Shown: piece after piece, positions 1 to 52,344 of the stretch | Layout: the number at the start of each line of letters is the position of its first letter | Numbering within the stretch: the stretch's first letter is position 1 | Origin: Escherichia virus TH27 | Sequence record: MT446401.1 | Strand: one strand, 5' to 3' | DNA: 52,344 bases | The notes under the pieces: model-generated | Told to the model about the DNA's origin: nothing | The model's database searches: none | The model's input: only the letters and a program-made list of their open reading frames with translations | Translations under genes and position numbers: made by a program

Positions 1-402
1 CGTTTGCAATGATGTTTTCAATTGTTGCGAATTGAGCAATGATTCATTGATGGGGGGAATGATGGGGTGAGATTCGATCCCATGATCGCCTGGTGGGATT
101 TTCCCGCCACACATTTCATCTATGTACGCGTTATGGTTTGTTCAACTTTGTAGATATTTGGCAATGTCTACGCCATTCACGCGGAATTACGCGCTGGTTA
201 CAAAATAAATCCCTTATATAACAACCTTTTATCTATATTATTATTATTATTATTATTATATGTTATTCCGTAACCAAGATTAATTGGGATATTGATGATA
301 TTTTTTTTGATATTGCGCGGCGCATGAAAATTGGCATAAAGAGATGGATATGCAAGTAGGGCAAAAAAGTGATGTACATCGTTCTACGGCAATAACATCC
401 TT
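1..402. repeat. Left copy of 402-bp direct terminal repeat (matches 51943..52344)
   Basis: Sequence 1..402 reads the same as 51943..52344 by visual comparison; non-coding, contains TTGCAATGAT-like repeats. Confidence 0.85.
238..258. repeat. (TTA)7 microsatellite
   Basis: ttattattattattattatta read directly; a similar (TTA)5 occurs at 31596..31610 with a similar flank. Confidence 0.9.
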
Positions 403-473
403 GCGGCACACGGCCTGGGAGTGTAGACATTTCAAATAACAGGCCATAACTTTTTTCTACGCGTAGATAACGC

Positions 474-501
474 TTGCAATGGTTGCATTTGGTGATATGA
501 T
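474..501 (+). promoter_or_regulatory. Putative sigma70-type promoter for the left early operon
   Basis: TTGCAA, 16-nt spacer, TG-a-TATGAT extended -10, about 30 nt upstream of the first gene. Confidence 0.35.
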
Positions 502-533
502 TCATTTCACACAAACGAAATGAGGTAGTAGAT

Positions 534-1046
534 ATGACTCAAGATGAAAACAAACCATCACTCGGTGACATCGTTCGCTACATGGTACTGGAAGCGCTGG
601 CGTCTGATGACGGTACATATGCTGTACCAGTCAGGATGATTCACAAGAAGCTTGGGGGCTATACTGATAGCGAAACCTGTGACTCAGATTTCAAATCAGG
701 CGGAAAGCATGTAGTGACTAAGCTCAAGGCGTCTTATGTATCAAACACTGCTAGCCGTATGCAGGAAGTTAAGGACGCAGACAAGCGAGCCAGGTTCTCA
801 ATGGTTGAAATGGATTTCGATGGTACTCCTGGTGTGTACTGCGCAAAAATCACAATGGTAGATGGAGCGGTAAAGGTTGGCTCCCGCTCAAAGACTAACA
901 ACCAGGTTGCAGAGAAGGCTGTGAGCGACTTCAAATCTCGCATACTCAAGCTGATGCCATCCGTGACCGAGTTCGAAGGCGATGAAATTACAGGAGCCAT
1001 CAAGGCTATCAAAATGTACCAAGACATGATTAAGGAGGCTAACTAA
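534..1046 (+). CDS. Hypothetical early protein (170 aa), possible winged-helix N-terminus
   Basis: ORF with RBS-like GAGGTAG upstream; first gene of left operon. Confidence 0.7.
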   Translation: MTQDENKPSLGDIVRYMVLEALASDDGTYAVPVRMIHKKLGGYTDSETCDSDFKSGGKHVVTKLKASYVSNTASRMQEVKDADKRARFSMVEMDFDGTPGVYCAKITMVDGAVKVGSRSKTNNQVAEKAVSDFKSRILKLMPSVTEFEGDEITGAIKAIKMYQDMIKEAN

Positions 1047-1579
1047 TGTTTGATTTCAACGATCCCAATCTGACCGATGACGAGATCGCAAAGGTCGCCA
1101 GTGAAAGTAACTTGACTCCACTGCGCGTAGCAATCAACGCGAACGGATACCGCCAATCATCCAGGTACTGGCGCTCCTTGAAAGAGCTTTCCTGCGTCAA
1201 TCTTGGCGAGGAGTGTAAGTCGGTGGCTTTAGCTATTCATCGGCAGGCAAAAAACGGAAAAGGCGTTACTGGAATCCGTTCGACATACGAAGCTATCAGG
1301 AAAGTAAAGCCATTTATTGGCCGATTTGGGTTAATGTCTGATCTTAAAGAGAGCATTCTACCTTCACTACAGGACGCAGGAATCATCTGCCGAATTGGAG
1401 ATAAGGTTTATATTCATCCATGGCTTGTGGGTGTTCCACACGTTGAGTTTAAGGCTTGGTTGAGTCAGCAAAATAAAGGCGACACCAAAAAGCAAACCAT
1501 CCATGGCTATGATGCCGATGAGGTGGAGAAGGCCATCCAGTTCTACCGGAAAGCGAAATCTCTCCTGAACGGTGAATAG
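1046..1579 (+). CDS. Truncated paralog (177 aa) of the 527-aa protein at 46851..48434: N-terminal about 45 aa plus C-terminal winged-helix-like segment, central region absent
   Basis: Shares MFDFN..LPPLRVAINANGYRQS and GKNGKGV.G.RS.YEA.RKVKPF...GDK.YI.P.L.G with the 527-aa protein; ATGA coupling to upstream gene. Confidence 0.8.
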   Translation: MFDFNDPNLTDDEIAKVASESNLTPLRVAINANGYRQSSRYWRSLKELSCVNLGEECKSVALAIHRQAKNGKGVTGIRSTYEAIRKVKPFIGRFGLMSDLKESILPSLQDAGIICRIGDKVYIHPWLVGVPHVEFKAWLSQQNKGDTKKQTIHGYDADEVEKAIQFYRKAKSLLNGE

Positions 1580-1619
1580 CACGAATTGCTAAACAATAAA
1601 TCGGGTAGTCAGCTATGAT
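1577..1619 (+). promoter_or_regulatory. Palindromic box TAGCACGAATTGCTAAA plus -10-like TATGAT in hairpin
   Basis: Box 1577..1593 overlaps stop TAG; 20-nt gap; hexamer 1614..1619 inside inverted repeat gggta/taccc. Confidence 0.5.
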
Positions 1620-1643
1620 TACCCTATCAACAACGAAGAGGAA

Positions 1644-1862
1644 ATGATTATGGATACTGGAATTTTACGCATTGACGATGTTCACTTTGACCAGGCTGAG
1701 GTCAGCGTCACGGTGCAAACCGTTCGCGGTAATGTTGTAAACCTGGACTTCGATCCTGACGATTACGGCGACTGTCAAACTCTGATGCAATACTCACCGG
1801 AGCAGGCCCGCAAATTAGCGGCGGCATTAATCCTGGCAGCGGAAGAGGCCGACAAGCAATGA
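1644..1862 (+). CDS. Small protein (72 aa), paralog of 2426..2656
   Basis: Shared DF.P..Y.D...Y.P.QAR.LA segment with 2426..2656; preceded by box/-10 module. Confidence 0.7.
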   Translation: MIMDTGILRIDDVHFDQAEVSVTVQTVRGNVVNLDFDPDDYGDCQTLMQYSPEQARKLAAALILAAEEADKQ

Positions 1863-2059
1863 GTAAATTCAGGATCGCATTGGTTGACACGACTACCGCC
1901 TTCGGTCATCCGGTCAAGTGGTACGCCATCCAAAAACGTGTAGCCTTGTTCTGGTGGGTTACGGTTGGACACGCCAGCCAGTTATCCCAGGATCGCTACT
2001 GGCTGCATAAGTCCGGAGCACCGCATCGCAAAGAGAAGGTATTGAGGATTGTTGAATGA
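1859..2059 (+). CDS. Hypothetical protein (66 aa)
   Basis: ORF with start overlapping upstream stop (ATGA). Confidence 0.5.
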   Translation: MSKFRIALVDTTTAFGHPVKWYAIQKRVALFWWVTVGHASQLSQDRYWLHKSGAPHRKEKVLRIVE

Positions 2060-2346
2060 AGAAACTAATTTTATTGGCGACCATGGCACTGGCTGGGTGC
2101 GATTTTGGAAGCACCCGAGTAGATTCAGAGGCTCGGCAGAAGATGCCAGTGAACGTAAACGATCGCGTCCAGGTTGTTAAGATTCAGGAGTTCAGGGATG
2201 AACTGGCATATGAGAACGTCAGAGCGATATACGTCATCACCGATAAGGACACTGGTCAGGAATACATCGGCTTAAGCGGTGTCGGCATCGTGGAAGTTGG
2301 TCGCCATGGTTGCGGCAAAGGATGCTCCAGAGAAGATGAGCGATAG
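2056..2346 (+). CDS. Putative lipoprotein (96 aa)
   Basis: N-terminal signal peptide with lipobox LAGC; stop TAG is first triplet of downstream box. Confidence 0.7.
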   Translation: MKKLILLATMALAGCDFGSTRVDSEARQKMPVNVNDRVQVVKIQEFRDELAYENVRAIYVITDKDTGQEYIGLSGVGIVEVGRHGCGKGCSREDER

Positions 2347-2386
2347 CACTTTTTGTTAAAACTGCCGTGAGTGCATTTGCTATAGT
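2344..2386 (+). promoter_or_regulatory. Palindromic box TAGCACTTTTTGTTAAA plus TG-c-TATAGT in hairpin
   Basis: Box 2344..2360; hexamer 2381..2386 in loop of gagtgca/tgcactc. Confidence 0.5.
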
Positions 2387-2425
2387 GCACTCATTGAAGT
2401 GAAACAATCAACTAAGGGGTAATTT

Positions 2426-2656
2426 ATGAGCACGACCGCCGTACGCATCGCTGACGACTCAGGCGAACAGGCCGAGGTAATGGTAAAGAAACTGCATAGC
2501 AGCGCCCAGGGCTTTGCATTCAAGGTGTGCGTTGACTTCAATCCTGAAGAGTATGTTGACGCATCAAGTTACATGGTGTACACGCCAGACCAGGCTCGAC
2601 AGTTGGCTGTGTATCTGATGGAAGCGGCCCACCGCGCTGAGAAGGGGGTTTTATGA
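2426..2656 (+). CDS. Small protein (76 aa), paralog of 1644..1862
   Basis: RBS AAGGGG upstream; sequence similarity to 1644..1862 product. Confidence 0.7.
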   Translation: MSTTAVRIADDSGEQAEVMVKKLHSSAQGFAFKVCVDFNPEEYVDASSYMVYTPDQARQLAVYLMEAAHRAEKGVL

Positions 2657-2859
2657 TTACCGATCGCAAGCGCTTCCAGGATATGGACGATGACGATTGC
2701 TGGATTGACACGATGACCAATAGCGATAACGTCACTGTCGAAATCGTTATTGACGACTACTCTGGAGCATTCCCAATGCAAGATCCGGCGACCGTCCGCG
2801 CAATGGGTGATCACTTAATAAAAATGGCTGACTACATGGAGCGCCACAATGAACAATGA
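2653..2859 (+). CDS. Small highly acidic protein (68 aa)
   Basis: ORF, ATGA coupling; Asp/Glu-rich (DMDDDDCWID...). Confidence 0.6.
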   Translation: MITDRKRFQDMDDDDCWIDTMTNSDNVTVEIVIDDYSGAFPMQDPATVRAMGDHLIKMADYMERHNEQ

Positions 2860-3067
2860 AGAAATGGTTAAGATCCGCATTATCAAGTCACCATATAGCG
2901 GAGTGGATAAAAGCAAGCTGCCAGTGGTAGCGATGGCCTGGAAATACCAGGAAGAAGGGCTTGAACCATTTTACATGGTTGACGCTGACTTCCTTCCGGC
3001 GCTCAGCAAGAATGGAATGGCTCCTGGCGATTGGCCCTTTGCAGGTGATGAGGTAGAGGTGCTATGA
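2849..3067 (+). CDS. Hypothetical protein (72 aa)
   Basis: ORF overlapping upstream gene end; same-strand operon context. Confidence 0.55.
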   Translation: MNNEEMVKIRIIKSPYSGVDKSKLPVVAMAWKYQEEGLEPFYMVDADFLPALSKNGMAPGDWPFAGDEVEVL

Positions 3068-3162
3068 AGTTCAAATTAGTTGACGTGCTGCAATTGCTTC
3101 TTGTCGGGTTATCCTGGGTGCTTTTGTTCCTGGTGATTGCCTTCCTGGCTACTATCAAATAA
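3064..3162 (+). CDS. Small hydrophobic peptide (32 aa), possible membrane peptide
   Basis: ATG overlaps upstream TGA (ATGA); MKFKLVDVLQLLLVGLSWVLLFLVIAFLATIK; below the 60-aa ORF track cutoff. Confidence 0.4.
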   Translation: MKFKLVDVLQLLLVGLSWVLLFLVIAFLATIK

Positions 3163-3174
3163 AGGTGAAATAAA

Positions 3175-3417
3175 ATGGTTTTCAATAAACAGACAATCTT
3201 TGATTTTATGGACGACGTGAACAAGGCTATTCAGGAGTTTGCCGTTGCAATGGAAGCGGTAATCATTAGCTACTCGGTCGAATACGGAAGGATTGATGTC
3301 CGGTGCTACCCTGCTAACGCCATAGCAGATGTGCATCCAGTGATGAGCATCTTGGTCGGTGATGCAAGTGAGCTTCGACGGATTACGGCTGGTGTGAGAA
3401 AGAGCACGAATTGCTAA
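3175..3417 (+). CDS. Hypothetical protein (80 aa)
   Basis: RBS AAAGGTGA upstream; C-terminal STNC-stop encoded by the palindromic box. Confidence 0.65.
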   Translation: MVFNKQTIFDFMDDVNKAIQEFAVAMEAVIISYSVEYGRIDVRCYPANAIADVHPVMSILVGDASELRRITAGVRKSTNC

Positions 3418-3444
3418 AACGATATTCTCCCTGACTGGTATACT
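3403..3444 (+). promoter_or_regulatory. Palindromic box AGCACGAATTGCTAAA plus TG-g-TATACT
   Basis: Box 3403..3418, 20-nt gap, hexamer 3439..3444. Confidence 0.5.
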
Positions 3445-3472
3445 TCTTTCATACCAACAAGGGAGATACGAA

Positions 3473-3661
3473 ATGACTAACTACACCACGATTTACACTC
3501 ACTGCGGCAAAGCATTCACGGCACTGGCTGAGGATATTGAGTATCTGCCCTGGCACCAGGTATGGAAGATGCACAAGATTACTTCCACTGGAACGCAGGA
3601 GTGGTTCTTGAGAAAGATTTACGTGGCGGAGGTCATTCACCACAACGAAAAATTCGAATAG
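3473..3661 (+). CDS. Hypothetical protein (62 aa)
   Basis: RBS GGGAGA upstream; stop TAG is first triplet of downstream box. Confidence 0.6.
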   Translation: MTNYTTIYTHCGKAFTALAEDIEYLPWHQVWKMHKITSTGTQEWFLRKIYVAEVIHHNEKFE

Positions 3662-3701
3662 CACTTTTTGTTAAACCTTCCGCAAGGCCATTTGATATAG
3701 T
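3659..3701 (+). promoter_or_regulatory. Palindromic box plus TG-a-TATAGT in hairpin
   Basis: Box 3659..3675; hexamer 3696..3701 in loop of aggcca/tggcct. Confidence 0.5.
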
Positions 3702-3741
3702 GGCCTTATTGAAGCAAAGCAACCAATCAGAGGATTTGCAG

Positions 3742-3945
3742 ATGTTTACTGAAAAAGAGTTTGAGCAGTTTTTCCGCCTGGTCAATATGTCAGGCAGCGC
3801 GGACCAGATGGATCGCATAAACAGCCGTCTTGAAATGCCAAAGTTCATCGAGGCAGTAGGCCGCAAGACGTGCGATAAGATGTGGCACTTAATTGAGCAT
3901 TACGGCGTAACACCAGCAACACTTAAATCGGAGCATATGAAATGA
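3742..3945 (+). CDS. Hypothetical protein (67 aa)
   Basis: Internal ATG of track ORF 3562..3945 chosen because it follows the box/-10 module and has RBS AGAGGA. Confidence 0.55.
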   Translation: MFTEKEFEQFFRLVNMSGSADQMDRINSRLEMPKFIEAVGRKTCDKMWHLIEHYGVTPATLKSEHMK

Positions 3946-4331
3946 AAGTACGTTTACTTAACCCTAGCATCTATGCAGATCCTGAATACTTCAAGCTGCA
4001 TCCGAAAGAGACTAGCCCTCGCGATCCTGGCTCTTACCCGATCGTTGTGGAAGGATTCATTGTTGAGCAGACTGAGCTTGAGAAGAAATACGGAATTGAG
4101 TCAACATTTAACTCAATCAAGGTTGGCGGCGATGAACTAGATCGCGTATTCAAAAGCTATTTCAGTGACGGACGCCAGATGAACTCAATCTACGGTAGCG
4201 CTGCGGTTCTCGGTTGGTGGAATCATGAAGGAGAGCCGAAATCATGGGAGCCAGTAGGGCCGTTCGATTTCTGGAACAAATTAAAGGCATCACGCGAAGT
4301 TGGCGAAACTGTAGGGAAGGGTTACTTATGA
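3942..4331 (+). CDS. Hypothetical protein (129 aa)
   Basis: ORF with ATGA coupling. Confidence 0.7.
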   Translation: MKVRLLNPSIYADPEYFKLHPKETSPRDPGSYPIVVEGFIVEQTELEKKYGIESTFNSIKVGGDELDRVFKSYFSDGRQMNSIYGSAAVLGWWNHEGEPKSWEPVGPFDFWNKLKASREVGETVGKGYL

Positions 4332-4507
4332 TTACTTTATGCATCGTGCTTTACATCCTTGGCGCACTTCCGGTTTACACTATTGCCGACGAGGTACGCA
4401 ATAGCGAGAACAAGCAATCTGACTTATTCATCATTGCTGCCGCTTGGCCTCTGGTCATTGCGTACGGCGTGGTGAGAAAAGCCTACCGTGCCTTGAAGGA
4501 GCAATGA
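4328..4507 (+). CDS. Small membrane protein (59 aa, two predicted TM segments)
   Basis: ATGA coupling to upstream gene; hydrophobic MITLCIVLYILGALPVY... and AAWPLVIAYGVV. Confidence 0.5.
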   Translation: MITLCIVLYILGALPVYTIADEVRNSENKQSDLFIIAAAWPLVIAYGVVRKAYRALKEQ

Positions 4508-4713
4508 TTATGATCCCGTTGAAGCCAATAGTTTTTATGCGTAATGGCATGTGGTTTGCCGTAGTTTGCGGCACTGGATACACTTATTCAAAAACCGCAG
4601 GTCGATGGTTTAAGGCTTTAAGCCAGGCGTCAGTATTCACTCATTTAGTAACAGCCATTCGCACAAGAACGGCATATCAGGTTAAGGGGTTAAAAAATGC
4701 AAGTCTACACTAA
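4504..4713 (+). CDS. Hypothetical protein (69 aa)
   Basis: ATG overlapping upstream stop; RBS GGAG upstream. Confidence 0.5.
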   Translation: MIMIPLKPIVFMRNGMWFAVVCGTGYTYSKTAGRWFKALSQASVFTHLVTAIRTRTAYQVKGLKNASLH

Positions 4714-4915
4714 CAGTAAAGGCATTGAATTTTGTGCGGTCGGCGATGTGGTCCTGCGAACTGGTGGCGGATACGGGATTATTAATATCTCAGGCATTAC
4801 GCAGGAACAGTTGGTAAAGGGTATCCAGGCTGGCATCTTTACCTATCACTCATCACTGACGGCTAAGCAGTATGTCACACTTGAAACTGCAATTCGCGCC
4901 GGATTCATCGAATAG
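4697..4915 (+). CDS. Hypothetical protein (72 aa)
   Basis: RBS AAGGGG upstream; stop TAG is first triplet of downstream box. Confidence 0.65.
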   Translation: MQVYTNSKGIEFCAVGDVVLRTGGGYGIINISGITQEQLVKGIQAGIFTYHSSLTAKQYVTLETAIRAGFIE

Positions 4916-4955
4916 CACTTTTTGTTAAAACTTGCTCGGAGACATTAGCTATAGT
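4913..4955 (+). promoter_or_regulatory. Palindromic box plus TATAGT in hairpin
   Basis: Box 4913..4929; hexamer 4950..4955 in loop of ggagaca/tgtctcc. Confidence 0.5.
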
Positions 4956-4996
4956 GTCTCCTGTCAAGTGAACACAAACCAACTGAGGTATCACAT

Positions 4997-5800
4997 ATGA
5001 ACAGCATCAACCGTTATATCCATGTGTCAGTGCCAACAAGCGTCAATATTCACGGCGTCGGAATGCAATCCTGCGACGATGGAGCATGGGTATCCTACGC
5101 AATGCATAAAAAAGAAATCGAGTCCTTACAGGCACGTTTAAAGGCCTTAGAATCGACTCAAAAACATCAAATTTCTGCACCGTCGATTATCGCTGACCAT
5201 GTTGAGCAGGCAATCAAAGAAGCTGTAGGTAAGCTGGTGCACGAAGCATGTGAGCAATTGTTCAAGGATTTGCCTAAGTACAATGGCGATCCGTGTCACA
5301 GCACTGTCGATGCATTCGTGAATGAGCTTGCGGCTGGCCAAGGGAAAACCGTCGTAGATGATGGCGCAAAGTTTGATTACCTGACGAAAGATTCCAAGTT
5401 CACTTTCGGTAGCAATTTCGGTGAAGGCAATGCGCTTACCATGTCAACCACGAAAATGGAACCGCGAAGCGGCGGTTACGGTTATAGCAATCGTCACGCA
5501 TTGGCGGTGGGTGAATGTGAATCAGCACGCGATCGCAAGATGGCGGTTTGCTACCATGTTGGAGGCAATGAGTTTATCAATGGTTGCGAGTACGCGTATG
5601 AAATTGATGAATGCGAACCAGGATGTGAGCCGCGACTTATTCAAATCACGCAAGATGCCTTCTGCTCTGGATTAAAAGGTGATTACCGTTGGGAAGCCAG
5701 GAGAATTGGTAAGGTCATGAATGCCAAGGCAACGCTCGGTGACGCATACGCAATCATAAATCCTGATGGTGGCGTGGTGGCTCAGTTCTATATCAAATAG
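4997..5800 (+). CDS. Hypothetical protein (267 aa)
   Basis: RBS GAGG upstream; stop TAG starts downstream box. Confidence 0.8.
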   Translation: MNSINRYIHVSVPTSVNIHGVGMQSCDDGAWVSYAMHKKEIESLQARLKALESTQKHQISAPSIIADHVEQAIKEAVGKLVHEACEQLFKDLPKYNGDPCHSTVDAFVNELAAGQGKTVVDDGAKFDYLTKDSKFTFGSNFGEGNALTMSTTKMEPRSGGYGYSNRHALAVGECESARDRKMAVCYHVGGNEFINGCEYAYEIDECEPGCEPRLIQITQDAFCSGLKGDYRWEARRIGKVMNAKATLGDAYAIINPDGGVVAQFYIK

Positions 5801-5840
5801 CACTTTTTGTTAAAAGGGGATTCATCCTGACTGGTATAAT
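5798..5840 (+). promoter_or_regulatory. Palindromic box plus TG-g-TATAAT in hairpin
   Basis: Box 5798..5814; hexamer 5835..5840 in ggggatt/aatcccc inverted repeat. Confidence 0.55.
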
Positions 5841-5872
5841 CCCCACACCAACCACACGAAAGGAAGTTAAAA

Positions 5873-6493
5873 ATGAACCAGCTTTACACCATGATTAAGC
5901 ATCACCTTGAAACGGTAGCAGTAAACAAGAAAGTTTACATCTTTGATTACGATGGCACTCTGTCAGACGGAACTCACCGCCTGCATAAGCTGCCGACCAA
6001 GGATTTACACCTCACTGAGTCATGGCTTGAATTTAACTCTCTGAGCAAGTTCGACACGCCATTCCAGGAAACGATTGACGTAATGAATGGCCTGTTTGCT
6101 TCCGGCGCTTTCATCATCGTGCTCACTGGTCGATCGGATGCAGTCGTTGAAGAATCAACGCAGTGGCTGTATGATGCGCGCGCCAATTACAACGTTCTGG
6201 TCATGCGCCAGGCTGATGATAACCGCAAGGATACGATCATCAAGGAAGAGTTTTTACGATACATTGGATTGCACCGCATCACCGCAGCGTGGGATGATAG
6301 CCCAAATGTTATTGCGCACTTCCGAAGCCTCGGCATCACTACCTATCAGGTGTGTGACTATGGCGATAAGCTCCACGCTGGCGTAGGATCGCATGGAGTT
6401 CAGCACAAAAATGAGTGCAAACACGAATGGGAATCATTCGATGATTATGGCGTCAAATGCCGAAAATGTGGAAAAATTGAGGAGATTGAGTAA
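5873..6493 (+). CDS. HAD-superfamily phosphatase (206 aa), polynucleotide 3'-phosphatase-like
   Basis: HAD motif I DxDGT (IFDYDGTLSDG) near N-terminus; RBS AAAGGAAG; immediately followed by kinase gene. Confidence 0.75.
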   Translation: MNQLYTMIKHHLETVAVNKKVYIFDYDGTLSDGTHRLHKLPTKDLHLTESWLEFNSLSKFDTPFQETIDVMNGLFASGAFIIVLTGRSDAVVEESTQWLYDARANYNVLVMRQADDNRKDTIIKEEFLRYIGLHRITAAWDDSPNVIAHFRSLGITTYQVCDYGDKLHAGVGSHGVQHKNECKHEWESFDDYGVKCRKCGKIEEIE

Positions 6494-7114
6494 ATGTCAA
6501 AGATTATCATTCTAAACGGCCCTGCTGGAGTAGGTAAAGACACTATCGGCAATGCACTGGTAGCAGATTACAACTGCATCCCTACCAGCTTCAAACGTCC
6601 GATGTTTGAGATTGCAGCATCCATCCTTGGGGCCAGGGCTTTTTCAAAGTTCATCACAGCATACGACGACCGCGATCAGAAAGAGCAGCCTCAGAGCTTT
6701 CTCGGTGGCAAGACCTGTCGTGAGTTCATGATCTGGATTAGCGAAACAGTGGTCAAGCCGCTTTTTGGCAATCAGCAGTTCGGCAAATTGATGAGCGAAC
6801 ATATCCAGCTGTGTGATGAAGGCTTCTGCTTTGTGTGTACTGATGGCGGCTTCCCTGATGAAGTGATCAGGCTCGTTGAAGATGGTCACAATGTTACCCT
6901 GGTCCGCCTGTTCATGGATGGCAAGACTTTCGCGGGAGATAGCCGTAATTACATCCGCATCAAGGAATCGCACTTCCCTGATTACAAGAAATATAACGAG
7001 CATGATGTGCATCTGGTAAATGGTGATGTTGATGATGGCGTCCTTAAAGTAGTTCGCGCTTGCTTGGTTAGTCCTTCAATGGATGATGATTGGGCCGACG
7101 ATATTCCTTGGTAA
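6494..7114 (+). CDS. P-loop kinase (206 aa), polynucleotide or nucleotide kinase-like, with acidic DDDWADDIPW C-terminus
   Basis: Walker A GPAGVGKDT at residues 9-17; start 1 nt after phosphatase stop; SSB-tail-like C-terminus. Confidence 0.75.
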   Translation: MSKIIILNGPAGVGKDTIGNALVADYNCIPTSFKRPMFEIAASILGARAFSKFITAYDDRDQKEQPQSFLGGKTCREFMIWISETVVKPLFGNQQFGKLMSEHIQLCDEGFCFVCTDGGFPDEVIRLVEDGHNVTLVRLFMDGKTFAGDSRNYIRIKESHFPDYKKYNEHDVHLVNGDVDDGVLKVVRACLVSPSMDDDWADDIPW

Positions 7115-7115
7115 A

Positions 7116-7158
7116 TAGCACGAATTGCTAAACCCGCTCCGGCGGGTTTTGTTATAGT
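7116..7158 (+). promoter_or_regulatory. Palindromic box TAGCACGAATTGCTAAA plus TG-t-TATAGT
   Basis: Box 7116..7132, 20-nt gap, hexamer 7153..7158. Confidence 0.5.
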
Positions 7159-7187
7159 TAGTTCACACCAAACGAGAGGAAAGCAAA

Positions 7188-7346
7188 ATGATTACTATCA
7201 ACCTGTCAGATAAGCAAGCCGTCATCCTTAAGCAACTACTGGCGACTCAGACTATGCAGTGCACAGCCGATGAGTTCTCTGAGATGGTCAAAGAGGTTCG
7301 CACTCAGATCAATAATCAACAATTCGACGAAAACGAAGGGGAATAA
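7188..7346 (+). CDS. Small protein (52 aa)
   Basis: RBS GAGAGGAAAG upstream; below ORF-track cutoff; downstream of box/-10 module. Confidence 0.5.
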   Translation: MITINLSDKQAVILKQLLATQTMQCTADEFSEMVKEVRTQINNQQFDENEGE

Positions 7347-7348
7347 CC

Positions 7349-7747
7349 ATGAAATTACGTTGCGTTAAAATACATCCAGGGTTAGCGCCGCTGTTCGAAG
7401 ATCACTTTCAGGTTGGTCATGTGTACGAAGCTAAACGCAGGCCAAATCGTCACCTCAACGTGGCTGATGTTATTGATGTCGATAACGGCCTTACCTGGTA
7501 CGCCATCCAGAAAGGCAGTAAGTTTAACCTGAATCTCGCAAGCGGCCCAGCAGTCACTTTCGTGGTAGTAAAGGGTCCGCGCCGATTAGTAGTGACGGAA
7601 AAACGTGTAACTAACGTGTTCAATGACAAGCGTAAATTCCGCCGTATGTGTCGCCAGTATGGCAAGTTACGATTCACTGAGCCTGGGATGTTCTGCTTTA
7701 TCGCCTTCGCGGCAATGAAAAAGAATGCACGCAATCACCAGCGATAG
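7349..7747 (+). CDS. Hypothetical basic protein (132 aa)
   Basis: ORF; stop TAG is first triplet of downstream box. Confidence 0.7.
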   Translation: MKLRCVKIHPGLAPLFEDHFQVGHVYEAKRRPNRHLNVADVIDVDNGLTWYAIQKGSKFNLNLASGPAVTFVVVKGPRRLVVTEKRVTNVFNDKRKFRRMCRQYGKLRFTEPGMFCFIAFAAMKKNARNHQR

Positions 7748-7787
7748 CACTTTTTGTTAAAACTCAGAATCGGGGTGGCTGTATAGT
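7745..7787 (+). promoter_or_regulatory. Palindromic box plus TATAGT in hairpin, followed by CATCGAAACGAA leader
   Basis: Box 7745..7761; hexamer 7782..7787 in ggggt/acccc; leader motif 7793..7804. Confidence 0.5.
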
Positions 7788-7817
7788 TACCCCATCGAAA
7801 CGAACGAGGAAGCAGAA

Positions 7818-8030
7818 ATGAAAATTGAAATTATCGACGTTAACTATGTGACAGATGACGATGCCCTTACTCTGGAAGATTGCGGATTTAAAGTCGGCGA
7901 CGTAATCGAAGTGTCAGGTAAATACAAGGACGGCGACCTTTCAATCCAAGCTATCCGTGAAACAGAGTTCGTGCATGTTGGCAACGAAATCAGCATTAGC
8001 GAACATGAATATAAGGTGATCGAAGAATGA
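7818..8030 (+). CDS. Small acidic protein (70 aa)
   Basis: RBS GAGGAAG upstream. Confidence 0.65.
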   Translation: MKIEIIDVNYVTDDDALTLEDCGFKVGDVIEVSGKYKDGDLSIQAIRETEFVHVGNEISISEHEYKVIEE

Positions 8031-8221
8031 GCAAGGTTAAGATTAAGAGCGATGGAGCGGATCTTTATCTGCTAACCTCTCGGGCAAAGTATTACGGCGT
8101 AAAGGATGGTGACGAGCTTGATGTAATCACCGGATCTGTTGGCGGCACTATCACTGTTAGCAAAAAAGGTGGCTATCAATTCATCTTATTAGCTGGCGAA
8201 TACGAGGAAGTTAAGCAATGA
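8027..8221 (+). CDS. Hypothetical protein (64 aa)
   Basis: ATGA coupling. Confidence 0.6.
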   Translation: MSKVKIKSDGADLYLLTSRAKYYGVKDGDELDVITGSVGGTITVSKKGGYQFILLAGEYEEVKQ

Positions 8222-8544
8222 TTTACATTCACACATACGGAGTCGGCAAGTTCGGTAAAGAGATTCACCGGACCGTTCACGAAACGAAGGAATCAGCCGA
8301 AGCTGCGCAAAAAGTTCTCGGCGGTGGGTTTAAGGCTTACCGCGACGCAGATGACTCGGTTGATTGCTGGCGCGTAGAGCACATGCGCAATGTGCTGGAA
8401 AGCGAAGTGTCAGAGCTTATCGACAATATGACGTGTCACGGCCCTGGTGGCCCATGGGAAGAGCCAGGCTCACCGGAATGGGATTGTGCCAAGGTTGACA
8501 CGATGAACAAGATCAGCGAAATCATTGATGAGGTTTACGAATAA
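8218..8544 (+). CDS. Hypothetical acidic protein (108 aa)
   Basis: ATGA coupling. Confidence 0.7.
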   Translation: MIYIHTYGVGKFGKEIHRTVHETKESAEAAQKVLGGGFKAYRDADDSVDCWRVEHMRNVLESEVSELIDNMTCHGPGGPWEEPGSPEWDCAKVDTMNKISEIIDEVYE

Positions 8545-8783
8545 TGTTTGGATTAACCGATCCGCAGATGAACGCAGTAAAGGCCAAGGCCAAGCAATTA
8601 AATGCAGCGTACGCCGATCTGAGCAAGAAAGAGCGCAAAGATGACAAGCTGGTTGCCTCAATTATTACCAAGCACCATGAGGCAGTAGCGACAATCATAT
8701 CTCGCGACAAATTTGTGTGGATTGCTGGTTATCTTAAGGGGCTGGTTGGCAAACGGGAAAATGGGGAAAGTATCTATGAGTAA
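8544..8783 (+). CDS. Hypothetical protein (79 aa)
   Basis: ORF with start adjacent to upstream stop. Confidence 0.6.
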   Translation: MFGLTDPQMNAVKAKAKQLNAAYADLSKKERKDDKLVASIITKHHEAVATIISRDKFVWIAGYLKGLVGKRENGESIYE

Positions 8784-8970
8784 GATCAAGAAGGGTGATG
8801 TGATCAAGTGTATCGGCGCGAGCGGTTATGAGTTCTTTACTGGCTGTGAATACACAGTAGAAAAGGTTGATTCCCAGGGATACGTTTACACCTACAACGA
8901 CGAGGGGAATCTCGCTGCGATCGACTACCCTGTTTGCCCGACGTATGGAACTTTTAAAAAAGTTGATTGA
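8776..8970 (+). CDS. Hypothetical protein (64 aa)
   Basis: Internal ATG of track ORF 8713..8970 with RBS GGGAAAG; alternative start at 8761. Confidence 0.5.
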   Translation: MSKIKKGDVIKCIGASGYEFFTGCEYTVEKVDSQGYVYTYNDEGNLAAIDYPVCPTYGTFKKVD

Positions 8971-9155
8971 CAGCCATCTCACTGACTGGTATCTTTAATC
9001 TCGTAAACAGACGAGGCCACCAAGTGGCAACGAGCGGTTCGTAAGCCGCAAATTGAAATAGCGCATCGCCAAAAGCAAAGTGTAAGTCGCAATAAAATCG
9101 AGGCATTGTGAAAGCCTGCCGGACTCCGTAACCGGACCTAACAATGAGGTTTGAT

Positions 9156-9341
9156 ATGTTTGAGGTCAAGCTAACTATTTTGCTAATGGGGCGCACATGC
9201 GCATCGTGTAAGCAAAACTTTGAAGCAAAGGTTGAGGCCATTAGTGCCGAAGAAGCCGTTTCAAAGGTGAAGCAAATGAGCGGAGTCGATACAACGACTC
9301 ATAAATTTTTAGTTAATTATGTAAGGGGTATTCAATGCTGA
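9156..9341 (+). CDS. Small Cys-containing protein (61 aa)
   Basis: ATG with GAGG 7 nt upstream; alternative start 9144. Confidence 0.5.
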   Translation: MFEVKLTILLMGRTCASCKQNFEAKVEAISAEEAVSKVKQMSGVDTTTHKFLVNYVRGIQC

Positions 9342-9556
9342 CGTTTATTTATGGTTTTCTGTTCGCTTCCGTCCTGTTCATTTCGTTATCTTGCGCCTGG
9401 GTAGCTAAGCTAATCAAGCGCGGACAATTCGCACAAGCGCGATACGATGAGAAGAAAAAGCAGTGGCGAGTATCCGGTAAGTTCATCTCAGTGTTTAACG
9501 AGATTAACGATATTCGAGCTGGGCGGAAGCCTGGGGCCATCAAATACGTTGACTGA
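9335..9556 (+). CDS. Small membrane protein (73 aa)
   Basis: N-terminal hydrophobic segment LTFIYGFLFASVLFISLSCAWVA; followed by terminator. Confidence 0.6.
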   Translation: MLTFIYGFLFASVLFISLSCAWVAKLIKRGQFAQARYDEKKKQWRVSGKFISVFNEINDIRAGRKPGAIKYVD

Positions 9557-9564
9557 TTCATTTA

Positions 9565-9589
9565 AGCATCCTTCGGGGTGCTTTTTTTA
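9565..9589 (+). terminator. Rho-independent terminator ending the early block
   Basis: Hairpin agcatcc-ttcg-gggtgct followed by T7 tract. Confidence 0.7.
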
Positions 9590-9600
9590 TGCATGCAATC

Positions 9601-9609
9601 TGGTATAAT
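9601..9609 (+). promoter_or_regulatory. Extended -10 (TGGTATAAT) for the morphogenesis operon
   Basis: TGnTATAAT about 30 nt upstream of 9639; no palindromic box. Confidence 0.5.
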
Positions 9610-9638
9610 TCATTCCTATTCAACAAGGGGAAACAACT

Positions 9639-10175
9639 ATGAAAGATGAAAACTTCACCAGTAACGCGAACGAGAAGGTTCGAATCGGTAACTTCAAGGA
9701 GCTATACAATAAAAAGTATGGCGACATTGCCAACCTGAACCATCGTCATCCAATGACGCCTGAGACTGTATTCAACCTGGCGGTTAAGTATTTCTCATGG
9801 GCCGAGGACCAGGCAATCAAGGCCATCGAAACGGCAAGTTTCCAGGGTGTTGTCACCGAGAACTTAGTGCATAAGCCTAGAGTGTTCACGCTTAACGGAT
9901 TCCAGCTTTATTGCGGCGTTACCTCCGGTGCGATCCAAAGCTGGCGCGCGTCGCCTGGGTTCTCTGAGGTAATGGAGTTCATCGACTCGGTAATCATTGA
10001 ACAGAAATACCAGCTTGCCGCGTCCAACCTTATCAACGCCGGATTCGTAGGCAAAGACATTGGTATCGAAAAGGCGGCAGAAGTCAACGTGCAAAACAAC
10101 GTATCGGCTAGCGCGGTGTCAGTGACTACGGATGAATTTAAAGAAGCCGTTAAGGATATTTTGGGGGAATTATGA
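9639..10175 (+). CDS. Terminase small subunit (178 aa)
   Basis: Position immediately upstream of and overlapping large terminase; size typical. Confidence 0.65.
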   Translation: MKDENFTSNANEKVRIGNFKELYNKKYGDIANLNHRHPMTPETVFNLAVKYFSWAEDQAIKAIETASFQGVVTENLVHKPRVFTLNGFQLYCGVTSGAIQSWRASPGFSEVMEFIDSVIIEQKYQLAASNLINAGFVGKDIGIEKAAEVNVQNNVSASAVSVTTDEFKEAVKDILGEL

Positions 10176-11758
10176 TCCAGTGGGAAGATCTCGACCTTGC
10201 AAGAAAGCAGGCAATAAAGGCGCTCTCTGAGCAGTCATTCGAAAAGATGTTGAGAATCTGGTTCCAGATCGGGCAGGCTCAGAAGTTCCAAAGCAACTGG
10301 CACTTCACCTACCTTTGCTGGAAGGTTGAACAGATCATCAAAGGCGAGGCGCAGAACGTGATATTCAACATCACGCCAGGCTCCGGCAAGACTGAGATCT
10401 TCTCAATCCACATGCCAGTATACGGGATGTTAAAGAGTCCGAAGGTTCGAAATCTGAACCTTTCGTTCTCTGATAGTCTGGTAAAGGATAACGGGATCAG
10501 GACGCGTGAGATTATCGGTTGCGATGAGTTCCAGGAGCTATGGCCTACCAAGCTGGCTAAGGCGTCCGGTGGCGATATTACCGCGCTGAATGATAACGAT
10601 AAGGCGTGGCTGACATTAACATCACGCGCGATCGGCGGCCAGGTAACTGGTAAACGTGGCGGATACATGGAAGATCCCAATAAGCCATGGAGCTTTACCG
10701 GAATGCTGACGCTTGATGACCCTGACAAGCCGAAAGATATGTACTCATCCGTCAAGCGCAAGGCGGCGCATACCCTGCTAAAAAACACCGTGCGATCACG
10801 TCGCATGACAGACAGGACACCGTGCGTTGTTGTGCAGCAGCGGCTACACGTTAATGACTCGACGTGGTTCCTGATGAATGGCGGCATGGGTGGCATGAAG
10901 TTTGAGCAGGTAATCATTCCTGCGCTGGTAACTGAGGAATACAGAGATACGATTCCTGACTGGTTGAAAGAGGAATTTGACAGAGACGTGCTATCCTCCC
11001 CATCGGTAATGATTGACGGCGTTGAACACTTCTCTTTCTGGCCCGCGAAGGAGAGCGCAGAGAGCCTACTGGCGTTGCGCGAAGCTGACCTTTACACGTT
11101 TGAATCGCAGTATCAGCAGAAGCCCATCGCGCTTGGCGGTAACGCGTTTAAGTCGGACTGGTTCCAGTATTACGGAGACGGCGAAAAAGCCAATATGCCA
11201 AAACCGGATCGCTTCGAATACCTTTTTACCACTGCGGATACCGCGCAGAAAGTAGAGGAAATACACGACTACAGCGTATTTGTTTTGTGGGGCAAGTATA
11301 AGGATCGCATATATTTCATAGACGGCATTCGAGGTAAGTGGGAAGCGCCGGACCTTGAAACGATGGCTCTTAACTTTTATGGCAACTGCTTTAAGTGGGC
11401 GAAGGAGAACAAGACGTCACTCCGCAAGGTTTACATTGAAGATAAGGCGAGCGGTACGGGCCTGATCCAGTCAATCAACAAGAAACTTCCGATTGACATC
11501 ACGCCAGTGCAGCGAGATACCGACAAGGTTACGCGTGCAATGGATGCAGCACCAATCATGAAAGCAGGGCGAATCGTGTTTCCTGAATCACACCCAATGC
11601 TTACTGAGATGGAGGCGGAACTGGTCGGATTTACCTTTGACGATAGCCATCCTCACGATGACATCGTGGATAACGTGGTTGATGCTGGCAACTTCGAAAT
11701 GAACTTACTTGATGATCCGGTAGCACGAATGAAACGATTAGCGGGAATGCGCAAATAA
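10172..11758 (+). CDS. Terminase large subunit (528 aa)
   Basis: Walker A-like PGSGKT near N-terminus, acidic C-terminal nuclease-like region; precedes portal. Confidence 0.85.
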   Translation: MIQWEDLDLARKQAIKALSEQSFEKMLRIWFQIGQAQKFQSNWHFTYLCWKVEQIIKGEAQNVIFNITPGSGKTEIFSIHMPVYGMLKSPKVRNLNLSFSDSLVKDNGIRTREIIGCDEFQELWPTKLAKASGGDITALNDNDKAWLTLTSRAIGGQVTGKRGGYMEDPNKPWSFTGMLTLDDPDKPKDMYSSVKRKAAHTLLKNTVRSRRMTDRTPCVVVQQRLHVNDSTWFLMNGGMGGMKFEQVIIPALVTEEYRDTIPDWLKEEFDRDVLSSPSVMIDGVEHFSFWPAKESAESLLALREADLYTFESQYQQKPIALGGNAFKSDWFQYYGDGEKANMPKPDRFEYLFTTADTAQKVEEIHDYSVFVLWGKYKDRIYFIDGIRGKWEAPDLETMALNFYGNCFKWAKENKTSLRKVYIEDKASGTGLIQSINKKLPIDITPVQRDTDKVTRAMDAAPIMKAGRIVFPESHPMLTEMEAELVGFTFDDSHPHDDIVDNVVDAGNFEMNLLDDPVARMKRLAGMRK

Positions 11759-11809
11759 TGTATAATGGCTAGGCTAACAACCTAGCCATTTTTATTTGGA
11801 GAAAAGCAG

Positions 11810-13069
11810 ATGAGTAAAAAAAGCGTAAAGACCGACTCTTACAACAAGACGTTTAAGGGTGAAGGTACGGCAGGCGGCGCGCTTGCATCGCTATACGATC
11901 AGATGTATGTGACGCAGTTTTACATTGATGATCCTATGGCTAAGAAAATTGTCGATGTTATTCCAGAGGAAATGGTTTTCCCTGGATTCGGCCTGGACGG
12001 GGTGAAGGATGAGAAGGCGTTCAAATCTTTGTGGGATGGCATGAAGCTGAACAAGCAGATTGTCGAGGCGTTCTCATGGGAGCGGCTTTATGGTGGTTCC
12101 GCCATCGTCGCCGTCGTCCGTGACAACCGACTCCTGACATCACCAATCAAGGAAGGTGCGCAGCTTGAATCAATCCGCGTATACGAGAAAGAGCAGATCC
12201 GCATCAAGGACCGAGAGAAGAACGCGCGTAATCCTCGCTATGGTATGCCGAAGATTTACACCATTAACCCTGGCGGCAGCGTACCGGAATACGACGTCCA
12301 CTACACGCGAATCTATGTTAACGGAGGCGAGCGTGTCCCTGGCTCACTTCGCGCGCAGAATAACGATTGGGGCGCATCTGTACTGAGTAAGGGCTTGATT
12401 GATGCCATTCTGGACTACAACTACTGCGAGGAACTGGCGACTCAGCTATTGCGCCGTAAGCAGCAAGGTGTATGGAAAGCTAAAGGTCTGGCTGATTTGT
12501 GCGACGATGACGAAGGTCGTTATGCTGCGCGACTTCGATTAGCTCAGGTTGATGACAATAGCGGTGTGGGCCGGACGATCGGCATTGATGCCACCGACGA
12601 AGAATACGACGTTCTTAACTCTGACATTGGCGGCGTCGATACATTCCTGGATAAGAAGATGGACCGCATTGTGAACTACTCGCAGATTCATGAGATTATC
12701 CTCAAGAATAAGAACGTAGGCGGCGTTTCAGCGAGCCAGAATACAGCGCTTGAGACTTTCTACAAGATGATTGACCGCAAGCGTAATGAGTATTACAGGC
12801 CGCTTCTGGAATGGCTAGTTCCTATGATTATTCAGGAAGATGAATGGTCAATCCGATTTGAGCCTTTATCAATGCCAAGCGAGAAAGAGCAATCCGAGAC
12901 TTTGAAGAATAACGTTGAGTCGCTTTCAAAGCTGTTGGTTGAGCAGGTCATTGACCGCGACGAGGCACGTGATACACTTGAGGCAATCGCGGACTTTATC
13001 AAGATCCAAGGCCCAGCGCCTGAGCTTGAAGTCGAACCAACTGACACGCAGGTGAACAACGAGGAATAA
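11810..13069 (+). CDS. Portal protein (419 aa)
   Basis: Position between terminase and head-morphogenesis gene; acidic C-terminus. Confidence 0.8.
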   Translation: MSKKSVKTDSYNKTFKGEGTAGGALASLYDQMYVTQFYIDDPMAKKIVDVIPEEMVFPGFGLDGVKDEKAFKSLWDGMKLNKQIVEAFSWERLYGGSAIVAVVRDNRLLTSPIKEGAQLESIRVYEKEQIRIKDREKNARNPRYGMPKIYTINPGGSVPEYDVHYTRIYVNGGERVPGSLRAQNNDWGASVLSKGLIDAILDYNYCEELATQLLRRKQQGVWKAKGLADLCDDDEGRYAARLRLAQVDDNSGVGRTIGIDATDEEYDVLNSDIGGVDTFLDKKMDRIVNYSQIHEIILKNKNVGGVSASQNTALETFYKMIDRKRNEYYRPLLEWLVPMIIQEDEWSIRFEPLSMPSEKEQSETLKNNVESLSKLLVEQVIDRDEARDTLEAIADFIKIQGPAPELEVEPTDTQVNNEE

Positions 13070-13071
13070 TC

Positions 13072-13851
13072 ATGAAGGTTAACGGCATTGTAAACCAATG
13101 GAGTTACCCCGAAGCAAGTGAGCGGCAGCTTAGCCGCTCATTGTCAACATTCGCTGGCGAGATGGCAAAGAAAGCCAGATCGCTTACTGGTGGGATGAGA
13201 TTCGACGCTTCGGACGAAGAAATCAATGATGCAGAGGATGAGCTTGCGGAATATGCTGCCGGACTTATCGCGGCGATTGTCGCCACACTTCCGGCGCTGG
13301 CTCTGACTATCTACAAGTTTAACTCAAGGCAATTCCTCAACGTGGCGAAAAAGGCTGGTGGCGGAAAGAATCAATCTGTGATATTGCTTGGTGCGCTTGG
13401 GGCGAATGCCAATGAGTCATGGTATCGCGAGAAGTCATCGCAATGGCGCGGTTCGGCTGAGGCGAGTATTCTAAAGCTATCGAACGACATCATCTCTGAC
13501 TGGTCGCAAAACCTACGCGTCGAAAACGTGCGCAATAAAACCAGTCAGCAGATTGATGAAGTTTTAAAGCAGCGCTACAAGGTGTATACTGGCTGGACCG
13601 TGAATCGCTCCCGTGGAATTGTGTCCACCTGGAACAGCGTACTGATGCGCCAGCGCCTGGACGATGCTGGAGTAACTCACTATTTCTGGCATGGTAAACT
13701 GGACGAGCGCGAGCGATTGCAGCACGTAAAATGGGAAGGTAAACGTATTGAGATCTCAAGTGATCACCCTTTCCCTGGGGAACCTTACGGATGCCGTTGT
13801 TGGGCCGCGCCTGATTTCTCAACCAGTAAACAATCACAATTAATCACATAA
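13072..13851 (+). CDS. Head morphogenesis / minor capsid protein (259 aa)
   Basis: Position after portal; conserved C-terminal region (HYFWHGKLDERER...PGEPYGCRCW) typical of Mu F / SPP1 gp7-like proteins. Confidence 0.7.
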   Translation: MKVNGIVNQWSYPEASERQLSRSLSTFAGEMAKKARSLTGGMRFDASDEEINDAEDELAEYAAGLIAAIVATLPALALTIYKFNSRQFLNVAKKAGGGKNQSVILLGALGANANESWYREKSSQWRGSAEASILKLSNDIISDWSQNLRVENVRNKTSQQIDEVLKQRYKVYTGWTVNRSRGIVSTWNSVLMRQRLDDAGVTHYFWHGKLDERERLQHVKWEGKRIEISSDHPFPGEPYGCRCWAAPDFSTSKQSQLIT

Positions 13852-13860
13852 GGGTAATAT

Positions 13861-14991
13861 ATGACCACTAAGCAACGATACGATAGCGTGCAACTGAAAG
13901 CACGCTTTGACTCTAACGGATTCATGCATGATGAGCCAATCATTGCACGAATCGGCATTCAGGAATATATGCGTGCCGATGGAACAATGCAGCGTGAGTT
14001 CCGACCAGCAAACGAAGTGTTCAAGGCCGAGGCGATGGAACTGTTTCGCGGTATGCCGATCGTAGAGGGCCACCAGGAAGTAAGCACAGACAACGCGCGA
14101 AAGATTGTTGTCGGATCACTATCCGGTGCTGGTCGTCGTGATGGGATCGGCTTGAAGTGTCCGATCGTAATCCACGACAAGGAATCCATTGAATCCGCCA
14201 AGCGTGGCGACGCCGCAGAATTGTCTGTTGGTTACAAGACCAATGACATCCATCGTGAAGGGTGGGGAAACGTCAATACTGGTGAGTATGTTTTCAAGGA
14301 TGACGCTGAGGGAATGGAGGCGCAATTCCCTAACGGAACTGTCATGACTGATGAATGGGAAGAGTTCGACGTACTGCAAACGAACATCATCCCAAACCAC
14401 GTTGCCAAGGTAAAGCACGGGCGTGCAGGTATTGCCAGATTAAACCTTGACGGCTCAGAAGAAATTAAATATGATGAGCATGTTCAATTAACCAATGAGG
14501 AAAGTAACATGACCGTAAAAATCAAAATTGATTCCGCAGAAGTGGAAGTGTCCAAAGACGTAGCTGACCACATCGGCAAACTGCAAACCGCAGCAGAGCA
14601 AGCTGGTGCTAAAGTCGATGGCCTGCAAGCTGAGCGTGATGCGCTGAAAGCAAAGGTTGACGGCATTCCGGCTCAGATCGAAGCGGCCCTGGCAGAAGCA
14701 AAAGAAAAAGCTGACGCGCTGGGCGCTGTTATCGCATTAGCTTCCGGCATGGGTATCAAGTGCGACGGCCTGGACGAGAAAGCTATCAAGCTGGCAGTCA
14801 TTGACGAAGTTCTCGGCATTGACGCGAAAGAAAAATCCGACGCATACATCAATCAGTCTTATGAAATCGCACGCGATTCTGATAAGATGGCTGCTCAACG
14901 CATTAAAGTGCACGGCGACAAAGCTGATGGCGCTCAAGGCGGCAAAGATGATGACGCGATTCCTGATCCACAGGCGCGCTTCCGTAAGTAA
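13861..14991 (+). CDS. Capsid scaffolding protein, possibly protease-scaffold fusion (376 aa)
   Basis: Ala/Lys/Glu-rich coiled-coil C-terminal half; position before capsid genes. Confidence 0.55.
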   Translation: MTTKQRYDSVQLKARFDSNGFMHDEPIIARIGIQEYMRADGTMQREFRPANEVFKAEAMELFRGMPIVEGHQEVSTDNARKIVVGSLSGAGRRDGIGLKCPIVIHDKESIESAKRGDAAELSVGYKTNDIHREGWGNVNTGEYVFKDDAEGMEAQFPNGTVMTDEWEEFDVLQTNIIPNHVAKVKHGRAGIARLNLDGSEEIKYDEHVQLTNEESNMTVKIKIDSAEVEVSKDVADHIGKLQTAAEQAGAKVDGLQAERDALKAKVDGIPAQIEAALAEAKEKADALGAVIALASGMGIKCDGLDEKAIKLAVIDEVLGIDAKEKSDAYINQSYEIARDSDKMAAQRIKVHGDKADGAQGGKDDDAIPDPQARFRK

Positions 14992-15044
14992 TAAAATGGC
15001 GGTCGAAAGGCCGCTTAATCTCTAAGTGAAAAAGGAAAAATATC

Positions 15045-15557
15045 ATGGCACTAATCAAAGCTTCTTACACCGTACATCGCGCTAAAGCGTATGCTGGTCA
15101 AATCGCAGACACCTCCCTTTACAATGTTGACGGGGCTTGCGCGGCTGCTAAAGAAATTAAGGTTGGCGTGGTAGTCGCCCTCGACCCTACTGGAAAGGTT
15201 GTTGATGGTCACAAAGTCGTAACTGACACCATCTCGGCAGAAACTCCGAACCTGGTGGGCGTAGCAATCATGTCTCACGCATACTCTCCGGTGGGTGTTT
15301 ATGAAGAATGTTCCGCAATCAACGTACTGACCAACGGTCGCGCATGGGTACTGTGTGCTAAAGACCTGCCTGAAGTGAACAAAGAGTTCAATAAGCAGGT
15401 ATTCTTGACCGCTTCGGGTACTGTGGCGGCAACTGGCATTGGCACTGTTTACACCACCACCGGCGAGTGGCTAAAGACTGATGATGAGAACTTCGACATT
15501 ATCAAAATCCAGGTCACTCAAGCTCAATTCCAGCTTCCGGCAAGTCCGGCAGCTTAA
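15045..15557 (+). CDS. Putative head structural / decoration protein (170 aa)
   Basis: RBS AAAGGAAA; followed by strong terminator; position in head module. Confidence 0.55.
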   Translation: MALIKASYTVHRAKAYAGQIADTSLYNVDGACAAAKEIKVGVVVALDPTGKVVDGHKVVTDTISAETPNLVGVAIMSHAYSPVGVYEECSAINVLTNGRAWVLCAKDLPEVNKEFNKQVFLTASGTVAATGIGTVYTTTGEWLKTDDENFDIIKIQVTQAQFQLPASPAA

Positions 15558-15573
15558 TAGCTGAACCATAATA

Positions 15574-15597
15574 GGGAGCCGAAAGGCTCCTTTTTTA
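15574..15597 (+). terminator. Rho-independent terminator
   Basis: gggagcc-gaaa-ggctcc plus T6. Confidence 0.8.
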
Positions 15598-15644
15598 TTT
15601 CCAGAGAACGACATAAGCGCTTAACATAAAAAGCTGTTGCACGC

Positions 15645-15664
15645 TTAACAAAAAGTGCTATTAT
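15645..15664. promoter_or_regulatory. Palindromic box in inverted orientation overlapping TG-c-TATTAT, upstream of major capsid gene
   Basis: ttaacaaaaagtgcta then tgctattat; followed by hairpin gccgtga/tcacggc. Confidence 0.4.
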
Positions 15665-15714
15665 AGAGCCGTGAACTTAATCACGGCTTTCTAACAAACA
15701 AAGGAAAACAAATT

Positions 15715-16668
15715 ATGACTATGAAACTCGACGCTTTCGAACAGAACATGATTACTAACGGTATGCGCCAGCTTGGCGTAAGTGGCAACAAAGCTGATCA
15801 GCTTGGCATCTGGACTGTCAAACAGATGACTCAGTTACTTAAGCGCCAGTATGAAGCGGCTTACCCTGAAACATCCGCGCTGGCTCTGTTCCCTGTCACT
15901 ACTGAGATTAGCCCGACCGCTAACCTGTTCGAATATCTCAAGTTTGACGGCGTGACCATGGCGAAGATTATCGCTGACTACACCGACGACCTGCCGACTG
16001 TTGACGCTACTCACAGCCTGGAATCTGGTCGAGTTCACCGCCTCGGTAACGCGTGGCTGATCTCTATCGACGAGATCAAAACTGGTGCAGCGCTTGGTTC
16101 AAGCCTGTCGGATCGTAAAGCTACTCTGGCGCGCGAAGGTCACGAAACTCTGGTTAACCAGTTGGTTTTCAAAGGCTCCAAGCCTCACAAAATCATCTCT
16201 GTTTTCGACCATCCGAACATCACCCGCGTAACCTCCGCTACTGGCGCATGGGCTGACGCAGAGAAAGCAAGCGAAGAACTGACCGACCTGATCGAGAAGA
16301 TGGAAACCCTGACCAATGGTCAGCACAAGATCACCGACATCGTCATCCCGCCGTCCCAGCGTAAATTGCTCGCTAAGCGTATGCCGGAAACCACGATGAG
16401 CTATCTGGACTGGTTCAAGTCTCAGAACGGTGGCATCACCATCTCTTCCATCTCCGAACTGGAAGGCATCGACGGCGCAGGCACGAAAGCTGTACTGGCG
16501 TATGAGAAAAACCCGATGAACATGAGCATCGAGATCCCTGAGTCTTTCAATATGCTGCCGATGCAGGCGAAGGATTTGCACTTTAAAGTCCCGTGCACTT
16601 CCAAGACCACTGGTCTGATCGTATATCGTCCACTGACGATTATCATGCTTGTTGGCGTAGGTAAGTAA
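15715..16668 (+). CDS. Major capsid protein (317 aa)
   Basis: Size and position; own promoter region and strong downstream terminator; RBS AAAGGAAA. Confidence 0.75.
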   Translation: MTMKLDAFEQNMITNGMRQLGVSGNKADQLGIWTVKQMTQLLKRQYEAAYPETSALALFPVTTEISPTANLFEYLKFDGVTMAKIIADYTDDLPTVDATHSLESGRVHRLGNAWLISIDEIKTGAALGSSLSDRKATLAREGHETLVNQLVFKGSKPHKIISVFDHPNITRVTSATGAWADAEKASEELTDLIEKMETLTNGQHKITDIVIPPSQRKLLAKRMPETTMSYLDWFKSQNGGITISSISELEGIDGAGTKAVLAYEKNPMNMSIEIPESFNMLPMQAKDLHFKVPCTSKTTGLIVYRPLTIIMLVGVGK

Positions 16669-16674
16669 GACAAA

Positions 16675-16703
16675 GCTCCTGATTAACGTCAGGGGCTTTT
16701 TTT
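16675..16703 (+). terminator. Rho-independent terminator
   Basis: cctga-ttaacg-tcagg stem plus T8. Confidence 0.75.
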
Positions 16704-16704
16704 A

Positions 16705-16733
16705 TTGACATGCAACATCAAAACAATTACATT
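16705..16733 (+). promoter_or_regulatory. Near-consensus sigma70 promoter (TTGACA-17-TACATT)
   Basis: TTGACA 16705..16710, 17-nt spacer, TACATT 16728..16733. Confidence 0.6.
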
Positions 16734-16781
16734 GAACACCTAAGCAATGCAATCGTTAAATTAATCAAAAGGTAAATAAAC

Positions 16782-17057
16782 ATGGCTATCAAAAAAATCG
16801 TTGTTAAGAATATCGGCGCTTGTCTAATTCGTATCGAAAAGCAAGACCTAAAACCTGATGACGTACTGGAAGTGTCGGAAGCTCAAGTTAACTCCCAGGC
16901 ATTCAAATACCTTTTCTTGCGCAAAGAACTTGAGTTCGAAGACGATCCTAAGCGCACGCGTGAATACATCGCCGAAATCAAAAAGGCCGCGAAGGTTAAG
17001 CCGGAAAAAGAAGTGAAAGATATTGAAGATCTTGAAACTGGCAAGGAATACAAATAA
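16782..17057 (+). CDS. Small Lys/Glu-rich protein (91 aa) in its own promoter-terminator cassette
   Basis: RBS AAAAGGTAAATAA; flanked by consensus promoter and terminator. Confidence 0.7.
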   Translation: MAIKKIVVKNIGACLIRIEKQDLKPDDVLEVSEAQVNSQAFKYLFLRKELEFEDDPKRTREYIAEIKKAAKVKPEKEVKDIEDLETGKEYK

Positions 17058-17063
17058 CCTATA

Positions 17064-17089
17064 GGGGCGCTGATGCGTCCCTTTTTTTT
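17064..17089 (+). terminator. Rho-independent terminator
   Basis: ggggcgc-tgat-gcgtccc plus T8. Confidence 0.75.
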
Positions 17090-17106
17090 AACATGAGGAA
17101 GCTACT

Positions 17107-17520
17107 ATGAATGAAGATCAGATTAAGGCGTTCGAGTTTATGTGTCAGTTGGCACCAGCATTACGAAAGGTTGATAGCGTCACCTTCCTGGCATGGATGA
17201 TGTTGGCTGAATCCTTCGTGTGCAAGAATAAATTCGGTGCTGACTATTACAAGGCGCTAGCCCTGTATACCATGCACTTGATGTTTTTGGATGGCGCAAT
17301 GAAGGGAGAGAATGAAAGCCTGGAGAACTACTCACGGCGAGTAACGTCATTCTCCCTGAGCGGTGAATTTTCGACTGGCTACGGATCTGTAACTCAGAAC
17401 ACTGATGGGCGTCAGATTACACAAACCCCATGGGGCAAAATGTACGACGTTCTCAACAAGAAGAAAGGCGGCGGCTTCGGCCTTATCTCTGGTATTCGGG
17501 CGCGGGGGTGTGTGCGATGA
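17107..17520 (+). CDS. Head-tail connector / adaptor protein (137 aa)
   Basis: Position after capsid; RBS GAGGAAG. Confidence 0.6.
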   Translation: MNEDQIKAFEFMCQLAPALRKVDSVTFLAWMMLAESFVCKNKFGADYYKALALYTMHLMFLDGAMKGENESLENYSRRVTSFSLSGEFSTGYGSVTQNTDGRQITQTPWGKMYDVLNKKKGGGFGLISGIRARGCVR

Positions 17521-17897
17521 TTGATTATAACGAAGTCCAAAGGCTTACCGATCAGGGGATTAATGCCTTCTCTGGAAACGATGAGGTCGGATTCGACATC
17601 ATCATCTCTGGTGGCGGCGTCCAAATGGTTGACGGTGAAGAGGTGAAAGTACCGGAGGTTCTCGGCAAAGTTTTCGGCGCTGTACGAGCGATCAGCTATC
17701 ACATGATTGATGGCGAATCTATCAGGCTGGGAGACAAGCGCGCATTCTTCTCTAACGTCACGCCGATTGAGAACGGGATGATTATCATCATTGAGGGCCA
17801 GCACTGGCGAGTCGTTGACAATCGACCAGTTAACCCGACTCAATCTCACGTTATCGCATACCGTCCGATCTTGCGTAAGGTGGCGGCACATGGCTAA
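17517..17897 (+). CDS. Head closure / head-tail joining protein (126 aa)
   Basis: Internal ATG of track ORF 17430..17897 with ATGA coupling to upstream gene. Confidence 0.6.
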   Translation: MIDYNEVQRLTDQGINAFSGNDEVGFDIIISGGGVQMVDGEEVKVPEVLGKVFGAVRAISYHMIDGESIRLGDKRAFFSNVTPIENGMIIIIEGQHWRVVDNRPVNPTQSHVIAYRPILRKVAAHG

Positions 17898-18333
17898 CTA
17901 TATCGTCAGGAAATTCCAAGGCGATATAGAGAAGTGGATTAAGCGGGTTAAATCGGGCCTTGATGACGTTATTCGTGAGTTCGTCAAGGCTGTACACGCC
18001 GATTTAGTTAAAGGCTCTCCAGTCGATACAGGACGATTTAGAGCTAACTGGCAGATAACCTATAATCACATTCCAATGTACGCACTGAATGAGTATGACA
18101 AATCCGGTAACGCTACCATCGCCGCGGGCATACGAACTGCTAACGCATTGCCGTTAGGTCGTGGCGGCGCGGTAACTACCATCTATTTTTCTAACATGCT
18201 GATCTATGCAAATGCTCTGGAGTACGGACATTCACAGCAAGCTCCCGCTGGCGTGCTTGGCCTGGTGGCTATCCGGTTGAGATCTTACATGGCAGAAGCA
18301 ATTATTGAATCAAGGAATAAAAATGGTTTATGA
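17890..18333 (+). CDS. Tail completion protein, HK97 gp10-like (147 aa)
   Basis: Internal ATG of track ORF overlapping upstream stop; ANWQ...YANALEYGHS pattern. Confidence 0.6.
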   Translation: MANYIVRKFQGDIEKWIKRVKSGLDDVIREFVKAVHADLVKGSPVDTGRFRANWQITYNHIPMYALNEYDKSGNATIAAGIRTANALPLGRGGAVTTIYFSNMLIYANALEYGHSQQAPAGVLGLVAIRLRSYMAEAIIESRNKNGL

Positions 18334-18724
18334 CGATTATGACCTGGCGGTCGCGGCGCGCAAGGCGCTTTATGGTAAGTTCGGGGGTAGCTTTCCGATC
18401 ATGTGCGAGAACGTTCCATTCAAAGAGCCTGATGATGGCTCAACGTGGTTGAAGTTCGATTACATTCCGGCAGAGAAGACGTATAAATCTTTGAGCAGGA
18501 AGTGTATCAGGATTCGTGGCCTCGTACAGATTGGCATTGTGTTCTCGCCTGATACTGGCATGGACGACGCGCGCAAACTGGCAAAAGAAATTGCTAATTT
18601 CTTCGAAGATGGTAAAATCCTTTCTGTAGGTTTTATTTTTGAAGGCGCGAGCCAAAAGCCCGTGCAGAAATCACAAAGAGGCTGGTTAATTCCGATCCGC
18701 TTCACAGTACAATACGACGAATAA
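18323..18724 (+). CDS. Tail terminator / tail completion protein (133 aa)
   Basis: RBS AAGGAATAA; position immediately before major tail gene. Confidence 0.55.
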   Translation: MVYDDYDLAVAARKALYGKFGGSFPIMCENVPFKEPDDGSTWLKFDYIPAEKTYKSLSRKCIRIRGLVQIGIVFSPDTGMDDARKLAKEIANFFEDGKILSVGFIFEGASQKPVQKSQRGWLIPIRFTVQYDE

Positions 18725-18737
18725 AGGAGCATTAATT

Positions 18738-19400
18738 ATGGCACTTCCTAACGGTTCCCAAATCTTTATTGAGCAGGCCCGAGCAGCGACCGAAATCGAA
18801 GCAACCGCAGTGAGCAACGCGGAGAATCCGGTAGCAACTGTTTCATCGACCACTGGCATTGTGAAGGGCGATTACGTCCTGGTGCTGGAAAGCGTATGGG
18901 CTGCATTTAAAAATCGCGTAATGCGAGTGAAAGAAGTAACCCTGGACGCATCAATCACGCTTGAAGGTGACAAGAACACCTCTACGACTGACCTTAACAA
19001 GTTCCCAGCTGGCGGTGCTTCCACGCTGGTTAAGATCGAAAGCTGGATTGAAGTTCCGTGCGTGAGCGATATTGCAAAGTCTGGCGGCGAGCAGCAGTTC
19101 TATACCAAGCAGTGCTTGTCAGATGACCGAGAGAAGCAGATCCCGACTTTTAAATCTGCGACTTCCATCGCGTACACCTTCGACTTCGACTACTCGAATC
19201 CAATTACTCAGCTTCTGATTGGTTACGACGAAGACGGCAAAACCCGCGCAATGCGAATGTTCGTACCGAAGGCAAGCTATCCTATCCGCACCTTCTCTGG
19301 CACGCCATCTTTCGATGACATTCCTAACACGGTAATGAACGAAGATGAAACGACCATCCTGACCATCTCACTTGATGGCAAATACACGCATATGAAATAG
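18738..19400 (+). CDS. Major tail protein (220 aa)
   Basis: RBS AAGGAG; position before G/GT chaperone; strong terminator downstream. Confidence 0.75.
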   Translation: MALPNGSQIFIEQARAATEIEATAVSNAENPVATVSSTTGIVKGDYVLVLESVWAAFKNRVMRVKEVTLDASITLEGDKNTSTTDLNKFPAGGASTLVKIESWIEVPCVSDIAKSGGEQQFYTKQCLSDDREKQIPTFKSATSIAYTFDFDYSNPITQLLIGYDEDGKTRAMRMFVPKASYPIRTFSGTPSFDDIPNTVMNEDETTILTISLDGKYTHMK

Positions 19401-19410
19401 TCTGAGTAAT

Positions 19411-19435
19411 GCAAGGGGGCTATTGCCCCCTTTTT
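19411..19435 (+). terminator. Rho-independent terminator
   Basis: gcaaggggg-ctatt-gcccccttttt. Confidence 0.75.
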
Positions 19436-19481
19436 CTATTTGTGATTTAATATCACCAATTCAAACAAAGAGGAAAACACC

Positions 19482-19799
19482 ATGAGCTTTAAAGTAACCC
19501 TATCTGAACGCCTGCCAGACTTCCCGCTTCCGGTTAAATTCGTATTGCCGAACGGCGTTGAAGCTTCGTTTTCATTCACTGTCAAGGCGCTAACGTCATC
19601 CGAGCTTAACGCTACGCTGAAAGAAGCAAGCAATCAGACAGGAGCGCAGTTTATTAAATCCATGGCTAGTGGGTGGGAACTTGAAGATGAGTTCAATGAT
19701 GAAAACATCAATGAGCTTGTTGATCGCTACCCTGCCGTTGTTGGTGGCCTGATCTCAACTTACACTCAAGCGCTTGCTGGCTACCGAGTAAAAAACTAA
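19482..19799 (+). CDS. Tail assembly chaperone G (105 aa)
   Basis: RBS AAGAGGAAAA; ends at slippery heptamer. Confidence 0.8.
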   Translation: MSFKVTLSERLPDFPLPVKFVLPNGVEASFSFTVKALTSSELNATLKEASNQTGAQFIKSMASGWELEDEFNDENINELVDRYPAVVGGLISTYTQALAGYRVKN

Positions 19800-20110
19800 A
19801 ACGGGCGGTCGAGCTACTATTCAGACGAGCGCCCACCGATTCAGAGCTGGAGGCATACGGATTAACCCGTGAAGACTACGACAATGAAGAGCCGGAGATA
19901 TTGCAGTTCGACGAGGAAACATACCAGTCATGGGAAGTATTCACCGCGATGCAAACGCAATGGAGATCTGCCGGAGCCGGAGCCTACGGGCTTGATTATA
20001 ATGTCTTGCCTATGCTATTTCGAATCTATAAAATAGATTGTGAAGAAATGGCCTTAAATGATGTGCGTGTGATGGAAGCGGAAGCGCTTAAGCAGATGCA
20101 CAAAAAATAA
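19482..20110 (+). CDS. Tail assembly chaperone GT, made by -1 frameshift at A AAA AAC (19790..19796)
   Basis: Slippery heptamer directly before G stop; -1 frame open from 19793 to 20110; classic G/GT arrangement before tape measure. Confidence 0.7.
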
Positions 20111-20112
20111 TA

Positions 20113-20132
20113 GCGCCTACGGGCGCTTTTTT
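20113..20132 (+). terminator. Rho-independent terminator / attenuator
   Basis: gcgcc-tac-gggcgc plus T6. Confidence 0.6.
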
Positions 20133-20146
20133 CGTATGGGGGTTTT

Positions 20147-23050
20147 ATGACAGATAAATTTGCAGGGCTATCGCTTGGGGTTGACGTATCCCAGGTTGAC
20201 GCGGCGGTTAAATCTCTGGATGACTTATCCAGGGCAAACAACACAGCCGGAAAGAGCTTTGACAATTTCATTGATGCCGAGCAAGTAGCAAAGCAGAAGA
20301 TGAAAGAGTTCAACAACGAGGTTAAGCGCCAGAAGAAAGAATTTGCCGACGTAGAGAAAGCTATCGATCCTACAATCGGAAAAATGCGCCAATTGCAGAA
20401 GGCGAGCGTCGACCTTGACAATCTCTGGAGCAAAGGCCTAGTTCCAGACGCCGAGTTCTTCAATCTGTCAAGCATGATTGAAACTCAGATCAATGCACTT
20501 AACCGCTCCAAGATGGCGCTGACCGAAGAAGGCCGCGCGGCTATGGCTAACTCAAAAGCCAAAGATGCGGCAACAAAGGACGCTGACAGATTCCTTAAAT
20601 CACTGCAAGAACAAGCTAACGCCGCGACAATGACCAAGACTGAGCTTCTCGAATTGAAGGCGGCACAGCTTGGAGTATCGACTCAGGCCGCACCTTTAAT
20701 TGCAGCGATGAACAAGCAGGCGGCAGCGACCAACGCGGCGGGCCTTTCCGCTGGCGAGTACAAGAACGCATTGCGCATTCTTCCAATGCAGATTACTGAC
20801 GTTGTTACCTCACTTGCCTCCGGCATGCCAGTATGGCTGGTTGCAATTCAGCAGGGAGGTCAGATTAAGGATTCATTCGGAGGCGTTGGTAACACGTTCA
20901 AGGTTTTGCTTTCGTATCTGAATCCGGTAACAGTTGGAATGACGGCGATGGGCCTCGCAATGGCAGCAGTAGCAAAGGCTGGATATGACTCGTACAGCGC
21001 AATCTCTGGAATGCGAAATGCTCTTATTGAAACTGGTGGGTACGCAGCATCAACGGCTGAAGAGCTTGACGCAGTAGCAAGGTCAATAGCAGATACAAGT
21101 GACGCTACAATCGGATCAGTGAGGGATATCGCTACCGAGTTAGCTAAGAGCGGTAAGTACACGAAAGATCAGATTAGGGAAATCACCCGCGCTACTGCTG
21201 AATGGTCAACCGCTACCGGTAAGTCAACGAAGGAAATCATTAGCGACTTTGCGAAGATAACTGACGATCCTATTAAAGGATTGGCTAAACTAAATGAGCA
21301 GTACAACTTCCTTGAGAAGGGAGAGTTGACTAGGATTGAGAATATCAGGAAGACTGTTGGTGAAACAGAGGCGGCAACAGAGGCGACCAGATTGTTTGGT
21401 GACACGATGGTTGAGCGAATGAAGCTCATCGCCGACAGTGCTACACCACTTGAAAAGATGTGGACTGATATCAAGAATTGGGCTTCAGACGCATGGGGCT
21501 GGGTGGGGGATCACACGCTTGGCGCGCTAAACCTTATAGTTGACGTAGTTAGCGGTACTGTTCTTCAGGTTAAAATGATTCTCGCTAAAGGTGATGAGTA
21601 CATCTCAAACTTTATCGCCAGCGCAATTAAGGCAACTCAATCCATTCCAGGTGCAGGTGATTTTGGGAAGGAACTTCTTGCAGAGCAGGAGTCTATCGCC
21701 AAGCAGTCCCGTGACAACTACGAGCAAATGGCTAGTGAGCTTGATGCGATAAACGCCAGGGTTGAAAATGGTGAGATGGGTTATATTGACGCAATGAAGA
21801 AGCGTCAGGATATTCAGAAGGCCTACTCAGACGAAACAAAGAAATCAGTTAAGGACGAAGCCAAGGCAATAGAAGATGCCAACAAGAAGAAAACTTCAAG
21901 CGCTGGTAAGGTTAATAAGGGAGCTACAGAGCAACTTGATAAGGAGTTGTATGTTCTGAAAGCTCAATTGAAAGTGCTTCAGGAGCACAGCCAAATTGAC
22001 GAGAAGATCTCAAGACAGAGGAAAGCACTTTGGGCAACTGAGGCGCAGATCGCAATATTGCAGGAAGCGCAGACTAAGAGGAAGCTCACCTCTGAAGAAC
22101 AGTCGATGTTAACCAGTCAGCAGAAGGTGCTTTCTCTGGCGAAGGAAAAAGCCGAGCTTGGTGATCAGATTGTCGCGCAGGAGAAGATCAATAAACTCAC
22201 TGATGACTCAATGAAGTTTATACTTCAGATTGACGCTGCGAGCAAGTCCCTGAATGAGACAAGGGCTATAGGTACTCGCGAAGCGGAGCGGCAGATCCAG
22301 CTTGAGAAAATTAGAGCTGATTACATGTCTAAAGGTGGCGGCGCGGATGACTCAGCACTGTCGAACATGATTGATAAGCAGAAGGAGTATTACGCGCAAG
22401 AAGATCAGCTAAGAGGTGATTGGCTGGCAGGCGCACAGAAGGCATTCGCCGATTACGGTGACAGCGCTACAGACATGTACACAAACGTAGGAAACATCGC
22501 ATCAAGCGCCCTGACTGGTTTGTCTGATATGATGACCGAGTTTTTGATGACTGGCCAGGCCAACTTTGCCGACTTTGCAAAGAGCATTATCAGCCAGATC
22601 ATTAAGATGATCACGCAGATGGTAATCTTCAACTCACTTTCAGGAATGATGGGTGGCTCTGGTGGATTCTCATTCGCCAATATGGGATTCGCTACTGGCG
22701 GCTACACCGGAGACGGTGGGAAGTATGAGGCAGCTGGCACTGTTCATAAAGGTGAGTTTGTGATGACGAAGGAGGCGACAAAGCGCATCGGAGTTGATAA
22801 CCTGTACAGAATGATGCGTGGTTATGCAAGCGGCGGTATCGTTGGCGGTTCATCTTCTGGTGGCGCTGGTGTTAGTTATGCTGGCGGAGCATCGGTTGGG
22901 ATTAACAGTATCAACGTAAGCGTCAACAATGGCAGCGACCCGAAAGGAATGGAAAGTGGAATCAAGGCTATCTTCACGCAAATGATTCAGAAGTCCTGCT
23001 CTCAGGGTGGCGAAGTGTTCAACTATGTAAGTCAGAAAACGGGGAGTTAA
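20147..23050 (+). CDS. Tape measure protein (967 aa)
   Basis: Long coiled-coil-rich protein with Gly-rich C-terminus, between GT chaperone and minor tail genes. Confidence 0.9.
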   Translation: MTDKFAGLSLGVDVSQVDAAVKSLDDLSRANNTAGKSFDNFIDAEQVAKQKMKEFNNEVKRQKKEFADVEKAIDPTIGKMRQLQKASVDLDNLWSKGLVPDAEFFNLSSMIETQINALNRSKMALTEEGRAAMANSKAKDAATKDADRFLKSLQEQANAATMTKTELLELKAAQLGVSTQAAPLIAAMNKQAAATNAAGLSAGEYKNALRILPMQITDVVTSLASGMPVWLVAIQQGGQIKDSFGGVGNTFKVLLSYLNPVTVGMTAMGLAMAAVAKAGYDSYSAISGMRNALIETGGYAASTAEELDAVARSIADTSDATIGSVRDIATELAKSGKYTKDQIREITRATAEWSTATGKSTKEIISDFAKITDDPIKGLAKLNEQYNFLEKGELTRIENIRKTVGETEAATEATRLFGDTMVERMKLIADSATPLEKMWTDIKNWASDAWGWVGDHTLGALNLIVDVVSGTVLQVKMILAKGDEYISNFIASAIKATQSIPGAGDFGKELLAEQESIAKQSRDNYEQMASELDAINARVENGEMGYIDAMKKRQDIQKAYSDETKKSVKDEAKAIEDANKKKTSSAGKVNKGATEQLDKELYVLKAQLKVLQEHSQIDEKISRQRKALWATEAQIAILQEAQTKRKLTSEEQSMLTSQQKVLSLAKEKAELGDQIVAQEKINKLTDDSMKFILQIDAASKSLNETRAIGTREAERQIQLEKIRADYMSKGGGADDSALSNMIDKQKEYYAQEDQLRGDWLAGAQKAFADYGDSATDMYTNVGNIASSALTGLSDMMTEFLMTGQANFADFAKSIISQIIKMITQMVIFNSLSGMMGGSGGFSFANMGFATGGYTGDGGKYEAAGTVHKGEFVMTKEATKRIGVDNLYRMMRGYASGGIVGGSSSGGAGVSYAGGASVGINSINVSVNNGSDPKGMESGIKAIFTQMIQKSCSQGGEVFNYVSQKTGS

Positions 23051-23400
23051 TGATGGCACTGGATTCTTTTAAATGGTGCGTCCAGGTTCAGGATAGTGGC
23101 GGCGCAATGTCCGTCACTAACAATGACAGGCAGGTGCAGTTTGGCAACGGTTATCGACAAGTTGCATCGTCTGGATTTAACACTGAGCGACGTGAGTACA
23201 CGATCAGCTACGCTGGTTCGGATTGGGCTGAGGTTAGGGAATTTCTTAGGGGGCACAGGCTTACGCCATTCGCATTCCAGCCACCGGAGGATAGGTTGGG
23301 GGTTTTTCTTCTCAAGCCTGACACTCTAAACACGCAGCCAATTGGTCGTGGCAATCTGATTGTTAAGTGCACCATTGTGGAAGCATTCACAGCGGTGTAG
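23050..23400 (+). CDS. Minor tail protein, lambda M-like (116 aa)
   Basis: Position and size; start overlaps tape-measure stop. Confidence 0.75.
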   Translation: MMALDSFKWCVQVQDSGGAMSVTNNDRQVQFGNGYRQVASSGFNTERREYTISYAGSDWAEVREFLRGHRLTPFAFQPPEDRLGVFLLKPDTLNTQPIGRGNLIVKCTIVEAFTAV

Positions 23401-23404
23401 AATA

Positions 23405-23428
23405 AAGCCTCCTAACGGGGGCTTTTTA
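23405..23428 (+). terminator. Rho-independent terminator / attenuator
   Basis: agcctcc-taac-gggggct (one G-U) plus T5. Confidence 0.55.
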
Positions 23429-23439
23429 TTGGAGGTAAT

Positions 23440-24186
23440 ATGTCACCGAACTTTGAAAACACGCTACAGAGCCTATTCCCTGGTGAAATCATCACGCTAA
23501 TTGAAGTTGATGCCACCAAGTTTGGAGGGAATGTTTATCGGTTCCATGGGGAGAATATCCAGTTCACACCAGAAGAAATTATGGCAGCTACGCAGCCTGG
23601 CGGGAGCCTACAGCCAAAGTCAATCATCTTTCATGGGAATGAGTACGGTGCTCGGCCTTTCGGCATTTCAGGAATTGAGATGAATGGGAATGGTAAGGCA
23701 GGAAAGCCGCAGCTAACTCTATCAAACCTTGATAGTCGCGTATCTGCGCTAATTCGGTCATACAACGGCATGATGCAAGCCAAGGTGACAATATGGATTA
23801 CCGCAAAAGACCTGCTTGCAGACGACGGCTCAGTAGCTTCTGGTGACTATCGAAAATACGTTTATTACATCGAGAGGCCAAACCTTGTAAACAACAATGT
23901 CGCCAGCTTCGACCTAACTTCGCCATACGATATGGACGGCATCATGATCCCACCGCGAGTTACTCAGAGCGTGTGCTTTTGGGCCATGCGTGGTTGGTAT
24001 CGAAGCGGTCAGGGGTGTGGGTATAATGGAGCGGCAATGTTCGACAAGGATAACAAACCAGTCAGTGAACCAGGCCTTGATTACTGCGCGGGAACTGCAA
24101 CTGCTTGCAAACTGAGATTTGGCGCTGATAACGAACTCGATTTTGGCGGTTGCGCGATCGCCTCACTTGACAGGAAAAACCAATGA
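23440..24186 (+). CDS. Minor tail protein, lambda L-like (248 aa)
   Basis: Position; C-terminal cysteine cluster; RBS GGAGG. Confidence 0.8.
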   Translation: MSPNFENTLQSLFPGEIITLIEVDATKFGGNVYRFHGENIQFTPEEIMAATQPGGSLQPKSIIFHGNEYGARPFGISGIEMNGNGKAGKPQLTLSNLDSRVSALIRSYNGMMQAKVTIWITAKDLLADDGSVASGDYRKYVYYIERPNLVNNNVASFDLTSPYDMDGIMIPPRVTQSVCFWAMRGWYRSGQGCGYNGAAMFDKDNKPVSEPGLDYCAGTATACKLRFGADNELDFGGCAIASLDRKNQ

Positions 24187-24917
24187 TTAACGGCAAAATT
24201 AAGATGGCAATCTTCGAACATGCAAAATCAGTTTACCCCAATGAATGTTGCGGGGTGGTCACTCAGAAAGGACGAGTGCAAAAATACTGGCCTATTGACA
24301 ACGTTCACTCGGAACCGGAAAAAGGTTTTCAGCTTCATTCGGTACAGTACGCTTGCGTTGAGGATGACGCCGACCTAACTACAATCGCTATCGTCCATAG
24401 CCATACTGGCGACGGGGCCACCACTTTACCAAGCGCTCACGACCTGTGTATGTTAAACGAGATGGAAGTGCCATGGGTTATTGTAAGTATTCCGGAAGGT
24501 GATATGAGAATCGTTAACCCTGAAGCCATGCCTCTGATTGGTCGCCCATGGTCGCTCGGATCGTTCGATTGCTGGGGATTGGTGATGGCGTGGCACAAAG
24601 AACATGGCGTGATCCTGAATGACTTCCGAAAGCCTTACGAATGGTGGAAGCCTGAATATGGAGAGAATCTATACCAGGACAACTACATTAAGGAGGGGTT
24701 CGTTGAAACAGGAAAAGATCCAGAACCTGGTGATATGGTTATCATGAAACTACAGGCTGATGTGTGGAATCACGCTGGGATTTACCTTGGAAATAATCAA
24801 CTCCTTCACCACGCATTCGGTAAGCTGTCAAAGACGGATATTTACTCAGGCTGGTTCCAGGATCACACAGTTATGGTTTGCAGACATAAGGAATTAAAGA
24901 ATGAAATCATGCTCTAA
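24183..24917 (+). CDS. Tail assembly protein, lambda K-like (244 aa): JAMM/MPN plus NlpC/P60-like
   Basis: HSHTGDGATTLPSAHD metal-binding motif; C-terminal Cys/His; ATGA coupling. Confidence 0.8.
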   Translation: MINGKIKMAIFEHAKSVYPNECCGVVTQKGRVQKYWPIDNVHSEPEKGFQLHSVQYACVEDDADLTTIAIVHSHTGDGATTLPSAHDLCMLNEMEVPWVIVSIPEGDMRIVNPEAMPLIGRPWSLGSFDCWGLVMAWHKEHGVILNDFRKPYEWWKPEYGENLYQDNYIKEGFVETGKDPEPGDMVIMKLQADVWNHAGIYLGNNQLLHHAFGKLSKTDIYSGWFQDHTVMVCRHKELKNEIML

Positions 24918-25395
24918 GTGCGGAGAGGTTAAACCTCTAGATATGTTCTATAAAAATAGCGGTTGCGTTGGTGGATATAGGCATGACTGCAAGAGCTGCG
25001 CAAACAAAGCAAGAAAGATTGCTAGAAGTAGAGATATTGACACAACAAGGGAGTATGGTAGGAAGTATGCTAAAGAGTGGATTTCAAGAAACGCAGAGAA
25101 AACAAAAATGTATGGCTATGAAAAATTAGACAAAAAGAAAATCAGAGATAACGACCTTGATTTGGATTTTTGCATTAATGAAATGAAGAAGCCATGTATT
25201 TATTGTGGATTCACTGATAATCCATGTAACGGACTGGATAGAATTGATAATTCCATTGGTCACATAAAAGAAAACTGCGTACCATGCTGTCAGTTGTGTA
25301 ACGTAACAAGAATGGATAATTACTCACATCAAGAGTTCTTAGAATATATGGCTCCTGGTATAGTGGCGTTAAGAAAAAGTAGAGGTGAAATATAA
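24901..25395 (+). CDS. HNH homing endonuclease (164 aa) inserted between tail genes K and I
   Basis: Cys-rich zinc-ribbon segments, GLDRIDNSIGH...N motif; AT-rich relative to neighbours. Confidence 0.75.
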   Translation: MKSCSKCGEVKPLDMFYKNSGCVGGYRHDCKSCANKARKIARSRDIDTTREYGRKYAKEWISRNAEKTKMYGYEKLDKKKIRDNDLDLDFCINEMKKPCIYCGFTDNPCNGLDRIDNSIGHIKENCVPCCQLCNVTRMDNYSHQEFLEYMAPGIVALRKSRGEI

Positions 25396-25988
25396 TGTTA
25401 AAAACAATTAAGCTATCCGGTTCGCTGGGCCGTCGATTCGGTGTTTTCCATAAGTTCGACGTTGACTCATACCCCGAAGCAATTCGGGCGTTATCCTCCC
25501 AGGTGGAAGGGTTCAAGGAGTTTATGCAGAGTGAGATCGGTTCACGTATGCACTTTGCTGTGTTCGTTGACGGAAAGAATGTAGGCCAGCATGACGAGGC
25601 CGCGTTCAGTTGCGCAAAGGAGATTAGGGTAATCCCGATCCCTACAGGTTCAAAGAGTGGAGGCATGTTCCAAATCGTATTGGGTGCTGCAATGATGGTT
25701 GCCGCATTCTACACTGGCGGCGCATCACTAGCGCTTATGGGCACATTCGCAACGTCAGCATTTATGATGGGTGGGGCAATGGTTCTCGGCGGTGTAATGC
25801 AGATGATTTCACCACAACAGGGCGGAGCTAAGATGGAAATTCAGAGCAGCAAGAATAGGCCATCTTACGCATTTGGCGGGGCAGTGAACACCACGGCGGC
25901 AGGGAACCCGATACCTATCCCATACGGGTACAGAACTGTTGGCGGGGCTACTTTCTCAGCGTACAGCCTGGCAGAAGATATGGACTAA
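25395..25988 (+). CDS. Tail assembly protein, lambda I-like (197 aa)
   Basis: Gly/Ala/Met-rich hydrophobic central segment; position before J. Confidence 0.8.
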   Translation: MLKTIKLSGSLGRRFGVFHKFDVDSYPEAIRALSSQVEGFKEFMQSEIGSRMHFAVFVDGKNVGQHDEAAFSCAKEIRVIPIPTGSKSGGMFQIVLGAAMMVAAFYTGGASLALMGTFATSAFMMGGAMVLGGVMQMISPQQGGAKMEIQSSKNRPSYAFGGAVNTTAAGNPIPIPYGYRTVGGATFSAYSLAEDMD

Positions 25989-25994
25989 TTAATA

Positions 25995-26019
25995 ACCTCC
26001 CTTGTGGAGGTTTTTTTTC
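25995..26019 (+). terminator. Rho-independent terminator / attenuator
   Basis: acctccc-ttg-tggaggt plus T8. Confidence 0.65.
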
Positions 26020-26064
26020 GCCTGTATAATGAAAATCAAACAAACGCACAAAAGGTTAAACATT

Positions 26065-29000
26065 ATGAACAAATATGATGTAACGGGCCGTAAAGGTGGG
26101 AGCAGCAAGCCACATACCCCACAGGAGATGGAAGACAATCTGATCTCAATCAATAAAATCAAGGTTCTCCTGGCTGTAAGTGATGGCGAGGTTGACGGCA
26201 ATTTCTCCATGCAGGATCTGTATCTCAATGATGTGCCAGTTATCGCACCTTCTGGTGAAGTAAACTACAACGGAGTTAAAGCTGAGTTCCGACCAGGTAC
26301 GCAGACTCAGAGTTACATCCAGGGTTTCGCCGACACCGCCGCCGAGTTTACGGTAAATCGTGAGTTGAAGACCACGACACCGTATGTTATCTCAATTACC
26401 AATAAGCAACTTTCGGCGGTCAGGGTTAAAATTATGATGCCGCGCGGTGTTAAAACTGAGAGCAATGGCGATATGGTTGGCGTTAGCGTTAACTACGCGG
26501 TTGACATGGCGGTGGATGGCGGTTCCTACAGTGAAGTCCTTAACGACACGATTAACGGCAAGACAATGAGCGGATATGATCGCACTCGAAGGATTAACCT
26601 CCCGTCATTCAACAGCCAGGTTCTGTTAAGGGTTCGCAGGATTACAGCAGACTCCACTGATGCCAGGCTGGTTGACGCCATTAACATTCAGTCTTACGCA
26701 GAGGTCGTTGACGCCAAGTTCAGATATCCACTGACTGGTTTACTTTACGTTGAGTTTAACTCTGAGCTATTCCCTCAGATCCCAAGCATCAGCGTGAAAA
26801 AGAAATGGAAGCTGATTAACGTACCGACAAACTATAACCCTGAGATGCGTGAGTATAGCGGCACGTGGGATGGGAGTTTTAAAAAAGCATGGTCAAATAA
26901 TCCGGCGTGGGTGCTTTATGATTTGATCACCAATCATCGCTACGGACTCGACCAACGTGAATTAGGGATCGAGGTCGACAAATGGTCACTTTACGACGCC
27001 GGGCAATACTGCGACCAGAAAGTGCCAGATGGTCATGGTGGAACTGAACCACGCTATCTTTGCGATGTGGTTATTCAGTCTCAGGTTGAGGCGTACACCC
27101 TGGTTCGTGATATTTGCTCAATTTTCCGTGGAATGAGCTTTTGGAATGGTGAGAGTTTATCAATCGTTATCGACAGGCCGCGTGAGCCGTCCTACATCTT
27201 CACAAACGATAACGTAATTGATGGTTCGTTCTCTTACACTTTCGCCAGTGAGAAGAGCATGTACACGTCCTGTAACGTGACGTTTGATGATGAGCAGAAT
27301 ATGTATAGCCAGGACGTCGAAGGTGTATTCGACCTTGAGGCATCATTGAGGTTCGGTCACAACCCAACAAGCATCACTGCGATCGGGTGTACGCGTCGAA
27401 GCGAGGCCAACAGGCGCGGACGGTGGATTCTTAAAACAAACCTGCGTAGCACTACGGTGAACTTTGCCACAGGACTGGAAGGCATGATCCCAATGGTTGG
27501 TGACGTAGTTTCAATCGCCGACAATTTCTGGTCAAGCAACCTCACACTTTCACTTTCTGGTCGTGTGATGGAGGTTTCTGGTTTGCAGGTGTTTACGCCA
27601 TTTAAGGTTGATGCTCGCCCAGGTGATTACATAATCATCAATAAGCCGGACGGGAATCCGGTTCGCAGGACTATTGCCAGCGTGTCTCAGGACGGGAAGA
27701 CAATCCAGCTAAACGTTGGATTTGGGTTTGACGTTAAGCCTAATACAGTTTTCGCAATCGACCGCACTGACGTAGCTCTACAGCAATACGTTGTAACATC
27801 AATCGGTAAAGGAGACGGTGATGAGGAGTTTACATATAGCATCACGGCAGTTGAGTACGACCCGAATAAGTACGACGAGATCGACTACGGCGTAAACATT
27901 GATGACAGGCCAACTAGTATTGTCGATCCTGACAACATCATGCCACCAGATAACATCGACGTTTCTTCATACTCCAGGGTTGTTCAGGGGATGAGCGTTG
28001 AAACCATGGTTGTTGGTTGGGATAAGGTTCAGTACGCGAGCCTTTACGATGTGCAGTGGCGCAAGGATAATGGCAACTGGATGAACGTACCGCGCACAGC
28101 TAACTCGGAAGTTGAGGTTGAAGGGATTTATGCAGGCAATTATCACGTGCGCGTAAGGAGCGTGGCAAGTTCAGGAAATACTTCGCCATGGTCTAATATA
28201 GTTAGCGTTGCGCTGACAGGTAAGATCGGAACGCCATCATCGCCTATTAATATCACGGCGTCTGACGATGAGGTGTTTGGTATTAGGATTAAGTGGGGCT
28301 TCCCTACAGATGCAGGAGATACGGCATACACTGAATTGCAGCAGGTTAAGGATAATGGTGACGGCACATACAATCCAGAAAACGCATCGCTGCTAACGCT
28401 TATTCCGTACCCTCAGTACGAATACTGGCACTCAACCTTACCGGCAGGGATGGTCATCTGGTACAGAGCGAGACTGATAGACAGGATCGGAAACCAGTCT
28501 CCATGGACTGACTTTGTTAGAGGAATGACTTCTGACGACGTTTCTTCGATTATCGGTGATATCAAGGTTGATATTGAAGACTCTGATGGATATAAGTACC
28601 TACTACAGAACGCAATTGATAACAGCACTGATATCCAGAATCAGGCCGAATCAATCATTGAAAACGCGCTCGCGAATGATTCTGACGTGAGGATTATGAC
28701 CAAGGAGAATGGAAAGAGGAAAGCGGAATTTAGGCAGGCGGTTGTTCTTATTGCTGATGAGACACAGGCCCGAGTAGATGCTCTAACTGAGCTTAAGGCG
28801 CAGATTGATGATGAAGTGGTTGCATCAATTACTGAGGTTAAAACAGCGCTAGCAACAGAGACTGAGGCAAGAACCTCAGCTGACACGGCGTTAAACGCGA
28901 GGCTTGGTGAGAACGAGGCGGCGTTAACTCAGAAGTTAGAGTCATATGCAACAGCAGACGCTGTTGGTGCACAGTACGGAGTTAAGCTTGGCCTCAAATA

Positions 29001-29439
29001 CCAGGGGGTTGAGTATGGTGCCGGAATGAGCATGGAGCTTGTTGGCTATGGTGGCAATGTTCGCAGCCAGATGATTTTTGACGCTGGAAGGTTCGCGATC
29101 AGTAACGGGATTAGTAGTGGTTCCGGTCAGTGGTCACTGCCTTTTGTAGTGGAAAATAATCAAGTGTTTATGCAAAGCGCATTCATCCAGGACGGTTCAA
29201 TCACGAATGCGAAGATTGGTAACAGGATTCAATCTAACAATTACGTTCAAGGAAGTCAGGGATGGGCTATTGATAAGTCAGGGAGTGCGGAGTTAAACAA
29301 CGCAACAGTTCGTGGTAGTTTGTACGCCAGTAACGGTAACTTCGCCTTTAACGGAACGAACAATACTGTCGTCATAAACAACAACGGAATAACGGTTAAC
29401 TTGCCAAATGGTGGGAGGGTAGTAGTTGGTACGTGGTAA
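26065..29439 (+). CDS. Tail tip / host specificity protein, lambda J-like (1124 aa)
   Basis: Very large ORF after I; start 26065 chosen (RBS AAAAGG) because track start 26002 overlaps the terminator. Confidence 0.85.
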   Translation: MNKYDVTGRKGGSSKPHTPQEMEDNLISINKIKVLLAVSDGEVDGNFSMQDLYLNDVPVIAPSGEVNYNGVKAEFRPGTQTQSYIQGFADTAAEFTVNRELKTTTPYVISITNKQLSAVRVKIMMPRGVKTESNGDMVGVSVNYAVDMAVDGGSYSEVLNDTINGKTMSGYDRTRRINLPSFNSQVLLRVRRITADSTDARLVDAINIQSYAEVVDAKFRYPLTGLLYVEFNSELFPQIPSISVKKKWKLINVPTNYNPEMREYSGTWDGSFKKAWSNNPAWVLYDLITNHRYGLDQRELGIEVDKWSLYDAGQYCDQKVPDGHGGTEPRYLCDVVIQSQVEAYTLVRDICSIFRGMSFWNGESLSIVIDRPREPSYIFTNDNVIDGSFSYTFASEKSMYTSCNVTFDDEQNMYSQDVEGVFDLEASLRFGHNPTSITAIGCTRRSEANRRGRWILKTNLRSTTVNFATGLEGMIPMVGDVVSIADNFWSSNLTLSLSGRVMEVSGLQVFTPFKVDARPGDYIIINKPDGNPVRRTIASVSQDGKTIQLNVGFGFDVKPNTVFAIDRTDVALQQYVVTSIGKGDGDEEFTYSITAVEYDPNKYDEIDYGVNIDDRPTSIVDPDNIMPPDNIDVSSYSRVVQGMSVETMVVGWDKVQYASLYDVQWRKDNGNWMNVPRTANSEVEVEGIYAGNYHVRVRSVASSGNTSPWSNIVSVALTGKIGTPSSPINITASDDEVFGIRIKWGFPTDAGDTAYTELQQVKDNGDGTYNPENASLLTLIPYPQYEYWHSTLPAGMVIWYRARLIDRIGNQSPWTDFVRGMTSDDVSSIIGDIKVDIEDSDGYKYLLQNAIDNSTDIQNQAESIIENALANDSDVRIMTKENGKRKAEFRQAVVLIADETQARVDALTELKAQIDDEVVASITEVKTALATETEARTSADTALNARLGENEAALTQKLESYATADAVGAQYGVKLGLKYQGVEYGAGMSMELVGYGGNVRSQMIFDAGRFAISNGISSGSGQWSLPFVVENNQVFMQSAFIQDGSITNAKIGNRIQSNNYVQGSQGWAIDKSGSAELNNATVRGSLYASNGNFAFNGTNNTVVINNNGITVNLPNGGRVVVGTW

Positions 29440-29445
29440 ATGATT

Positions 29446-29470
29446 AAGCCCCTTTCGGGGCTTTTTCTTT
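29446..29470. terminator. Terminator hairpin between convergent genes (T-run on + strand only)
   Basis: aagcccc-tttc-ggggctt with T-run on + strand; - strand side has only an interrupted run. Confidence 0.75.
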
Positions 29471-30432
29471 TAGTAGAAGTTAGGAATGAATGGAAGTGCC
29501 ATTGATATGTTTGTGTCGAATGGGAATTGAGCGCCAGTCTGAGTTGAATAGTTGCCTATTACAGATCCTGGAACGGCCCTAACGGAGCCGCCAGACATGC
29601 AAACCCCCTTATACCGAAGGTTGTTATACCCACCTGTAACTCTAGTCGTAGCGCCGCATCTAAGAAGTGGGAAGAAGCCACCATTTATTGACTGGTATCC
29701 ATTGTTAATCTGGATGAATCCACCCAGAACGAAAGGTCTGCGAACACTAGAGAAAACAATCTGGCCAGATCCGTTTGACATTGTAAGTCCTGGGCCTGCT
29801 GGCGGCGGCTCATTTCTGAATATAACCAGCTGGACGTAAGTGCTAGCCCCAACGTCATCAATCCCGCCGTAGTTTGAATCCCTGCACCATATCGTACTTC
29901 CATCACTCTCAAGCGACACGTTTGGGTTATCCCACTTACCGAAAGGTATTCCGCTGACAGGAAGTGACGCAGCACCATTTACCTGAATCCCACCAACCCA
30001 TGCAGCAGACATTAGCCTTGAATTGCTTGATATTGCCAGGAAGTCAGTTGAGTTTTCGACAAGCACCCCTGGGCTTGATGAGGACGCTGCAGGTAGAATC
30101 TCAAAGCACTGACCACCAAACTGCAATATCCGACCATTCGCCCCGTTAAAGTTGCTTAAGGTAATCCTTCCGACTCCATCATTTACCTTTGAGAAGCCAT
30201 TCATATAATAAACTTCAGGAACAACATCATATGCATCAACATATACAGCCTGCGTCGGCAAGCAGAATGCAGTTGAGCCAGGAGACATGGATAACCCAAA
30301 ATCCCATGAACTAACCGGAGACGAAATCCCGCTTGTATTTATCGATCCAGTCACAGCAGGCGCTCTCAATCCTGCTGTTATTTCCATCGCTGGCCTTCCA
30401 TCGTTAAGGTCGATCAGTATACCATGCCCCAT
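29470..30432 (-). CDS. G/S/N-rich protein (320 aa), possible receptor-binding or fiber-associated protein
   Basis: Start moved to ATG at 30432 (RBS AAGGAG 7 nt upstream, just after lipoprotein stop); function inferred only from composition and position. Confidence 0.6.
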   Translation of the reverse strand: MGHGILIDLNDGRPAMEITAGLRAPAVTGSINTSGISSPVSSWDFGLSMSPGSTAFCLPTQAVYVDAYDVVPEVYYMNGFSKVNDGVGRITLSNFNGANGRILQFGGQCFEILPAASSSSPGVLVENSTDFLAISSNSRLMSAAWVGGIQVNGAASLPVSGIPFGKWDNPNVSLESDGSTIWCRDSNYGGIDDVGASTYVQLVIFRNEPPPAGPGLTMSNGSGQIVFSSVRRPFVLGGFIQINNGYQSINGGFFPLLRCGATTRVTGGYNNLRYKGVCMSGGSVRAVPGSVIGNYSTQTGAQFPFDTNISMALPFIPNFY

Positions 30433-30433
30433 C

Positions 30434-30676
30434 TTACCACTCCTTAGAACCGTGATCTGCAACCGAACCGCCGTAGCCGCCACCTGCTTTTGATTCAATA
30501 CCAGCATAGCGAATATCAACCTCACCAGCTGGAACCACCACGCCACCTTTCCACTTCGCAACGCAAACATCACCAGCCTGGGTAGCGCACCAGCCGTCAG
30601 GTCGGTGGCCGGAAGAACAACCTACAGTCATGATTACTGCTGCTGCGATGATTGCTGATTTGATGAAGTTAGTCAT
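30434..30676 (-). CDS. Lipoprotein (80 aa), possible superinfection-exclusion lipoprotein
   Basis: Signal peptide with lipobox VGCSS; RBS AAGGA; sits beside receptor-binding genes. Confidence 0.7.
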
Positions 30677-30716
30677 TTTTGAATCCTTATTAAGTATGTT
30701 TCGTTTCGATGGAGTA

Positions 30717-30756
30717 ACTATACACCAACCATTAATTTAGTTTTAGCAATTCGTGC
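30717..30756 (-). promoter_or_regulatory. Palindromic box plus TATAGT (- strand) with CATCGAAACGAA leader
   Basis: Box 30742..30756, hexamer complement 30717..30722, leader 30700..30711; overlaps end of Rha-like gene. Confidence 0.5.
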
Positions 30757-31361
30757 GTTTTACCCGTCAGTGCGATAATTGTATCTTTCGATACCTCCAG
30801 CTTCATTTGTAATCCTTCGCATTGAGCCTGATATGAATACACGTTTTCCTGCGACTCATAATATCTATTGTTTTCGATTCGAATATTAGCCACCAAATCG
30901 TCGATTTGAGAGCCAGAACCTTCAGACTCTAGAATCTTATCAAGTACCTTGCTTTGCGCGTAGTACAGGTCTTCTATGCGGTGCTGCGCTGAAATGGCTC
31001 TATACTTCTGTTGGTGCTCATCAATAACCTCGTCAATTGAAACCATTTTGGAGTTGTGAGATTTAAGAACATTAACTTCATGCTCAAGCGACTTTATTTT
31101 CTGGATCATCTTCATTCTGATTTTTGCGCTGTATTTTGCAACAAGGCATAGCGTGTGATCCTTATCCAGAATGGCTACGTTATGCATCTTTCCTTTATGA
31201 TATTCTTGCTCCTCAAATTGAGGAACAAGGTTTTCTCCATATAAATCAACATACATAGCATTGACATCCCTTATAATGTTGTCGTGACGAACTCCTGTAA
31301 TCTTGGCAATCTCAAGGCTGGTCATGGTCATTTCTTCGTTTGTGATGGTTAATTCGTTCAT
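30732..31361 (-). CDS. Rha-family phage regulatory protein (209 aa)
   Basis: N-terminal [19 protein letters not shown] segment characteristic of Rha-type regulators; RBS GGAG. Confidence 0.7.
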
Positions 31362-31903
31362 TTTTCAATCTCCATTAGTGATCGCGTGATTGCGATGCGT
31401 GTATTTTGCACACTTTAATCTGATTGTCTTTAGCTATTCGTGCTTTTTGGTGTCAAATATGCAAATGCAACGATATACGCGTAACCGATGTAACTCGATG
31501 TATACAATCTAATCCTCGGAAAATTGTATACGCCCTGTTACGCCGATTTACGCTATAGTTACATTAAAATATCTATATATATCAACCTTTTACTCTTATT
31601 ATTATTATTATATATATTACTGTGTATATCGTGTAACTACTTCTATAGAGTGTTCCGATTATAAATTTCTAATATGGTTATTTATACAGTATTTAATCAC
31701 AAATACACCAATGCACCCTCAGCGAAAAATGATATACACGATATACACACTGTTTACATTAAGCTATAGCTGGGCTGGATAGCCATTTTATGTAACTAAC
31801 GCCATTGCATACACGCAATTACAAATATCTACACGTAACCACTTGACTAACGCAACCAAGCGTGTATAGTTAGCCACATCAACAACGAACGAGGATTAAA
31901 GAG
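31362..31903. other. 540-bp AT-rich intergenic region with TATAC(A/G)C-type repeats between divergent operons
   Basis: No ORF; repeated atacac/atacgc units, tandem gatatacac x2 at 31730..31749, (TTA)5 at 31596..31610. Confidence 0.7.
31843..31870 (+). promoter_or_regulatory. sigma70-type promoter (TTGACT-16-TATAGT)
   Basis: TTGACT 31843..31848, 16-nt spacer, TATAGT 31865..31870. Confidence 0.55.
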
Positions 31904-32956
31904 ATGACAGAGCCACTGTTTCAATACTTCACCTCAGAAGAAATGAGCAACGACTTTTACCACAGCAAGGATGAGTGGACCGCCGATTATGTATCAGGTT
32001 CATCGCTGAGCAAGATTCACAGCACTTGCCCTGCGGCGTGGAAGTTTGAAATGAACTCAACGACTAAGGCGCTTGTCTTCGGTACGCAGTCGCATACCAA
32101 TTTCGAGAGTAAGGCACTGTTTGAACGCCAGTATCGTCGCGCACCAAAAGATAGCGAGATTGCAAACGTAATCACTAGCCAGGCGGCCTTGGCTACGAAA
32201 TTAAAATCATTTGGCCTGACTGGTACAAGCGGCAAGCAATATCCAGAGCTAATCAAAATGATGGTTGATTGCGGCGAAGACCTCAACGTCATGTGGCTGA
32301 TTGATATGATCGCACAATGTCAGGCGTGGGCGGATGGCGTGGAACTGGTTAAGGCGGAAGACTACGACGCTTGCGTAAGTATGCGCCAGGTTCTTGAAAT
32401 GATTCCTGAGCATAACGCTTGCATGAACAGCGAGACTGCATTCCGTGAGTATTCGTTGTTCGGCGTAATTTGTGGCGTTAAAGTCAAGGTTCGACTTGAC
32501 CATGTTGACATCATTAATGATCCAGAAGCCATCCGACGCATGGGTTACGATCCTGAGATTCACCCTGAAATTGTCGTCATCACTGATTACAAAACAACAA
32601 TGAGCGCCAACCCGACCGAGTTCCCGCGCCTGGCGTTCAACCTTGGGTATTACCTCAAGATGGCATTGCAGCGTGACCTGTTCGTCAAGTGCTTTGAGGA
32701 AACGCGACCTGTGGTTGTGCGATTACTGGCCCAGGAGAAGAAGGAGCCTTACTTGCCTATGGCGTACCGGATGAGTGGGGATCAGCTTAAGATTGGGCGA
32801 GCGCAGTACATGAGCGTGATTCACACCTTTTCAATGTGCGAAGCCAATGATGTGTGGCCTTCATACAATAATGGCGAGCCGGAAGTCGAACTGGAGACGC
32901 CGCCATGGGTAATGAAGCAATTTGAGTCAATACTATTAATTTCAATGAGAAATTAA
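31904..32956 (+). CDS. PD-(D/E)xK family exonuclease (350 aa), RecB/Cas4-like
   Basis: D..(13)..ITDYKT motif typical of PD-(D/E)xK nucleases; adjacent to Erf recombinase. Confidence 0.7.
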   Translation: MTEPLFQYFTSEEMSNDFYHSKDEWTADYVSGSSLSKIHSTCPAAWKFEMNSTTKALVFGTQSHTNFESKALFERQYRRAPKDSEIANVITSQAALATKLKSFGLTGTSGKQYPELIKMMVDCGEDLNVMWLIDMIAQCQAWADGVELVKAEDYDACVSMRQVLEMIPEHNACMNSETAFREYSLFGVICGVKVKVRLDHVDIINDPEAIRRMGYDPEIHPEIVVITDYKTTMSANPTEFPRLAFNLGYYLKMALQRDLFVKCFEETRPVVVRLLAQEKKEPYLPMAYRMSGDQLKIGRAQYMSVIHTFSMCEANDVWPSYNNGEPEVELETPPWVMKQFESILLISMRN

Positions 32957-33030
32957 AATACATAGACGGCAACCTTTACTGGATAAAAAGCGGTAAGATT
33001 GCCGGAACACCGAAAGGTAACGGGTACTTA

Positions 33031-33393
33031 ATGATCTCATTTAACTATGTGAAGCTTCTAGCTCATAGGGTTATATGGGAAATGCACTACGGACCTATAC
33101 CAGAAGGTTACGAGATAGACCACATTAACGGAATAAGAAGTGATAACAGGATTGAAAACCTAAGACTTGTAACTAGAGCCATCAACAATAAAAATAAAAA
33201 GATGCAGTCAAATAACACATCAGGATTCACAGGTGTTGTTTTTGTTAAGCAAAGATGTAAATGGAACGCAAGGGTAAAGGTAAATGGAGTGCAGAAAAGC
33301 CTTGGTAGTTTCAATACAGCAATTGAAGCGAAAGAGGCAAGGGAAAGATACATCTCAATGAATGGTGATTTTACTTTAAGGCATGGCAGGTAG
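33031..33393 (+). CDS. HNH-AP2 homing endonuclease (120 aa from ATG; in-frame N-terminal extension back to 32926 has no ATG/GTG/TTG)
   Basis: HRVIWEMHYGPIPEGYEIDHINGIRSDNRIENLR motif; upstream in-frame KYIDGNLYWIKSG matches N-termini of the HNH genes at 44399 and 49326. Confidence 0.7.
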   Translation: MISFNYVKLLAHRVIWEMHYGPIPEGYEIDHINGIRSDNRIENLRLVTRAINNKNKKMQSNNTSGFTGVVFVKQRCKWNARVKVNGVQKSLGSFNTAIEAKEARERYISMNGDFTLRHGR

Positions 33394-33432
33394 CACTTTT
33401 TGCTAAACAAGAATGCGGTGATTTGCTATAAT
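33391..33432 (+). promoter_or_regulatory. Palindromic box TAGCACTTTTTGCTAAA plus TG-c-TATAAT in hairpin
   Basis: Box 33391..33407; hexamer 33427..33432 inside cggtgat/atcaccg. Confidence 0.55.
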
Positions 33433-33469
33433 CACCGTAAATCAAACGAAGTAAACAAAGGTATATATA

Positions 33470-34126
33470 ATGCGTACATCAGAGAAGTTTTCGAATGTTT
33501 CGGCCGCTCTAATTGCAGCTAAAAAGCAGTTTGCCATCGCAAAAAAATCAGGATTCAATACTCACCTGAAAACACATTACTCAAACCTGACGGACGTTCT
33601 GGAGGCCGTAGAGCCAGCGCTAAAAGAGCATGACCTTATGGTTATCCAGTCAAACCTGGACACGTCAACCGAGAAGGTTATGCACATTGAAACACTCATC
33701 CTTCATAGTTCCGGCGAGTGGCTTGCGTTCCAGTACAACATGCCGATCGAGAAGATTAGCGCCCAGGCTTACGGTTCAACAACCTCATACGGTCGCCGTT
33801 ACGCATTGTGCGCAGCGCTTGGAATCACTCAGAGCGATGACGATGCAGAAATCGCGAAGCGCACGGCAGCAGACTACAAAAAACTGATCACAAACTGTGA
33901 AAAACTGGAAGACCTCCAGGTCATCTATAAGAGCGCGAAAGGTTCACTTGGTGCGGCGGAATGGAAGATTGCAGAAGACCACTTGCAGAAGCGCAAGGCT
34001 GAATTGAGTATCGGTAGCGCTCGCGGTTTCCAGCCAGCCAAAAAGGCCGAGGCGCAAAAGGTTGAAGACAAGGTTGCAAATGCACCGTCCGAACCTGTAC
34101 AATCTGAATCCATCGAGCAATTCTAA
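33470..34126 (+). CDS. erf: Erf-family single-strand annealing recombinase (218 aa)
   Basis: SGEW...TSYGRRYALCAALGI..DDDA pattern typical of ERF family. Confidence 0.8.
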   Translation: MRTSEKFSNVSAALIAAKKQFAIAKKSGFNTHLKTHYSNLTDVLEAVEPALKEHDLMVIQSNLDTSTEKVMHIETLILHSSGEWLAFQYNMPIEKISAQAYGSTTSYGRRYALCAALGITQSDDDAEIAKRTAADYKKLITNCEKLEDLQVIYKSAKGSLGAAEWKIAEDHLQKRKAELSIGSARGFQPAKKAEAQKVEDKVANAPSEPVQSESIEQF

Positions 34127-34166
34127 TTAACGGGGCTTCGGCCCCATCCAATAAGGAAAATAAAAA

Positions 34167-34589
34167 ATGCCACACGTAATCACTGGTCAGATCCGTAAAG
34201 CACCTTTTACCAAAGAAGGCAGTAACAACAACGGGCGCTGGAAAATGTACGCCGTTGAACTGTCAGAACGCATGAAGATTCGCAATCAGCAGGGCGAGGA
34301 TGAGACGGTTTACAGCAACTACCGCGCCACGTTCTTCGCAAAAGAAAACGTTATGCAGTGGTATGATGAAGCATTCCAGGAAGGTAAGGTTGTATCAATT
34401 TCTGCCGACACTCTTCACTTGGCGTCACGCCAGGGTAATGATGGCACTGTGTATGTAACAGCTGAAATGATCAGGCCTCAGTTGCAATTCAGCCAGCGTG
34501 AGACGTCGCAACAGCGACAGCAGCCACAACAACAACAAAGACAGCAACCGCAGCAACAAAGCCAGTTCGATGACGATATTCCTTTCTGA
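34167..34589 (+). CDS. ssb: Single-stranded DNA-binding protein (140 aa)
   Basis: Gln-rich linker and C-terminal DDDIPF, identical to the bacterial SSB acidic tip. Confidence 0.85.
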   Translation: MPHVITGQIRKAPFTKEGSNNNGRWKMYAVELSERMKIRNQQGEDETVYSNYRATFFAKENVMQWYDEAFQEGKVVSISADTLHLASRQGNDGTVYVTAEMIRPQLQFSQRETSQQRQQPQQQQRQQPQQQSQFDDDIPF

Positions 34590-34599
34590 TGTAAAAGAT

Positions 34600-34624
34600 A
34601 AAGCCCCTTTCGGGGCTTTTTTTG
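34600..34624. terminator. Terminator hairpin between convergent genes (T-run on + strand only)
   Basis: aaagcccc-tttc-ggggcttt followed by T-run on + strand; - strand side has only an interrupted run. Confidence 0.8.
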
Positions 34625-36835
34625 TTACCAGTCTGAAAAGACTAAAAGTCCTCTCATTGAGTTCCTGTAAAAATCAACAGTTCCTGAACCAAGATTAAAC
34701 TGAATATAAAAAAGGTTATCCTTAGCATTAGCTGAAAGAGATCTTGTTGCTCCAAATTTATAAGGCGAACCAGATTCAATTGGTGTATTTGTCAATAAGT
34801 TACCATCATAACCAGAACTCGTGTATCCAGTATATAAGTTACCAGACAGTGAAGCACCTCCATTTGCGTTATTCATCTGAACCCAGGCACTAAAACCTGT
34901 CCTACATTTTATCGTCGTGGCAAAAATACTACCATCACGCTTAAAACATATACCAGACATATCAATACCCGCTTGAGATGTTGAATGATCTCCATCAGCA
35001 GCGCCACTAACAACCCTTGTCGGCCATGCATTATTTGCAATAAGACCATCAGATGTAAACCTGTCAACTGGCAAAGCTTTGTCTAAAATATCACCCAAAG
35101 GCCAATGCTTCTGATTTGCATTACCTCCAAAAAGGTATGCCTCAGTAACAAGTGGCTTGACGAATTTTTTATTTGCAAGCGACTTAATCAAATCCCTAAA
35201 CTCTTGTGTATTTCTCACATTTGTAGTTATCGATGTGTCGCCTGCACCATCCCATACAAAGGCACCAAACTCACCATTCCCAACCTGACCGAATATCTTG
35301 CTTGCGATTACAGTTTGCTGAGTTGTTCCAAATAAAACAGAGTTATCCCCAAAAGATGATACTACAGGTATAACCCTACTGCAGCCAGTCATTTTCATTA
35401 CGCCGCCATAATCAAGCCTCATCCCGATAAGATCTTGCTCTACAGCGTCACTAACACTTAAACCAGGTCTGTTTAATGAGTATGAATTACACAAAACAAT
35501 ATCGTAATCAGTGCTATAAATCTGCTTAAATGGACCGGTTCCAGGCGGTAGCTGATCAACCATACTAAGACTCTTGTCAGTGAGAGATCTAAGCTGTGAT
35601 ATCTTACTATTCTGATCTGCAACACTAATACCCCTGGCTCCCGGTTCGTCATATACAGAGTAACCTATAACAGCAGGATGATCTTTAGTTGCAGCCACGA
35701 ATGCGGCTAAATCATTTTTAGCAGCATCGCTTTCAGTTCCTAGATTAACACCAAGACCAGCAGTAAGAGCGTTATCAAGTAGCTTCTGAACCGTGCCATC
35801 AGAATCGATATTGCCATTGTTGGAAAAGTAACAGTAATGGTTAATGCAGTTAATGCCAAGTGACTTAATGTAAAGTAATTCTGATAAGTCATACGCAGAT
35901 TCAAGGTAAATCATCTTAATTTTATCTACATTAATATCCCCAGAATTGAAAGGTACTGGAACCGACCCTAACCCATTTAAACCGTATCTTATGGTGGATA
36001 TCCTTCCCGGACCTAAGATTTTCTGACCTTTGCTATTTATAATTCCACTAACAAGGTAGGTGCCAGATAAGAATACCTGATTTCCAGTATCTAAAGCACT
36101 CTGCAAGGATACCGTATCGTCTGACACTCCATCACCGATGGCTCCAAATGACTCAGGGTAAACAATTGACTTTGTTATCTTGCTGTCAACTTCAGTCTTT
36201 GAGTAGACGTCAAGGTTATTCCTTGCAAGTGGCTTGTCTGTTAAGTCGGACAGTGATAAGTCCTTTCTTAATAAGTTTTCAGTATCAAGTGATGCTGCAT
36301 AATCTGCCGCCTCCTGCGCTGAAGCTGCTGCCGAATCCTTGTCAGCGGATGCGCTAATTGCACTTGCTGCGGCGGAATTCTTATCCGCAGAAACTTGAGC
36401 AGCATCATTGGCAACTTGAGCGCCAATAGATACAACATCGCCATGCTGCGTATTTACCTGGGTAACTTTTGATTCAAAATCATTAACATCAAAGTTATTA
36501 AATGCATCAACTGCATCAGCAACCTCAGTTTCACTTGACTGATAGTAACGAAGAGTCTCAGCGACGTCCTGAGCCAGACCTTGAACTGTAATCCCGTCAT
36601 GAGCCAGGATGAAATACTGAGTGCCTGCCGGAGCTATAAATCCCTTATCGTTAAATGCGCGGATGCTTGTGTCACTCAAGATCTCAGCGATTGTCACGAT
36701 GCTAATCGGTGATGTATTGAAAATCATCGTTGCACCAACGCGAATGAGCGTTAGTGGTTGTCGCCATGTTGTTCCAACACCAGTAACTGTACCATCTGCC
36801 GATAAAGAGGCAGTTCCTGCATCATAAATAGCCAT
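34625..36835 (-). CDS. Tail fiber / tailspike protein (736 aa)
   Basis: N-terminal Ala/Ser-rich repeats (SADKNSAAASAISASADKDSAAASA); large C-terminal domain; AT-rich. Confidence 0.75.
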   Translation of the reverse strand: MAIYDAGTASLSADGTVTGVGTTWRQPLTLIRVGATMIFNTSPISIVTIAEILSDTSIRAFNDKGFIAPAGTQYFILAHDGITVQGLAQDVAETLRYYQSSETEVADAVDAFNNFDVNDFESKVTQVNTQHGDVVSIGAQVANDAAQVSADKNSAAASAISASADKDSAAASAQEAADYAASLDTENLLRKDLSLSDLTDKPLARNNLDVYSKTEVDSKITKSIVYPESFGAIGDGVSDDTVSLQSALDTGNQVFLSGTYLVSGIINSKGQKILGPGRISTIRYGLNGLGSVPVPFNSGDINVDKIKMIYLESAYDLSELLYIKSLGINCINHYCYFSNNGNIDSDGTVQKLLDNALTAGLGVNLGTESDAAKNDLAAFVAATKDHPAVIGYSVYDEPGARGISVADQNSKISQLRSLTDKSLSMVDQLPPGTGPFKQIYSTDYDIVLCNSYSLNRPGLSVSDAVEQDLIGMRLDYGGVMKMTGCSRVIPVVSSFGDNSVLFGTTQQTVIASKIFGQVGNGEFGAFVWDGAGDTSITTNVRNTQEFRDLIKSLANKKFVKPLVTEAYLFGGNANQKHWPLGDILDKALPVDRFTSDGLIANNAWPTRVVSGAADGDHSTSQAGIDMSGICFKRDGSIFATTIKCRTGFSAWVQMNNANGGASLSGNLYTGYTSSGYDGNLLTNTPIESGSPYKFGATRSLSANAKDNLFYIQFNLGSGTVDFYRNSMRGLLVFSDW

Positions 36836-36860
36836 AATTGTAAATCCCTAATTTAGTTGA

Positions 36861-36889
36861 TAGCACGATTTGCTAAATGCAGTATACCA
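36861..36889 (-). promoter_or_regulatory. Palindromic box with adjacent TG-g-TATACT (- strand), upstream of tail fiber gene
   Basis: Box 36861..36877; -10-like complement at 36881..36889; here the box lies between -10 and gene. Confidence 0.4.
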
Positions 36890-36900
36890 TCTTTCTGGCA

Positions 36901-36923
36901 TAAAAAAACCCGCCGAAGCGGGT
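36901..36923 (-). terminator. Rho-independent terminator (- strand) after primase gene
   Basis: acccgc-ttcg-gcgggt with T7 on - strand. Confidence 0.7.
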
Positions 36924-36928
36924 AATTG

Positions 36929-37873
36929 TTATGAATACTTATCTATCAGATCCTGAGGCGTATATAGCTTTCTTTCAAGGCCCATTCTGAAGTTCCCTCC
37001 GTTCGGCACAACCACTTTTAAATCTCGCTCGTCAGCCATGTAAAGCGCTCGCAAATCATCTGCCAGACACGCTACTCGTAACTCCCGATCGCCACGATAC
37101 CGATAAGCAACAATCTCAAGATTCTCAGGGGAGAAAGTCACCCACACTTCCTGATTGGTTGCCATCTTCACGCGGTAGCCATCAATAAGATCGCTTGTCA
37201 TATATATGGCCGCATCGGCCTCGCCACTCCCAAGCTTAACAACTGAGCCGCGAGAATAATCGCGAGCAAGGAAAGTGTATTCGCCATTATCATAAGCAAA
37301 CATGACGTTACACATATCCTCATCAATTCCGTCAGGGTGGACCATGTAGCACGGCAGTGCGTGTATTAGCTCCTCAGTGCCATTCTGGCGCATTTTTACG
37401 CCAACGTCATATGAATCTTCGGTTAAGCACTCATACACGCTTAAATCGGTGTTCTCGCGCTTTTCTGTGCGCTCCATTACTGCTACGCACGACTCATGAT
37501 CCGCCATCTTGCCAAGTCCTTTTTCCGGTACGCGCGACGCCCTGCGGTAAGCTTTAGCTTTGTAATCCTGCGGAACTTTGCCAAGGAATCGACCAAGGAT
37601 GTTAATCACTTCACTGTAAGGCTCACCAGTCAGCTTCATCATCCAGCCAACGCCCTTGTCGTTCCCACAACCGTTACATATAGCGCCACCATCACCTGGG
37701 GAGTCGAGTTCGTCAGTCCAACGGAATCGGTCCTTGCCGCCACAGTAAGGGCATGGCTGGTGCTTTTTATTGAACACGCCGGACTGCAATCCACAAATGG
37801 ATTGTAACGCCTCACGCCATAATCCTTTCATATACGGCAGTACTTCTTCTTTCTGGTAATTAGGTTCGTTCAC
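36929..37873 (-). CDS. DNA primase-like protein (314 aa) with N-terminal zinc ribbon
   Basis: CPYCGG...(19)...CNGCG zinc-binding motif; position in replication module beside helicase. Confidence 0.6.
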   Translation of the reverse strand: MNEPNYQKEEVLPYMKGLWREALQSICGLQSGVFNKKHQPCPYCGGKDRFRWTDELDSPGDGGAICNGCGNDKGVGWMMKLTGEPYSEVINILGRFLGKVPQDYKAKAYRRASRVPEKGLGKMADHESCVAVMERTEKRENTDLSVYECLTEDSYDVGVKMRQNGTEELIHALPCYMVHPDGIDEDMCNVMFAYDNGEYTFLARDYSRGSVVKLGSGEADAAIYMTSDLIDGYRVKMATNQEVWVTFSPENLEIVAYRYRGDRELRVACLADDLRALYMADERDLKVVVPNGGNFRMGLERKLYTPQDLIDKYS

Positions 37874-37925
37874 TGCTTTAACTCCAATAAAAAAGGTTGC
37901 ACCAATTATGGCACAACCTTGATTG

Positions 37926-38399
37926 TCATTCTTTAGCTTTTCGTGCTGCTTCGTTTGCTGCTTTAATTTTTCGCCACGATCGACACTCTGGCTTTGTGGC
38001 TAGTTCAGCCTCAGTGACCACGCGCAGCATGTGACGCTTTTTGCACCGCAGAGTAAGTGGCTTACCGTTCCCGTCGAATTGCAGATCCGGTCGGCAGAAT
38101 GTAGCGCGGAACCCTTCGCCAGTTCGCTTATATCGGTTGTGCGCCAGTTGAGCGCCGCGCGCCGACATCATTCCACGCTTAAACCATTCCTCAACTGCCT
38201 GACGAGTAACCTTTAATTGTTTTGCCATGTTCGCCTTGCTGCCGTAGAACTCAAATACAATATCAAGTCGCGCTCTTAATCCGGCCTTTACTTCATCCTT
38301 TAGAACATAGTAACCTGACGGTCGCTTACGCTGCTTCTTATCTTCTGTGCGGATAGTTCCGTTGTTACCGTTAAGAGTACGCTTATCAGTTGCATTCAT
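37926..38399 (-). CDS. HTH DNA-binding protein (157 aa), candidate transcription regulator
   Basis: Helix-turn-helix-like segment ANMAKQLKVTRQAVEEWFKRG; basic; divergent from helicase promoter. Confidence 0.65.
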   Translation of the reverse strand: MNATDKRTLNGNNGTIRTEDKKQRKRPSGYYVLKDEVKAGLRARLDIVFEFYGSKANMAKQLKVTRQAVEEWFKRGMMSARGAQLAHNRYKRTGEGFRATFCRPDLQFDGNGKPLTLRCKKRHMLRVVTEAELATKPECRSWRKIKAANEAARKAKE

Positions 38400-38412
38400 T
38401 TTATCACCTCAA

Positions 38413-38454
38413 TAGCACTTTTTGTTAAACATTGGTTTCGATGGTTGCTATTAT
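38413..38454 (+). promoter_or_regulatory. Palindromic box plus TG-c-TATTAT in divergent promoter region
   Basis: Box 38413..38429; hexamer 38449..38454. Confidence 0.5.
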
Positions 38455-38491
38455 AACGTCAATCGAACGAACATGAAAGGCATTTAATACT

Positions 38492-40594
38492 ATGGCTATG
38501 CGCATTAAATCCATTAAAAAACAGATAGAAGAACTTGGCCCGCAGAAGATCAAAGAGATTCAGGATAAATTCACGTTCGGTGACATGGTTCCTTATGAAT
38601 ATCAATGCGTGATGTATGATGAGATCGGAAAGCGCATTGCTCGTTATAAGCACCCATTCATCGTCAAGGCGTCGGTGTCGGCAGGTAAAACAATCGGCTT
38701 TGCCATGATCGCATCTCGCGTAAAAGAGATGGGCCTTTCGATGATGATACTGGCGCGCCAGGGCGACATTGTTGCTCAGGATAGTGAAGAAATCTCAAAC
38801 TTCGGCGTTCCTAACTCAGTTTATTGCGCTGGCCTGAACACGAAATCAGCTTACTTTCCCATCGTTGTAGGCTCGGAGGGTTCGGTTGCAAACGGTCTGT
38901 TTAAGGCGCTTGGTGATTTTACACCTATGGTGCTGGGAATTGATGAATGTCACCAGGTGGATTGGGAAGACCTTGCCGCCGCCATCGACAACGAAGAAAC
39001 GATCGAGATGATGCTCACTGAAAAAGATGAACGTGTGTTCGTTGACTACCCGAAAAACAGCGAAGGTTATGTCAATGGATACCTTGATGGTGTAGAGGTT
39101 GGCGTCCAAGTGATGGATAAGCAATTGCTGATAAGCAGGAAGACTGGCGAACCTGTTCTTGGCACCAAGCGAAGCCAGTACACGATAATCATCACTGAAT
39201 TGATGCGCCGATGCAAAGAGAAGAACGGGAAGGAATTGCGCATCTTCGGCATGACTGGTTCTGAGTTCCGAGGTACGGCCCCGATTGTTGTCGATAATCC
39301 TAAGTTGCCTGGATTCTGGCGTGAGCAGGTGACTAATATCGACACCAGCTACCTGATTGAGTTCGGCTCTGTTGTTCCAACCATCTTCGGAAGTGTCGGT
39401 GACGCTGGATATGATCTGGATGAGTTTAAGGCGTCCAGCCAGGATGGAACGGCAGACTTCGGTCAGAAAGAAATGAAGGCGATGGAGAAGAAAATCCATG
39501 ATAACGCCAGCATGACCAAGCGAATAATGGAGATGGTTGTCGAAGAAGCGAAGAAGCGAAACGGCGTACTGATTACGTGTTCAGGCCAGCGCCACTGCAA
39601 AGAGGCAGCGAGCTACCTTCCACCTGACGCAACCTATGAGATAATCACGGAGAAGACGAACACCAAAAAGCGACAAGCGATACTGGAGGCGGCGAACCGT
39701 GGCGAGATAAAATACATATTCCAGGTTGTGGCGCTAACCACTGGCGTTAACGTTCCGTTTTGGGATTTCTCTGTAATACTTCGCAAAATAGGATCGCTTA
39801 CACTGCTAATACAGTTACTTGGTCGTGGTATGCGATTGCTTAAGCCGTGGCAAAAAGCGATGGGAATGGTGAAAGAAGATCACCTGGTGTGGGATTTCGC
39901 TGGCACGATGGATGAGCTTGGTCAGCTTTACTTTGATCCGATTCTTGAAGAGGCTCAGTACCAGCGTCGCTTTGATGGCAAGAAAGAGCCGAAAAAATGC
40001 GAACTGTGCGGAACAGAGAACAGCTTTTACGCTCGCCGCTGCATTCATAAGGACGAGAGCGGCAATCGTTGTGAGTATTTCTGGAAGTCTCGCGTATGCG
40101 AAGACCAGGTTGATGATCGCACTGGCGAGGTGCTCGTTAAAGGATGTGGCGCTGAAAATGACGTAGTGGCTAGAATATGCCGTTGCTGCGACGTAAGCCT
40201 GAAAGATCCCAATGACAATCTGACTGGTAAGGCTTACACCAAAAACGACTGGTGCACAGTTAACAGTTTTGAAGTCACTCTGACACGTAATCAGACTGGC
40301 ATTCTTTATCGGTACGACCTGACAGACTCGGTGGGAGTTAACTTCATCGCTTATGAAAAGTTCTTCCCGCAGTCAACGGCACAGGTATGCCACACGATAT
40401 GGAAACAAAAAGGGGTATTACCTCACGTGCATGACAGTAAGATCGCAAAATTAATGGCGGCTTACAGAAGTGCCAAAATGATTTTAAACAACGCTCACCA
40501 CATAGCACATCCGGTGCGGGTAACTCACCGCAAGAATGCAAAAGGTGAGGATATTATCTCACGTAAGGATTTTGGATTGGACGGTAACTTATGA
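38492..40594 (+). CDS. SF2-type DNA helicase (700 aa) with C-terminal Cys-rich zinc-finger region
   Basis: Walker A SAGKT, DEAH-like GIDECHQ motif; C-terminal CxxC clusters. Confidence 0.8.
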   Translation: MAMRIKSIKKQIEELGPQKIKEIQDKFTFGDMVPYEYQCVMYDEIGKRIARYKHPFIVKASVSAGKTIGFAMIASRVKEMGLSMMILARQGDIVAQDSEEISNFGVPNSVYCAGLNTKSAYFPIVVGSEGSVANGLFKALGDFTPMVLGIDECHQVDWEDLAAAIDNEETIEMMLTEKDERVFVDYPKNSEGYVNGYLDGVEVGVQVMDKQLLISRKTGEPVLGTKRSQYTIIITELMRRCKEKNGKELRIFGMTGSEFRGTAPIVVDNPKLPGFWREQVTNIDTSYLIEFGSVVPTIFGSVGDAGYDLDEFKASSQDGTADFGQKEMKAMEKKIHDNASMTKRIMEMVVEEAKKRNGVLITCSGQRHCKEAASYLPPDATYEIITEKTNTKKRQAILEAANRGEIKYIFQVVALTTGVNVPFWDFSVILRKIGSLTLLIQLLGRGMRLLKPWQKAMGMVKEDHLVWDFAGTMDELGQLYFDPILEEAQYQRRFDGKKEPKKCELCGTENSFYARRCIHKDESGNRCEYFWKSRVCEDQVDDRTGEVLVKGCGAENDVVARICRCCDVSLKDPNDNLTGKAYTKNDWCTVNSFEVTLTRNQTGILYRYDLTDSVGVNFIAYEKFFPQSTAQVCHTIWKQKGVLPHVHDSKIAKLMAAYRSAKMILNNAHHIAHPVRVTHRKNAKGEDIISRKDFGLDGNL

Positions 40595-41019
40595 TTACAG
40601 ACAAAGGCGACTACCTGGAGTATTACACTCCAGACAAATCGGATACATGGACCGAAAAAAAACACCAGGTCGATTGCGTGACCTGGACTAATGTAAATCA
40701 CTCTTACCTTCTGTTCTGGCACACCGTTAATGAGGGCAAGAAAACTATGCATTCGGCGCTGGTTGACGCTCAGAGCGGATTATTGAAGGGTGTTAGTGAC
40801 TTTGTATTCCTTCTCGGCCCGTTCGGTAAATATCCTTTCGGGGCCATAGAATTAAAGCGGGTGAATAAGAGTGGGAAAGGCAAAGCATCACCAGTCAGCA
40901 AGGAGCAGAAAGATTTCCTTCGTCGCGTCCGTGAGCGTGGCGGGTTCGCGGCGGTGGCGTACGGCCAGGAGGAATATAAGAAGGCCGTTGCAGACATGCT
41001 GAATAGCACGAATTGCTAA
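40591..41019 (+). CDS. VRR-NUC domain nuclease (142 aa)
   Basis: GVSDFVFL...GAIELKR matches VRR-NUC (PD-(D/E)xK) signature; ends in box-encoded STNC-stop. Confidence 0.7.
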   Translation: MITDKGDYLEYYTPDKSDTWTEKKHQVDCVTWTNVNHSYLLFWHTVNEGKKTMHSALVDAQSGLLKGVSDFVFLLGPFGKYPFGAIELKRVNKSGKGKASPVSKEQKDFLRRVRERGGFAAVAYGQEEYKKAVADMLNSTNC

Positions 41020-41046
41020 AGACGAATCGGTGAAGTGGTGTATTAT
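41004..41046 (+). promoter_or_regulatory. Palindromic box plus TATTAT in hairpin, followed by CATCGAAACGAA
   Basis: Box 41004..41020; hexamer 41041..41046 in gtgaagtg/cacttcat; leader 41052..41063. Confidence 0.5.
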
Positions 41047-41085
41047 CACTTCATCGAAACGAAGTAACAAACAAAGGAAATCAAA

Positions 41086-41358
41086 ATGAAAAAGTCAATC
41101 ATCGCTCTACTGGCAGTTGTGGCAATTGCAGGTTGTGCAGAAGATACCAAGTTTTACGATTGTGGCAAGGAATCCTTTACAGTAACCAAGTCGCAGATTG
41201 TTTCAGATAAGGGCGTTGTTATTGAGCGTGAAGGCGATCACTACGAACTTCAAACTTTCTTAGGGAAGGCGGTTTACAACGTGACTGAAAGTCAGGTTAA
41301 AGTTAGCGTCGGCGGGTTCGTCGCTGTAAACAACTGTAAAGTGACTGAGGTTAAATAA
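41086..41358 (+). CDS. Lipoprotein (90 aa)
   Basis: Signal peptide with lipobox IAGC; RBS AAAGGAAA. Confidence 0.7.
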   Translation: MKKSIIALLAVVAIAGCAEDTKFYDCGKESFTVTKSQIVSDKGVVIEREGDHYELQTFLGKAVYNVTESQVKVSVGGFVAVNNCKVTEVK

Positions 41359-41359
41359 C

Positions 41360-42088
41360 ATGATTGACTCAAACGACAAAGATACTCATGACGCATTCAT
41401 TAGCTTTGAGCAGATTGAGCGTGAAAACTTTGTTACCAATGCGCTTGTTCCTGGCAACGGTCATTACCAGGCGGTTAAGCCGGACACCTTCTATCAGGTA
41501 ACTGGAAATCGATACGCCGGAAGCAAGACGCCTGACGCTGTGCGTGACCTATGGGGAACAGACCGCGAAGTTATCTCATGGATGGAATCGCGTTATGGTA
41601 AGTATGACATTGACGCCGCCGCCAGCGCTAACAATGCTGTTTGCGAGAAGTTCTACAACGAGCAAGTGAACTGCCTCAAAATCTGGTGGGGTAGCAATAA
41701 GCACATCTGGCTTAATCCGCCGTACTCTCATCCAGATCCTTTTGTGAAGAAAGCGATTGAGCAAATGGAGCACAACAATCAGATTGATATGTTGCTTCCT
41801 GGTGATAACTCAACGGCATGGTTTGCAGAGGCTCGACGCAACTCGGCTGAAATAATCTGGATCGAGGCTGACATCACAGAGATTGACAGCCAGGAATATT
41901 GCCGGACGGGGCGACTGGCCTTCATATCTGGACTGACCGGAAAGCCCGTCGATGGCAACAATAAAGGTAGCGTGATTTTTGTCATGCGAAAACTGGAAGA
42001 AGGCGAGACGCAGAAAACTACATACGTTAGCGTCGCTGATATTTGCCCTGGCGTAAGCCGCAAGAAACCACGTAAACGGAGCGTTTAA
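41360..42088 (+). CDS. dam: DNA N6-adenine methyltransferase, Dam-like (242 aa)
   Basis: NPPYS catalytic motif (HIWLNPPYSHPD). Confidence 0.8.
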   Translation: MIDSNDKDTHDAFISFEQIERENFVTNALVPGNGHYQAVKPDTFYQVTGNRYAGSKTPDAVRDLWGTDREVISWMESRYGKYDIDAAASANNAVCEKFYNEQVNCLKIWWGSNKHIWLNPPYSHPDPFVKKAIEQMEHNNQIDMLLPGDNSTAWFAEARRNSAEIIWIEADITEIDSQEYCRTGRLAFISGLTGKPVDGNNKGSVIFVMRKLEEGETQKTTYVSVADICPGVSRKKPRKRSV

Positions 42089-42089
42089 G

Positions 42090-42320
42090 ATGAGCAGTGT
42101 ACAAATTAATTTAACCGACAAATGTCAGTATCTTTTATTCCGCGCCATCGTTTGTGAGGTGTTAACGAAGGCAGGGTTTAAGGGTGACGCCTGGGAGTTC
42201 TCAGATTTGGATATGTCATTCGAAGAAGTGCAGGATCAGCCTATTAACACATGGGCTAAAGCAATACGAAAGGATATGGAAGACTATAAGCGAGATTGCC
42301 CCGAAGATTTCGCAGAATAG
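42090..42320 (+). CDS. Small acidic protein (76 aa)
   Basis: ORF; stop TAG is first triplet of downstream box. Confidence 0.6.
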   Translation: MSSVQINLTDKCQYLLFRAIVCEVLTKAGFKGDAWEFSDLDMSFEEVQDQPINTWAKAIRKDMEDYKRDCPEDFAE

Positions 42321-42360
42321 CACTAATTGCTAAACATACCCGCCACCGCGCGGGTATACT
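42318..42360 (+). promoter_or_regulatory. Palindromic box TAGCACTAATTGCTAAA plus TATACT after hairpin
   Basis: Box 42318..42334; hairpin acccgc/gcgggt; hexamer 42355..42360. Confidence 0.5.
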
Positions 42361-42392
42361 TCCATCATACCAACTATAGACGAGGAATCACC

Positions 42393-42626
42393 ATGAAGAA
42401 GCAACCTTTTAGCACCTACAATCAGTCGGCATATCGTAATAATATTTTATTGCCGCACCTGCTTCGCCTGGCTAATGAGTGCGCAAGTGAAGCTCTGGCG
42501 CTTGGCAAAGATGGTGGGCTTGACGAAGTGATTGCCGTTACTTATCTCAAGGGCGCTTATGGTCACTTGCCGATCGCAGACTATCAAGCTATGTCAGGGA
42601 GCTTTGACATTTATGGTAACTGTTGA
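42393..42626 (+). CDS. Hypothetical protein (77 aa)
   Basis: Internal ATG of track ORF 42327..42626 with RBS GAGGAA; track start lies inside the box. Confidence 0.55.
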   Translation: MKKQPFSTYNQSAYRNNILLPHLLRLANECASEALALGKDGGLDEVIAVTYLKGAYGHLPIADYQAMSGSFDIYGNC

Positions 42627-42861
42627 GGTAGGTCGTCAGGCTGTTTGGAATCACTGCAAGGAGGCAGGAATAAGTGATGATATTGCTCTTATAGCCAAGT
42701 ATTTCGATATTAAAGATATATGCGTCATTTTCAACGGAAAGATGACGTATATACACGAAAGGCCGCGTAAGCTAATCAGGGTTCCGGCAACTCCGGTTAA
42801 GATTGACTACAAGGCTTGCATTCAAGCAACGAAAGACGCAGCGAGGCAGTACAAGAAATGA
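42613..42861 (+). CDS. Hypothetical protein (82 aa)
   Basis: Internal ATG of track ORF 42532..42861; overlaps upstream gene by 14 nt. Confidence 0.45.
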   Translation: MVTVEVGRQAVWNHCKEAGISDDIALIAKYFDIKDICVIFNGKMTYIHERPRKLIRVPATPVKIDYKACIQATKDAARQYKK

Positions 42862-43109
42862 ATTTACCAGGCCTTAATTTTGACGCTGACAAATATCCGA
42901 CTTGCAGCAATAACAATGAGACGTTCGCGATTATCCCTTTCGCTGACTGGTTGCCTTCTGACTTCGAAGATGTGCCATGTTCGCGCGGTGGCGGCTATCG
43001 CATGATGTATTTTAGCCCTTCAACTGGTATGATGGTTCCCAGCGAATCAGAGAGTGCAGGTGAAGCGGTTGAACCAGATACTTTAACAACATGGTTGAAA
43101 AAGATTTGA
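42858..43109 (+). CDS. Hypothetical acidic protein (83 aa)
   Basis: ATGA coupling to upstream gene. Confidence 0.5.
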   Translation: MNLPGLNFDADKYPTCSNNNETFAIIPFADWLPSDFEDVPCSRGGGYRMMYFSPSTGMMVPSESESAGEAVEPDTLTTWLKKI

Positions 43110-43180
43110 TGCTCTGCTTAATTCCTGTATTATTACCGCCGCTAATTGGTTTTATTATCATCTACTTACTAACACGATAA
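43109..43180 (+). CDS. Possible small hydrophobic peptide (23 aa)
   Basis: ATG overlapping upstream stop (TGATG); MLCLIPVLLPPLIGFIIIYLLTR; very short. Confidence 0.3.
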   Translation: MLCLIPVLLPPLIGFIIIYLLTR

Positions 43181-43192
43181 GGATTTACAAAA

Positions 43193-44326
43193 ATGGCTAT
43201 TCAAAAAATAAGTGACGAACAATTCATTGCTGAGCGCGAAGCTGGTAAGACACTTCGTCAAATCGCCCAAGAATATGGGATGAACCTGCGCACCGTAGAG
43301 CAACGCTCAAGTAACCTTGCTCGCAAAGGTCACGGGCATGGAAATAAAGCAGTCTCTAAATATGTTCCTGATGGCTTCATGGTTAAGGCGACTTCAACCA
43401 TGATTGACGCGGAAGGAAATGAGAAAATCCGCTGGATTAAGACCGATCAGGACAAGGAGCGTCAAGCTGAAATGATGCAAGCTGCAATCCAGGCCCTTAC
43501 TGATGAATTACCTCGCGAAAAGGCGAAGGAGCTTAAGGTTGGCAGTTATGAGAATACACTGTCACTTTATCCTGTTTTCGACTTACATATTGGGGCAATG
43601 GCTCACCATGCTGAGTGTGGAGAGAACTACAGCACCGAAATTGCTGAACGTATTCTTAATGACTACTTTGACTATGCTGTAGCTAAAGCGCCAAACTCAA
43701 AGAAAGCGGTATTGTTGATCGGTGGTGACTTCCTTCACTCTGACGGACTTGAGGCGGTGACACCAACAAGCAGGCACTGCCTTGACCAAGACAGTCGATA
43801 TCATAAACTTGTTTATGTTGCTGTAAGGGCAACACGCCGAGCAGTTAGTCGAATGCTAGATAAGCATGAAGATGTTGAGGTTCAGATTATACCTGGAAAC
43901 CACGACCTCTCAGGGATGATTTGGCTTCGAGCTGCAATGGCTGCGTTCTACATGGACGAGCCTCGAGTTAGTGTTGATGCGTCACCAGCTGCCCTTCACG
44001 TTACTAAGTTTGGTAAAACACTTCTTGGTTACTGTCATGGTCATGAGCTTAAAAAGCCAGAAACAAGACTGTCAACGTTGGCGCGAGATCATCGCAAGGC
44101 ATTTGGTGATGCCGAGTATGTTTACACACACAGCGGCCATTTCCACCACCAGACGGTTACTGAGGGAAACCTGGGCATTGATGAGTCGCACGGACAACTT
44201 GGTGCCAAGGATGCTTATAGCGCAAATGGAGGGTATCGCTCTTATCGTCAGGCATCTGTAATCATCTACTCACCAGATCACGGTGAGATTGGACGATTCA
44301 CCTGCAGACCTGAAATGTTTAAGTAA
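43193..44326 (+). CDS. Calcineurin-like metallophosphoesterase with N-terminal HTH (377 aa)
   Basis: DLHIG, GGDFLHSDG and GNHD motifs; N-terminal GKTLRQIAQEYGMNLRTVEQR HTH-like segment. Confidence 0.75.
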   Translation: MAIQKISDEQFIAEREAGKTLRQIAQEYGMNLRTVEQRSSNLARKGHGHGNKAVSKYVPDGFMVKATSTMIDAEGNEKIRWIKTDQDKERQAEMMQAAIQALTDELPREKAKELKVGSYENTLSLYPVFDLHIGAMAHHAECGENYSTEIAERILNDYFDYAVAKAPNSKKAVLLIGGDFLHSDGLEAVTPTSRHCLDQDSRYHKLVYVAVRATRRAVSRMLDKHEDVEVQIIPGNHDLSGMIWLRAAMAAFYMDEPRVSVDASPAALHVTKFGKTLLGYCHGHELKKPETRLSTLARDHRKAFGDAEYVYTHSGHFHHQTVTEGNLGIDESHGQLGAKDAYSANGGYRSYRQASVIIYSPDHGEIGRFTCRPEMFK

Positions 44327-44340
44327 TAGCATTTTATGAC

Positions 44341-44361
44341 AAAGCCCTTCGGGGCTTTTTT
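44341..44361 (+). terminator. Rho-independent terminator
   Basis: aaagcccc-ttcg-ggggcttttttt. Confidence 0.75.
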
Positions 44362-44398
44362 GATATATTAAATTTATCGAAACCAGGAGGTTAGAAAA

Positions 44399-44881
44399 AT
44401 GAATTGGAGTGATGTATTTAATTATAAAGATGGAGTTCTTTATCATGCCGCAAATCCATGCAGAAGGCATGATGTAAATGCTGGTGACGTAGCGGGCAGG
44501 GTTGCTGCTAACGGCTATCACTACGTTGTGCACAAGAACAAGTTCTACAAGCGCTCCAGGGTAGTTTGGGAAATGTTTAATGGTGAAATACCTGATGGTT
44601 TTGTGATAGATCATGTAAATCATGACACTGAGTGTGATCTCATAGAGAATCTAGAGTGCAAACCAAGGCGTGATAACATGGTTAACGTTAAGTTAAGAAG
44701 TGATAGCAGTTCTGGGGTTTCAGGGGTTAGCATGAAGAAAAATGGAAAGTGGAGAGCGTACATAACAATAATGGGAAAACAAAGGTGTAAAGTTTTTGAT
44801 AAATTTGAAGATGCGTGTTCTCAGAGGATAGAGTGGTTGGTTTCCAATGGCTTTCATGAAAATCATGGTGGGGTTTTCTAA
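44399..44881 (+). CDS. HNH-AP2 homing endonuclease (160 aa)
   Basis: DHVNHD...N HNH motif and C-terminal AP2-like segment; RBS CAGGAGG; paralog of 33031 and 49326 genes. Confidence 0.75.
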   Translation: MNWSDVFNYKDGVLYHAANPCRRHDVNAGDVAGRVAANGYHYVVHKNKFYKRSRVVWEMFNGEIPDGFVIDHVNHDTECDLIENLECKPRRDNMVNVKLRSDSSSGVSGVSMKKNGKWRAYITIMGKQRCKVFDKFEDACSQRIEWLVSNGFHENHGGVF

Positions 44882-44883
44882 AA

Positions 44884-44927
44884 TAGCACGAATTGCCTAA
44901 CACTATAGCGTCGAAAGGCGCTATATT
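44884..44927 (+). promoter_or_regulatory. Palindromic box (TAGCACGAATTGCCTAA) plus -10-like TATATT in hairpin
   Basis: Box 44884..44900; inverted repeat ctatagcg/cgctatat. Confidence 0.45.
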
Positions 44928-44954
44928 CATATCTCACTTACAGAGGATTCAATC

Positions 44955-45128
44955 ATGGTTAAATTATTTTGCGTTAAGAACACATCTAAAACCCTTCCTT
45001 TCACTGTTAACAATCCGTACAGCGCCGAGTACCAGGGCGACGGGAACTACAAGATTTACGTCGACGATATGACGTGGATTTTTGCGCCTCTAGATGGCGC
45101 TTTGGTGGAATTTATTAAAGCAGACTAA
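44955..45128 (+). CDS. Small protein (57 aa)
   Basis: RBS AGAGGA; below ORF-track cutoff; followed by terminator. Confidence 0.5.
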   Translation: MVKLFCVKNTSKTLPFTVNNPYSAEYQGDGNYKIYVDDMTWIFAPLDGALVEFIKAD

Positions 45129-45153
45129 GTTATAAAAAACATGTAGTTGCAAA

Positions 45154-45180
45154 GAGGTGGCCTTTAAGGTCGCCTTTTTT
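45154..45180 (+). terminator. Rho-independent terminator
   Basis: aggtggcc-tttaa-ggtcgcct (two G-U) plus T6. Confidence 0.55.
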
Positions 45181-45203
45181 CGTTTATGTCAAAGGTTAAT
45201 ATC

Positions 45204-45212
45204 TGGTATTAT
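45204..45212 (+). promoter_or_regulatory. Extended -10 (TGGTATTAT) for lysis cassette
   Basis: TGnTATTAT about 30 nt upstream of holin start. Confidence 0.4.
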
Positions 45213-45242
45213 TTAAACAAATAAACTTGACGAGGCCGCAAA

Positions 45243-45458
45243 ATGAAACATTTCTATGACGCAGCCGCCTTATCCGGAAGCGGGGTAGCTATGGGTGGCG
45301 GTTTATCTGACAACACAATAATCGGAATTATCGGCTTAGTGGTAGCCGTGTGCTTTGGTATCTTTGGCGCATGGCTTCGCTGGCGTGATAGCCAGGCTCT
45401 ACATCGTGCGCTGGAGGCTGGCGATATTCGGGAAGCCATGAAAATCAGGAGTAAATAA
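45243..45458 (+). CDS. Holin / pinholin (71 aa)
   Basis: Small membrane protein immediately upstream of SAR-type endolysin; RBS GAGG. Confidence 0.65.
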   Translation: MKHFYDAAALSGSGVAMGGGLSDNTIIGIIGLVVAVCFGIFGAWLRWRDSQALHRALEAGDIREAMKIRSK

Positions 45459-45941
45459 ATGAGCATAAAGAATAAGGTTATTGGCTCCGCTGTTGCTGGG
45501 GCTTTGGCAATATCAGTTCCGTTTCTGAATGAATATGAGGGGGTTGAGTACAGGCCATACAAGGATGTTGCAGGGGTGTGGACGGTTTGCACTGGTATCA
45601 CTGGCTCAGATGTTGTTCTCGGTAAGGTTTACACTCAGCGAGAATGTGACGCCCTCCTTGTGAAGCATTTATCAATTCACCAAAAGGCCGTAGATTCTGC
45701 GCTAAAGGTGGATGTTCCCGTAAGTACCAGGGCAGCGCTATACTCTCTTAGCTTTAACATTGGCGCAAATGCAATGAGAAAATCAACTGTTATCAGGCGC
45801 ATGAATAGTGGCGACCTAAAGGGTGGGTGCAATGCATTCTCCATGTGGAATAAGATTACAGTTAACGGAAAGAAAGTGGTCAGCAAGGGCTTGGTTAACA
45901 GGCGCAACGGGGAGATTGAATTATGTTTAAAGGAATTGTGA
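45459..45941 (+). CDS. SAR-type endolysin, lysozyme (160 aa)
   Basis: N-terminal weakly hydrophobic signal-anchor VIGSAVAGALAISVPF then E...D...T catalytic region (EGVEYRPYKDVAGVWTVCTG). Confidence 0.8.
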   Translation: MSIKNKVIGSAVAGALAISVPFLNEYEGVEYRPYKDVAGVWTVCTGITGSDVVLGKVYTQRECDALLVKHLSIHQKAVDSALKVDVPVSTRAALYSLSFNIGANAMRKSTVIRRMNSGDLKGGCNAFSMWNKITVNGKKVVSKGLVNRRNGEIELCLKEL

Positions 45942-46309
45942 TTGCAGCGGTGATTATGCTTTCTGGTTGCTCTGCTACACCGGCTCTGACTGGTTTAATT
46001 GGCAGTAAGCCAGAAATTAGCGCGCAGGCTGGGGCCGAGAACGTGAAGCAAACGGTAGGCGTTACCGGAAAGGTGGATAAGTCAAACGACAACGACACCA
46101 CTATAAAAGATTCAAAGGTAGGAAAGGTTGATACGTCAAACGGGAAGTCTGTCAGCACCTCAAGCATCAAGGCCGACACCATCATCGCTGATAAGATTGA
46201 GATCAGGAACGATGACTCGAAAGGTAATCTGATTGCCGGACTGGTATTCCTGTTCATCGGCATTGTGATGATTGCTCTTTCAATCTGGCTGGAACGACGC
46301 AAAAAATAA
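45923..46309 (+). CDS. Unimolecular spanin: lipoprotein with C-terminal TM helix (128 aa)
   Basis: Lipobox LSGC after signal peptide; C-terminal TM LIAGLVFLFIGIVMIALSIWL; overlaps endolysin 3' end. Confidence 0.75.
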   Translation: MFKGIVIAAVIMLSGCSATPALTGLIGSKPEISAQAGAENVKQTVGVTGKVDKSNDNDTTIKDSKVGKVDTSNGKSVSTSSIKADTIIADKIEIRNDDSKGNLIAGLVFLFIGIVMIALSIWLERRKK

Positions 46310-46311
46310 AA

Positions 46312-46337
46312 GGAGCCGAAAGGCTCCCTTTTTTTAT
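46312..46337. terminator. Bidirectional terminator between convergent blocks
   Basis: ggagcc-gaaa-ggctcc flanked by T-runs on both strands. Confidence 0.75.
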
Positions 46338-46528
46338 CCAAATCTTTGCACCAGCAGCAATAATTCACCTTCATTATTGCATAGAGTATGCTCATCACGT
46401 CGTCCGGCGCGCATGGATGAGTTAAGCATTGAAAGAAGGGCTTGGTTAAGCCCGTCCTCGCTAATCCCATTCTCAGAACTGCATCTGATTATCGCGTCGA
46501 TTACAACCTGGCTTTCCGAATAACTCAT
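46334..46528 (-). CDS. Possible small protein (64 aa)
   Basis: ORF ending at terminator; 5' end overlaps upstream gene by 56 nt; weak RBS. Confidence 0.3.
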   Translation of the reverse strand: MSYSESQVVIDAIIRCSSENGISEDGLNQALLSMLNSSMRAGRRDEHTLCNNEGELLLLVQRFG

Positions 46529-46847
46529 TATCGCTCATCTTCTCTATGTTCATCATCTCCCATGTATAGCGATCATTCTCACCGCCATAGCACCTGAAAT
46601 GAAATTCAAACGGCCTTTTTTGCGCCCCTTTGGACCAGTACCAGTTGTTTACGCCGTCAATGTATCCTTCGCCCATGCATCTTGCGATGAACTCCTTTGA
46701 GGCTGATGACGCGAAATAGCGAGGAGTAACGCCTGCGGCCTTAGCCAGTCGCTCACACTCCCTGTGCTTGTATATGAATACCGCCAGGTGCTGACGGTTG
46801 AATTTTTCATAGCCTTCGCAAAAACGGTACAGGTCCAGAAGAAACAT
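46473..46847 (-). CDS. Hypothetical protein (124 aa)
   Basis: ORF immediately downstream of the 527-aa gene on - strand. Confidence 0.6.
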   Translation of the reverse strand: MFLLDLYRFCEGYEKFNRQHLAVFIYKHRECERLAKAAGVTPRYFASSASKEFIARCMGEGYIDGVNNWYWSKGAQKRPFEFHFRCYGGENDRYTWEMMNIEKMSDNELFGKPGCNRRDNQMQF

Positions 46848-46850
46848 TAT

Positions 46851-48434
46851 TTACCCCAGCAATCTCGGATTAATGTAAATTTTATCACCAATCAGGCACG
46901 TATAGTTTTTCTCATCCAGCATAGGGATCAGGTGATCTTTGATGCGAGTCATTACACCAGCCTGGCCCTCGAATGGCTTAACCTTACGCGCCGCTTCATA
47001 TAGGGATCGGACACCTACAACGCCTTTCCCGTTCTTTCCTTGCTTTATCAGAATGTCAATCAGCTTGTTCATCTCCGCATGGTCGCCAGCGTGACCAGCA
47101 GCGTTGGCAGATGACAGATAAGTTTTACTGAGTTCCTGGAACATGATTACAGCTTCCTGCATTGTGTCAAGCTCAATCTCCCTGGACTTCTGCGGGCTTC
47201 CGCCATTTGGATTAAACCAGTTACGCACAGTGTGAAGAACTGCCGCGATCCTGATGGCCTGCTTATCGAACTTACCAAGCGCGCCGCGCAGCATTGTGTG
47301 TGAATACTTCCCGCCGTCCGCAAGGTGAGGCTCCATATCCTGACGCGCACGGTTGAGATATTTCATCGCCGACGTGCTAACTGTCAGATTCACTTCGTGC
47401 TCGCTCATGATTTCATGGACCAGCCGGAAGTAGTCCGCCTTGAGTCCGCCATCAATCGGCTCGTATGTTGATTCGCCTTTTTCGTCAACGAATACACGCT
47501 CGCCAAGGAATGACTTCTCACGCACAAGCAAGAAACGTTCTGACACACCGATACCACGCGCACCAGCATTCATGATCGCGTTGATTGTTTCATCCTGTGC
47601 AATTACAGAGATGCAACCCATCGCAATAAAGCTCATGTTATTGTCTGCGTTCGCACGCGCGATAGATACGTTACCAGCATCCCATGCTTTCAGCACAAGC
47701 TCGCTGTTCGTTTTCTTTGAGCCGTCACCATAGGTCATGCCTAAAAGTGAGTTCACGCTCGTTGCTTCATCCGAGATCACAGAGAAATTACCCTGGCGGT
47801 TGTTGATTCTCGCAAGACCTTCCGGCGTGGTGTCGGATACGGGGAATACGATGTCACAAAGGCGTTCCAGTTTTTCTTCCAGCTCTTCTTTTTCCTCAAA
47901 CAGCGCCGCCATGTCAGATGGTGATTTCTCCTGCTTCATCTCCTTGGATAGAGCGGAAAGCTTAGCCATAATCTTCTTGCGGTCGCGCTTTCTGATCTCG
48001 TTGAGTCGTTCAGTCTCTGCGATCATCGGGGCCAGCGAAAGTGAGTTAATGGCTGATTTACCCGTCGATGGCGGCTGACTGGTTACGACGTAGAGAGCGG
48101 TCGGCTGTTGTGTTCCGTGATACTCAACAGTAAAGCGGCCAAGCATGGCGGCTGATATGCATCCAAGGAAGTGCATATATGCGGACGACTCAGGGAACTG
48201 TACCGAACGAGCAGCATTGCTTGACAGCTTACCAACGACATCATAATCATTGCCAAGTGAGATAACCGGATACTTGTCACCGCCTGAGTCGATTTCTGTT
48301 GGAGCTTTCCAGAACGACTGGCTTTGCCTGTACCCGTTGGCGTTGATGGCAACGCGCAGAGGAGGCAGGTTGTCGGCAGCAGCTACAGCCATCACCTGAT
48401 CGATAGACAATTTATCTTCGTTAAAATCAAACAT
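46851..48434 (-). CDS. P-loop protein with C-terminal winged-helix-like domain (527 aa), possible replication/primase-associated protein; full-length paralog of 1046..1579
   Basis: Start 48434 chosen (RBS AAGGAG; MFDFN matches paralog start); Walker A-like PPSTGKS; function uncertain. Confidence 0.75.
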   Translation of the reverse strand: MFDFNEDKLSIDQVMAVAAADNLPPLRVAINANGYRQSQSFWKAPTEIDSGGDKYPVISLGNDYDVVGKLSSNAARSVQFPESSAYMHFLGCISAAMLGRFTVEYHGTQQPTALYVVTSQPPSTGKSAINSLSLAPMIAETERLNEIRKRDRKKIMAKLSALSKEMKQEKSPSDMAALFEEKEELEEKLERLCDIVFPVSDTTPEGLARINNRQGNFSVISDEATSVNSLLGMTYGDGSKKTNSELVLKAWDAGNVSIARANADNNMSFIAMGCISVIAQDETINAIMNAGARGIGVSERFLLVREKSFLGERVFVDEKGESTYEPIDGGLKADYFRLVHEIMSEHEVNLTVSTSAMKYLNRARQDMEPHLADGGKYSHTMLRGALGKFDKQAIRIAAVLHTVRNWFNPNGGSPQKSREIELDTMQEAVIMFQELSKTYLSSANAAGHAGDHAEMNKLIDILIKQGKNGKGVVGVRSLYEAARKVKPFEGQAGVMTRIKDHLIPMLDEKNYTCLIGDKIYINPRLLG

Positions 48435-48487
48435 TAAAAAACTCCTTAGTTGGTGCGCTAATGTTAACGCACCTATGGTAAAACCGC

Positions 48488-48503
48488 TTGCCAAAAAATG
48501 CTA
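48488..48503 (-). promoter_or_regulatory. Variant palindromic box (TAGCATTTTTTGGCAA) after stop of upstream gene
   Basis: Read on - strand directly after stop at 48505; followed by hairpin ggtgcg/cgcacc. Confidence 0.35.
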
Positions 48504-48504
48504 C

Positions 48505-48858
48505 TTATTTGTATTGCGATTCCCAGCGGTATGTTCCGCAAAGTGATACGAAACCAACATCTTCATCACGGTAAAGCTGCCATGCATGACCTTCATTGTC
48601 GAAGATGTAACCAGCATTACTGCCCAGACCAGCGTGCATATCCACTAAATATCGCTTACCTTCAGTGAAATCCTTTTTAACGGAGGACTTATGATTGACC
48701 TTTGTCACGTAAAGGGTTTTAGTCTTAATGTAGCGACCTTTGATGTCCAGGTTAACCCACTTACCATTGACTTTAATTTGCTCTACCTCATCTTTAATGC
48801 GGGCTTTAAAAAGTTTATTATCTGAACTTACAAAATTCTTGCTTATCGTGGTAGCCAT
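48505..48858 (-). CDS. Hypothetical protein (117 aa)
   Basis: RBS AAGGGAAAATAA; downstream of box/-10 module. Confidence 0.7.
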   Translation of the reverse strand: MATTISKNFVSSDNKLFKARIKDEVEQIKVNGKWVNLDIKGRYIKTKTLYVTKVNHKSSVKKDFTEGKRYLVDMHAGLGSNAGYIFDNEGHAWQLYRDEDVGFVSLCGTYRWESQYK

Positions 48859-48896
48859 GATTATTTTCCCTTAGTGTGTTTCGTTTTGATGAGATG

Positions 48897-48939
48897 AATA
48901 TACAGGAAAAGCCCCGAAGGGCTTTAGCAATTAGTGCTA
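48897..48939 (-). promoter_or_regulatory. Palindromic box plus -10-like TATATT (- strand) with CATCAAAACGAA leader
   Basis: Box 48923..48939 supplies stop TAG of the 50-aa gene; 20-nt gap; hexamer complement 48897..48902. Confidence 0.5.
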
Positions 48940-49089
48940 TTTCTTTGCTGCTTTTGCAATTGCCTTTTGCGTGATGTTGAAGCTCTCGATCAAATCTTCC
49001 TTGAAATAATCGCCAACGGGCCAACCCTTACCGCTGTACTTAGCTATGGTATCAAGATCGTAGTAGTTCAAATCGGATGGCTTGAGCAT
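48937..49089 (-). CDS. Small protein (50 aa)
   Basis: ATG right after upstream TAA; RBS AGGTGA; stop TAG is first triplet of the box; below ORF-track cutoff. Confidence 0.5.
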   Translation of the reverse strand: MLKPSDLNYYDLDTIAKYSGKGWPVGDYFKEDLIESFNITQKAIAKAAKK

Positions 49090-49329
49090 TTATTTCACCT
49101 CGTCAAACGTTGCGATTCCAGGGATAAACATTCCGACCTTCCAGCCTGCGATAGCAATCCAGCCAGAATCGTGCTTGTGCGGTCGCTCAGCGCCATTAAT
49201 CACCCACTCGTTCGGGATTGTCTTACCGTTAATGATTAGCGGATCAGCGTCGTATACAGAGCCTTTTACGAATGGCGTTAAGACCTTCTTGTCGGTGCTG
49301 CTGATGCAATTTGTGCATATCACTTTCAT
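49090..49329 (-). CDS. Hypothetical protein (79 aa)
   Basis: ATGA coupling with upstream HNH gene. Confidence 0.65.
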   Translation of the reverse strand: MKVICTNCISSTDKKVLTPFVKGSVYDADPLIINGKTIPNEWVINGAERPHKHDSGWIAIAGWKVGMFIPGIATFDEVK

Positions 49330-49844
49330 AATTTACCGCCATGATTTTCGTTAAAGTTAAATATTTTATTTGCCTCATTCCTTGCGGCAACCGCATCATC
49401 AATGTTCTTAAATGTTCCAAGTTTGCGATTTACTCCATTACTAACAACTTGAGCAACAAAAACCTCATCTCTTTTACACCAATGTATTCCAGTGTGCCCG
49501 CTTTTATTGTCACTCCTGATTTTCTGGTTTTTTGCGTTACCTGATTTATCTGTCATTGATAGATTCTCTATCCTGTTATCATCCCTGATCTTGTTATTAT
49601 GGTCTATAACCTTGGTAACATCCGGTTGTCCTTTGAATATAAACCATACAATCCTATGAGCCGTGAATCTCTCGCCCTTGAATCCCACAAGCCTATATCC
49701 AGTGGCTTTACTTATGCAGCCACACTCCCTTCCTGTTCTATCTATTTGCTTTCTTGATGGTGGTGTTTTCTTCCAATAAAGCCTGCCGTCAATGTATTCA
49801 ATATAATCAACTATATCCTCCGGTATCTGCTTTGCTACTTTCAT
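49326..49844 (-). CDS. HNH-AP2 homing endonuclease (172 aa)
   Basis: YIDGRLYW..., HRIVW, IDHNNKIRDDNRIENL motifs; AT-rich; paralog of 33031 and 44399 genes. Confidence 0.75.
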   Translation of the reverse strand: MKVAKQIPEDIVDYIEYIDGRLYWKKTPPSRKQIDRTGRECGCISKATGYRLVGFKGERFTAHRIVWFIFKGQPDVTKVIDHNNKIRDDNRIENLSMTDKSGNAKNQKIRSDNKSGHTGIHWCKRDEVFVAQVVSNGVNRKLGTFKNIDDAVAARNEANKIFNFNENHGGKL

Positions 49845-49853
49845 GGTCTCGCC

Positions 49854-50069
49854 TTAGAACGGTATTCCGTCGTCAAATTTTAAGCGGTAGTCGAAGTCAT
49901 CCCCGATTCCGTCTACTGACTGGTTGCTTTCGCTTTCAAGATCCATATCCATAACGCCCAATGCGTCATCGAGTTCAATGCATCCGTAAGCAACCTTGAG
50001 CGCCCACTCTTCATTGAGTCCGGCTTTAAGTGCCGCGCGGTGGCGGCTCCAGAAATTATCTTGATGCAC
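49854..50069 (-). CDS. Small acidic protein (71 aa) ending in SSB-like tail FDDGIPF
   Basis: GTG start 3 nt after upstream stop with GGAG upstream; C-terminal DFDYRLKFDDGIPF-stop. Confidence 0.6.
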   Translation of the reverse strand: MHQDNFWSRHRAALKAGLNEEWALKVAYGCIELDDALGVMDMDLESESNQSVDGIGDDFDYRLKFDDGIPF

Positions 50070-50072
50070 TGT

Positions 50073-50297
50073 TTAGCTCCAGGAATTGATGTAAAGTGAG
50101 TTATCGTTTAACAGGTTAACCATCTCTGCGCTGGTGAGGCTACGGATGATTGCGCCCGGATGCGTGCCAACAACGTAGCGATCGAACTCACGGCGCGTGA
50201 TGGTGATTTGGCTAACGCCTGCGGAGCGGTCCAGTTTGATGATTGCACGGCCTTTGGCTTCGATGTGAGCGACTACGTTCTGAACTTTAACTGACAT
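50073..50297 (-). CDS. Hypothetical protein (74 aa)
   Basis: RBS AAGAGGAAG; preceded by about 185-nt leader with two direct repeats. Confidence 0.7.
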   Translation of the reverse strand: MSVKVQNVVAHIEAKGRAIIKLDRSAGVSQITITRREFDRYVVGTHPGAIIRSLTSAEMVNLLNDNSLYINSWS

Positions 50298-50328
50298 TTT
50301 TACTTCCTCTTAGGTTTTGATGTGGTTT

Positions 50329-50424
50329 TCGTTGCTCCGGCCTACGTTTGCAACTTCCTGCCTTGTGGGTTTGCCACATCGTTTTGAAACGTCTTTCGTT
50401 GCTCCGGCCTACGTTTGCAACTTC
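50329..50424 (-). repeat. Two copies of a 29-bp direct repeat (50329..50357 and 50396..50424) in the leader of gene 50073..50297
   Basis: tcgttgctccggcctacgtttgcaacttc occurs twice, 67 bp apart; each copy has gttgc/gcaac inverted repeat and TTGCAA. Confidence 0.8.
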
Positions 50425-50458
50425 TCACCCTTCGTGAGTGTTTCGTTTCGATGAAATG

Positions 50459-50501
50459 ATTATGCCTCAATCCGTGAGGCTTCGTTTAGCAATTCGTGCT
50501 A
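50459..50501 (-). promoter_or_regulatory. Palindromic box plus -10-like CATAAT (- strand) with CATCGAAACGAA leader
   Basis: Box 50485..50501 directly after stop of 50503..50934; hexamer complement 50459..50464; leader 50442..50453. Confidence 0.5.
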
Positions 50502-50502
50502 T

Positions 50503-50934
50503 TTACCGATTTTTCGGTGGGCGGCGAACATAAGCGTAAAACGGCGTCGGACCGATTGGCGGCTGATAACCAGTCAGGAGGCGATTACTTGCTTCCGTGG
50601 CGCGCGAAACTGCTACGTTCTGTTGAACGGCTGCCACCTGGCCTCGGCGGAACAACCGACTTTTGCTCATTCGTTGGTTAGTGCCACATAACTCCATATA
50701 CTGATAATCCCACGGATCGAGCGCAACTCTCTTATCCATGAACACCTTGCGGCTACTGGAAACGAACACCTTACTATCCTTTAGTCGTGCAGCGCGGCGG
50801 AACATCTTATACGTCGCCTCATGCATTTGAACCTTAAAGCGCCAGGCTCCGTAAGCCCAAATATACATCCGGAATGATGTCGTGACGAAGCGGGTAGTGC
50901 CGTCAGTGTGCTTGTAAATTACGCCGTGTTTCAT
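50503..50934 (-). CDS. Hypothetical basic protein (143 aa)
   Basis: ORF ending at palindromic box. Confidence 0.7.
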   Translation of the reverse strand: MKHGVIYKHTDGTTRFVTTSFRMYIWAYGAWRFKVQMHEATYKMFRRAARLKDSKVFVSSSRKVFMDKRVALDPWDYQYMELCGTNQRMSKSRLFRRGQVAAVQQNVAVSRATEASNRLLTGYQPPIGPTPFYAYVRRPPKNR

Positions 50935-50944
50935 TTGCCTTCCC

Positions 50945-51154
50945 TCAGATTAGTGAAATTTCGACGGTGATTTTCGCCTGACCAATTACCCGCGCACCGC
51001 CAGACAACAACGCGCATTCAATGATGTGCCCATCCATCGCGGTTGTTTGTGATGGCAGACCATCCACCATGCGGAAGATTTCGGACCGTGAGTTGTCGCA
51101 ACTGATCAGATACTCGTTGCCGCTCCCGATAAATTGCACAATGTCAAACATCAT
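50945..51154 (-). CDS. Hypothetical protein (70 aa)
   Basis: Start moved to ATG at 51154, which overlaps upstream stop (ATGA). Confidence 0.55.
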   Translation of the reverse strand: MMFDIVQFIGSGNEYLISCDNSRSEIFRMVDGLPSQTTAMDGHIIECALLSGGARVIGQAKITVEISLI

Positions 51155-51336
51155 TTCTGTAGCTCCGTTTCGTAGTATTCGTAGGTATTGAACCGATCTG
51201 TTGCGTTCATCTTCTCGCAAACCTGCTCAGCCATTTGCTCACTGAGGCACACGCAGTGAAAATGAGAATCATATTCCGGCCCGCGTGGCTCAGCCATCAC
51301 GACGTAGCAATACATTTTAACAGTGGTCATGATCAT
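51151..51336 (-). CDS. Hypothetical protein (61 aa)
   Basis: ORF coupled to neighbours on - strand. Confidence 0.5.
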   Translation of the reverse strand: MIMTTVKMYCYVVMAEPRGPEYDSHFHCVCLSEQMAEQVCEKMNATDRFNTYEYYETELQK

Positions 51337-51614
51337 TTCTTCCCGTCGAATGTTAAATAGTTAGCCTGTAAAGTAATGCCGTAGTCATGAGCGATGGTCG
51401 TGTGCGGACGGACGATGATAATCACCTTATCCGTTTTCTTGTCACGCAGAACAGAGTCGCCATTCTCAAAGATGCAGACAGTTCTATCAGTAATGCCTTT
51501 AGTCACTTCAATGCATCCGTAGAATCGCTGCACTGCACGGATTACCGCGTCGTTCTGTTTAGCCTGAACCTCAACCTGCATACGGTAGGCCATTTGCTGA
51601 ATATCGTGTTTCAT
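51333..51614 (-). CDS. Hypothetical protein (93 aa)
   Basis: ORF coupled to neighbours. Confidence 0.6.
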   Translation of the reverse strand: MKHDIQQMAYRMQVEVQAKQNDAVIRAVQRFYGCIEVTKGITDRTVCIFENGDSVLRDKKTDKVIIIVRPHTTIAHDYGITLQANYLTFDGKK

Positions 51615-51796
51615 GCTTTTGCTCTCTTAGTTGTCATCCAATCGTGTAGCGCCTGAACGTCATCGGCGAATACACTCGCCTGCTTATCACTTGCGCCGCG
51701 CTTCTTCGCGTATTCAACCGCCTTGACGCGATCTCCATTGTACAGGGCAATGCAATCCTCAATGCTCAGGGAACTGGTGTCTTCAAACTTAATCAT
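51611..51796 (-). CDS. Hypothetical protein (61 aa)
   Basis: Start moved to ATG at 51796 with RBS AAGGAG; first gene of right-end leftward operon. Confidence 0.55.
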   Translation of the reverse strand: MIKFEDTSSLSIEDCIALYNGDRVKAVEYAKKRGASDKQASVFADDVQALHDWMTTKRAKA

Positions 51797-51807
51797 CTTC
51801 TTTCTCC

Positions 51808-51869
51808 TTCGTTTCGATGTGATGAATGATATCCAATTCAATCTGATCGGTCATTAGCAAAAAGTGCTA
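51808..51869 (-). promoter_or_regulatory. Palindromic box plus -10-like element (- strand) with CATCGAAACGAA leader
   Basis: Box 51853..51869; leader complement 51808..51819. Confidence 0.45.
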
Positions 51870-51897
51870 TTCGTTCGATTTATGGATTGTTGCAGCT

Positions 51898-51990
51898 ATT
51901 GCAATGATTCACTTCACTATTGCACATATAGCAATATTGCATCGTTTGCAATGATGTTTTCAATTGTTGCGAATTGAGCAATGATTCATT
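51898..51990. repeat. Cluster of TTGCAATGAT-like direct repeats spanning the start of the terminal repeat
   Basis: ttgcaatgattc, ttgcacatatagcaatattgcat, ttgcaatgatg, gagcaatgattc within about 90 bp; non-coding. Confidence 0.6.
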
Positions 51991-52344
51991 GATGGGGGGA
52001 ATGATGGGGTGAGATTCGATCCCATGATCGCCTGGTGGGATTTTCCCGCCACACATTTCATCTATGTACGCGTTATGGTTTGTTCAACTTTGTAGATATT
52101 TGGCAATGTCTACGCCATTCACGCGGAATTACGCGCTGGTTACAAAATAAATCCCTTATATAACAACCTTTTATCTATATTATTATTATTATTATTATTA
52201 TATGTTATTCCGTAACCAAGATTAATTGGGATATTGATGATATTTTTTTTGATATTGCGCGGCGCATGAAAATTGGCATAAAGAGATGGATATGCAAGTA
52301 GGGCAAAAAAGTGATGTACATCGTTCTACGGCAATAACATCCTT
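51943..52344. repeat. Right copy of 402-bp direct terminal repeat (matches 1..402)
   Basis: Visual comparison with 1..402. Confidence 0.85.

What the first reader, a model, noticed from the sequence alone, without database searches (positions are those of the whole stretch)
1046..1579. Truncated paralog of the 527-aa P-loop protein encoded at the opposite genome end
The 177-aa protein at 1046..1579 matches the N-terminus (MFDFN...LPPLRVAINANGYRQS) and the C-terminal winged-helix-like region (GKNGKGV.G.RS.YEA.RKVKPF...GDK.YI.P.L.G) of the 527-aa protein at 46851..48434 on the - strand, but lacks the roughly 350-aa central region that holds the Walker A-like PPSTGKS. The DNA copies have diverged at synonymous positions, so the pair is old rather than a recent duplication. 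A short paralog that keeps the terminal interaction and DNA-binding parts but loses the catalytic core could act as a regulator, competitor or loader of its full-length relative.
Basis: seen in the sequence. Interest (0 to 1): 0.65.

Follow-up and report, generated by a model that had tools for sequence, protein, structure and literature searches.

The report
Core-less early copy of phage helicase
A T1-like coliphage carries, as its second early gene, an old copy of its own MCM-like replication helicase that has lost the whole ATPase motor and keeps only the two end pieces; the gene is real and conserved, and its role is untested, but it most likely acts on whatever the helicase's ends bind.

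Summary
ORF 1046..1579 (177 aa) matches the first 48 residues (56% identity, E 8e-17) and the last 64 residues (55%, E 8e-23) of the 527-aa protein at 46851..48434(-). It lacks that protein's entire AAA+ core, about 395-415 aa.

The short protein is not a pseudogene. It belongs to PHROG 7327, with more than 120 intact 90%-identity clusters. Pooled pN/pS is 0.37 (p=6e-23), and AlphaFold2 gives a confident compact fold (pLDDT 86.7).

The copy is old: synonymous sites between it and the helicase are saturated in all ten genomes tested. It derives from the Rogunavirus/Nouzillyvirus/Braunvirinae-type helicase.

The two genes are not at opposite ends. The window is a circular assembly with a 402-bp overlap, so they lie 4.55 kb apart in divergent early operons.

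The helicase is almost invariant, whereas the short gene exists as many ancient, recombining alleles. It is absent from T1 and Hanrivervirus and carries a stop codon in one lineage, so it is accessory.

The likeliest mechanism, which is inferred, is trans-acting competition or modulation at the partner of the helicase's terminal module.

The parts
1046..1579 (+). Short paralogue, 177 aa (PHROG 7327): helicase lacking its AAA+ core
   Evidence: ORF. Full-length hit to phrog_7327, E 2.7e-64. More than 120 intact homologous clusters. AF2 pLDDT 86.7, pTM 0.72.
1046..1189 (+). N-terminal element (aa 1-48; three short helices; motif PLRVAINANGYRQS..W) shared with the helicase N-terminus
   Evidence: BLASTP 56% identity, E 8e-17. 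pN/pS 0.21. Residues conserved in both families.
1208..1432 (+). Winged-helix domain (aa 55-129) homologous to the helicase C-terminus
1433..1507 (+). Variable, low-confidence linker (aa 130-154) with indels between alleles
   Evidence: Alignment A1. pLDDT below 50 at aa 144-150. pN/pS 0.73, not different from neutral.
1508..1576 (+). C-terminal helix private to the short family (YDADEVEKAIQFYRKAKSLLNGE), absent from the helicase
   Evidence: Nearly invariant in A1. pN/pS 0.18 and low pS. DNA conserved with relatives from about 1499 onward.
1032..1038 (+). Ribosome-binding site AAGGAGG. The short gene's ATG overlaps the stop of the upstream gene by 1 nt (TAATG)
   Evidence: Read from the sequence.
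534..1046 (+). Upstream, translationally coupled gene, DUF7174 (170 aa). It is the first gene of the operon and occupies 'slot 1', which is conserved across Drexlerviridae
   Evidence: Pfam PF23796, E 1.2e-46. Same gene order in all fetched relatives. Distant homologues: T1 gp77 (with a weak Pfam hit E 2e-4) and grams_10, judged only from its C-terminal motif.
474..501 (+). Sigma-70-type promoter-like site (TTGCAA-16 nt-TATGAT, TG-extended) in front of the DUF7174/short operon. It is not of the ATAGCAC class
   Evidence: Consensus scan and sequence. It is a consensus match only, not shown to be active.
1576..1593 (+). First copy of the family-wide promoter-associated repeat ATAGCACN3TTGYTAAA. 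It overlaps the end of the short gene and closes the two-gene unit
   Evidence: 20 copies in the window against 0.33 expected. Present in T1 and all loci. Described for phage TLS (PMC11447400).
46851..48434 (-). Full-length helicase, 527 aa (DUF3987, SF6/MCM-like AAA+)
48291..48434 (-). Helicase N-terminal element (aa 1-48), counterpart of short aa 1-48
47145..48194 (-). DUF3987 AAA+ core (aa 81-430) that the short paralogue lacks. Walker A PPSTGKS is at 48054-48074 and DEA at 47763-47771
   Evidence: Pfam envelope. Motif positions. Invariant Q120 P121 P122 G125 K126 S127 and E223 in A2.
46854..47084 (-). Helicase C-terminal winged helix (aa 451-527), counterpart of short aa 55-129
48923..48940 (-). 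ATAGCAC-type promoter element upstream of the 117-aa gene and the helicase in the leftward unit
51943..52344 (.). Exact repeat of window 1-402. It is the assembly overlap that makes the two paralogues look as if they sit at opposite ends

Best explanation
Shown here. The 177-aa protein is a functional, catalytically dead derivative of the phage's own MCM-like (DUF3987, superfamily 6) replicative helicase. An ancient copy lost the complete AAA+ motor. It kept the N-terminal three-helix element and the C-terminal winged helix, and it gained a private C-terminal helix. It is the second gene of the first rightward transcription unit, next to the presumed pac region (a pac annotation exists only in the TR1 record). 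It has a strong ribosome-binding site and is translationally coupled to DUF7174. The helicase lies about 3.4 kb into the divergent leftward unit.

Inferred. The residues shared with the helicase have been kept by selection although synonymous sites are saturated. The short protein therefore most likely still binds the ligand of the helicase's terminal module. That ligand could be the AAA+ tier of the helicase itself, the separate primase, or DNA at the loading site. The short protein would act in trans as a competitor or modulator that tunes when or where the helicase is recruited or activated. By its position it is probably made early, ahead of the helicase. It is accessory, not an obligatory loader. 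I put confidence in the identity and evolutionary part at about 0.9; the figure below refers to the mechanism.
For: - Paralogy.
- Fold: the short protein is predicted as one compact unit, with pLDDT 90-96 over about aa 11-140 and pTM 0.72. Its fold matches ORC/Cdc6-type winged helices. The long protein has an MCM-like AAA+ fold with a C-terminal winged helix.
- Literature: DUF3987 proteins are SF6 helicases with a C-terminal wHTH (PMC4889955). A PriCT-DUF3987 protein is a proven 5'-3' helicase that binds its primase (PMC11724360). In archaeal MCM the C-terminal winged helix and its linker allosterically modulate ATPase and helicase activity (PMC4357721).
- Selection: pN/pS is 0.21 (N part), 0.32 (winged helix) and 0.18 (tail), and 0.37 overall with p=6e-23. 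Omega is 0.25-0.36 in the window's own allele lineage.
- Maintained similarity: in ten genomes, short-vs-helicase amino-acid identity is 56-79% (N part) and 31-70% (winged helix), while third-codon-position identity is only 29-48%.
- Expression signals and gene order are conserved in four genera.
Against: - No interaction or expression data exist.
- The helicase is almost invariant: 0 amino-acid changes in 527 codons at dS 0.09-0.39. The short gene exists as many ancient alleles exchanged even between genera. That is not what a dedicated partner of an invariant enzyme is expected to do.
- The gene is absent from T1 and Hanrivervirus and truncated by a stop codon in Veterinaerplatzvirus.
- Some alleles have lost the shared KG....R motif (e4/1c type, 31% identity to the helicase winged helix).
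- Packing of the N element against the winged helix rests on AF2 confidence only. I could not inspect coordinates.
Confidence: 0.35

Rival explanations
1. Host- or defence-directed mimic. The module copied from the helicase is used as an early accessory factor that binds a host protein. That protein could be a replisome component the helicase must recruit, or a host immune sensor or inhibitor that recognises the highly conserved helicase. The short protein would then act as a take-over factor or decoy, not as a regulator of the phage's own replication.
For: - The gene sits in 'slot 2' of the first early unit. This is a variable cargo slot: T1 has the unrelated gp76 there and Hanrivervirus 'grams' has an unrelated 296-aa protein, while slot 1 (DUF7174) is family-wide.
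- Alleles are ancient and shuffled. Short dS is 1-2.2 where the helicase dS is 0.24-0.39.
- Alleles transfer between genera: TH30 vs AHP42 gives short dS 0.18 but helicase dS 1.67. Near-identical genomes can carry unrelated alleles: AHP42 vs AKS96 gives helicase dS 0.02 but short dN 0.49.
- The gene is dispensable in some lineages.
- Surface charge varies strongly between alleles (pI 5.1-9.1).
- The helicase would make an attractive conserved target.
Against: - No similarity to anything characterised.
- No region shows pN/pS above 1.
- Allele shuffling may simply reflect a recombination hot spot next to the genome end. By analogy with T1, whose annotated 1-2800 repeat region covers the corresponding genes, the genes probably lie in the terminal redundancy.
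- No defence system is known to me that senses this helicase.
Confidence: 0.25
2. Independent sequence-specific DNA-binding regulator. The winged helix would bind DNA near pac, the origin or early promoters and control transcription, packaging or initiation, without reference to the helicase.
For: - The gene lies beside an intergenic region rich in TTGCAAT-type repeats (51886-51988/1-46, 467-506).
- The window allele is basic (pI 9.1).
- Basic residues K/R in KG....R......RK..PF are shared with the helicase.
Against: - Several alleles are acidic (pI 5.1-5.4) although they keep the fold.
- The presumed recognition helix (aa 96-110, DLKxxILPSLQDAGI) is acidic or neutral and conserved across alleles.
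- The abundant ATAGCAC repeat is family-wide and occurs in T1, which lacks the gene.
- No allele-specific iterons were found in or around the gene.
Confidence: 0.15
3. Obligatory helicase loader or assembly chaperone. The short protein would be needed to open or assemble the hexameric ring on DNA.
For: It shares exactly the non-catalytic ends of the helicase. It is probably produced early. No other loader candidate was found among the neighbouring genes I scanned.
Against: T1 and Hanrivervirus have homologous helicases (57% identity for T1; AAA+ core 61% for T1 and 78% for grams) but no short paralogue. An in-frame stop is tolerated in 12397II-type phages. The short gene has about 9-fold weaker constraint than the helicase.
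Confidence: 0.1
4. Non-functional remnant: a decaying pseudogene or an ORF kept only because it overlaps regulatory DNA.
For: Omega is higher than in neighbouring genes (0.25-0.36 against 0.04-0.05). The linker evolves neutrally. One lineage has a premature stop and degenerate motifs.
Against: - More than 120 intact full-length clusters of 164-192 aa.
- Pooled pN/pS 0.37, p=6e-23, with three separately constrained segments.
- Confident AF2 fold.
- Strong RBS and translational coupling conserved.
Confidence: 0.05

Closest known systems
DUF3987 (PF13148) superfamily-6, MCM-like replicative helicases of phages and mobile elements (Kazlauskas et al. 2016, PMC4889955; AgaPH, PMC11724360)
   Same: The long partner is a member. 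The short protein is homologous to that helicase's N-terminal element and C-terminal winged helix, and derives from the Rogunavirus/Nouzillyvirus/Braunvirinae-type helicase.
   Different: The short protein has no AAA+ domain, no Walker A or B motif and no Pfam DUF3987 hit. It cannot be a helicase. It adds a private C-terminal helix.
C-terminal winged-helix domains of MCM and of ORC/Cdc6 initiators
Core-deleted or truncated relatives of replication proteins that regulate the full-length protein. From my own knowledge and not tested here: Hda versus DnaA, papillomavirus E8^E2/E2-TR versus E2, short pi protein of plasmid R6K, Tn5 inhibitor protein
   Same: Same logic: a version that keeps interaction or binding parts and lacks the catalytic or activating part can compete with or modulate the full-length protein.
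   Different: Most viral and plasmid examples are made from the same gene by internal starts or splicing. Here it is a separate, anciently diverged gene in another operon, it is hypervariable, and it is dispensable in related phages.
PHROG 7327 / 'hypothetical protein' JK_46, AHP42_64, e41c_0064, bas03_0065
   Same: The window protein is a full-length member (E 2.7e-64).
   Different: The family is annotated only as unknown function. I found no paper describing its relation to the helicase.

Membership tests
DUF3987 / SF6 MCM-like helicase (long protein) | Pfam PF13148 hit above the gathering score | tested here: met
   134.8 bits against a cut-off of 27, aa 81-430.
DUF3987 / SF6 MCM-like helicase (long protein) | [quoted passage not shown] | tested here: met
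   PPSTGKS at 121-127 and DEA at 222-224. G125, K126, S127 and E223 are invariant in 47 homologues.
DUF3987 / SF6 MCM-like helicase (long protein) | MCM-like AAA+ fold followed by a C-terminal winged helix | tested here: met
DUF3987 / SF6 MCM-like helicase (long protein) | ATP-dependent DNA unwinding | not testable with these tools
   Shown only for a distant PriCT-DUF3987 protein (PMC11724360).
DUF3987 / SF6 helicase (short protein) | Possession of the AAA+ ATPase core | tested here: not met
   No Pfam hit at E<=1. Only aa 1-48 and 55-129 align with the helicase. Therefore it is a paralogue of the family but not a helicase.
PHROG 7327 (short protein) | Full-length profile match | tested here: met
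   E 2.7e-64, aa 1-177 against profile positions 1-179 of 179.
Winged-helix fold (short protein) | H1-b1-H2-H3-b2-b3 topology with structural neighbours that are winged helices | tested here: met
Sequence-specific DNA-binding winged-helix regulators or initiators | Conserved basic DNA-contact surface and cognate repeated sites | tested here: inconclusive
   pI of the N+WH module is 5.1-9.1 depending on the allele. No allele-linked repeats were found. The family-wide repeats also occur in phages lacking the gene.
Known helicase loaders (DnaC/DnaI, lambda P, T4 gp59, and similar) | Sequence-family membership | tested here: not met
   No Pfam, NCBIfam or PDB-sequence match.
Known anti-phage defence proteins | PADLOC model match | tested here: not met
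   0 families. Anti-defence protein libraries were not available.
Pseudogene | Neutral evolution (pN/pS about 1) and disrupted frames in relatives | tested here: not met
   pN/pS 0.37, p=6e-23. More than 120 intact clusters. The only exception seen is the stop codon in 12397II-type phages.

The most novel reading that the evidence does not exclude
The short protein is a free-standing 'terminal module' that controls an MCM-like helicase in trans, in either of two ways. It could dock on the AAA+ tier, primase or loading site as a phage counterpart of the winged-helix-mediated control of cellular MCM. Or it could serve as a decoy that shields the phage's most conserved replication protein from a host sensor or inhibitor. 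In the second case its many ancient alleles would be maintained by conflict rather than by drift.
Probability: 0.2. Interest if true: 0.7.

Novelty: new variant of a known kind. Interest (0 to 1): 0.45.

Why it matters
Replication of T1-like phages is poorly understood. They have no polymerase of their own, no known origin and no known loader (PMC11447400). Their DUF3987 helicase belongs to a large, barely studied MCM-like family spread through phages and mobile elements.

A natural, separately encoded copy of just the helicase's two ends is a ready-made probe for what those ends bind. If it modulates the helicase, it would be a simple bacterial-virus model for winged-helix control of MCM-type motors. 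If it targets the host, it would point to the helicase ends as a host-phage interface.

Practically, it also shows that PHROG 7327 and the many 'hypothetical proteins' at this position can be annotated as 'helicase N/C-terminal-domain paralogue (no ATPase)'.

Tried and rejected
- **Co-evolution of each short allele with its own helicase: rejected.** The helicase is 88-100% identical across phages whose short alleles are 38-91% identical.
- **Recent gene conversion between the long and short genes: rejected.** Third-codon-position identity is 29-48% in all ten genomes, including AKS96, whose short protein is 70-79% identical to its helicase.
- **Co-variation of DUF7174 and short alleles: rejected as strict linkage.** TH30 shares its DUF7174 allele with ESCO41 (92%) but its short allele with AHP42 (91%).
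- **The ATAGCACN3TTGYTAAA repeat as a target of the short protein: rejected.** The repeat is family-wide and present in T1, and it is already described for TLS.
- **T1 gp76 as a degenerate member: not supported.** Only MFNIKP and the RBS are shared with the T1 helicase, and hhalign gives 0.3% probability. 'grams' shows no such match.
- **DUF7174 related to the short protein or to any solved structure: no**.
- **Sequence searches of the PDB, NCBIfam and PADLOC for both proteins: nothing**.
- **Foldseek against viral models:** found only the short protein's own family and helicases.
- **Profile search of 1.84 billion representatives:** 50 hits, all short-family proteins, fragments or what appear to be T1-like-phage helicases. 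I found no wider family.
- **Scan of IMG/VR:** gave only 25 loci, mostly the same isolates.
- **A Biopython NJ tree timed out**. I replaced it with p-distance and nearest-neighbour analysis.

Full report
**What the window is**

The window is a T1-like coliphage genome (Drexlerviridae). Its closest DNA relatives are Nouzillyvirus phages 50EP, TH21, P817, TH30 and ESCO41. Bases 1-402 are repeated exactly at 51943-52344, so the sequence is a circular or terminally redundant assembly of 51,942 bp.

The two genes of the finding are therefore not at opposite ends. Their start codons are 4.55 kb apart across the junction. They lie in two divergent early units that flank the intergenic region next to the presumed pac site. 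That placement rests on a pac annotation in the TR1 record and on the T1 layout.

**Observation check**

ORF 1046..1579 (+) encodes 177 aa. ORF 46851..48434 (-) encodes 527 aa.

BLASTP aligns two segments:
- short 1-48 with long 1-48, at 56% identity and E 8e-17;
- short 66-129 with long 464-527, at 55% identity and E 8e-23.

Independent profile tests agree:
- The short protein hits the PHROG 'DNA helicase' profile at E 4.9e-21.
- The long protein hits the short family's PHROG (7327) at E 3e-55, over long 439-526 and profile positions 41-128.
- hhalign of the two family alignments gives 99.4% probability.

The deletion thus removes long residues from about 46 to about 440, which is the whole AAA+ module. 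Walker A (PPSTGKS, 121-127) and Walker B (DEA, 222-224) are in the missing part.

Codon-position identity between the copies is 58/71/44% (N part) and 61/75/42% (C part). This confirms old divergence under amino-acid constraint.

**What the long protein is**

It has Pfam DUF3987 over aa 81-430 (E 5.6e-39) and matches PHROG 2373 'DNA helicase'. It is the helicase found in T1 as gp9 (57% identity) and in several hundred records of the phage collection, nearly all phages of enterobacteria.

This agrees with the literature:
- DUF3987 proteins are divergent SF6 (MCM-like) helicases with a C-terminal wHTH (PMC4889955).
- A PriCT-DUF3987 protein is a proven 5'-3' helicase that binds its primase (PMC11724360).

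The window also has the T1-type separate primase (36944-37861, -), an SNF2-type helicase, Erf, RecE and Dam. T1-like phages are reported to have no DNA polymerase of their own (PMC11447400).

**What the short protein is**

It is a full-length member of PHROG 7327, annotated 'unknown function' (E 2.7e-64).

The large protein database holds more than 120 clusters at 90% identity, each 146-192 aa, spanning 44-90% identity to the window protein and mostly covering it fully. In 1.84 billion representatives the family profile finds only 50 proteins. About ten are full-length short clusters (164-185 aa). The rest are fragments and what appear to be T1-like-phage helicases. So this is a narrow, lineage-specific family.

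In the phage collection, 106 records carry a full-length copy. I saw it in Nouzillyvirus, Rogunavirus, Christensenvirus and Veterinaerplatzvirus.

The high confidence of the N-terminal helices suggests that they pack on the winged helix. If so, the protein would be one structural module cut out of the helicase. This is an inference, because I could not inspect coordinates.

**Is it functional?**

Yes, on evolutionary criteria.
- Against its closest relatives (L038, 90%; L041, 87%), omega is 0.36 and 0.29. For the same genomes DUF7174 gives 0.05 and the helicase 0.04.
- Pooled over four independent allele pairs, pN/pS is 0.37 (p=6e-23).
- By segment it is 0.21 in the N part, 0.44 in aa 43-72, 0.32 in the winged-helix core, 0.73 (not significant) in the linker, and 0.18 in the tail.

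The gene has an AAGGAGG ribosome-binding site. Its ATG overlaps the stop codon of the upstream DUF7174 gene (TAATG).

The pair is preceded by a TTGCAA-16-TATGAT promoter-like site. It is followed at 1576 by the first copy of the family-wide ATAGCACN3TTGYTAAA element. T1 has the same layout, with gp77, gp76 and then the element at 1450.

**Evolutionary behaviour**

This was the most informative result. The helicase is nearly frozen. Among Nouzillyvirus genomes there are 0 amino-acid changes in 527 codons at dS 0.09-0.39. Across genera, dN is 0.06 at saturated dS.

The short gene and DUF7174 are the most divergent block of the rightward early region. No blastn alignment covers about 264 to about 900-1500, while the flanks are 84-96% identical.

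For the same genome pairs, short-gene dS is 1-2.2. The alleles are therefore much older than the genomes that carry them. They also move:
- TH30 (Nouzillyvirus) and AHP42 (Rogunavirus) share a short allele (dS 0.18), while their helicases differ by dS 1.67.
- AHP42 and AKS96 have almost identical helicases (dS 0.02) but unrelated short alleles (dN 0.49).
- DUF7174 and short alleles assort independently.
- There is intragenic mosaicism: AHP42 vs e4/1c gives N-part pS 0.00 and WH pS 0.53.

By nearest neighbour, short proteins group with short proteins and helicases with helicases. Two sequences are exceptions. AKS96's short protein has helicases as its nearest neighbours in both parts. One helicase cluster (P0150) has a short protein as its nearest neighbour in the N part. 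Even AKS96 is saturated at synonymous sites against its own helicase, so I find no recent gene conversion.

The short protein's N and WH parts are closer to the Rogunavirus/Nouzillyvirus/Braunvirinae-type helicase (58-76% and 50-74%, leaving out the e4/1c-type WH allele at 30-32%) than to T1-type (27-41%, 26-36%) or Hanrivervirus-type helicases (45-52%, 32-42%). The copy therefore arose inside that lineage, after it split from the others. This matches the gene's taxonomic distribution.

**Accessory status**

T1 has no short paralogue. Its slot-2 gene, gp76, shares only MFNIKP and the RBS with the T1 helicase. Hanrivervirus 'grams' has an unrelated 296-aa gene in slot 2. The 12397II-type Veterinaerplatzvirus phages have an in-frame stop at codon 141, with the tail-coding DNA still readable behind it.

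Slot 1 (DUF7174) is family-wide, while slot 2 is a cargo slot. An obligatory loader role is therefore unlikely.

**Mechanism**

Three things are shown:
- The protein lacks every catalytic element.
- It retains, under selection, the fold and a set of residues shared with the helicase's ends: M1, F2, P25, V28, I30, N33-G34-Y35, S38, W42, and KG....R......RK..PF.G..G...LP.L...C...P.
- It is placed first in the early programme.

The rest is inferred. The short protein probably binds the ligand of the helicase's terminal module and acts in trans.

In archaeal MCM, the C-terminal winged helix, its linker and the first helix allosterically tune ATPase and helicase activity (PMC4357721). In DUF3987 proteins of other elements, the region N-terminal to the ATPase is where the primase attaches. 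So the candidate ligands are the helicase's own AAA+ tier, the separate primase, or DNA at the loading site.

I rate this modulator or competitor reading at about 0.35.

The allele dynamics, the cargo-slot position and the variable charge (pI 5.1-9.1, against 8.7-9.0 for the helicase module) keep a host- or defence-directed mimic alive at about 0.25. The shuffling could also be a by-product of a recombination hot spot next to the genome end. In T1 the corresponding genes lie inside the annotated 1-2800 repeat region, which I take to be the terminal redundancy.

An independent DNA-binding regulator is possible at about 0.15. It is weakened by the acidic alleles, by a conserved non-basic 'recognition' helix, and by the lack of allele-linked repeats.

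**Novelty**

I found no paper that mentions this relationship. Database records call the protein hypothetical. The principle of a core-less relative that keeps the binding parts is known from other replication and transposition systems; that comparison comes from my own knowledge. The particular form here appears undescribed: an ancient, separately encoded, hypervariable and dispensable N+WH copy of an MCM-like phage helicase. I therefore classify it as a new variant of a known kind, of moderate interest. The identity is solid and the function is open.

Noticed in passing
window 1-402 and 51943-52344: Exact 402-bp duplication of the start at the end of the window. This indicates an assembly overlap of a circularly permuted or terminally redundant genome, so the unique length is 51,942 bp.
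   Followed up: yes
window, 20 sites, e.g. 1576, 2343, 3658, 4912, 5797, 7115, 7744, 36860, 38412, 41003, 42317 (+); 48923, 50485, 51853 (-): The promoter-associated repeat ATAGCACN3TTGYTAAA occurs 20 times against 0.33 expected. It contains a TAGCA-N5-TGCTA palindrome over the -35 region. It is present in T1 and all fetched relatives, and is already described for phage TLS as a 21-nt repeat of unknown role (PMC11447400). The DUF7174/short operon is the only rightward early unit that starts from a different promoter type.
   Followed up: partly
window 51886-51988 (continuing into 1-46) and 467-506: A cluster of four 26-nt repeats rich in the palindromic core ATTGCAAT/TTGCAATGATTCA lies in the divergent intergenic region near the presumed pac site. 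A related copy overlies the DUF7174 promoter. The function is unknown (operators, pac or origin?). The region is 79-87% conserved across genera.
   Followed up: partly
window 179-258 (= 52121-52200) and 31540-31619: An 80-nt element ending in an (ATT)n microsatellite is present near the genome end, with a 74% identical copy in the middle of the genome.
   Followed up: no
L012 (phage T1) 1127-1453 vs 44517-46085(-): T1 gp76, which occupies the same second slot as the short paralogue, shares its first six residues (MFNIKP) and its TAAGGAG RBS with the T1 helicase gp9, but nothing else. This could be a vestige of the same kind of event or a shared translation-initiation element. It is not seen in Hanrivervirus 'grams'.
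   Followed up: partly
window 46851-48434(-) vs L001, L002, L004, L011: The helicase has no amino-acid change in 527 codons between the window and three Nouzillyvirus phages (50EP, TH21, TH30), and 99.8% identity to ESCO41. This holds despite 4-10% DNA divergence (dS 0.24-0.39), an unusually strong constraint for a phage gene.
   Followed up: yes
window 49326-49844(-): An HNH_3 endonuclease gene (Pfam E 3.4e-10) is an insertion relative to 50EP, TH21 and TH30, whose sequences are contiguous across this point. It is probably a mobile homing-type element in the leftward early operon.
   Followed up: partly
L009 (phage vB_EcoS-12397II) 10001-10540: The short paralogue has an in-frame stop at codon 141, with the conserved tail-coding sequence still readable behind it, and it also has degenerate core motifs. 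Forty-three records in the phage collection come from this same host strain (E. coli DSM 12242), and the three of them sampled matched the query identically, so the allele is probably shared by that group.
   Followed up: partly
window 1644-1862 and 2426-2656 (+): Two small early proteins (72 and 76 aa) both match phrog_13316 and end in similar helices. They are a nearby pair of paralogues of unknown function.
   Followed up: no
window 534-1046 (+) and relatives: DUF7174 (slot 1) exists as ancient alleles (33-92% identity) like the short gene. Within an allele lineage, however, it is strongly constrained (omega 0.04-0.05). It is found family-wide, including as distant homologues T1 gp77 and grams_10. 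Its function is unknown, and no relative has a solved structure.
   Followed up: partly
window 50314-50357 and 50381-50424: Two 44-nt direct repeats (89% identical), 67 nt apart, in the leftward early region.
   Followed up: no

What the first reader, a model, noticed from the sequence alone, without database searches (positions are those of the whole stretch)
1577..7787. Recurrent stop-codon-overlapping palindromic box at fixed distance from a -10 element inside a variable hairpin
A 17-bp near-palindromic box (consensus TAGCAC-N5-TTGCTAAA, half-sites TAGCA/TGCTA) recurs about 20 times. On the + strand it starts at 1577, 2344, 3403, 3659, 4913, 5798, 7116, 7745, 33391, 38413, 41004, 42318 and 44884; on the - strand it lies at 30742..30756, 31429..31444, 48923..48939, 50485..50501 and 51853..51869; atypical copies are at 15645..15660, 36861..36877 and 48488..48503. 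In most copies the box supplies or abuts the upstream stop codon, either TAG as the first triplet of the box or TAA within GCTAAA, which gives several proteins the ending STNC. A -10-like hexamer (TATAGT, TATAAT or TATACT, often preceded by TG) follows 19-21 nt after the box. That leaves 22 nt between the TTG of the box and the -10, which is too long for a sigma70 -35 element. The box is therefore centred near -41 from the likely transcription start, the position used by class II activators. In at least nine copies the -10 sits in the loop or 3' arm of an inverted repeat whose stem sequence differs between copies (gagtgca/tgcactc, ggagaca/tgtctcc, ggggatt/aatcccc, cggtgat/atcaccg and others), so the structure is conserved rather than the stem sequence. 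The structural-gene promoters at 9601 and 16705 lack the box. Two readings are possible: an activator-dependent promoter family controlled by a phage DNA-binding protein (candidates: the HTH protein at 37926..38399, the first early protein at 534..1046, the Rha-like protein at 30732..31361), or intercistronic RNA elements read in hairpin form.
Basis: seen in the sequence. Interest (0 to 1): 0.85.

Follow-up and report, generated by a model that had tools for sequence, protein, structure and literature searches.

The report
Host stress-activator promoters in T1-like phage
The repeated box in this T1-like phage matches the binding site of the host's MarA/SoxS/Rob stress regulators, placed exactly as in the E. 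coli micF promoter and fused to an RNA hairpin, so about 21 phage promoters probably borrow a host antibiotic-stress activator, which would explain a repeat whose function was published as an open question.

Summary
The window is a T1-like phage (Drexlerviridae). It carries 21 co-directional intergenic modules. Each has the box A-TAGCAC-N3-TTG(C/T)TAAA, a 19-21 nt spacer (usually 20), a -10 hexamer, a C-rich discriminator and a likely A start.

The box was already described in phage TLS (German et al. 2024) as a 21-nt repeat of unknown function.

New here: the box matches the published marbox, the site of the host activators MarA, SoxS, Rob and RamA. The window has 17 exact matches against about 1 in shuffles. 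The box is in forward orientation, centred near -40/-41, and its spacing to the -10 is identical to E. coli micF. These are therefore class II Mar/Sox/Rob-type promoters.

The conserved positions are asymmetric. The phage helix-turn-helix regulator's predicted recognition helix varies between genera while the box does not. No AraC-type protein was found in the phage. A host activator is therefore more likely than a phage one; this is inferred, not shown.

The variable hairpin is real (mean z -2.9). It is selected in sense-strand RNA and resembles the terminator part of T4-type PeSL cassettes.

No binding, start-site or termination data exist for any of this.

The parts
1576..1626 (+). Module: marbox ATAGCACGAATTGCTAAACA (TAG = stop of ORF 1046-1579), 20-nt spacer, -10 TATGAT 1614-1619, predicted +1 at 1626. 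Type A hairpin with the -10 in its loop.
2343..2393 (+). Module: marbox ATAGCACTTTTTGTTAAAAC (TAG = stop of ORF 2056-2346), 20 nt, TGC-TATAGT 2381-2386. Type A hairpin GAGTGCA/TGCACTC.
3401..3451 (+). Module: marbox AGAGCACGAATTGCTAAAAC (TAA inside the box ends ORF 3175-3417, ...STNC), 20 nt, TGG-TATACT 3439-3444. No stable hairpin.
3658..3708 (+). Module: marbox, 20 nt, TGA-TATAGT 3696-3701. Type A hairpin AAGGCCA/TGGCCTT. The spacer-to-start segment (hairpin, -10, discriminator) recurs unchanged in T1 and Klebsiella phage Call.
4912..4962 (+). Module: marbox, 20 nt, TATAGT 4950-4955. Type A hairpin GGAGACA/TGTCTCC.
5797..5847 (+). Module: marbox, 20 nt, TGG-TATAAT 5835-5840. Hairpin GGGGATT/AATCCCC. 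Drives the polynucleotide kinase and kinase genes.
7115..7165 (+). Module: marbox, 20 nt, TGT-TATAGT 7153-7158. Type B terminator-like hairpin CCCGCTCCGGCGGG followed by a T-run inside the spacer.
7744..7794 (+). Module: marbox, 20 nt, TATAGT 7782-7787, +1 A at 7794, then TCGAAACGAA. Type A hairpin GGGGT/ACCCC.
33390..33439 (+). Module upstream of the Erf-like recombinase gene: 19 nt, TGC-TATAAT 33427-33432.
38412..38461 (+). Module upstream of the helicase gene: 19 nt, TGC-TATTAT 38449-38454. The marbox lies 12 nt from the start codon of the divergent regulator gene. The two divergent -10 hexamers overlap.
41003..41053 (+). Module: TAA inside the box ends ORF 40591-41019; 20 nt, TATTAT 41041-41046; type A hairpin.
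42317..42367 (+). Module: 20 nt, TATACT 42355-42360; type B hairpin ACCCGC...GCGGGT.
44326..44376 (+).
44883..44934 (+). Module with a degenerate B-site (GCCTAA): 21 nt, TATATT 44922-44927. Lies upstream of the lysis region.
51819..51870 (-). Module on the - strand: 21 nt, TATCAT 51831-51826.
50452..50502 (-). Module on the - strand: 20 nt, CATAAT 50464-50459; type B hairpin.
48890..48940 (-). Module on the - strand: 20 nt, TATATT 48902-48897; type B terminator GCCCTTCGGGGC.
48454..48504 (-). Degenerate module (GTAGCATTTTTTGGCAAG): 20 nt, TAACAT; type A hairpin. Lies upstream of the DUF3987-type helicase gene.
37898..37949 (-). Hairpin with the -10 in its loop, followed by T6. Lies upstream of the primase gene.
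31396..31446 (-). Weak module upstream of the Rha-like gene (AAAGCACGAATAGCTAAA, -10 CAAAAT).
30710..30759 (-). Module inside the 3' end of the Rha-like gene: 19 nt, TATAGT 30722-30717.
15644..15660 (-). Orphan marbox in the structural module, with no -10 at 19-21 nt. Conserved in T1 and TLS.
36861..36877 (+). Orphan marbox between two - strand genes, followed by a bidirectional terminator. Conserved in T1 and Rtp.
474..501 (+). Contrast: canonical sigma-70 promoter TTGCAA-16-TATGAT without a box, driving the first two early genes.
31843..31870 (+). Contrast: TTGACT-16-TATAGT with the same discriminator and initial transcribed sequence as the modules, but a true -35 in place of a marbox.
37926..38399 (-). 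Cro/YdaS-like helix-turn-helix 'transcriptional regulator', a core Drexlerviridae gene. It is the candidate reader of the box in the rival explanation.

Best explanation
Each copy is a compact terminator-promoter cassette.

**Promoter half.** It is a sigma-70 promoter of the class II MarA/SoxS/Rob type.
- A near-consensus 20-bp marbox (A-site GCAC, B-site YTAAA) sits in forward orientation at about -50 to -31.
- In that position it replaces the -35 element.
- A monomer of the host's MarA-family activators binds there. Rob is the most likely one in unstressed cells, because it is made constitutively. RamA would serve in Klebsiella.
- The bound activator recruits RNA polymerase through sigma region 4 and the alpha C-terminal domain to the -10 hexamer 20 nt downstream.
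- About half of the copies also carry an extended -10 (TGn).
- Transcription would start at the conserved A, 7 nt after the hexamer.

**Hairpin half.** The hairpin lies between the marbox and the start site, so it is not part of the transcript made from its own promoter. It folds in RNA that reads through from the upstream gene. There it ends or protects that transcript, as a terminator, attenuator or decay barrier.

**Compactness.** The box also closes two of the three reading frames (TAG and TAA). This makes the cassette a portable unit that flanks small gene blocks and serves as a recombination linker.

**Shown:** the sequence anatomy, the statistics, the match to published consensus sequences and to micF, the strand bias of the hairpin, and mosaic breakpoints at modules.

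**Inferred:** that a host activator binds and activates, where transcription starts, and what the hairpin does.
For: **1. Match to published marbox patterns, applied unchanged.**
- GCAnnWWnTGnnAAA (PMC12052159): 17 exact matches in the window against 1.03 +/- 1.0 in 300 shuffles.
- GCAHWWWWTGYYAAA (PMC6900184): 9 against 0.06.
- AYnGCACnnWnnRYYAAA (recalled from memory): 13 against 0.09.
- Other Drexlerviridae give 12-20 exact matches per genome (T1, TLS, Rtp, Klebsiella phage Call, Pantoea phage AAS23). An unrelated Vibrio phage gives 1.

**2. Positions not forced by the search pattern also fit the marbox.**
- A at position 1: 70 of 77.
- T (a pyrimidine) at position 2: 68 of 77.
- C at position 7: 74 of 77.
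- Pyrimidine at position 14: C 43, T 29.
- T at position 15: 71 of 77.

**3. Geometry equals the archetypal class II promoter.**
- In E. coli micF (fetched) the marbox ACAGCACTGAATGTCAAAAC ends its AAA 20 nt before the -10 TAGAAT.
- In the phages, 64 of 100 boxes have the hexamer at exactly 20 nt.
- The published centre for micF is -41 to -41.5, in forward orientation (PMC9638938; PMC8811837).
- With +1 at the conserved A, the phage G and A of GCAC fall at -47 and -45. Those are the bases Rob contacts in the micF complex (PMC9178005).

**4. No usable -35.**
- The spacer carries no sequence information.
- A standard -35/-10 scan shows no enrichment and finds none of the modules as box-plus--10 promoters; one chance-level hit overlaps the -10 of module 1576.
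- The TLS authors likewise found only 3 canonical promoters.
- A sister promoter at 31843-31870 has the same -10, discriminator and initial transcribed sequence, but a real TTGACT at 16 nt in place of a marbox.

**5. Asymmetry.**
- With a symmetric selection rule (83 sites), C follows TAGCA in 72 sites while T precedes TGCTA in 75.
- AA flanks both sides of the box.
- The G of the left half is present in 82 sites, but its mirror C in only 51.

**6. A host reader is more likely than a phage reader.**
- No AraC-type protein was found in the phage.
- The Cro-like regulator's predicted recognition helix varies between genera, while the box is identical.
- The module also occurs in T4-like RB43-group phages.
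- Rob is described as constitutively expressed at a high level.

**7. Hairpin.**
- Mean z-score is -2.86.
- Seven of 9 pairs show changes on both sides.
- The sense strand folds better in 64 of 76 modules, p = 1.3e-9, with 73 G-U pairs against 29 on the antisense strand.
- Twenty-six of 77 hairpins are terminator-like, with the T-rich -10 region as their tail.
- T4-type PeSLs have the same layout, and one of their stem-loops terminated transcription in vivo (PMC2839356).

**8. Mosaic boundaries.** Fourteen of 48 alignment end-points against three related phages fall within 10 nt of a module, although modules make up about 8% of the region.
Against: - There are no binding, start-site or expression data for any T1-like phage. 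I found none in the papers I could search.
- Rob is largely held inactive until induced, and MarA and SoxS are scarce without stress. A lytic phage that relied on them for about 20 promoters would be taking a risk.
- From my own knowledge, T1-resistance screens recover receptor genes rather than rob, marA or soxS. Redundancy among the three could hide an effect.
- About 45% of modules have a full TGn extended -10 (35 of 77). Those may work without any activator.
- The class II position is also where lambda cI activates PRM, so geometry alone does not exclude a phage helix-turn-helix dimer.
- The phage regulator is expressed from one of the few canonical promoters (TLS P57). Its promoter and 5' UTR overlap a marbox promoter. 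That would suit an autoregulatory phage switch.
- Type A hairpins (40 of 77) have no U-tract, so termination by them is doubtful.
Confidence: 0.62

Rival explanations
1. A phage-encoded activator reads the box. The Cro/YdaS-like helix-turn-helix regulator (37926-38399), or another early protein, would bind the pseudo-palindrome TAGCA-N5-TGCTA centred at -42 as a dimer. It would then activate these promoters as lambda cI does at PRM, giving an early-to-middle switch. The resemblance to the marbox would be coincidental, or it would reflect competition with host factors.
For: - The half-sites are 10 bp apart and centred at -42, which suits a helix-turn-helix dimer.
- The regulator is a core Drexlerviridae gene, found in 824 records.
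- It is driven by one of the few canonical promoters (TLS P57).
- In all six phages a box sits 11-13 nt from the regulator's start codon, and the two divergent -10 hexamers overlap. That is an arrangement typical of autoregulated activators.
Against: - The conserved positions are not two-fold symmetric.
- Every asymmetric position fits the marbox.
- The predicted recognition helix varies between genera (TRQAVEEW, SNQTVQGW, NLKTVWGW, SIQVVQQW, SKQTINAW), while the box is invariant.
- In the Pantoea phage the right half-site decays (TGGTA, TGACA, TGATA) while GCAC and AAA persist.
- The module occurs in RB43. The 70 kb of RB43 that I checked has no homologue of the regulator.
- Thirty records sampled evenly from the 824 regulator hits are all 44-53 kb phages.
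Confidence: 0.2
2. The promoters need no activator. They would be extended -10 promoters, and the box would act only as an UP-like contact for the alpha subunit, as a translation stop, or as a homology patch for recombination between cassettes.
For: - G at position -14 occurs in 62 of 77 modules, and a full TG in 35 of 77.
- T- and A-tracts lie inside the box.
- Breakpoints are enriched at modules.
- The TLS authors suggested an UP element.
Against: - The invariant G, C, A, C and G positions are not features of the A/T-rich UP element.
- A recombination patch would not need a fixed 20-nt distance to the -10, nor conservation restricted to the marbox-specific positions.
- Half of the modules lack TG.
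Confidence: 0.08
3. The box acts as a roadblock ('stoperator', as in mycobacteriophage L5) or as an RNA element. It would form a small hairpin UAGCA/UG(C/U)UA that contains the stop codon, rather than serving as a promoter element.
For: - The distribution is oriented and intergenic, as for stoperators.
- The C/T variation in the box keeps pairing through G-U.
Against: - The distance to the -10 hexamer is fixed.
- C/T at that position is also what the marbox consensus expects (pyrimidine at position 14).
- Self-complementarity is lost in the Pantoea phage copies.
- A 5-bp A/U-rich stem is very weak.
- These phages are virulent and have no known repressor.
Confidence: 0.05

Closest known systems
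E. coli micF promoter and other class II MarA/SoxS/Rob (RamA) promoters
   Same: - A 20-bp asymmetric marbox with A-site GCAC and B-site (C/T)AAA.
- Forward orientation, overlapping the -35 position, centred at about -41.
- 20 nt between the AAA and the -10 hexamer.
- No consensus -35.
   Different: - The phage copies are near-consensus, whereas the chromosomal marboxes seen here (micF) depart from the consensus at several positions.
- The phage has 12-20 per 50 kb.
- They are fused to an upstream stop codon and to an RNA hairpin in the spacer.
- Binding by MarA, SoxS or Rob has not been tested.
PeSLs (promoter-early stem-loops) of T4-type phages (Arbiol et al. 2010, PMC2839356; Comeau et al. 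2014, PMC4122927)
   Same: [quoted passage not shown]
- The stem-loop, with G-T pairs, lies between the upstream promoter element and the -10, or overlaps the -10.
- The cassettes flank small genes of unknown function and mark insertion, deletion and replacement boundaries.
   Different: - PeSLs have a consensus -35 and an A/T-rich upstream region. Here the -35 is replaced by a marbox.
- Terminator activity has been shown for a PeSL stem-loop but not for these hairpins.
The 21-nt direct repeat of phage TLS, also seen in T1, Rtp and Rogue1 (German et al. 2024, PMC11447400)
   Same: It is the same sequence, aaATAGCACnnnTTGnTAAAA. It is intergenic, co-directional with transcription, and about 76 nt upstream of start codons.
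   Different: That paper lists the repeats separately from promoters and terminators. It does not link them to a downstream -10, a hairpin or the marbox. It names their function as an open question, offering stoperator, enhancer-binding site or UP element as ideas.
Lambda cI at OR2 activating PRM (established knowledge)
   Same: A helix-turn-helix protein bound at about -42 contacts sigma region 4. This is the model behind the rival explanation.
   Different: Lambda operators are two-fold symmetric and change together with the repressor's specificity. Here the site is asymmetric and invariant while the phage regulator's helix varies.
T4 middle promoters (MotA box with AsiA; established knowledge)
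   Same: A phage promoter family in which the -35 is replaced by an activator box (TGCTT-like) upstream of a sigma-70 -10.
   Different: The MotA box is centred at -30 and is read by phage proteins. No MotA or AsiA homologues were seen in this window.

Membership tests
Class II MarA/SoxS/Rob-dependent promoter | An asymmetric marbox matching the published consensus (GCAnnWWnTGnnAAA; A-site GCAC, B-site YAAA) | tested here: met
   There are 17 exact matches against 1.0 expected. Positions not forced by the search also fit.
Class II MarA/SoxS/Rob-dependent promoter | Forward orientation, overlapping the -35 position, centre between -36 and -55 (about -41) | tested here: met
   All 21 modules are forward. 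The centre is about -40 with the predicted start site. The start site itself is predicted, not mapped.
Class II MarA/SoxS/Rob-dependent promoter | Marbox-to--10 spacing as in the archetype micF | tested here: met
   micF has 20 nt. The phages have 20 nt in 64 of 100 boxes, 19 in 8 and 21 in 2.
Class II MarA/SoxS/Rob-dependent promoter | Poor or absent -35 hexamer at 16-18 nt | tested here: met
   The spacer carries no sequence information, and the position 17 nt upstream of the -10 reads AAAACn, as in micF. The consensus scan finds none of the modules as box-plus--10 promoters; one chance-level hit overlaps the -10 of module 1576.
Class II MarA/SoxS/Rob-dependent promoter | Bound by a MarA, SoxS or Rob monomer, with transcription that depends on the activator | not testable with these tools
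   This needs gel-shift or footprinting assays, in vitro transcription, or mutant hosts.
PeSL-type composite terminator-promoter cassette | [quoted passage not shown] | tested here: met
PeSL-type composite terminator-promoter cassette | A consensus sigma-70 -35 with an A/T-rich upstream region | tested here: not met
   The -35 is replaced by a marbox 22 nt from the -10.
PeSL-type composite terminator-promoter cassette | The stem-loop terminates or attenuates upstream transcription | not testable with these tools
   Twenty-six of 77 hairpins are terminator-like, with a T-rich tail. Forty of 77 have no U-tract.
PeSL-type composite terminator-promoter cassette | Sits at insertion, deletion or replacement boundaries between related phages | tested here: met
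   Fourteen of 48 alignment end-points lie at modules, against about 8% expected. ETEP102 lacks window 2418-4911 and has a hybrid module at the junction. The end-points are not independent of one another.
T1-family 21-nt direct repeat (German et al. 2024) | Consensus aaATAGCACnnnTTGnTAAAA, intergenic, co-directional with transcription, about 76 nt upstream of start codons | tested here: met
Symmetric operator of a dimeric helix-turn-helix regulator | Two-fold symmetry of the conserved positions | tested here: not met
   The centre and both flanks are asymmetric.
Symmetric operator of a dimeric helix-turn-helix regulator | The site changes together with the regulator's recognition helix | tested here: not met
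   The predicted helix varies between genera while the box is invariant.
UP element | An A/T-rich tract at -59 to -38 with no invariant G or C | tested here: not met
   GCAC and the G of TTG are invariant or nearly so.

The most novel reading that the evidence does not exclude
Drexlerviridae (T1, TLS, Rtp, the Klebsiella Weberviruses and relatives) have handed nearly all of their non-structural transcription to the host's MarA/SoxS/Rob/RamA antibiotic-stress activators. They do so through 12-20 consensus class II marbox promoters per genome. The host's Mar, Sox, Rob or RamA state (bile, salicylate, oxidants, or multidrug-resistant mutants that over-produce these factors) would then set the level of phage early gene expression. 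Replicating phage DNA would also soak up these regulators.
Probability: 0.5. Interest if true: 0.8.

Novelty: new variant of a known kind. Interest (0 to 1): 0.7.

Why it matters
- It gives a concrete, cheaply testable answer to a question that the T1/TLS literature lists as open: what the 21-nt repeats do, and where the missing promoters are.
- If confirmed, it would be, as far as I could find, the first case of a whole virulent-phage family using a host stress-regulon activator as its main promoter specificity factor.
- It would link phage gene expression to regulators that drive clinical multidrug resistance (MarA, SoxS, Rob, RamA). That matters for Klebsiella and E. coli phage therapy, where Drexlerviridae are common.
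- It extends the PeSL idea of portable terminator-promoter cassettes beyond T4-type phages. The same cassette is shared between T1-like and RB43-like phages.

Tried and rejected
It gives only chance matches. I corrected it to N3.
- **Box TTGCTA as a -35.** The spacing is 22 nt, and no -35 lies at 16-18 nt.
- **Cruciform extrusion shortening the spacer.** The arithmetic does not work: a type B stem would leave about 4 nt, and a type A stem contains the -10 itself.
- **A phage-encoded MarA-like protein.**
  - tblastn with MarA and SoxS (sequences recalled from memory) gave a best E-value of 0.2.
  - Pfam scans of 92 ORFs of at least 85 aa (420 aa or shorter) and of 45 early ORFs gave no HTH_18 or HTH_AraC hit.
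  - In the first scan 19 weak families were not listed.
- **Sequence search of solved structures for the first two early proteins and the regulator.** Nothing useful came back.
- **Fis, IHF, CRP, FNR and lambda cII (TTGC-N6-TTGC) sites.** I compared them by eye; their registers and consensus sequences do not fit.
- **DNA-level hairpin or protein-bound inverted repeat.** Rejected because of the strand asymmetry and the G-U pairs.
- **RNase III site.** The stems, at 6-13 bp, are too short.
- **The Vibrio phage fetched as a non-enteric relative.** It turned out not to be T1-like, so it is only a weak negative control.
- **Literature searches.** I found no transcriptome or start-site map for T1-like phages, and no paper linking marboxes to phages.
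- **RB43.** Only 70 of its 180 kb were checked for regulator homologues.

Full report
**What the window is.** The left 8 kb of the window matches T1-like coliphages (50EP, P817, ESCO41, ETEP102) at 87-93% identity, in patches. The two closest relatives are classified as Drexlerviridae, genus Nouzillyvirus. Gene order is the same as in phage T1.

**Observation check.** The real box is TAGCAC-N3-TTG(C/T)TAAA.
- It has 14 exact copies.
- It has 30 copies with up to 3 mismatches, against 9.3 +/- 2.8 in shuffles.
- With context, I count 21 complete modules, 14 on the + strand and 7 on the - strand. Each is followed by a ribosome-binding site and a start codon on the same strand.
- There are also two orphan boxes.

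**What was already known.** German et al. 2024 (PMC11447400) describe this same element in phage TLS.
- It is a 21-nt direct repeat, aaATAGCACnnnTTGnTAAAA.
- TLS has 18 intergenic copies, co-directional with transcription and about 76 nt upstream of start codons. The repeat is also present in T1, Rtp and Rogue1.
- The authors found only three canonical sigma-70 promoters in TLS.
- They suggested stoperators, enhancer-binding sites or UP elements, and listed the repeat's function as an unanswered question.
- Their supplementary table lists the repeats apart from promoters and terminators, and does not link them to a downstream -10.

**Anatomy from many copies.** I fetched T1, TLS, Rtp, Klebsiella phage Call (Webervirus) and Pantoea phage AAS23.
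- Of 100 exact boxes in the six phages, a TAnnnT hexamer lies exactly 20 nt after the box in 64, at 19 nt in 8 and at 21 nt in 2. The background is 0-8 per other offset.
- I made a logo of 77 modules. It shows:
  - the box;
  - a spacer with no sequence information;
  - G two bases before the hexamer in 62 of 77 modules, with a full TG in 35 of 77;
  - the hexamer itself (T65 A77 T68 A53 A40/G25 T76);
  - a C-rich discriminator;
  - C then A at 6 and 7 nt after the hexamer (53 and 67 of 77), which is the likely start site;
  - then TCGAAACGAA.
- A standard -35/-10 scan shows no enrichment (15 hits against 15.9 expected) and finds none of the modules as box-plus--10 promoters; one chance-level hit overlaps the -10 of module 1576.

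**Identification as a marbox.** The box matches the published binding site of the monomeric AraC-family activators MarA, SoxS and Rob (RamA in Klebsiella).
- Applied unchanged, GCAnnWWnTGnnAAA (PMC12052159) has 17 exact matches in the window against 1.03 +/- 1.0 in 300 shuffles.
- GCAHWWWWTGYYAAA (PMC6900184) has 9 against 0.06.
- The classical AYnGCACnnWnnRYYAAA, which I quote from memory of Martin et al. 1999, has 13 against 0.09.
- The other Drexlerviridae have 12-20 exact matches each. An unrelated Vibrio phage has 1.
- Positions that the search pattern did not force also behave as the marbox predicts: A at position 1, T at 2, C at 7, C or T at 14 and T at 15.

**Geometry.** Class II Mar/Sox/Rob promoters have a forward marbox overlapping the -35 position, centred at -41 to -41.5 at micF (PMC9638938; PMC8811837).
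- I fetched the E. coli micF promoter. Its marbox is ACAGCACTGAATGTCAAAAC, and the AAA ends 20 nt before the -10 TAGAAT. That is the same spacing as in the phage.
- With the start site at the conserved A, the phage G and A of GCAC fall at -47 and -45. Those are the bases Rob contacts in the Rob-micF complex (PMC9178005).
TTG is part of the marbox, not a -35.
- A sister promoter at 31843-31870 has the same -10, discriminator and initial transcribed sequence, but a true TTGACT at 16 nt and no marbox. That fits a marbox standing in for the -35.

**Host reader or phage reader?** The class II position is also where a helix-turn-helix dimer such as lambda cI activates, so I tested symmetry directly.
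- I selected 83 sites with a symmetric rule (TAGCA-N5-TGCTA). The positions that rule leaves free are asymmetric:
  - C follows the left half in 72 sites, while T precedes the right half in 75;
  - AA flanks both sides;
  - the left G is present in 82 sites, but its mirror C in only 51.
- The phage 'transcriptional regulator' (37926-38399) is Cro/YdaS-like, not AraC-like.
- It is 51-63% identical to its counterparts in four of the five comparison phages (89% to Rtp's). Its predicted recognition helix varies (TRQAVEEW, SNQTVQGW, NLKTVWGW, SIQVVQQW, SKQTINAW), while the box is identical in all six phages.
- No AraC-type protein was found by tblastn or by two Pfam scans.
- In the Pantoea phage the right half-site decays, but GCAC and AAA persist.
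- The module also occurs in T4-like RB43-group phages. The 70 kb of RB43 that I checked has no homologue of the T1-family regulator.
- Rob is described as constitutively expressed at a high level.

These points favour a host MarA-family activator, but none of them is a binding experiment. The rival keeps real weight for two reasons. The regulator is made from one of the few canonical promoters. Its promoter and 5' UTR also overlap a marbox promoter, in an arrangement conserved across all six phages.

**The hairpin.** I folded the 36 nt from the end of the box to just past the start site.
- Mean z-score is -2.86, and 82% of modules are below -1.64.
- There are two forms:
  - Type A, 40 of 77: the -10 lies in the loop and the discriminator forms the 3' arm. 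No U-tract follows.
  - Type B, 26 of 77: a G+C-rich stem lies inside the spacer, with the T-rich -10 region as its tail. This form looks like a terminator.
- Stems differ between copies through changes on both sides in 7 of 9 pairs. That set was chosen by its predicted fold, so the percentage paired is biased.
- An unbiased test compares the two strands. The sense strand folds better than the antisense strand in 64 of 76 modules, by a mean of 2.7 kcal/mol (p = 1.3e-9), with 73 G-U pairs against 29.
- The structure is therefore selected in sense RNA. Because it lies upstream of the module's own start site, that RNA must be read-through from the upstream gene.

**Closest architecture.** T4-type PeSLs have the same layout.
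- Their stem-loop, with G-T pairs, lies between the promoter elements or over the -10.
- One PeSL stem-loop terminated transcription in vivo.
- The cassettes mediate modular gene shuffling (PMC2839356; PMC4122927).

The T1-family modules differ in having a marbox instead of a -35. Consistent with a linker role, 14 of 48 alignment end-points against three related phages lie within 10 nt of a module, although modules make up about 8% of the sequence. For example, ETEP102 lacks window 2418-4911 and has a hybrid module at the junction.

**Model and confidence.**
- *Shown:* the repeat and its statistics, the fixed spacing, the match to marbox consensus sequences and to micF, the asymmetry, the hairpin and its strand bias, and breakpoints at modules.
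- *Inferred:* that these are active promoters starting at the conserved A (very likely); that MarA-family host activators bind them (likely); that this binding matters during infection (moderately likely); and that the hairpins end or stabilise upstream transcripts (plausible, and best supported for type B).

**Novelty.** Within the papers I could search, nothing links this repeat, or any phage promoter family, to marboxes.

Noticed in passing
window 31440-31800: A 360-nt non-coding, A/T-rich region lies between the Rha-like gene and the recE-like gene. It carries iteron-like repeats ACGATATAC(A/G)C in both orientations, including a perfect 15-nt inverted pair at 31621-31635 and 31735-31749, plus (TTA)n and (TA)n tracts. 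A similar (TTA)n tract lies at 238-262. It may be an origin of replication or a cluster of regulator-binding sites.
   Followed up: partly
window 15644-15660 (-) and 36861-36877 (+): Two orphan marboxes have no -10 at 19-21 nt, and each lies antisense to the flanking genes. Both are conserved at the same places in related phages: the first in T1 and TLS, the second in T1 and Rtp. Their function is unexplained.
   Followed up: partly
L011 9042 and 10204; L012 37173 (phage RB43): T1-type marbox modules occur in the T4-like RB43 group (RB43, Lw1, GAP161, Klebsiella Roth22 and VAC13, Citrof4). The cassette therefore moves between phage families. Two of the RB43 copies have a 31-nt rather than 20-nt distance to the -10, which is one helical turn more.
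   Followed up: partly
window 38400-38491: The divergent regulator and helicase promoters have overlapping -10 hexamers on opposite strands. The marbox lies in the regulator's 5' UTR, 12 nt from its start codon. This arrangement is conserved in six phages and suggests mutually exclusive promoter use.
   Followed up: partly
all modules, e.g. window 7794-7805: A conserved initial transcribed sequence, A-TCGAAACGAA, follows a C-rich discriminator. An alternative family reads ATTGAAG...AACCAATCAGAGGA. Their function is unknown; they could aid promoter escape, enhance translation or affect RNA stability.
   Followed up: no
window 1046-1579: The second early protein (177 aa, no Pfam family) matches the C-terminal part of a helicase family, PHROG 2373 (E = 5e-21). 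It could be a free-standing DNA-binding domain related to the phage's own DUF3987-type helicase.
   Followed up: no
window 9564-9609: A terminator hairpin is followed directly by TGGTATAAT, upstream of the small terminase gene. This is the same terminator-then-extended--10 layout as the type B modules, but without a marbox.
   Followed up: no
one search hit list: About 20 records named 'Campylobacter phage' (roughly 50 kb or fragments) carry T1-like modules and genes. These are probably E. coli T1-like contaminants deposited under the wrong host name.
   Followed up: no

What the first reader, a model, noticed from the sequence alone, without database searches (positions are those of the whole stretch)
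7793..7804. Conserved CATCGAAACGAA leader motif between the -10 element and the RBS
The 12-mer CATCGAAACGAA, or a one-base variant, occurs in the sense orientation just downstream of the -10 hexamer in at least six modules: 7793..7804 and 41052..41063 on the + strand, and as complements at 30700..30711, 48880..48891, 50442..50453 and 51808..51819 on the - strand. Its position fits the transcription start or 5' leader, so it could be an initial-transcribed-sequence signal, an RNA processing or stability element, or a translation enhancer.
Basis: seen in the sequence. Interest (0 to 1): 0.45.

Follow-up and report, generated by a model that had tools for sequence, protein, structure and literature searches.

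The report
Conserved start-site box of phage promoters
The 12-base motif is real and marks the predicted transcription start and first ~11 transcribed bases of a subset of repeated promoter cassettes in a T1-like coliphage; the same box sits in the same position in other T1-like phages and some T4-like phages, so it is a conserved but fairly ordinary promoter/leader element whose exact role has not been tested.

Summary
CATCGAAACGAA occurs 5 times exactly and twice with one mismatch (0.31 expected).

The window is a T1-like coliphage (Drexlerviridae, Nouzillyvirus-like). The box is the 3' end of a ~60-bp intergenic cassette:
- the published 21-nt repeat aaATAGCACnnnTTGnTAAAA, whose function the TLS paper lists as an open question;
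- a 20-nt variable spacer that usually forms a hairpin;
- a TATAnT -10 hexamer, often preceded by G at -14;
- 5 nt, then the box.

The box is locked to the -10: TAnnnT lies exactly 5 nt upstream in 205 of 257 distinct contexts. It floats 10-24 nt from the start codon. It is the least-substituted part of orthologous box-bearing modules and survives complete spacer replacement. It also follows canonical TTGACx-N17-TATAnT promoters in T4-like Klebsiella/Enterobacter phages.

It therefore spans -1 to +11 of sigma70-type promoters, with +1 inferred at the A of CATCG. The most likely role is start-site and initial-transcribed sequence, which also gives an A-rich, U-poor, unstructured mRNA 5' end. 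Whether selection acts on promoter escape or on the leader RNA is unresolved. Pairing with 16S rRNA is not supported. No mapped start sites were found. Moderate interest.

The parts
7793..7804 (+). Box copy 1 (exact). Inferred +1 is the A at 7794; ATG at 7818.
7782..7787 (+). -10-like hexamer TATAGT of cassette 1, 5 nt upstream of the box
   Evidence: information profile
7745..7761 (+). Upstream repeat (DR) TAGCACTTTTTGTTAAA of cassette 1. Its TAG is the stop codon of the upstream gene.
   Evidence: repeat described in PMC11447400
41052..41063 (+). Box copy 2 (exact). Inferred +1 at 41053; ATG at 41086. CATCG is also the 3' end of a 10-bp stem, CGGTGAAGTG/CACTTCATCG.
   Evidence: compensatory A-T to G-C change in ESCO41/TH30/TH21
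41041..41046 (+). -10-like hexamer TATTAT of cassette 2
41004..41020 (+). DR TAGCACGAATTGCTAAA of cassette 2. The upstream gene stops at its TAA.
30700..30711 (-). Box copy 3 (exact). Inferred +1 at 30710; ATG at 30676. Its orthologs keep the box while the spacer is completely replaced.
30717..30722 (-). -10-like hexamer TATAGT of cassette 3
30742..30758 (-). DR variant ACGCACGAATTGCTAAA of cassette 3
48880..48891 (-). Box copy 4 (CATCAAAACGAA). The G-to-A change is specific to this genome; orthologs in ESCO41, TH30 and TH21 have the exact box. Inferred +1 at 48890; ATG at 48858.
48897..48902 (-). -10-like hexamer TATATT of cassette 4, preceded by a terminator-like hairpin AGCCCttcgGGGCTTTT in the spacer
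48923..48939 (-). DR TAGCACTAATTGCTAAA of cassette 4
50442..50453 (-). Box copy 5 (exact). Inferred +1 at 50452. It is followed by a 155-nt leader before the ATG at 50297.
50459..50464 (-). -10-like hexamer CATAAT of cassette 5
50485..50501 (-). DR TAGCACGAATTGCTAAA of cassette 5
51808..51819 (-). Box copy 6 (exact). Inferred +1 at 51818; ATG at 51796. The box lies at offset 50 from the DR instead of 48, with a 6-nt gap after the -10.
51826..51831 (-). -10-like hexamer TATCAT of cassette 6
51853..51869 (-). DR TAGCACTTTTTGCTAAT of cassette 6
38432..38443 (-). It has no DR and lies 6 nt after TATAAT (38450-38455). It sits upstream of the HTH transcriptional-regulator gene (37926-38399, -) and overlaps, on the other strand, the spacer of the divergent helicase cassette (DR 38413-38429, +).
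1577..7176 (+). Seven further DR cassettes of the left arm with the same architecture but other C/A-rich boxes. DRs start at 1577, 2344, 3402, 3659, 4913, 5798 and 7116. Their boxes are TATCAACAACGA, CATTGAAGTGAA, CATACCAACAAG, TATTGAAGCAAA, CTGTCAAGTGAA, CACCAACCACAC and CACACCAAACGA.
31385..44944 (.). Five further non-box DR cassettes. DRs are at 33391(+), 38413(+), 42318(+), 44884(+) and 31445(-).

Best explanation
CATCGAAACGAA is the start-site and initial-transcribed segment (-1 to +11) of one subclass of the host-RNA-polymerase (sigma70-type) promoters of this T1-like phage.

Each promoter is a compact intergenic cassette with four parts in order. First comes the published Drexlerviridae repeat TAGCAC-N3-TTGnTAAA, a TAGCA-N5-TGCTA palindrome centred near -42 that often contains the upstream gene's stop codon. 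Next is a 20-nt variable spacer that, together with the discriminator, usually forms a hairpin. Then comes a TATAnT -10 hexamer, often with G at -14 and with no -35 at 16-18 bp. Finally, after 5 nt, comes the box.

Transcription is inferred to start at the A of CATCG. The box would then do three things. It fixes a pyrimidine(-1)/purine(+1) start. It supplies an A-rich, U-poor initial transcribed sequence, a kind of sequence known in other promoters to set how efficiently RNA polymerase escapes. It gives the mRNAs a common unstructured 5' end ahead of the Shine-Dalgarno sequence.

Shown here: the geometry, the conservation and the cross-family occurrence. Inferred: the start site and the effect on initiation or escape.

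The near-identity of the copies is maintained by selection, since the box state is stable between orthologs, and by spread of whole cassettes through recombination, since the modules sit at mosaic junctions.
For: - Enrichment: 7 copies against 0.31 expected.
- Information profile over 133 distinct modules in 8 genomes. It shows a sigma70-like pattern: T37 A38 T39 and T42 with peaks at the -11 A and -7 T positions, G at -14, and C48/A49 as a -1/+1 pair.
- Position relative to the repeat: offset 48 in 33 of 40 modules (SD 0.67 nt). Distance from box to ATG is 10-24 nt (SD 4.3).
- IMG/VR scan with a free 15-45-nt gap: the gap is 31 nt in 116 of 126 distinct matches.
- Box-anchored survey: TAnnnT lies exactly 5 nt upstream in 205 of 257 distinct contexts. 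Copies without the repeat follow TTGACC-N17-TATATT, TTGACT-N17-CATAAT and TTGCAA/TTGCAT-N17-TATATT.
- In the variants with a 42-nt gap, the repeat moves 11 bp further upstream while the -10-to-box spacing is unchanged.
- Orthologs: box state is concordant in 99 of 104 pairs. Box mismatch is 0.015 when both members have the box, and 0.088 when at least one does. The spacer values are 0.21 and 0.25. In 12 pairs the box is kept although the spacer is under 50% identical.
- Leader composition at +1..+20 is 47% A and 12% U, and the leader is slightly less structured than shuffles (z +0.41).
- The copy at 50442 keeps the box at the promoter although an insertion has pushed the SD 143 nt away; in TH21 the same gene follows the box directly.
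- A standard two-hexamer promoter scan finds nothing above chance in the left arm (15 found vs 15.9 expected). This matches the TLS authors' failure to find promoters there and leaves these cassettes as the only promoter-like elements ahead of the early genes.
Against: - No transcription start site has been mapped for any T1-like phage in the literature I could search, so +1 is inferred from geometry alone.
- The Drexlerviridae cassettes lack a -35 at 16-18 bp.
- Box-class cassettes carry the TGn extension less often than the others (12% vs 46%). Recognition by unaided sigma70 holoenzyme is therefore not assured and may need whatever binds the repeat.
- Nothing here separates an effect on initiation or escape from an effect on the RNA 5' end, because both are anchored to the start site.
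- The ortholog conservation figures carry some ascertainment bias and come from related genomes.
- The strong hairpin that ends exactly at -1 is not explained by this model.
Confidence: 0.55

Rival explanations
1. The box acts mainly as RNA, as a 5'-terminal leader element. The A/C-rich, U-poor, unstructured 5' end would raise translation (ribosome or S1 loading on an open leader) or mRNA stability. The promoter only positions it at the 5' end.
For: The leader at +1..+20 is 47% A and 12% U, and less structured than shuffles in 74% of modules. The non-box cassettes share the composition (A at +1, +5..+7 and +10..+12) rather than the exact sequence, which points to a compositional constraint. 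In T4-like cassettes the whole leader CATCGAAACGAAACAGAgAAAGGAAA is conserved up to the SD. From my own knowledge, CA-rich and A-rich leaders are reported translation enhancers in E. coli.
Against: Distance to the SD/ATG is not constrained: 10-24 nt in general and 143 nt at 50442. The box shows no complementarity to 16S rRNA beyond shuffles (-5.8 vs -8.4 kcal/mol). A purely compositional requirement does not explain why one exact 12-mer dominates (16 of 83 modules, with no other variant above 3) or why it shows about 1.5% substitution between orthologs.
Confidence: 0.25
2. The box is an operator. A phage or host DNA-binding protein would bind at -1..+11 and switch a defined subset of promoters off or on, for example early shut-off or autoregulation.
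For: Only a subset of cassettes carries the exact box, and box state is a stable, gene-specific trait (99 of 104 concordant ortholog pairs). That is the pattern expected of a regulon. One copy lies at the promoter of the HTH regulator gene itself, with no upstream repeat. The box contains a short direct repeat, CGAA-A-CGAA. A site overlapping +1 is a classic repressor position.
Against: The box has no dyad symmetry. The same box occurs in Straboviridae, which share little else with T1-like phages, so a phage-encoded binder would have to be shared or host-encoded. No candidate protein was tested. The genes driven by box promoters show no common function.
Confidence: 0.1
3. The box is an RNA processing site in read-through polycistronic transcripts. 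The hairpin just upstream would become a protective 3' end for the upstream mRNA, and cleavage in the single-stranded box would create the downstream mRNA's 5' end.
For: Sense-strand RNA covering offsets 14-55 folds at -11.9 kcal/mol against -4.4 for shuffles (z -3.65), and more strongly than the antisense strand. Pairing probability drops exactly at offset 49. Stems covary. The box stays single-stranded.
Against: The box is U-poor, unlike the A/U-rich sites that (from my own knowledge) RNase E prefers. In many cassettes, including most T4-like ones, the hairpin is a terminator with a U-run ending before the -10, so the box would seldom be present in read-through RNA. This model does not explain the TATAnT, G(-14) and CA conservation.
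Confidence: 0.05
4. The box has no function of its own. The copies are identical because whole cassettes were recently duplicated or exchanged, and the box hitch-hikes with the -10.
For: Cassettes sit at mosaic junctions: 44 of 104 ortholog pairs have unrelated upstream flanks. A 92-aa gene has moved together with its cassette between phage families. PeSL cassettes of T4-type phages are known recombination substrates.
Against: The box is retained where the adjacent spacer has been replaced or has diverged (12 pairs). It is less substituted than the -10, the repeat or the start of the coding sequence. It recurs at the same register in genera that share little nucleotide identity and behind unrelated promoter upstream halves.
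Confidence: 0.05

Closest known systems
21-nt intergenic direct repeat of T1-like phages (aaATAGCACnnnTTGnTAAAA), described for phage TLS; the authors say similar repeats occur in T1, Rtp and Rogue1 (PMC11447400)
   Same: Six of the seven box copies lie 48 nt (47-50) downstream of exactly this repeat. [quoted passage not shown]
   Different: In the passages I read, the paper describes only the 21-nt repeat, finds only three sigma70-like promoters, and lists the repeat's function as an open question. It does not mention the -10 hexamer at a fixed 20-nt distance, the -1/+1 CA, or the box. The box is a separate element: it also occurs without the repeat, at 38432 in this window and in most copies in the T4-like phages.
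PeSL (promoter-early stem-loop) cassettes of T4-type phages (PMC2839356, PMC4122927)
   Same: Both are short, repeated, composite promoter-plus-stem-loop cassettes. Both lie between small genes of variable regions and are associated with mosaic junctions and gene shuffling. Box-bearing cassettes in Slopekvirus have the full PeSL layout: terminator hairpin, a -35 inside it, N17, then the -10.
   Different: PeSLs as described have near-canonical sigma70 promoters with N17 spacing, and no conserved initial transcribed box is reported for them. The T1-like cassettes have no -35 at 16-18 bp and instead carry the repeat 22 bp upstream of the -10. Their hairpin often encloses the -10 rather than preceding it.
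Conserved initial transcribed or downstream regions of strong phage promoters, such as the T5 N25 ITS and the +1..+6 of T7 class III promoters (recalled from my own knowledge, not tested here)
   Same: These are sequences just after +1 that are conserved in register with the core promoter. They are purine- and A-rich on the non-template strand and are known to affect abortive cycling and promoter escape.
   Different: There is no sequence similarity to those elements. T7 uses its own RNA polymerase. For this box, no effect on escape has been measured.
'Putative middle promoter' features in the Klebsiella phage KP15 GenBank record (GU295964), found with MEME (PMC5219037)
   Same: The annotated features at 55838-55875, 56495-56543 and 56848-56876 end at or just before the same box, or a one-mismatch variant of it.
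   Different: These are in-silico predictions only. The annotated spans stop at the -10/start region, and the paper does not describe the box. The geometry does not fit a T4 MotA-type middle promoter for the repeat-bearing copies.

Membership tests
sigma70-type promoter (-10 / extended -10 class) | -10 hexamer resembling TATAAT, with A at -11 and T at -7, 6-8 nt upstream of a purine start | tested here: met
   All 7 copies have TATAGT, TATTAT, TATATT, TATCAT, CATAAT or TATAAT 5-6 nt before the box. The information profile peaks at the -11 A and -7 T positions and at C(-1)/A(+1). 205 of 257 contexts have TAnnnT exactly 5 nt upstream.
sigma70-type promoter (-10 / extended -10 class) | -35 hexamer (TTGACA-like) 16-18 bp upstream of the -10 | tested here: not met
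   In Drexlerviridae cassettes the best -35 score at 16-18 bp does not differ from the control. The TTGnTA of the repeat lies 22 bp upstream. The two-hexamer scan finds 15 sites against 15.9 expected. The feature is met only in the T4-like copies.
sigma70-type promoter (-10 / extended -10 class) | TGn extension, which can substitute for a -35 | tested here: inconclusive
   G at -14 is present in 73% of all modules and TG in 36%. In the box class, TG is present in only 12% and G(-14) in 50%.
sigma70-type promoter (-10 / extended -10 class) | Experimentally mapped primary 5' end, or in vitro initiation by sigma70 holoenzyme | not testable with these tools
   No start-site data for T1-like phages were found.
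Drexlerviridae 21-nt direct-repeat module | Match to aaATAGCACnnnTTGnTAAAA, intergenic and co-oriented with the downstream gene | tested here: met
   Six of the 7 box copies have the repeat with at most 2 mismatches at offset 47-50. The copy at 38432 has none.
PeSL cassette (T4-type phages) | Near-consensus sigma70 promoter with N17 spacing combined with a stem-loop terminator | tested here: not met
   The window cassettes have no N17 -35. Hairpins are strong (z -3.65), but only some carry a U-run, for example 7130-7149 and the hairpin in the 48939 cassette. The Slopekvirus copies do meet this feature.
PeSL cassette (T4-type phages) | Located between small variable genes and at indel or mosaic boundaries | tested here: met
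   There are eight cassettes in the 1.5-7.8-kb small-ORF arm. 44 of 104 ortholog pairs have unrelated upstream flanks. A gene and its cassette are shared across phage families.
Translational enhancer acting by pairing with 16S rRNA (epsilon-type) | Complementarity to 16S rRNA above background | tested here: not met
   The best duplex is -5.8 kcal/mol against a shuffled mean of -8.4; 98% of shuffles pair as well or better.
sigma54 promoter (TGGCAC-N5-TTGCW) | GG and GC elements with N5 between GGCAC and TTGC | tested here: not met
   The repeat reads tAGCAC-N3-TTGCt. It has AG instead of GG and a gap 2 bp too short. Nothing is conserved about 12 bp downstream of the GC. The sigma54 consensus is taken from my own knowledge.
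T4 MotA-dependent middle promoter | Mot box (TGCTT) about 11-13 bp upstream of the -10 | tested here: not met
The TTGCTAAA of the repeat ends 20-22 bp upstream of the -10. Whether the window encodes MotA or AsiA homologues was not tested.
Known RNA family (Rfam) or tRNA | Match at the family's gathering score | tested here: not met
   The whole window gives 0 Rfam matches and 0 tRNA genes.

The most novel reading that the evidence does not exclude
The repeat, hairpin, -10 and box form a self-contained, mobile regulatory cassette that is exchanged, sometimes together with its gene, between unrelated phage families (Drexlerviridae and Straboviridae) infecting Enterobacteriaceae. The covarying hairpin encloses the -10 and ends exactly at -1, and the invariant box follows it. 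Together they would act as a functional unit, for example a structure-dependent switch that couples read-through from upstream to initiation or processing at the cassette. On this reading the palindromic repeat near -42 is read by a host factor common to all these hosts. Its 13/15 match to the E. coli Lrp consensus is one untested lead.
Probability: 0.2. Interest if true: 0.65.

Novelty: new variant of a known kind. Interest (0 to 1): 0.42.

Why it matters
T1-like phages are common laboratory and industrial contaminants and candidates for phage therapy, yet how their genes are transcribed is essentially unknown. The 2024 TLS re-annotation found almost no recognisable promoters and listed the function of the 21-nt intergenic repeat as an open question.

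This analysis places that repeat at a fixed 20 nt upstream of a -10 hexamer and a conserved start-site box. That gives a concrete, testable promoter model: -35-less, with the repeat centred near -42, and seven predicted +1 positions in this genome. The model would define the transcription units of the whole family.

The box also gives a simple search handle (TAnnnT-N5-CATCGAAACGAA) for such promoters in T1-like and some T4-like phages. It shows that promoter cassettes, and at least one gene with its cassette, are shared across phage families. If the box tunes promoter escape or leader function, it could serve as a compact part for phage engineering. None of this is surprising in kind.

Tried and rejected
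- Loosened motif. At 2-3 mismatches there is no enrichment (70 vs 56 expected), so only the near-exact copies carry the signal.
- Standard sigma70 two-hexamer scan of the left arm. It returns chance level and does not detect the cassettes.
- -35-like hexamers at 16-18 bp in the Drexlerviridae cassettes. They are no more frequent than in the control.
- Dam/GATC involvement in the spacer. Eight of 83 modules have GATC against about 6.4% expected, so there is no enrichment.
- 16S rRNA complementarity of the box. The box pairs less well than most shuffles.
- Rfam and tRNA scans of the window. Both found nothing.
- Functional split between genes behind box promoters and genes behind other cassettes, using PHROGs. 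None is visible.
- sigma54 reading of the repeat. Rejected on spacing (N3 rather than N5) and on AG in place of GG.
- sigma-dependent promoter-proximal pause element. Rejected by inspection: the box holds no TAnnnT-like hexamer, because it contains a single T.
- boxA/nut-like reading of the repeat plus hairpin. Rejected because the similarity to boxA is weak, and in terminator-type cassettes the TATAnT lies outside the hairpin.
- Literature search for mapped start sites or transcriptomes of T1-like or Webervirus phages. None was found. One candidate paper concerned a Kagunavirus.
- The 12-mer and its complement occur in the searchable literature only as parts of unrelated sequences.
- The original T1 genome paper (PMID 14972552) is not held, so its promoter analysis could not be checked.
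- The first ortholog substitution analysis was distorted by pairs out of register. It was redone with alignment.
Full report
**1. Observation**

CATCGAAACGAA with up to one mismatch occurs 7 times in the 52,344-bp window, against 0.31 expected from dinucleotide-preserving shuffles (largest shuffle count 3).
- Five copies are exact: 7793(+), 41052(+), 30700(-), 50442(-) and 51808(-).
- Two have one mismatch: 48880(-) is CATCAAAACGAA, and 38432(-) is CATCGAAACCAA.
- With 2-3 mismatches allowed there is no excess (70 vs 56 expected).
- Each copy is co-oriented with the gene downstream. Each lies 5-6 nt after a TATAnT-type hexamer and 22-43 nt before an SD-preceded ATG, or 155 nt at 50442.

**2. 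Genomic setting**

The window is a T1-like coliphage. Its closest relatives are about 90-93% identical and include vB_EcoM_50EP, TH21, TH30 and ESCO41 (Drexlerviridae, Nouzillyvirus). Bases 1-402 are repeated exactly at 51943-52344, so the unit genome is 51,942 bp.

**3. The box is one part of a larger cassette**

Aligning the copies shows a conserved module of about 60 bp. About 18 intergenic cassettes in the window share the following layout:
- TAGCAC-N3-TTG(C/T)TAAA;
- a 20-nt spacer;
- a TATAnT hexamer;
- 5 nt;
- a C/A-rich 12-mer, of which CATCGAAACGAA is the commonest form.

The upstream 21-nt repeat is already published for phage TLS, with consensus aaATAGCACnnnTTGnTAAAA. TLS has 18 intergenic copies, about 76 nt upstream of start codons, and the authors say similar repeats occur in T1, Rtp and Rogue1. 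They found only three sigma70-like promoters, offered stoperator, enhancer or UP-element ideas, and listed the repeat's function as an open question (PMC11447400). The passages I read mention neither a -10 nor the box.

The 12-mer does not appear in the searchable literature except inside unrelated sequences. The original T1 genome paper is not held.

**4. Evidence that the box sits at a transcription start**

*Information profile.* Over 133 distinct modules from 8 Drexlerviridae genomes (this window, ESCO41, TH30, TH21, T1, Rtp, Msk and Klebsiella Webervirus mtp18), the profile runs as follows:
- about 2 bits per position across the repeat;
- almost nothing across the spacer;
- then T37 A38 T39 and T42, with the highest peaks at the -11 A and -7 T positions;
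- G at -14;
- a C48/A49 peak.
This is the signature of a sigma70 -10 element followed by a pyrimidine(-1)/purine(+1) start.

*Spacing.* The box lies at offset 48 from the repeat in 33 of 40 modules (SD 0.67 nt). Its distance to the start codon ranges from 10 to 24 nt (SD 4.3).

*Wider scan.* A scan of IMG/VR with the gap free to vary from 15 to 45 nt returned at least 120 loci. The gap was exactly 31 nt in 116 of 126 distinct matches.

*Anchoring on the box.* Across all fetched sequence there are 257 distinct contexts, and 205 of them (80%) have TAnnnT exactly 5 nt upstream.

*Independent support from another phage family.* Some matches lie on 144-180-kb contigs. These are T4-like Straboviridae: Klebsiella phage KP15 (Slopekvirus) and about 178-kb Enterobacter, Cronobacter and Klebsiella phages.
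- In a complete Slopekvirus genome (mtp5, 175,100 bp) the box occurs 9 times against 0.9 in shuffles.
- Seven of those copies are intergenic and follow TAnnnT by 5 nt.
- Only three of them carry the repeat.
- Most of the others have a canonical -35 (TTGCAT or TTGCAA, N17) embedded in a terminator hairpin.
- Other copies without the repeat follow TTGACC-N17-TATATT and TTGACT-N17-CATAAT.
- Where the repeat is 11 bp further upstream (gap of 42 nt), the -10-to-box spacing is unchanged.
The box therefore tracks the -10, not the repeat, and spans -1 to +11 of sigma70-type promoters.

KP15's record labels these elements "putative middle promoter; discovered using MEME". That label rests on in-silico work only.

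**5. Conservation**

I compared 104 ortholog pairs of modules, defined by at least 70% identity in the downstream coding sequence.
- Box state is concordant in 99 pairs: 34 with the box in both members and 65 with it in neither.
- In pairs where both members have the box, the mismatch rates are box 0.015, spacer 0.208, -10 region 0.129, repeat 0.088 and positions 60-71 0.164.
- Requiring the box in only one member still gives 0.088 for the box against 0.251 for the spacer.
- Twelve pairs keep the box although the spacer is less than 50% identical. An example is the cassette ahead of the 80-aa gene at 30434-30676, conserved from this phage to Rtp, Msk and a Klebsiella phage.
- The one-mismatch copy at 48880 is a change specific to this genome; three relatives have the exact box.

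These figures carry some ascertainment bias and the genomes are related. Even so, the direction is clear: the box is constrained.

The modules also sit at mosaic junctions, since 44 of 104 pairs have unrelated upstream flanks. A 92-aa gene lies directly behind a box cassette both in T4-like phages and in about 50-kb T1-like contigs, at 64-76% amino-acid identity. Cassettes can therefore move, sometimes together with their gene.

**6. How it most likely works**

Shown here: the geometry, the enrichment, the conservation and the cross-family occurrence. Inferred: transcription starts at the A of CATCG, 7 nt after the -10.

On that basis the box would have three effects.
- It fixes a C(-1)/A(+1) start.
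- It provides an A-rich, U-poor initial transcribed sequence. Composition at +1..+20 is 47% A and 12% U, and purine content at +1..+11 is 72%.
- It gives the mRNAs a common 5' end that is slightly less structured than shuffles (z +0.41).

From established work on other promoters (the T5 N25 ITS; my own knowledge), such sequences set the balance between abortive cycling and promoter escape. I take this as the most likely selected role, with the open leader as a second benefit.

Two observations argue for a role anchored at the promoter or the 5' end rather than at the SD. The box-to-ATG distance is variable. At 50442 the box has stayed at the promoter while an insertion moved the SD 143 nt away, whereas in TH21 the same gene follows the box directly.

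The data cannot separate a DNA-level or initiation effect from a 5'-terminal RNA effect, because both are tied to the start site.

**7. Rival explanations**

- *RNA leader enhancer or stabiliser.* This is compatible with the composition, and with the fact that non-box cassettes share A at +1, +5..+7 and +10..+12 rather than the exact sequence. However, pairing with 16S rRNA is not supported (-5.8 kcal/mol against -8.4 for shuffles), and a compositional need does not explain why one exact 12-mer dominates.
- *Operator for a regulator.* The subset pattern and the copy at the HTH regulator's own promoter fit this idea. Against it, the box has no dyad symmetry, it is shared with an unrelated phage family, and the genes it precedes have no common function.
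- *Processing site after the hairpin.* This is possible, but the box is U-poor. In terminator-type cassettes it would rarely be present in read-through RNA.
- *Pure hitch-hiking.* This is contradicted by retention of the box through spacer turnover.

**8. What remains unexplained**

- The Drexlerviridae cassettes have no -35 at 16-18 bp. The repeat's TTGnTA lies 22 bp upstream of the -10.
- The repeat is a TAGCA-N5-TGCTA palindrome centred near -42. In the T4-like variants it sits one helical turn further upstream. This looks like a face-of-helix-dependent protein site rather than a -35.
- It resembles the sigma54 consensus but has the wrong spacing, and it resembles a Mot box at the wrong distance.
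- It matches the E. coli Lrp consensus yAGhAwATTwTdCTr at 13 of 15 positions by my own count. That is a lead, not a test.
- Box-class promoters carry TGn less often than the others (12% vs 46%, p = 0.005 on non-independent data).
- The segment between the repeat and +1 folds strongly on the sense strand (-11.9 vs -4.4 kcal/mol for shuffles, z -3.65; antisense z -2.0). Pairing probability falls exactly at +1.
- Inverted repeats of variable sequence bracket the -10. The mean best stem is 5.6 bp, against 4.16 +/- 0.11 bp when right arms are permuted among modules. Stems of at least 6 bp occur in 51% of modules against 11%.
- There are compensatory changes. One example is CGGTGAAGTG/CACTTCATCG here against CGGTGAGGTG/CACCTCATCG in ESCO41. 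Another is AAGGTCA/TGGCCTT in T1 against AACGTCA/TGGCGTT in a Klebsiella phage.
- This hairpin lies upstream of the inferred start, so it exists only in read-through RNA or in DNA. Its role is unknown.

**9. Comparison with known systems, and novelty**

The closest relatives are:
- the published Drexlerviridae 21-nt repeat, which is the same module, of which the box is an undescribed downstream part;
- the PeSL promoter/terminator cassettes of T4-type phages, which are the same kind of repeated, recombinogenic promoter-plus-stem-loop cassette. The Slopekvirus copies are essentially PeSLs that carry this box. The T1-like cassettes fail the N17 -35 criterion;
- conserved initial transcribed regions of strong phage promoters, which are functionally analogous but share no sequence with the box.

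I rate this a new variant of a known kind. The box itself is an ordinary type of element. The -35-less architecture with an upstream repeat, the hairpin enclosing the -10 and the cross-family sharing are the less ordinary parts.

**10. Verdict**

The box most likely marks +1 and the initial transcribed sequence of a subclass of the phage's promoters. I put the chance that it sits at real start sites at about 0.85, and the chance that the full stated mechanism is right at about 0.55.

Interest is moderate. The analysis turns a stated open question about T1-like phages into a directly testable promoter model, but the kind of element is familiar and no experiment yet supports the start sites.

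Noticed in passing
Cassettes starting at 1577, 2344, 3659, 4913, 5798, 7745 and 41004 (+). Examples: 2344 TGAGTGCA..TGCACTCA; 7772-7792 GGGGTG..TACCCC; 41028-41056 CGGTGAAGTG..CACTTCATCG.: Inverted repeats of variable sequence bracket the -10 hexamer and end at -1, or at the G of CATCG. They are far more frequent than in permuted controls and show compensatory changes between phages. G.T pairs are tolerated on the sense strand only. The sense-strand RNA covering offsets 14-55 folds with z = -3.65. The hairpin lies upstream of the inferred start site, and its function is unexplained.
   Followed up: partly
All repeat copies, e.g. 7745-7761 and 41004-41020: The published 21-nt repeat contains a TAGCA-N5-TGCTA palindrome centred about 42 bp upstream of the inferred start. 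By my own count it matches the E. coli Lrp consensus yAGhAwATTwTdCTr at 13 of 15 positions in the TTT/TTGCTA variant, and at 11-12 of 15 in the others. It also resembles the sigma54 -24/-12 consensus, but with N3 instead of N5. In T4-like variants it sits 11 bp (one helical turn) further upstream.
   Followed up: partly
Stop codons at repeat offset 0 (TAG) for the cassettes at 1577, 2344, 3659, 4913, 5798, 7745, 33391, 42318 and 48939(-). At offset 13 (TAA) for 3402 and 41004.: The upstream gene's stop codon is usually part of the repeat itself, either the TAG of TAGCAC or the TAA of TTGCTAA. Coding sequence therefore runs straight into the cassette.
   Followed up: yes
50298-50441 (- strand); repeat units at 50392-50421 and 50326-50355: The box promoter at 50442-50501 is followed by a non-coding leader of about 150 nt. 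It holds two exact copies of a 30-nt unit, AAGTTGCAAACGTAGGCCGGAGCAACGAAA, each forming a GTTGC..GCAAC hairpin. A further hairpin, CTCACgaagGGTGAG, sits right after the box. In TH21 the same 74-aa gene follows the box directly, so this is an insertion; phage Msk also has it. There is no Rfam or tRNA match.
   Followed up: partly
36861-36877 (+) and 15644-15660 (-): These are 'orphan' copies of the 21-nt repeat with no -10 hexamer or box downstream. They lie next to terminator-like hairpins between convergent or oppositely oriented genes. Equivalent orphan copies occur in ESCO41, T1, Rtp, Msk and TH21.
   Followed up: no
L129-L132 (Klebsiella phage mtp5, Slopekvirus), L128 (KP15), L014, L017, L073; compared with L026, L081, L067 and L011: T4-like Straboviridae carry the same repeat/-10/box cassettes, including a GGGGTA..TACCCC stem identical to one in T1. 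A 92-aa gene (MKLVRE...) lies directly behind a box cassette in both phage families at 64-76% amino-acid identity. This indicates transfer of a gene together with its cassette between families.
   Followed up: partly
1-402 and 51943-52344: The first 402 bases of the window are repeated exactly at its end, giving a unit length of 51,942 bp. This is either terminal redundancy or an assembly overlap of a circularly permuted genome.
   Followed up: yes
Box-class cassettes compared with the other cassettes in 8 Drexlerviridae genomes: Box-class promoters carry the TGn extended -10 less often (TG 12% vs 46%; G at -14 50% vs 83%). They typically read TGTATAnT, with the TG shifted by one base. This suggests a distinct promoter subclass. 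The statistics come from related genomes and are not independent.
   Followed up: partly

What the first reader, a model, noticed from the sequence alone, without database searches (positions are those of the whole stretch)
24901..25395. HNH homing endonuclease gene inserted between conserved tail genes K and I
In lambda-like tail-tip clusters K and I are adjacent. Here a 164-aa Cys-rich HNH endonuclease gene overlaps the end of K by 17 nt and the start of I by 1 nt. It is much more AT-rich than the flanking genes, which marks it as a mobile insertion that has landed inside an essential operon without disrupting it.
Basis: partly seen in the sequence, partly recalled or inferred. Interest (0 to 1): 0.5.

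Follow-up and report, generated by a model that had tools for sequence, protein, structure and literature searches.

The report
Mobile nuclease gene between tail genes
A small selfish nuclease gene related to the restriction enzyme PacI sits exactly between two essential tail genes of a T1-like coliphage; this is a well-known kind of phage parasite, so the finding is real but fairly ordinary.

Summary
ORF 24901-25395 (+, 164 aa, 13 Cys) overlaps tail gene K by 17 nt and tail gene I by 1 nt. Its GC is 36%, against 46% for K and 51% for I.

About 13 GenBank Nouzillyvirus relatives have K and I overlapping directly, with no insert. Alignment puts the 493-nt insert immediately before the ATG of I.

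Two metagenomic phages carry the same gene at the same point. It is 97-99.6% identical to the window copy (dS 0-0.06), while the adjoining K gene has dS 0.42-0.76. That indicates recent horizontal spread rather than an ancestral gene.

More distant homologues (56-59% aa identity) occupy the same K|I junction in other Drexlerviridae; one is Shigella phage ESh4, the only carrier among 128 matching records. Other family members occupy the M|L and L|K junctions.

The insert also carries a new ribosome-binding site for gene I.

Best reading: a free-standing PacI-like homing endonuclease gene, a new member of a known kind. Cleavage activity and target site are inferred, not shown.

The parts
24901..25395 (+). 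Free-standing PacI-like His-Me finger (HNH-superfamily) endonuclease gene, 164 aa
24902..25394 (+). Inserted DNA (493 nt) relative to the empty K|I junctions of BUCT-XGG-1, XT34 and ESCO41. There is a 1-nt (A) ambiguity at each edge. Two carrier-specific substitutions and a 1-nt deletion at 24893-24900 may also belong to the element.
   Evidence: Alignments A1. All genome-wide matches to insert-free relatives stop at 24896-24903.
24910..24999 (+). N-terminal Cys4 zinc ribbon (C4, C7, C30, C33)
   Evidence: All four Cys are invariant in 57 of 57 family members. The region aligns with the N-terminal CxxC...CxxC of PacI.
25195..25311 (+). Beta-beta-alpha-metal catalytic core (residues 99-137). 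It contains the second Cys4 site (C99, C102, C130, C133), the metal ligands D113 and N134, R114 at the canonical His position, and H121 at the position of the PacI catalytic Tyr.
   Evidence: Invariant columns. Ungapped alignment to PacI residues 87-124. Strands 111-114 and 126-129 and helix 131-137 in the model.
24888..24892 (+). Shine-Dalgarno AAGGA, 8 nt upstream of the endonuclease ATG. In insert-free relatives the same motif (AAGGAG/AAGGAC) serves gene I.
   Evidence: Read from the sequence and from the alignment with empty sites.
25382..25387 (+). Shine-Dalgarno GAGGTG inside the last codons of the endonuclease gene, 7 nt upstream of the ATG of gene I. This replacement ribosome-binding site is carried by the insert.
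   Evidence: Sequence. The same AAAAGTAGAGGTGA 3' end, encoding ...RKSRG, is present in the ESh4 copy. L007 has a near-identical version (GGAAAAGTAGGGGTGA) encoding the same residues.
24183..24917 (+). Tail-tip gene K (JAB + NlpC/P60). Its last codons were rewritten by the insertion: the C-terminus is KELKNEIML* instead of KELEKC*.
   Evidence: Pfam hits and the alignment with insert-free relatives.
25395..25988 (+). Tail assembly gene I, intact. Its start codon shares one base with the endonuclease stop codon.
   Evidence: Pfam Lambda_tail_I E 3.7e-19. The 5' end is colinear with insert-free relatives.

Best explanation
This is a free-standing homing endonuclease gene (HEG) that has invaded the K|I gene junction of the tail-tip operon of a Nouzillyvirus-like (Drexlerviridae, T1-like) coliphage.

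**The protein.** It is a small two-zinc beta-beta-alpha-metal nuclease of the PacI-like branch of the His-Me finger (HNH) superfamily. D113 and N134 would hold the catalytic metal. Arg114 occupies the place of the classical general-base His. His121, in the loop between the two strands, sits where PacI has its catalytic Tyr and would activate the attacking water.

**Proposed life cycle (inferred).** During co-infection with a related phage that lacks the gene, the enzyme nicks or cuts the empty, highly conserved K/I junction. Recombinational repair from the carrier genome then copies the gene into the break. In the carrier, the insert itself splits the target, which makes the carrier immune.

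**How it fits in the operon.** The element is almost pure coding sequence. It is translated from the ribosome-binding site that formerly served gene I. Its last codons carry a new ribosome-binding site (GAGGTG) for I, so expression of the operon is preserved.

**Shown here:** gene, fold, insertion point, presence/absence polymorphism and recent horizontal spread.

**Inferred:** nuclease activity, target site and the homing mechanism.
For: 1. **Empty sites.** All 13 GenBank relatives that cover the region lack the insert, and their K and I genes overlap by 7 nt.
2. **A near-isogenic filled/empty pair.** Contig L012 is 94-95% identical to the insert-free BUCT-XGG-1 in TMP, M, L, K and J, and 92-94% in I, yet it carries the gene at the same nucleotide position.
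3. **The gene is younger than its flanks.**
   - Window against L012: HEG 97.2% nt identity and dS 0.057; K dS 0.42; M, L and J 77-80% identity.
   - Window against L005: HEG 99.6% identity and dS 0; K dS 0.76.
4. **Site-specific clades.** Homologues with 56-59% aa identity sit at the same K|I junction in Shigella phage ESh4 (Hanrivervirus, the only carrier among 128 matching records) and in contig L007. A sister clade sits at M|L (ESCO41, MM01, L008-L011, L092). One member sits at L|K (L093).
5. **Composition.** Low GC in every carrier: 0.34-0.41 for the gene against 0.43-0.54 for its flanks.
7. **Catalytic and zinc residues are kept.** Eight zinc Cys, D113, R114, N125 and N134 are invariant in 57 of 57 sequences. 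Position 121 is only His (48) or Tyr (9). In PacI, Asp and Asn bind the metal and Tyr is the general base (PMC4081073, PMC5714182).
8. **Precedent.** HEGs near essential and structural phage genes, and PacI-like free-standing HNH genes in phages, are documented (PMC10448857, PMC12724721).
Against: - There is no biochemical evidence that this protein, or any close relative, cleaves DNA. The one PacI-like phage enzyme tested in a marker-exclusion assay (Skunavirus H1-93) was not among those reported to reduce plating (PMC12724721).
- The classical catalytic His is absent.
- No long co-conversion tract could be shown. K and the 5' end of I are about as similar between the window and insert-free relatives (90-95%) as between the window and carriers.
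- Recent substitutions in the gene are fairly relaxed (omega about 0.4, from only 14 differences, against 0.03-0.04 in K).
- The recognition and cleavage site is unknown.
Confidence: 0.72

Rival explanations
1. A domesticated or 'weaponised' nuclease. The gene is mobile in origin but is kept because it benefits the phage. Possible benefits are cutting competing phage genomes (marker exclusion), degrading host DNA, or helping recombination or anti-defence. Self-propagation would not be the main reason it persists.
For: The family is very large (12,955 cluster representatives) and keeps its catalytic residues over deep divergence. Phage HEGs are known to give exclusion and even anti-defence benefits (PMC2790892, PMC13096335). 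This window carries at least three more HNH genes.
Against: The distribution is extremely sporadic: 0 of 13 GenBank Nouzillyvirus-like records and 1 of 128 Hanrivervirus-like records carry it at this site. That argues against a function the phage depends on. Recent evolution is relaxed (omega about 0.4). This reading also overlaps mechanistically with homing, since marker exclusion is a by-product of homing cleavage.
Confidence: 0.14
2. A decaying relic: a formerly mobile endonuclease gene that is now catalytically dead and simply hitch-hikes in the operon.
For: Arg replaces the canonical general-base His. There is no Pfam HNH match. Omega is about 0.4 between recent copies. HEG life-cycle theory predicts degeneration after fixation.
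Against: The ORF is intact in all five K|I carriers examined. All 14 family-invariant residues are kept, and none of the 9-11 recent replacements touches them. The Arg is itself invariant across the family and is shared with the active enzyme PacI. The gene is far from fixed, and near-identical copies in diverged genomes indicate recent successful transfer.
Confidence: 0.1
3. An ancestral operon gene that has been lost repeatedly from most relatives, rather than gained.
For: Homologues lie at the same K|I junction in two different genera of Drexlerviridae.
Against: Synonymous divergence of the gene is at least 7-fold lower than that of the adjoining K gene. GC3 is 0.34 against 0.50-0.55 in the flanks. 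Empty sites are clean 7-nt (Nouzillyvirus) or 20-nt (Hanrivervirus) K/I overlaps with no remnant. This reading would need dozens of independent, precise deletions.
Confidence: 0.03

Closest known systems
Restriction endonuclease PacI (PDB 3ldy/3m7k; His-Me finger 'group 20' of Jablonska et al. 2017, PMC5714182)
   Same: [quoted passage not shown]
- Both have the G-x-D-R motif, with Arg where other HNH enzymes have the catalytic His, and the same Asp/Asn metal ligands.
- In both, the candidate general base lies in the loop between the strands.
   Different: - About 20% sequence identity.
- His121 replaces the PacI catalytic Tyr. The family uses His in 48 of 57 members and Tyr in 9.
- It has an extra three-helix insertion (about residues 31-95) between the zinc ribbon and the catalytic core.
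- It is a phage gene at a polymorphic insertion site, not a bacterial restriction enzyme. Its target is unknown, whereas PacI cuts TTAATTAA.
Free-standing ('intronless') homing endonuclease genes of phages, e.g. T4 mobE, segF/segG; HNH genes of Skunavirus, including two 'PacI-like' ones (PMC2790892, PMC2988022, PMC12724721, PMC10448857)
   Same: A small nuclease ORF wedged between conserved essential genes, with no intron or intein. It is sporadically present or absent among close relatives at one exact site, is AT-rich, and has a phylogeny decoupled from its flanks. Insertion-site-specific clades are also seen in Skunavirus.
   Different: None of the characterised phage HEGs belongs to this sequence family. 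Cleavage, target and co-conversion are not demonstrated here. The very tight packing is a notable detail, but not a new principle: the gene takes over the downstream gene's ribosome-binding site and carries a replacement.
T4 endonuclease VII / F-CphI family (Pfam PF02945; PMC6083498), the label given to the ESCO41 homologue in RefSeq and to phrog_1035
   Same: Same superfamily. Both have a CxxC...CxxC zinc site bracketing a beta-beta-alpha-metal motif with Asp and Asn metal ligands. F-CphI is also a free-standing phage HEG.
   Different: The defining central DHDH motif is DRID here (H41 and H43 equivalents absent). There is no Pfam Endonuclease_7 hit. Endonuclease VII does not appear among the top PDB matches. 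The 'endonuclease VII' annotation is therefore a misnomer.

Membership tests
His-Me finger / HNH superfamily (beta-beta-alpha-metal nucleases) | Beta-hairpin followed by an alpha-helix (beta-beta-alpha) forming the metal site | tested here: met
   [not shown]
His-Me finger / HNH superfamily (beta-beta-alpha-metal nucleases) | Metal-ligand Asp before strand 1 and Asn/His on the helix | tested here: met
   D113 and N134 are invariant in 57 of 57 sequences. They align with PacI D92 and N113. Their role in PacI is described in PMC4081073.
His-Me finger / HNH superfamily (beta-beta-alpha-metal nucleases) | General-base His at the end of strand 1 (the first H of H-N-H) | tested here: not met
   The position is Arg114, invariant in the family, as in PacI (R93). 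This is a known exception within the superfamily (PMC5714182).
PacI-like group (His-Me finger group 20) | Significant sequence and structure similarity to PacI over the catalytic core | tested here: met
   [not shown]
PacI-like group (His-Me finger group 20) | Two structural Cys4 zinc sites per subunit | tested here: met
   C4, C7, C30, C33 and C99, C102, C130, C133 are invariant. Metal binding itself was not tested.
PacI-like group (His-Me finger group 20) | Tyr in the inter-strand loop acting in place of the His general base | tested here: inconclusive
   The aligned residue is His121. Across the family it is His in 48 members and Tyr in 9, and nothing else. This fits a catalytic role at that position, but it is not the PacI residue.
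PacI-like group (His-Me finger group 20) | Homodimer cutting a short palindromic site | not testable with these tools
   No oligomer prediction or cleavage assay is available.
T4 endonuclease VII / F-CphI family | Central DHDH motif between CX2-4C and CX2C (PMC6083498), and a Pfam PF02945 match | tested here: not met
   The sequence is D113-R114-I115-D116. There is no Pfam hit at E<=0.1, and none among the 25 Pfam families matched by most of the 55 family members.
Canonical Pfam HNH families (PF01844, PF13392, PF14279 etc.) | Match above the gathering threshold | tested here: not met
   The window protein has no hit. Only 5 of 55 relatives touch PF01844, at a best E of 0.0064.
Free-standing homing endonuclease gene (HEG) | Presence/absence polymorphism at one exact site among close relatives | tested here: met
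   13 empty GenBank relatives. L012 is filled while BUCT-XGG-1 is empty, with 92-95% flank identity between them. ESh4 is the only carrier among 128 records.
Free-standing homing endonuclease gene (HEG) | Gene history decoupled from flanks (recent horizontal spread) | tested here: met
   dS of the HEG is 0-0.057, against 0.42-0.76 for K. Nucleotide identity is 97-99.6%, against 77-92% in the flanks.
Free-standing homing endonuclease gene (HEG) | Co-conversion of flanking markers | tested here: inconclusive
   Only about 8 nt immediately 5' of the gene are carrier-specific. Elsewhere K and the 5' end of I are equally conserved against insert-free genomes.
Free-standing homing endonuclease gene (HEG) | The enzyme cleaves the insert-free allele near the insertion site | not testable with these tools
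   Requires biochemistry or mixed-infection genetics.

The most novel reading that the evidence does not exclude
This protein may represent a very large, Pfam-unmodelled and biochemically uncharacterised clade of PacI-like nucleases (at least 12,955 50%-identity clusters). In this clade a loop His (or Tyr) has taken over from the classical strand His as general base.

In T1-like phages the clade may have radiated into lineages that each home to a different gene junction of the M-L-K-I tail-tip operon. These lineages would recognise the overlapping stop/ribosome-binding-site/start sequence. They would carry a built-in replacement ribosome-binding site, so that translation of the operon survives the invasion.
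Probability: 0.35. Interest if true: 0.5.

Novelty: new member of a known kind. Interest (0 to 1): 0.33.

Why it matters
- **Annotation.** 'HNH' is only loosely right here, and 'endonuclease VII' (the RefSeq and PHROG label) is wrong. The family is PacI-like and is missing from Pfam.
- **Phage genomics.** The three gene junctions of the M-L-K-I tail-tip operon are recurrent landing sites for selfish nuclease genes in Drexlerviridae. These insertions create local discordance in alignments and phylogenies of these widely used therapeutic and model coliphages.
- **Enzymology.** The family offers natural His/Tyr variation at the position of PacI's unusual catalytic Tyr. It could also yield new rare-cutting or nicking enzymes.
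- **What it does not change.** None of this alters the accepted picture of how phage homing endonuclease genes behave.

Tried and rejected
1. **Long co-conversion tract.** I first saw an 'island' of high identity (K 88-92%, HEG 97-99.6%, 5' end of I 95-98%) in otherwise 77%-identical genomes and read it as co-conversion. The control against insert-free relatives showed the same 90-95% in K and the 5' end of I. Allele sharing showed no gradient beyond about 8 nt. The claim was dropped. The dS contrast between the HEG and K still stands.
2. **Paralogues in the window.** None were found by blastp against all six-frame ORFs. The other three HNH genes in the window belong to a different family, phrog_99.
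3. **Pfam and NCBIfam assignment.** No usable hit.
4. **Own promoter or terminator in the insert.** The scan gave no excess over shuffles. The one 10-of-12 promoter-like match (25369-25396) ends on the start codon of I, so it cannot serve I.
5. **Target-site immunity substitutions.** I looked for changes downstream of the insertion, in particular loss of the TTAA motifs in the first codons of I. ESh4 and L007 differ from empty alleles there. The window does not, and some empty genomes share the 'carrier' variants. No conclusion was drawn.
6. **Original PacI structure paper.** PMC2886031 is not held. The mechanism was taken from reviews (PMC4081073, PMC5714182).
7. **XT34 HNH gene.** The gene at L|K in phage XT34 turned out to be an unrelated HNH family, with a nominal 20% identity.

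Full report
**1. The observation**

- The + strand carries an ATG-initiated ORF at 24901..25395 encoding 164 aa, of which 13 are Cys.
- The preceding ORF (24183..24917) has Prok-JAB and NlpC/P60 domains, the architecture of lambda tail-tip protein K.
- The following ORF (25395..25988) matches Lambda_tail_I. Phage_tail_L and Phage_min_tail (M) lie just upstream (PHROG tail families).
- The ORF has 36.0% GC, against 46.4% for K, 51.4% for I and 46.6% for the whole window. GC3 is 0.34 against 0.50 and 0.55.
- Fewer than 1% of 495-nt windows are as AT-rich.

**2. What phage this is, and what relatives look like**

- The window is a Nouzillyvirus-like member of the Drexlerviridae (T1-like coliphages). 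It is about 85-89% identical over the left 25 kb to phages TH30, TH21, XT34, BUCT-XGG-1 and ESCO41.
- Thirteen GenBank records cover the M-L-K-I-J region, and all of them lack about 490 nt at the K|I junction. Every genome-wide match stops at 24896-24903.
- In the insert-free genomes K and I overlap by 7 nt (ATGTTAA).
- Alignment puts the insert at 24902..25394 (493 nt), directly in front of the ATG of I, with a 1-nt ambiguity.
- The insertion rewrites only the last residues of K (KELEKC* becomes KELKNEIML*).
- The endonuclease ATG now uses the AAGGA Shine-Dalgarno that serves I in empty genomes. The last codons of the insert (…AGT AGA GGT GAA ATA TAA) provide a new GAGGTG Shine-Dalgarno 7 nt before the ATG of I.
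- A promoter and terminator scan found nothing above shuffled expectation inside the insert. The element is essentially bare coding sequence embedded in the operon's translation.

**3. Evidence that it is mobile**

No GenBank phage in the collection has a protein more than 60% identical to this one. Two metagenomic contigs do.

| Comparison with the window | HEG nt identity | HEG dS | K dS | Other flanks |
|---|---|---|---|---|
| L005 (2.5 kb) | 99.6% | 0 | 0.76 | M and L 77%, K 88% |
| L012 (7.4 kb, IMG/VR) | 97.2% | 0.057 | 0.42 | M, L and J 77-80% |

- Both contigs carry the gene at the identical position.
- L012 is otherwise a BUCT-XGG-1-type phage: 94-95% identical to that insert-free genome in TMP, M, L, K and J, and 92-94% in I. 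This gives a near-isogenic filled/empty pair.
- The gene therefore shares a much more recent ancestor than the DNA around it. It is present or absent among close relatives, and it is compositionally foreign.
That criterion clearly fails.

A caveat applies. I first read the raised identity of K and the 5' end of I between carriers as a co-conversion tract. The same 90-95% identity is seen between the window and insert-free genomes, and allele sharing shows no gradient beyond about 8 nt next to the gene. Co-conversion is therefore not demonstrated.

**4. Site-specific clades**

- More distant homologues sit at the same K|I junction in other Drexlerviridae:
  - Shigella phage ESh4 (Hanrivervirus, 56% aa identity). 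It is the only record with the insert among 128 that match its K-I region.
  - Contig L007 (59% aa identity).
- These copies share the C-terminal ...RKSRG(E/D) and the ribosome-binding site for I that it encodes.
- A sister clade, 50-75% identical among its members and 41-50% to the window protein, sits at the M|L junction. It includes ESCO41 gp59, MM01 and L008-L011; L092 also sits at M|L.
- One member sits at L|K (L093).
- Phage XT34 has an unrelated HNH gene at L|K.
- In Dhillonvirus, a family member follows the DNA polymerase gene.
- All three internal junctions of the tail-tip operon are thus recurrent landing sites, and related endonucleases tend to share a site. This is the pattern expected for site-specific homing, and it was also reported for Skunavirus HNH genes (PMC12724721).

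**5. What the protein is**

- Pfam and NCBIfam give no usable hit. Scanning 55 relatives gives only marginal touches of PF01844.
- PHROGs places it in phrog_1035, labelled 'endonuclease VII' (E 1.2e-23).
- An exhaustive HMMER search finds 12,955 cluster representatives at E<=1e-3.
- In an alignment of 57 full-length members, two Cys4 sets are invariant (C4, C7, C30, C33 and C99, C102, C130, C133). Y101, G111, D113, R114, N125 and N134 are also invariant. Position 121 is only His (48) or Tyr (9).
- A profile of this alignment hits PacI at E 1.4e-9 and the Geobacter HNH nickase 4h9d at 1.7e-5.
- The AlphaFold2 model is very confident (pLDDT 97).
- The ungapped alignment GLDRIDNSIGHIKEN...CCQLCN against PacI GVDRSDSFEGYSPQN...CFICN gives these equivalences: D113 to D92, R114 to R93, H121 to Y100 and N134 to N113.
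- In PacI the metal is held by an Asp and an Asn. A Tyr replaces the usual His as general base (PMC4081073, PMC5714182).
- The protein is therefore a PacI-like His-Me finger nuclease in which His121 most likely plays the PacI Tyr role. This is an inference.
- It does not meet the DHDH definition of the endonuclease VII/F-CphI family (PMC6083498). That annotation is a misnomer.

**6. Mechanism, with status of each step**

- **Shown:** gene, fold, conserved active-site residues, exact insertion point, presence/absence polymorphism, and recent transfer among diverged phages.
- **Inferred:**
  - The enzyme recognises the conserved empty K/I junction. The blocks CATAAGGA upstream and AATTAA.(C/T)TATC(C/T)GG downstream are shared by Nouzillyvirus and Hanrivervirus.
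  - It cuts during co-infection and is copied in by recombinational repair.
  - The insert splits the site and so protects the carrier.
- **Unknown:** whether it nicks or makes double-strand breaks, whether it dimerises like PacI, and where it cuts.

**7. Rivals**

- **A domesticated competitive or accessory nuclease** is possible and is not exclusive of homing. The extreme sporadicity argues against dependence on it.
- **A dead relic** is unlikely. All invariant residues are kept, the ORF is intact in five carriers, and there is evidence of recent spread. However, omega of about 0.4 between recent copies shows weak constraint.
- **An ancestral gene lost repeatedly** is effectively excluded by dS, GC3 and the clean empty sites.

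**8. Novelty and score**

- Free-standing HEGs wedged next to essential and structural phage genes are well documented (PMC2988022, PMC10448857).
- PacI-like free-standing HNH genes have already been noted in phages (PMC12724721).
- This is a new member of a known kind.
- The modestly interesting extras are these:
  - The family is huge yet absent from Pfam, and it is mislabelled.
  - It shows natural His/Tyr alternation at PacI's unusual catalytic position.
  - All three junctions of one operon are used.
  - The ribosome-binding site is neatly handed over to the downstream gene.
- Interest is about 0.33.

Noticed in passing
window 33031-33393 (+), 44399-44881 (+), 49326-49844 (-): Three further HNH endonuclease genes of a different family (phrog_99, E 1e-47 to 1e-52). 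Each coincides with a local low-GC patch. The phage therefore carries at least four HEG-like genes.
   Followed up: partly
window 30732-31361 (-): An anti-repressor (Ant/Rha-like, phrog_8235) gene lies in the most AT-rich stretch of the window (GC 0.33 around 30991-31571). It sits on the opposite strand just after the tail genes and may be another acquired gene.
   Followed up: no
window 25994-26022 (+): A strong intrinsic-terminator-like hairpin (AACCTCC-CTTGT-GGAGGTT followed by TTTTTTT) lies between gene I and the J-like host-specificity gene. The mechanical ORF call for J (TTG at 26002) runs through it, so the real start is probably the ATG at 26066.
   Followed up: no
L001 2351-2836 (Escherichia phage XT34); L093 2501-2974; L003 1005-1514 (ESCO41); L172 2480-3004 (MM01); L092 2501-2998: Other Drexlerviridae carry endonuclease genes at the other junctions of the same operon. 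PacI-like family members sit at M|L and L|K, and an unrelated HNH family sits at L|K in XT34.
   Followed up: yes
L004 3539-3560 (Shigella phage ESh4) vs L006 (BEK7): Just downstream of the ESh4 copy, the first codons of gene I differ from insert-free Hanriverviruses at several clustered positions (ATGACACTGAAAACG against ATGACTTTAAAGGTA, including V to T). This could be target-site immunity or a short co-conversion. The window's own junction shows no such cluster.
   Followed up: partly
phage collection records MG0656xx ('Campylobacter phage' A113, A118, E6, C4 ...): Records labelled as Campylobacter jejuni phages are 90-96% identical to E. coli/Shigella Hanriverviruses in the K-I region. The host label looks doubtful.
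   Followed up: no
window 29470-30573 (-): A 367-aa ORF on the opposite strand, immediately after J, matches phrog_1265 ('membrane protein', moron category) at E 1e-126.
   Followed up: no
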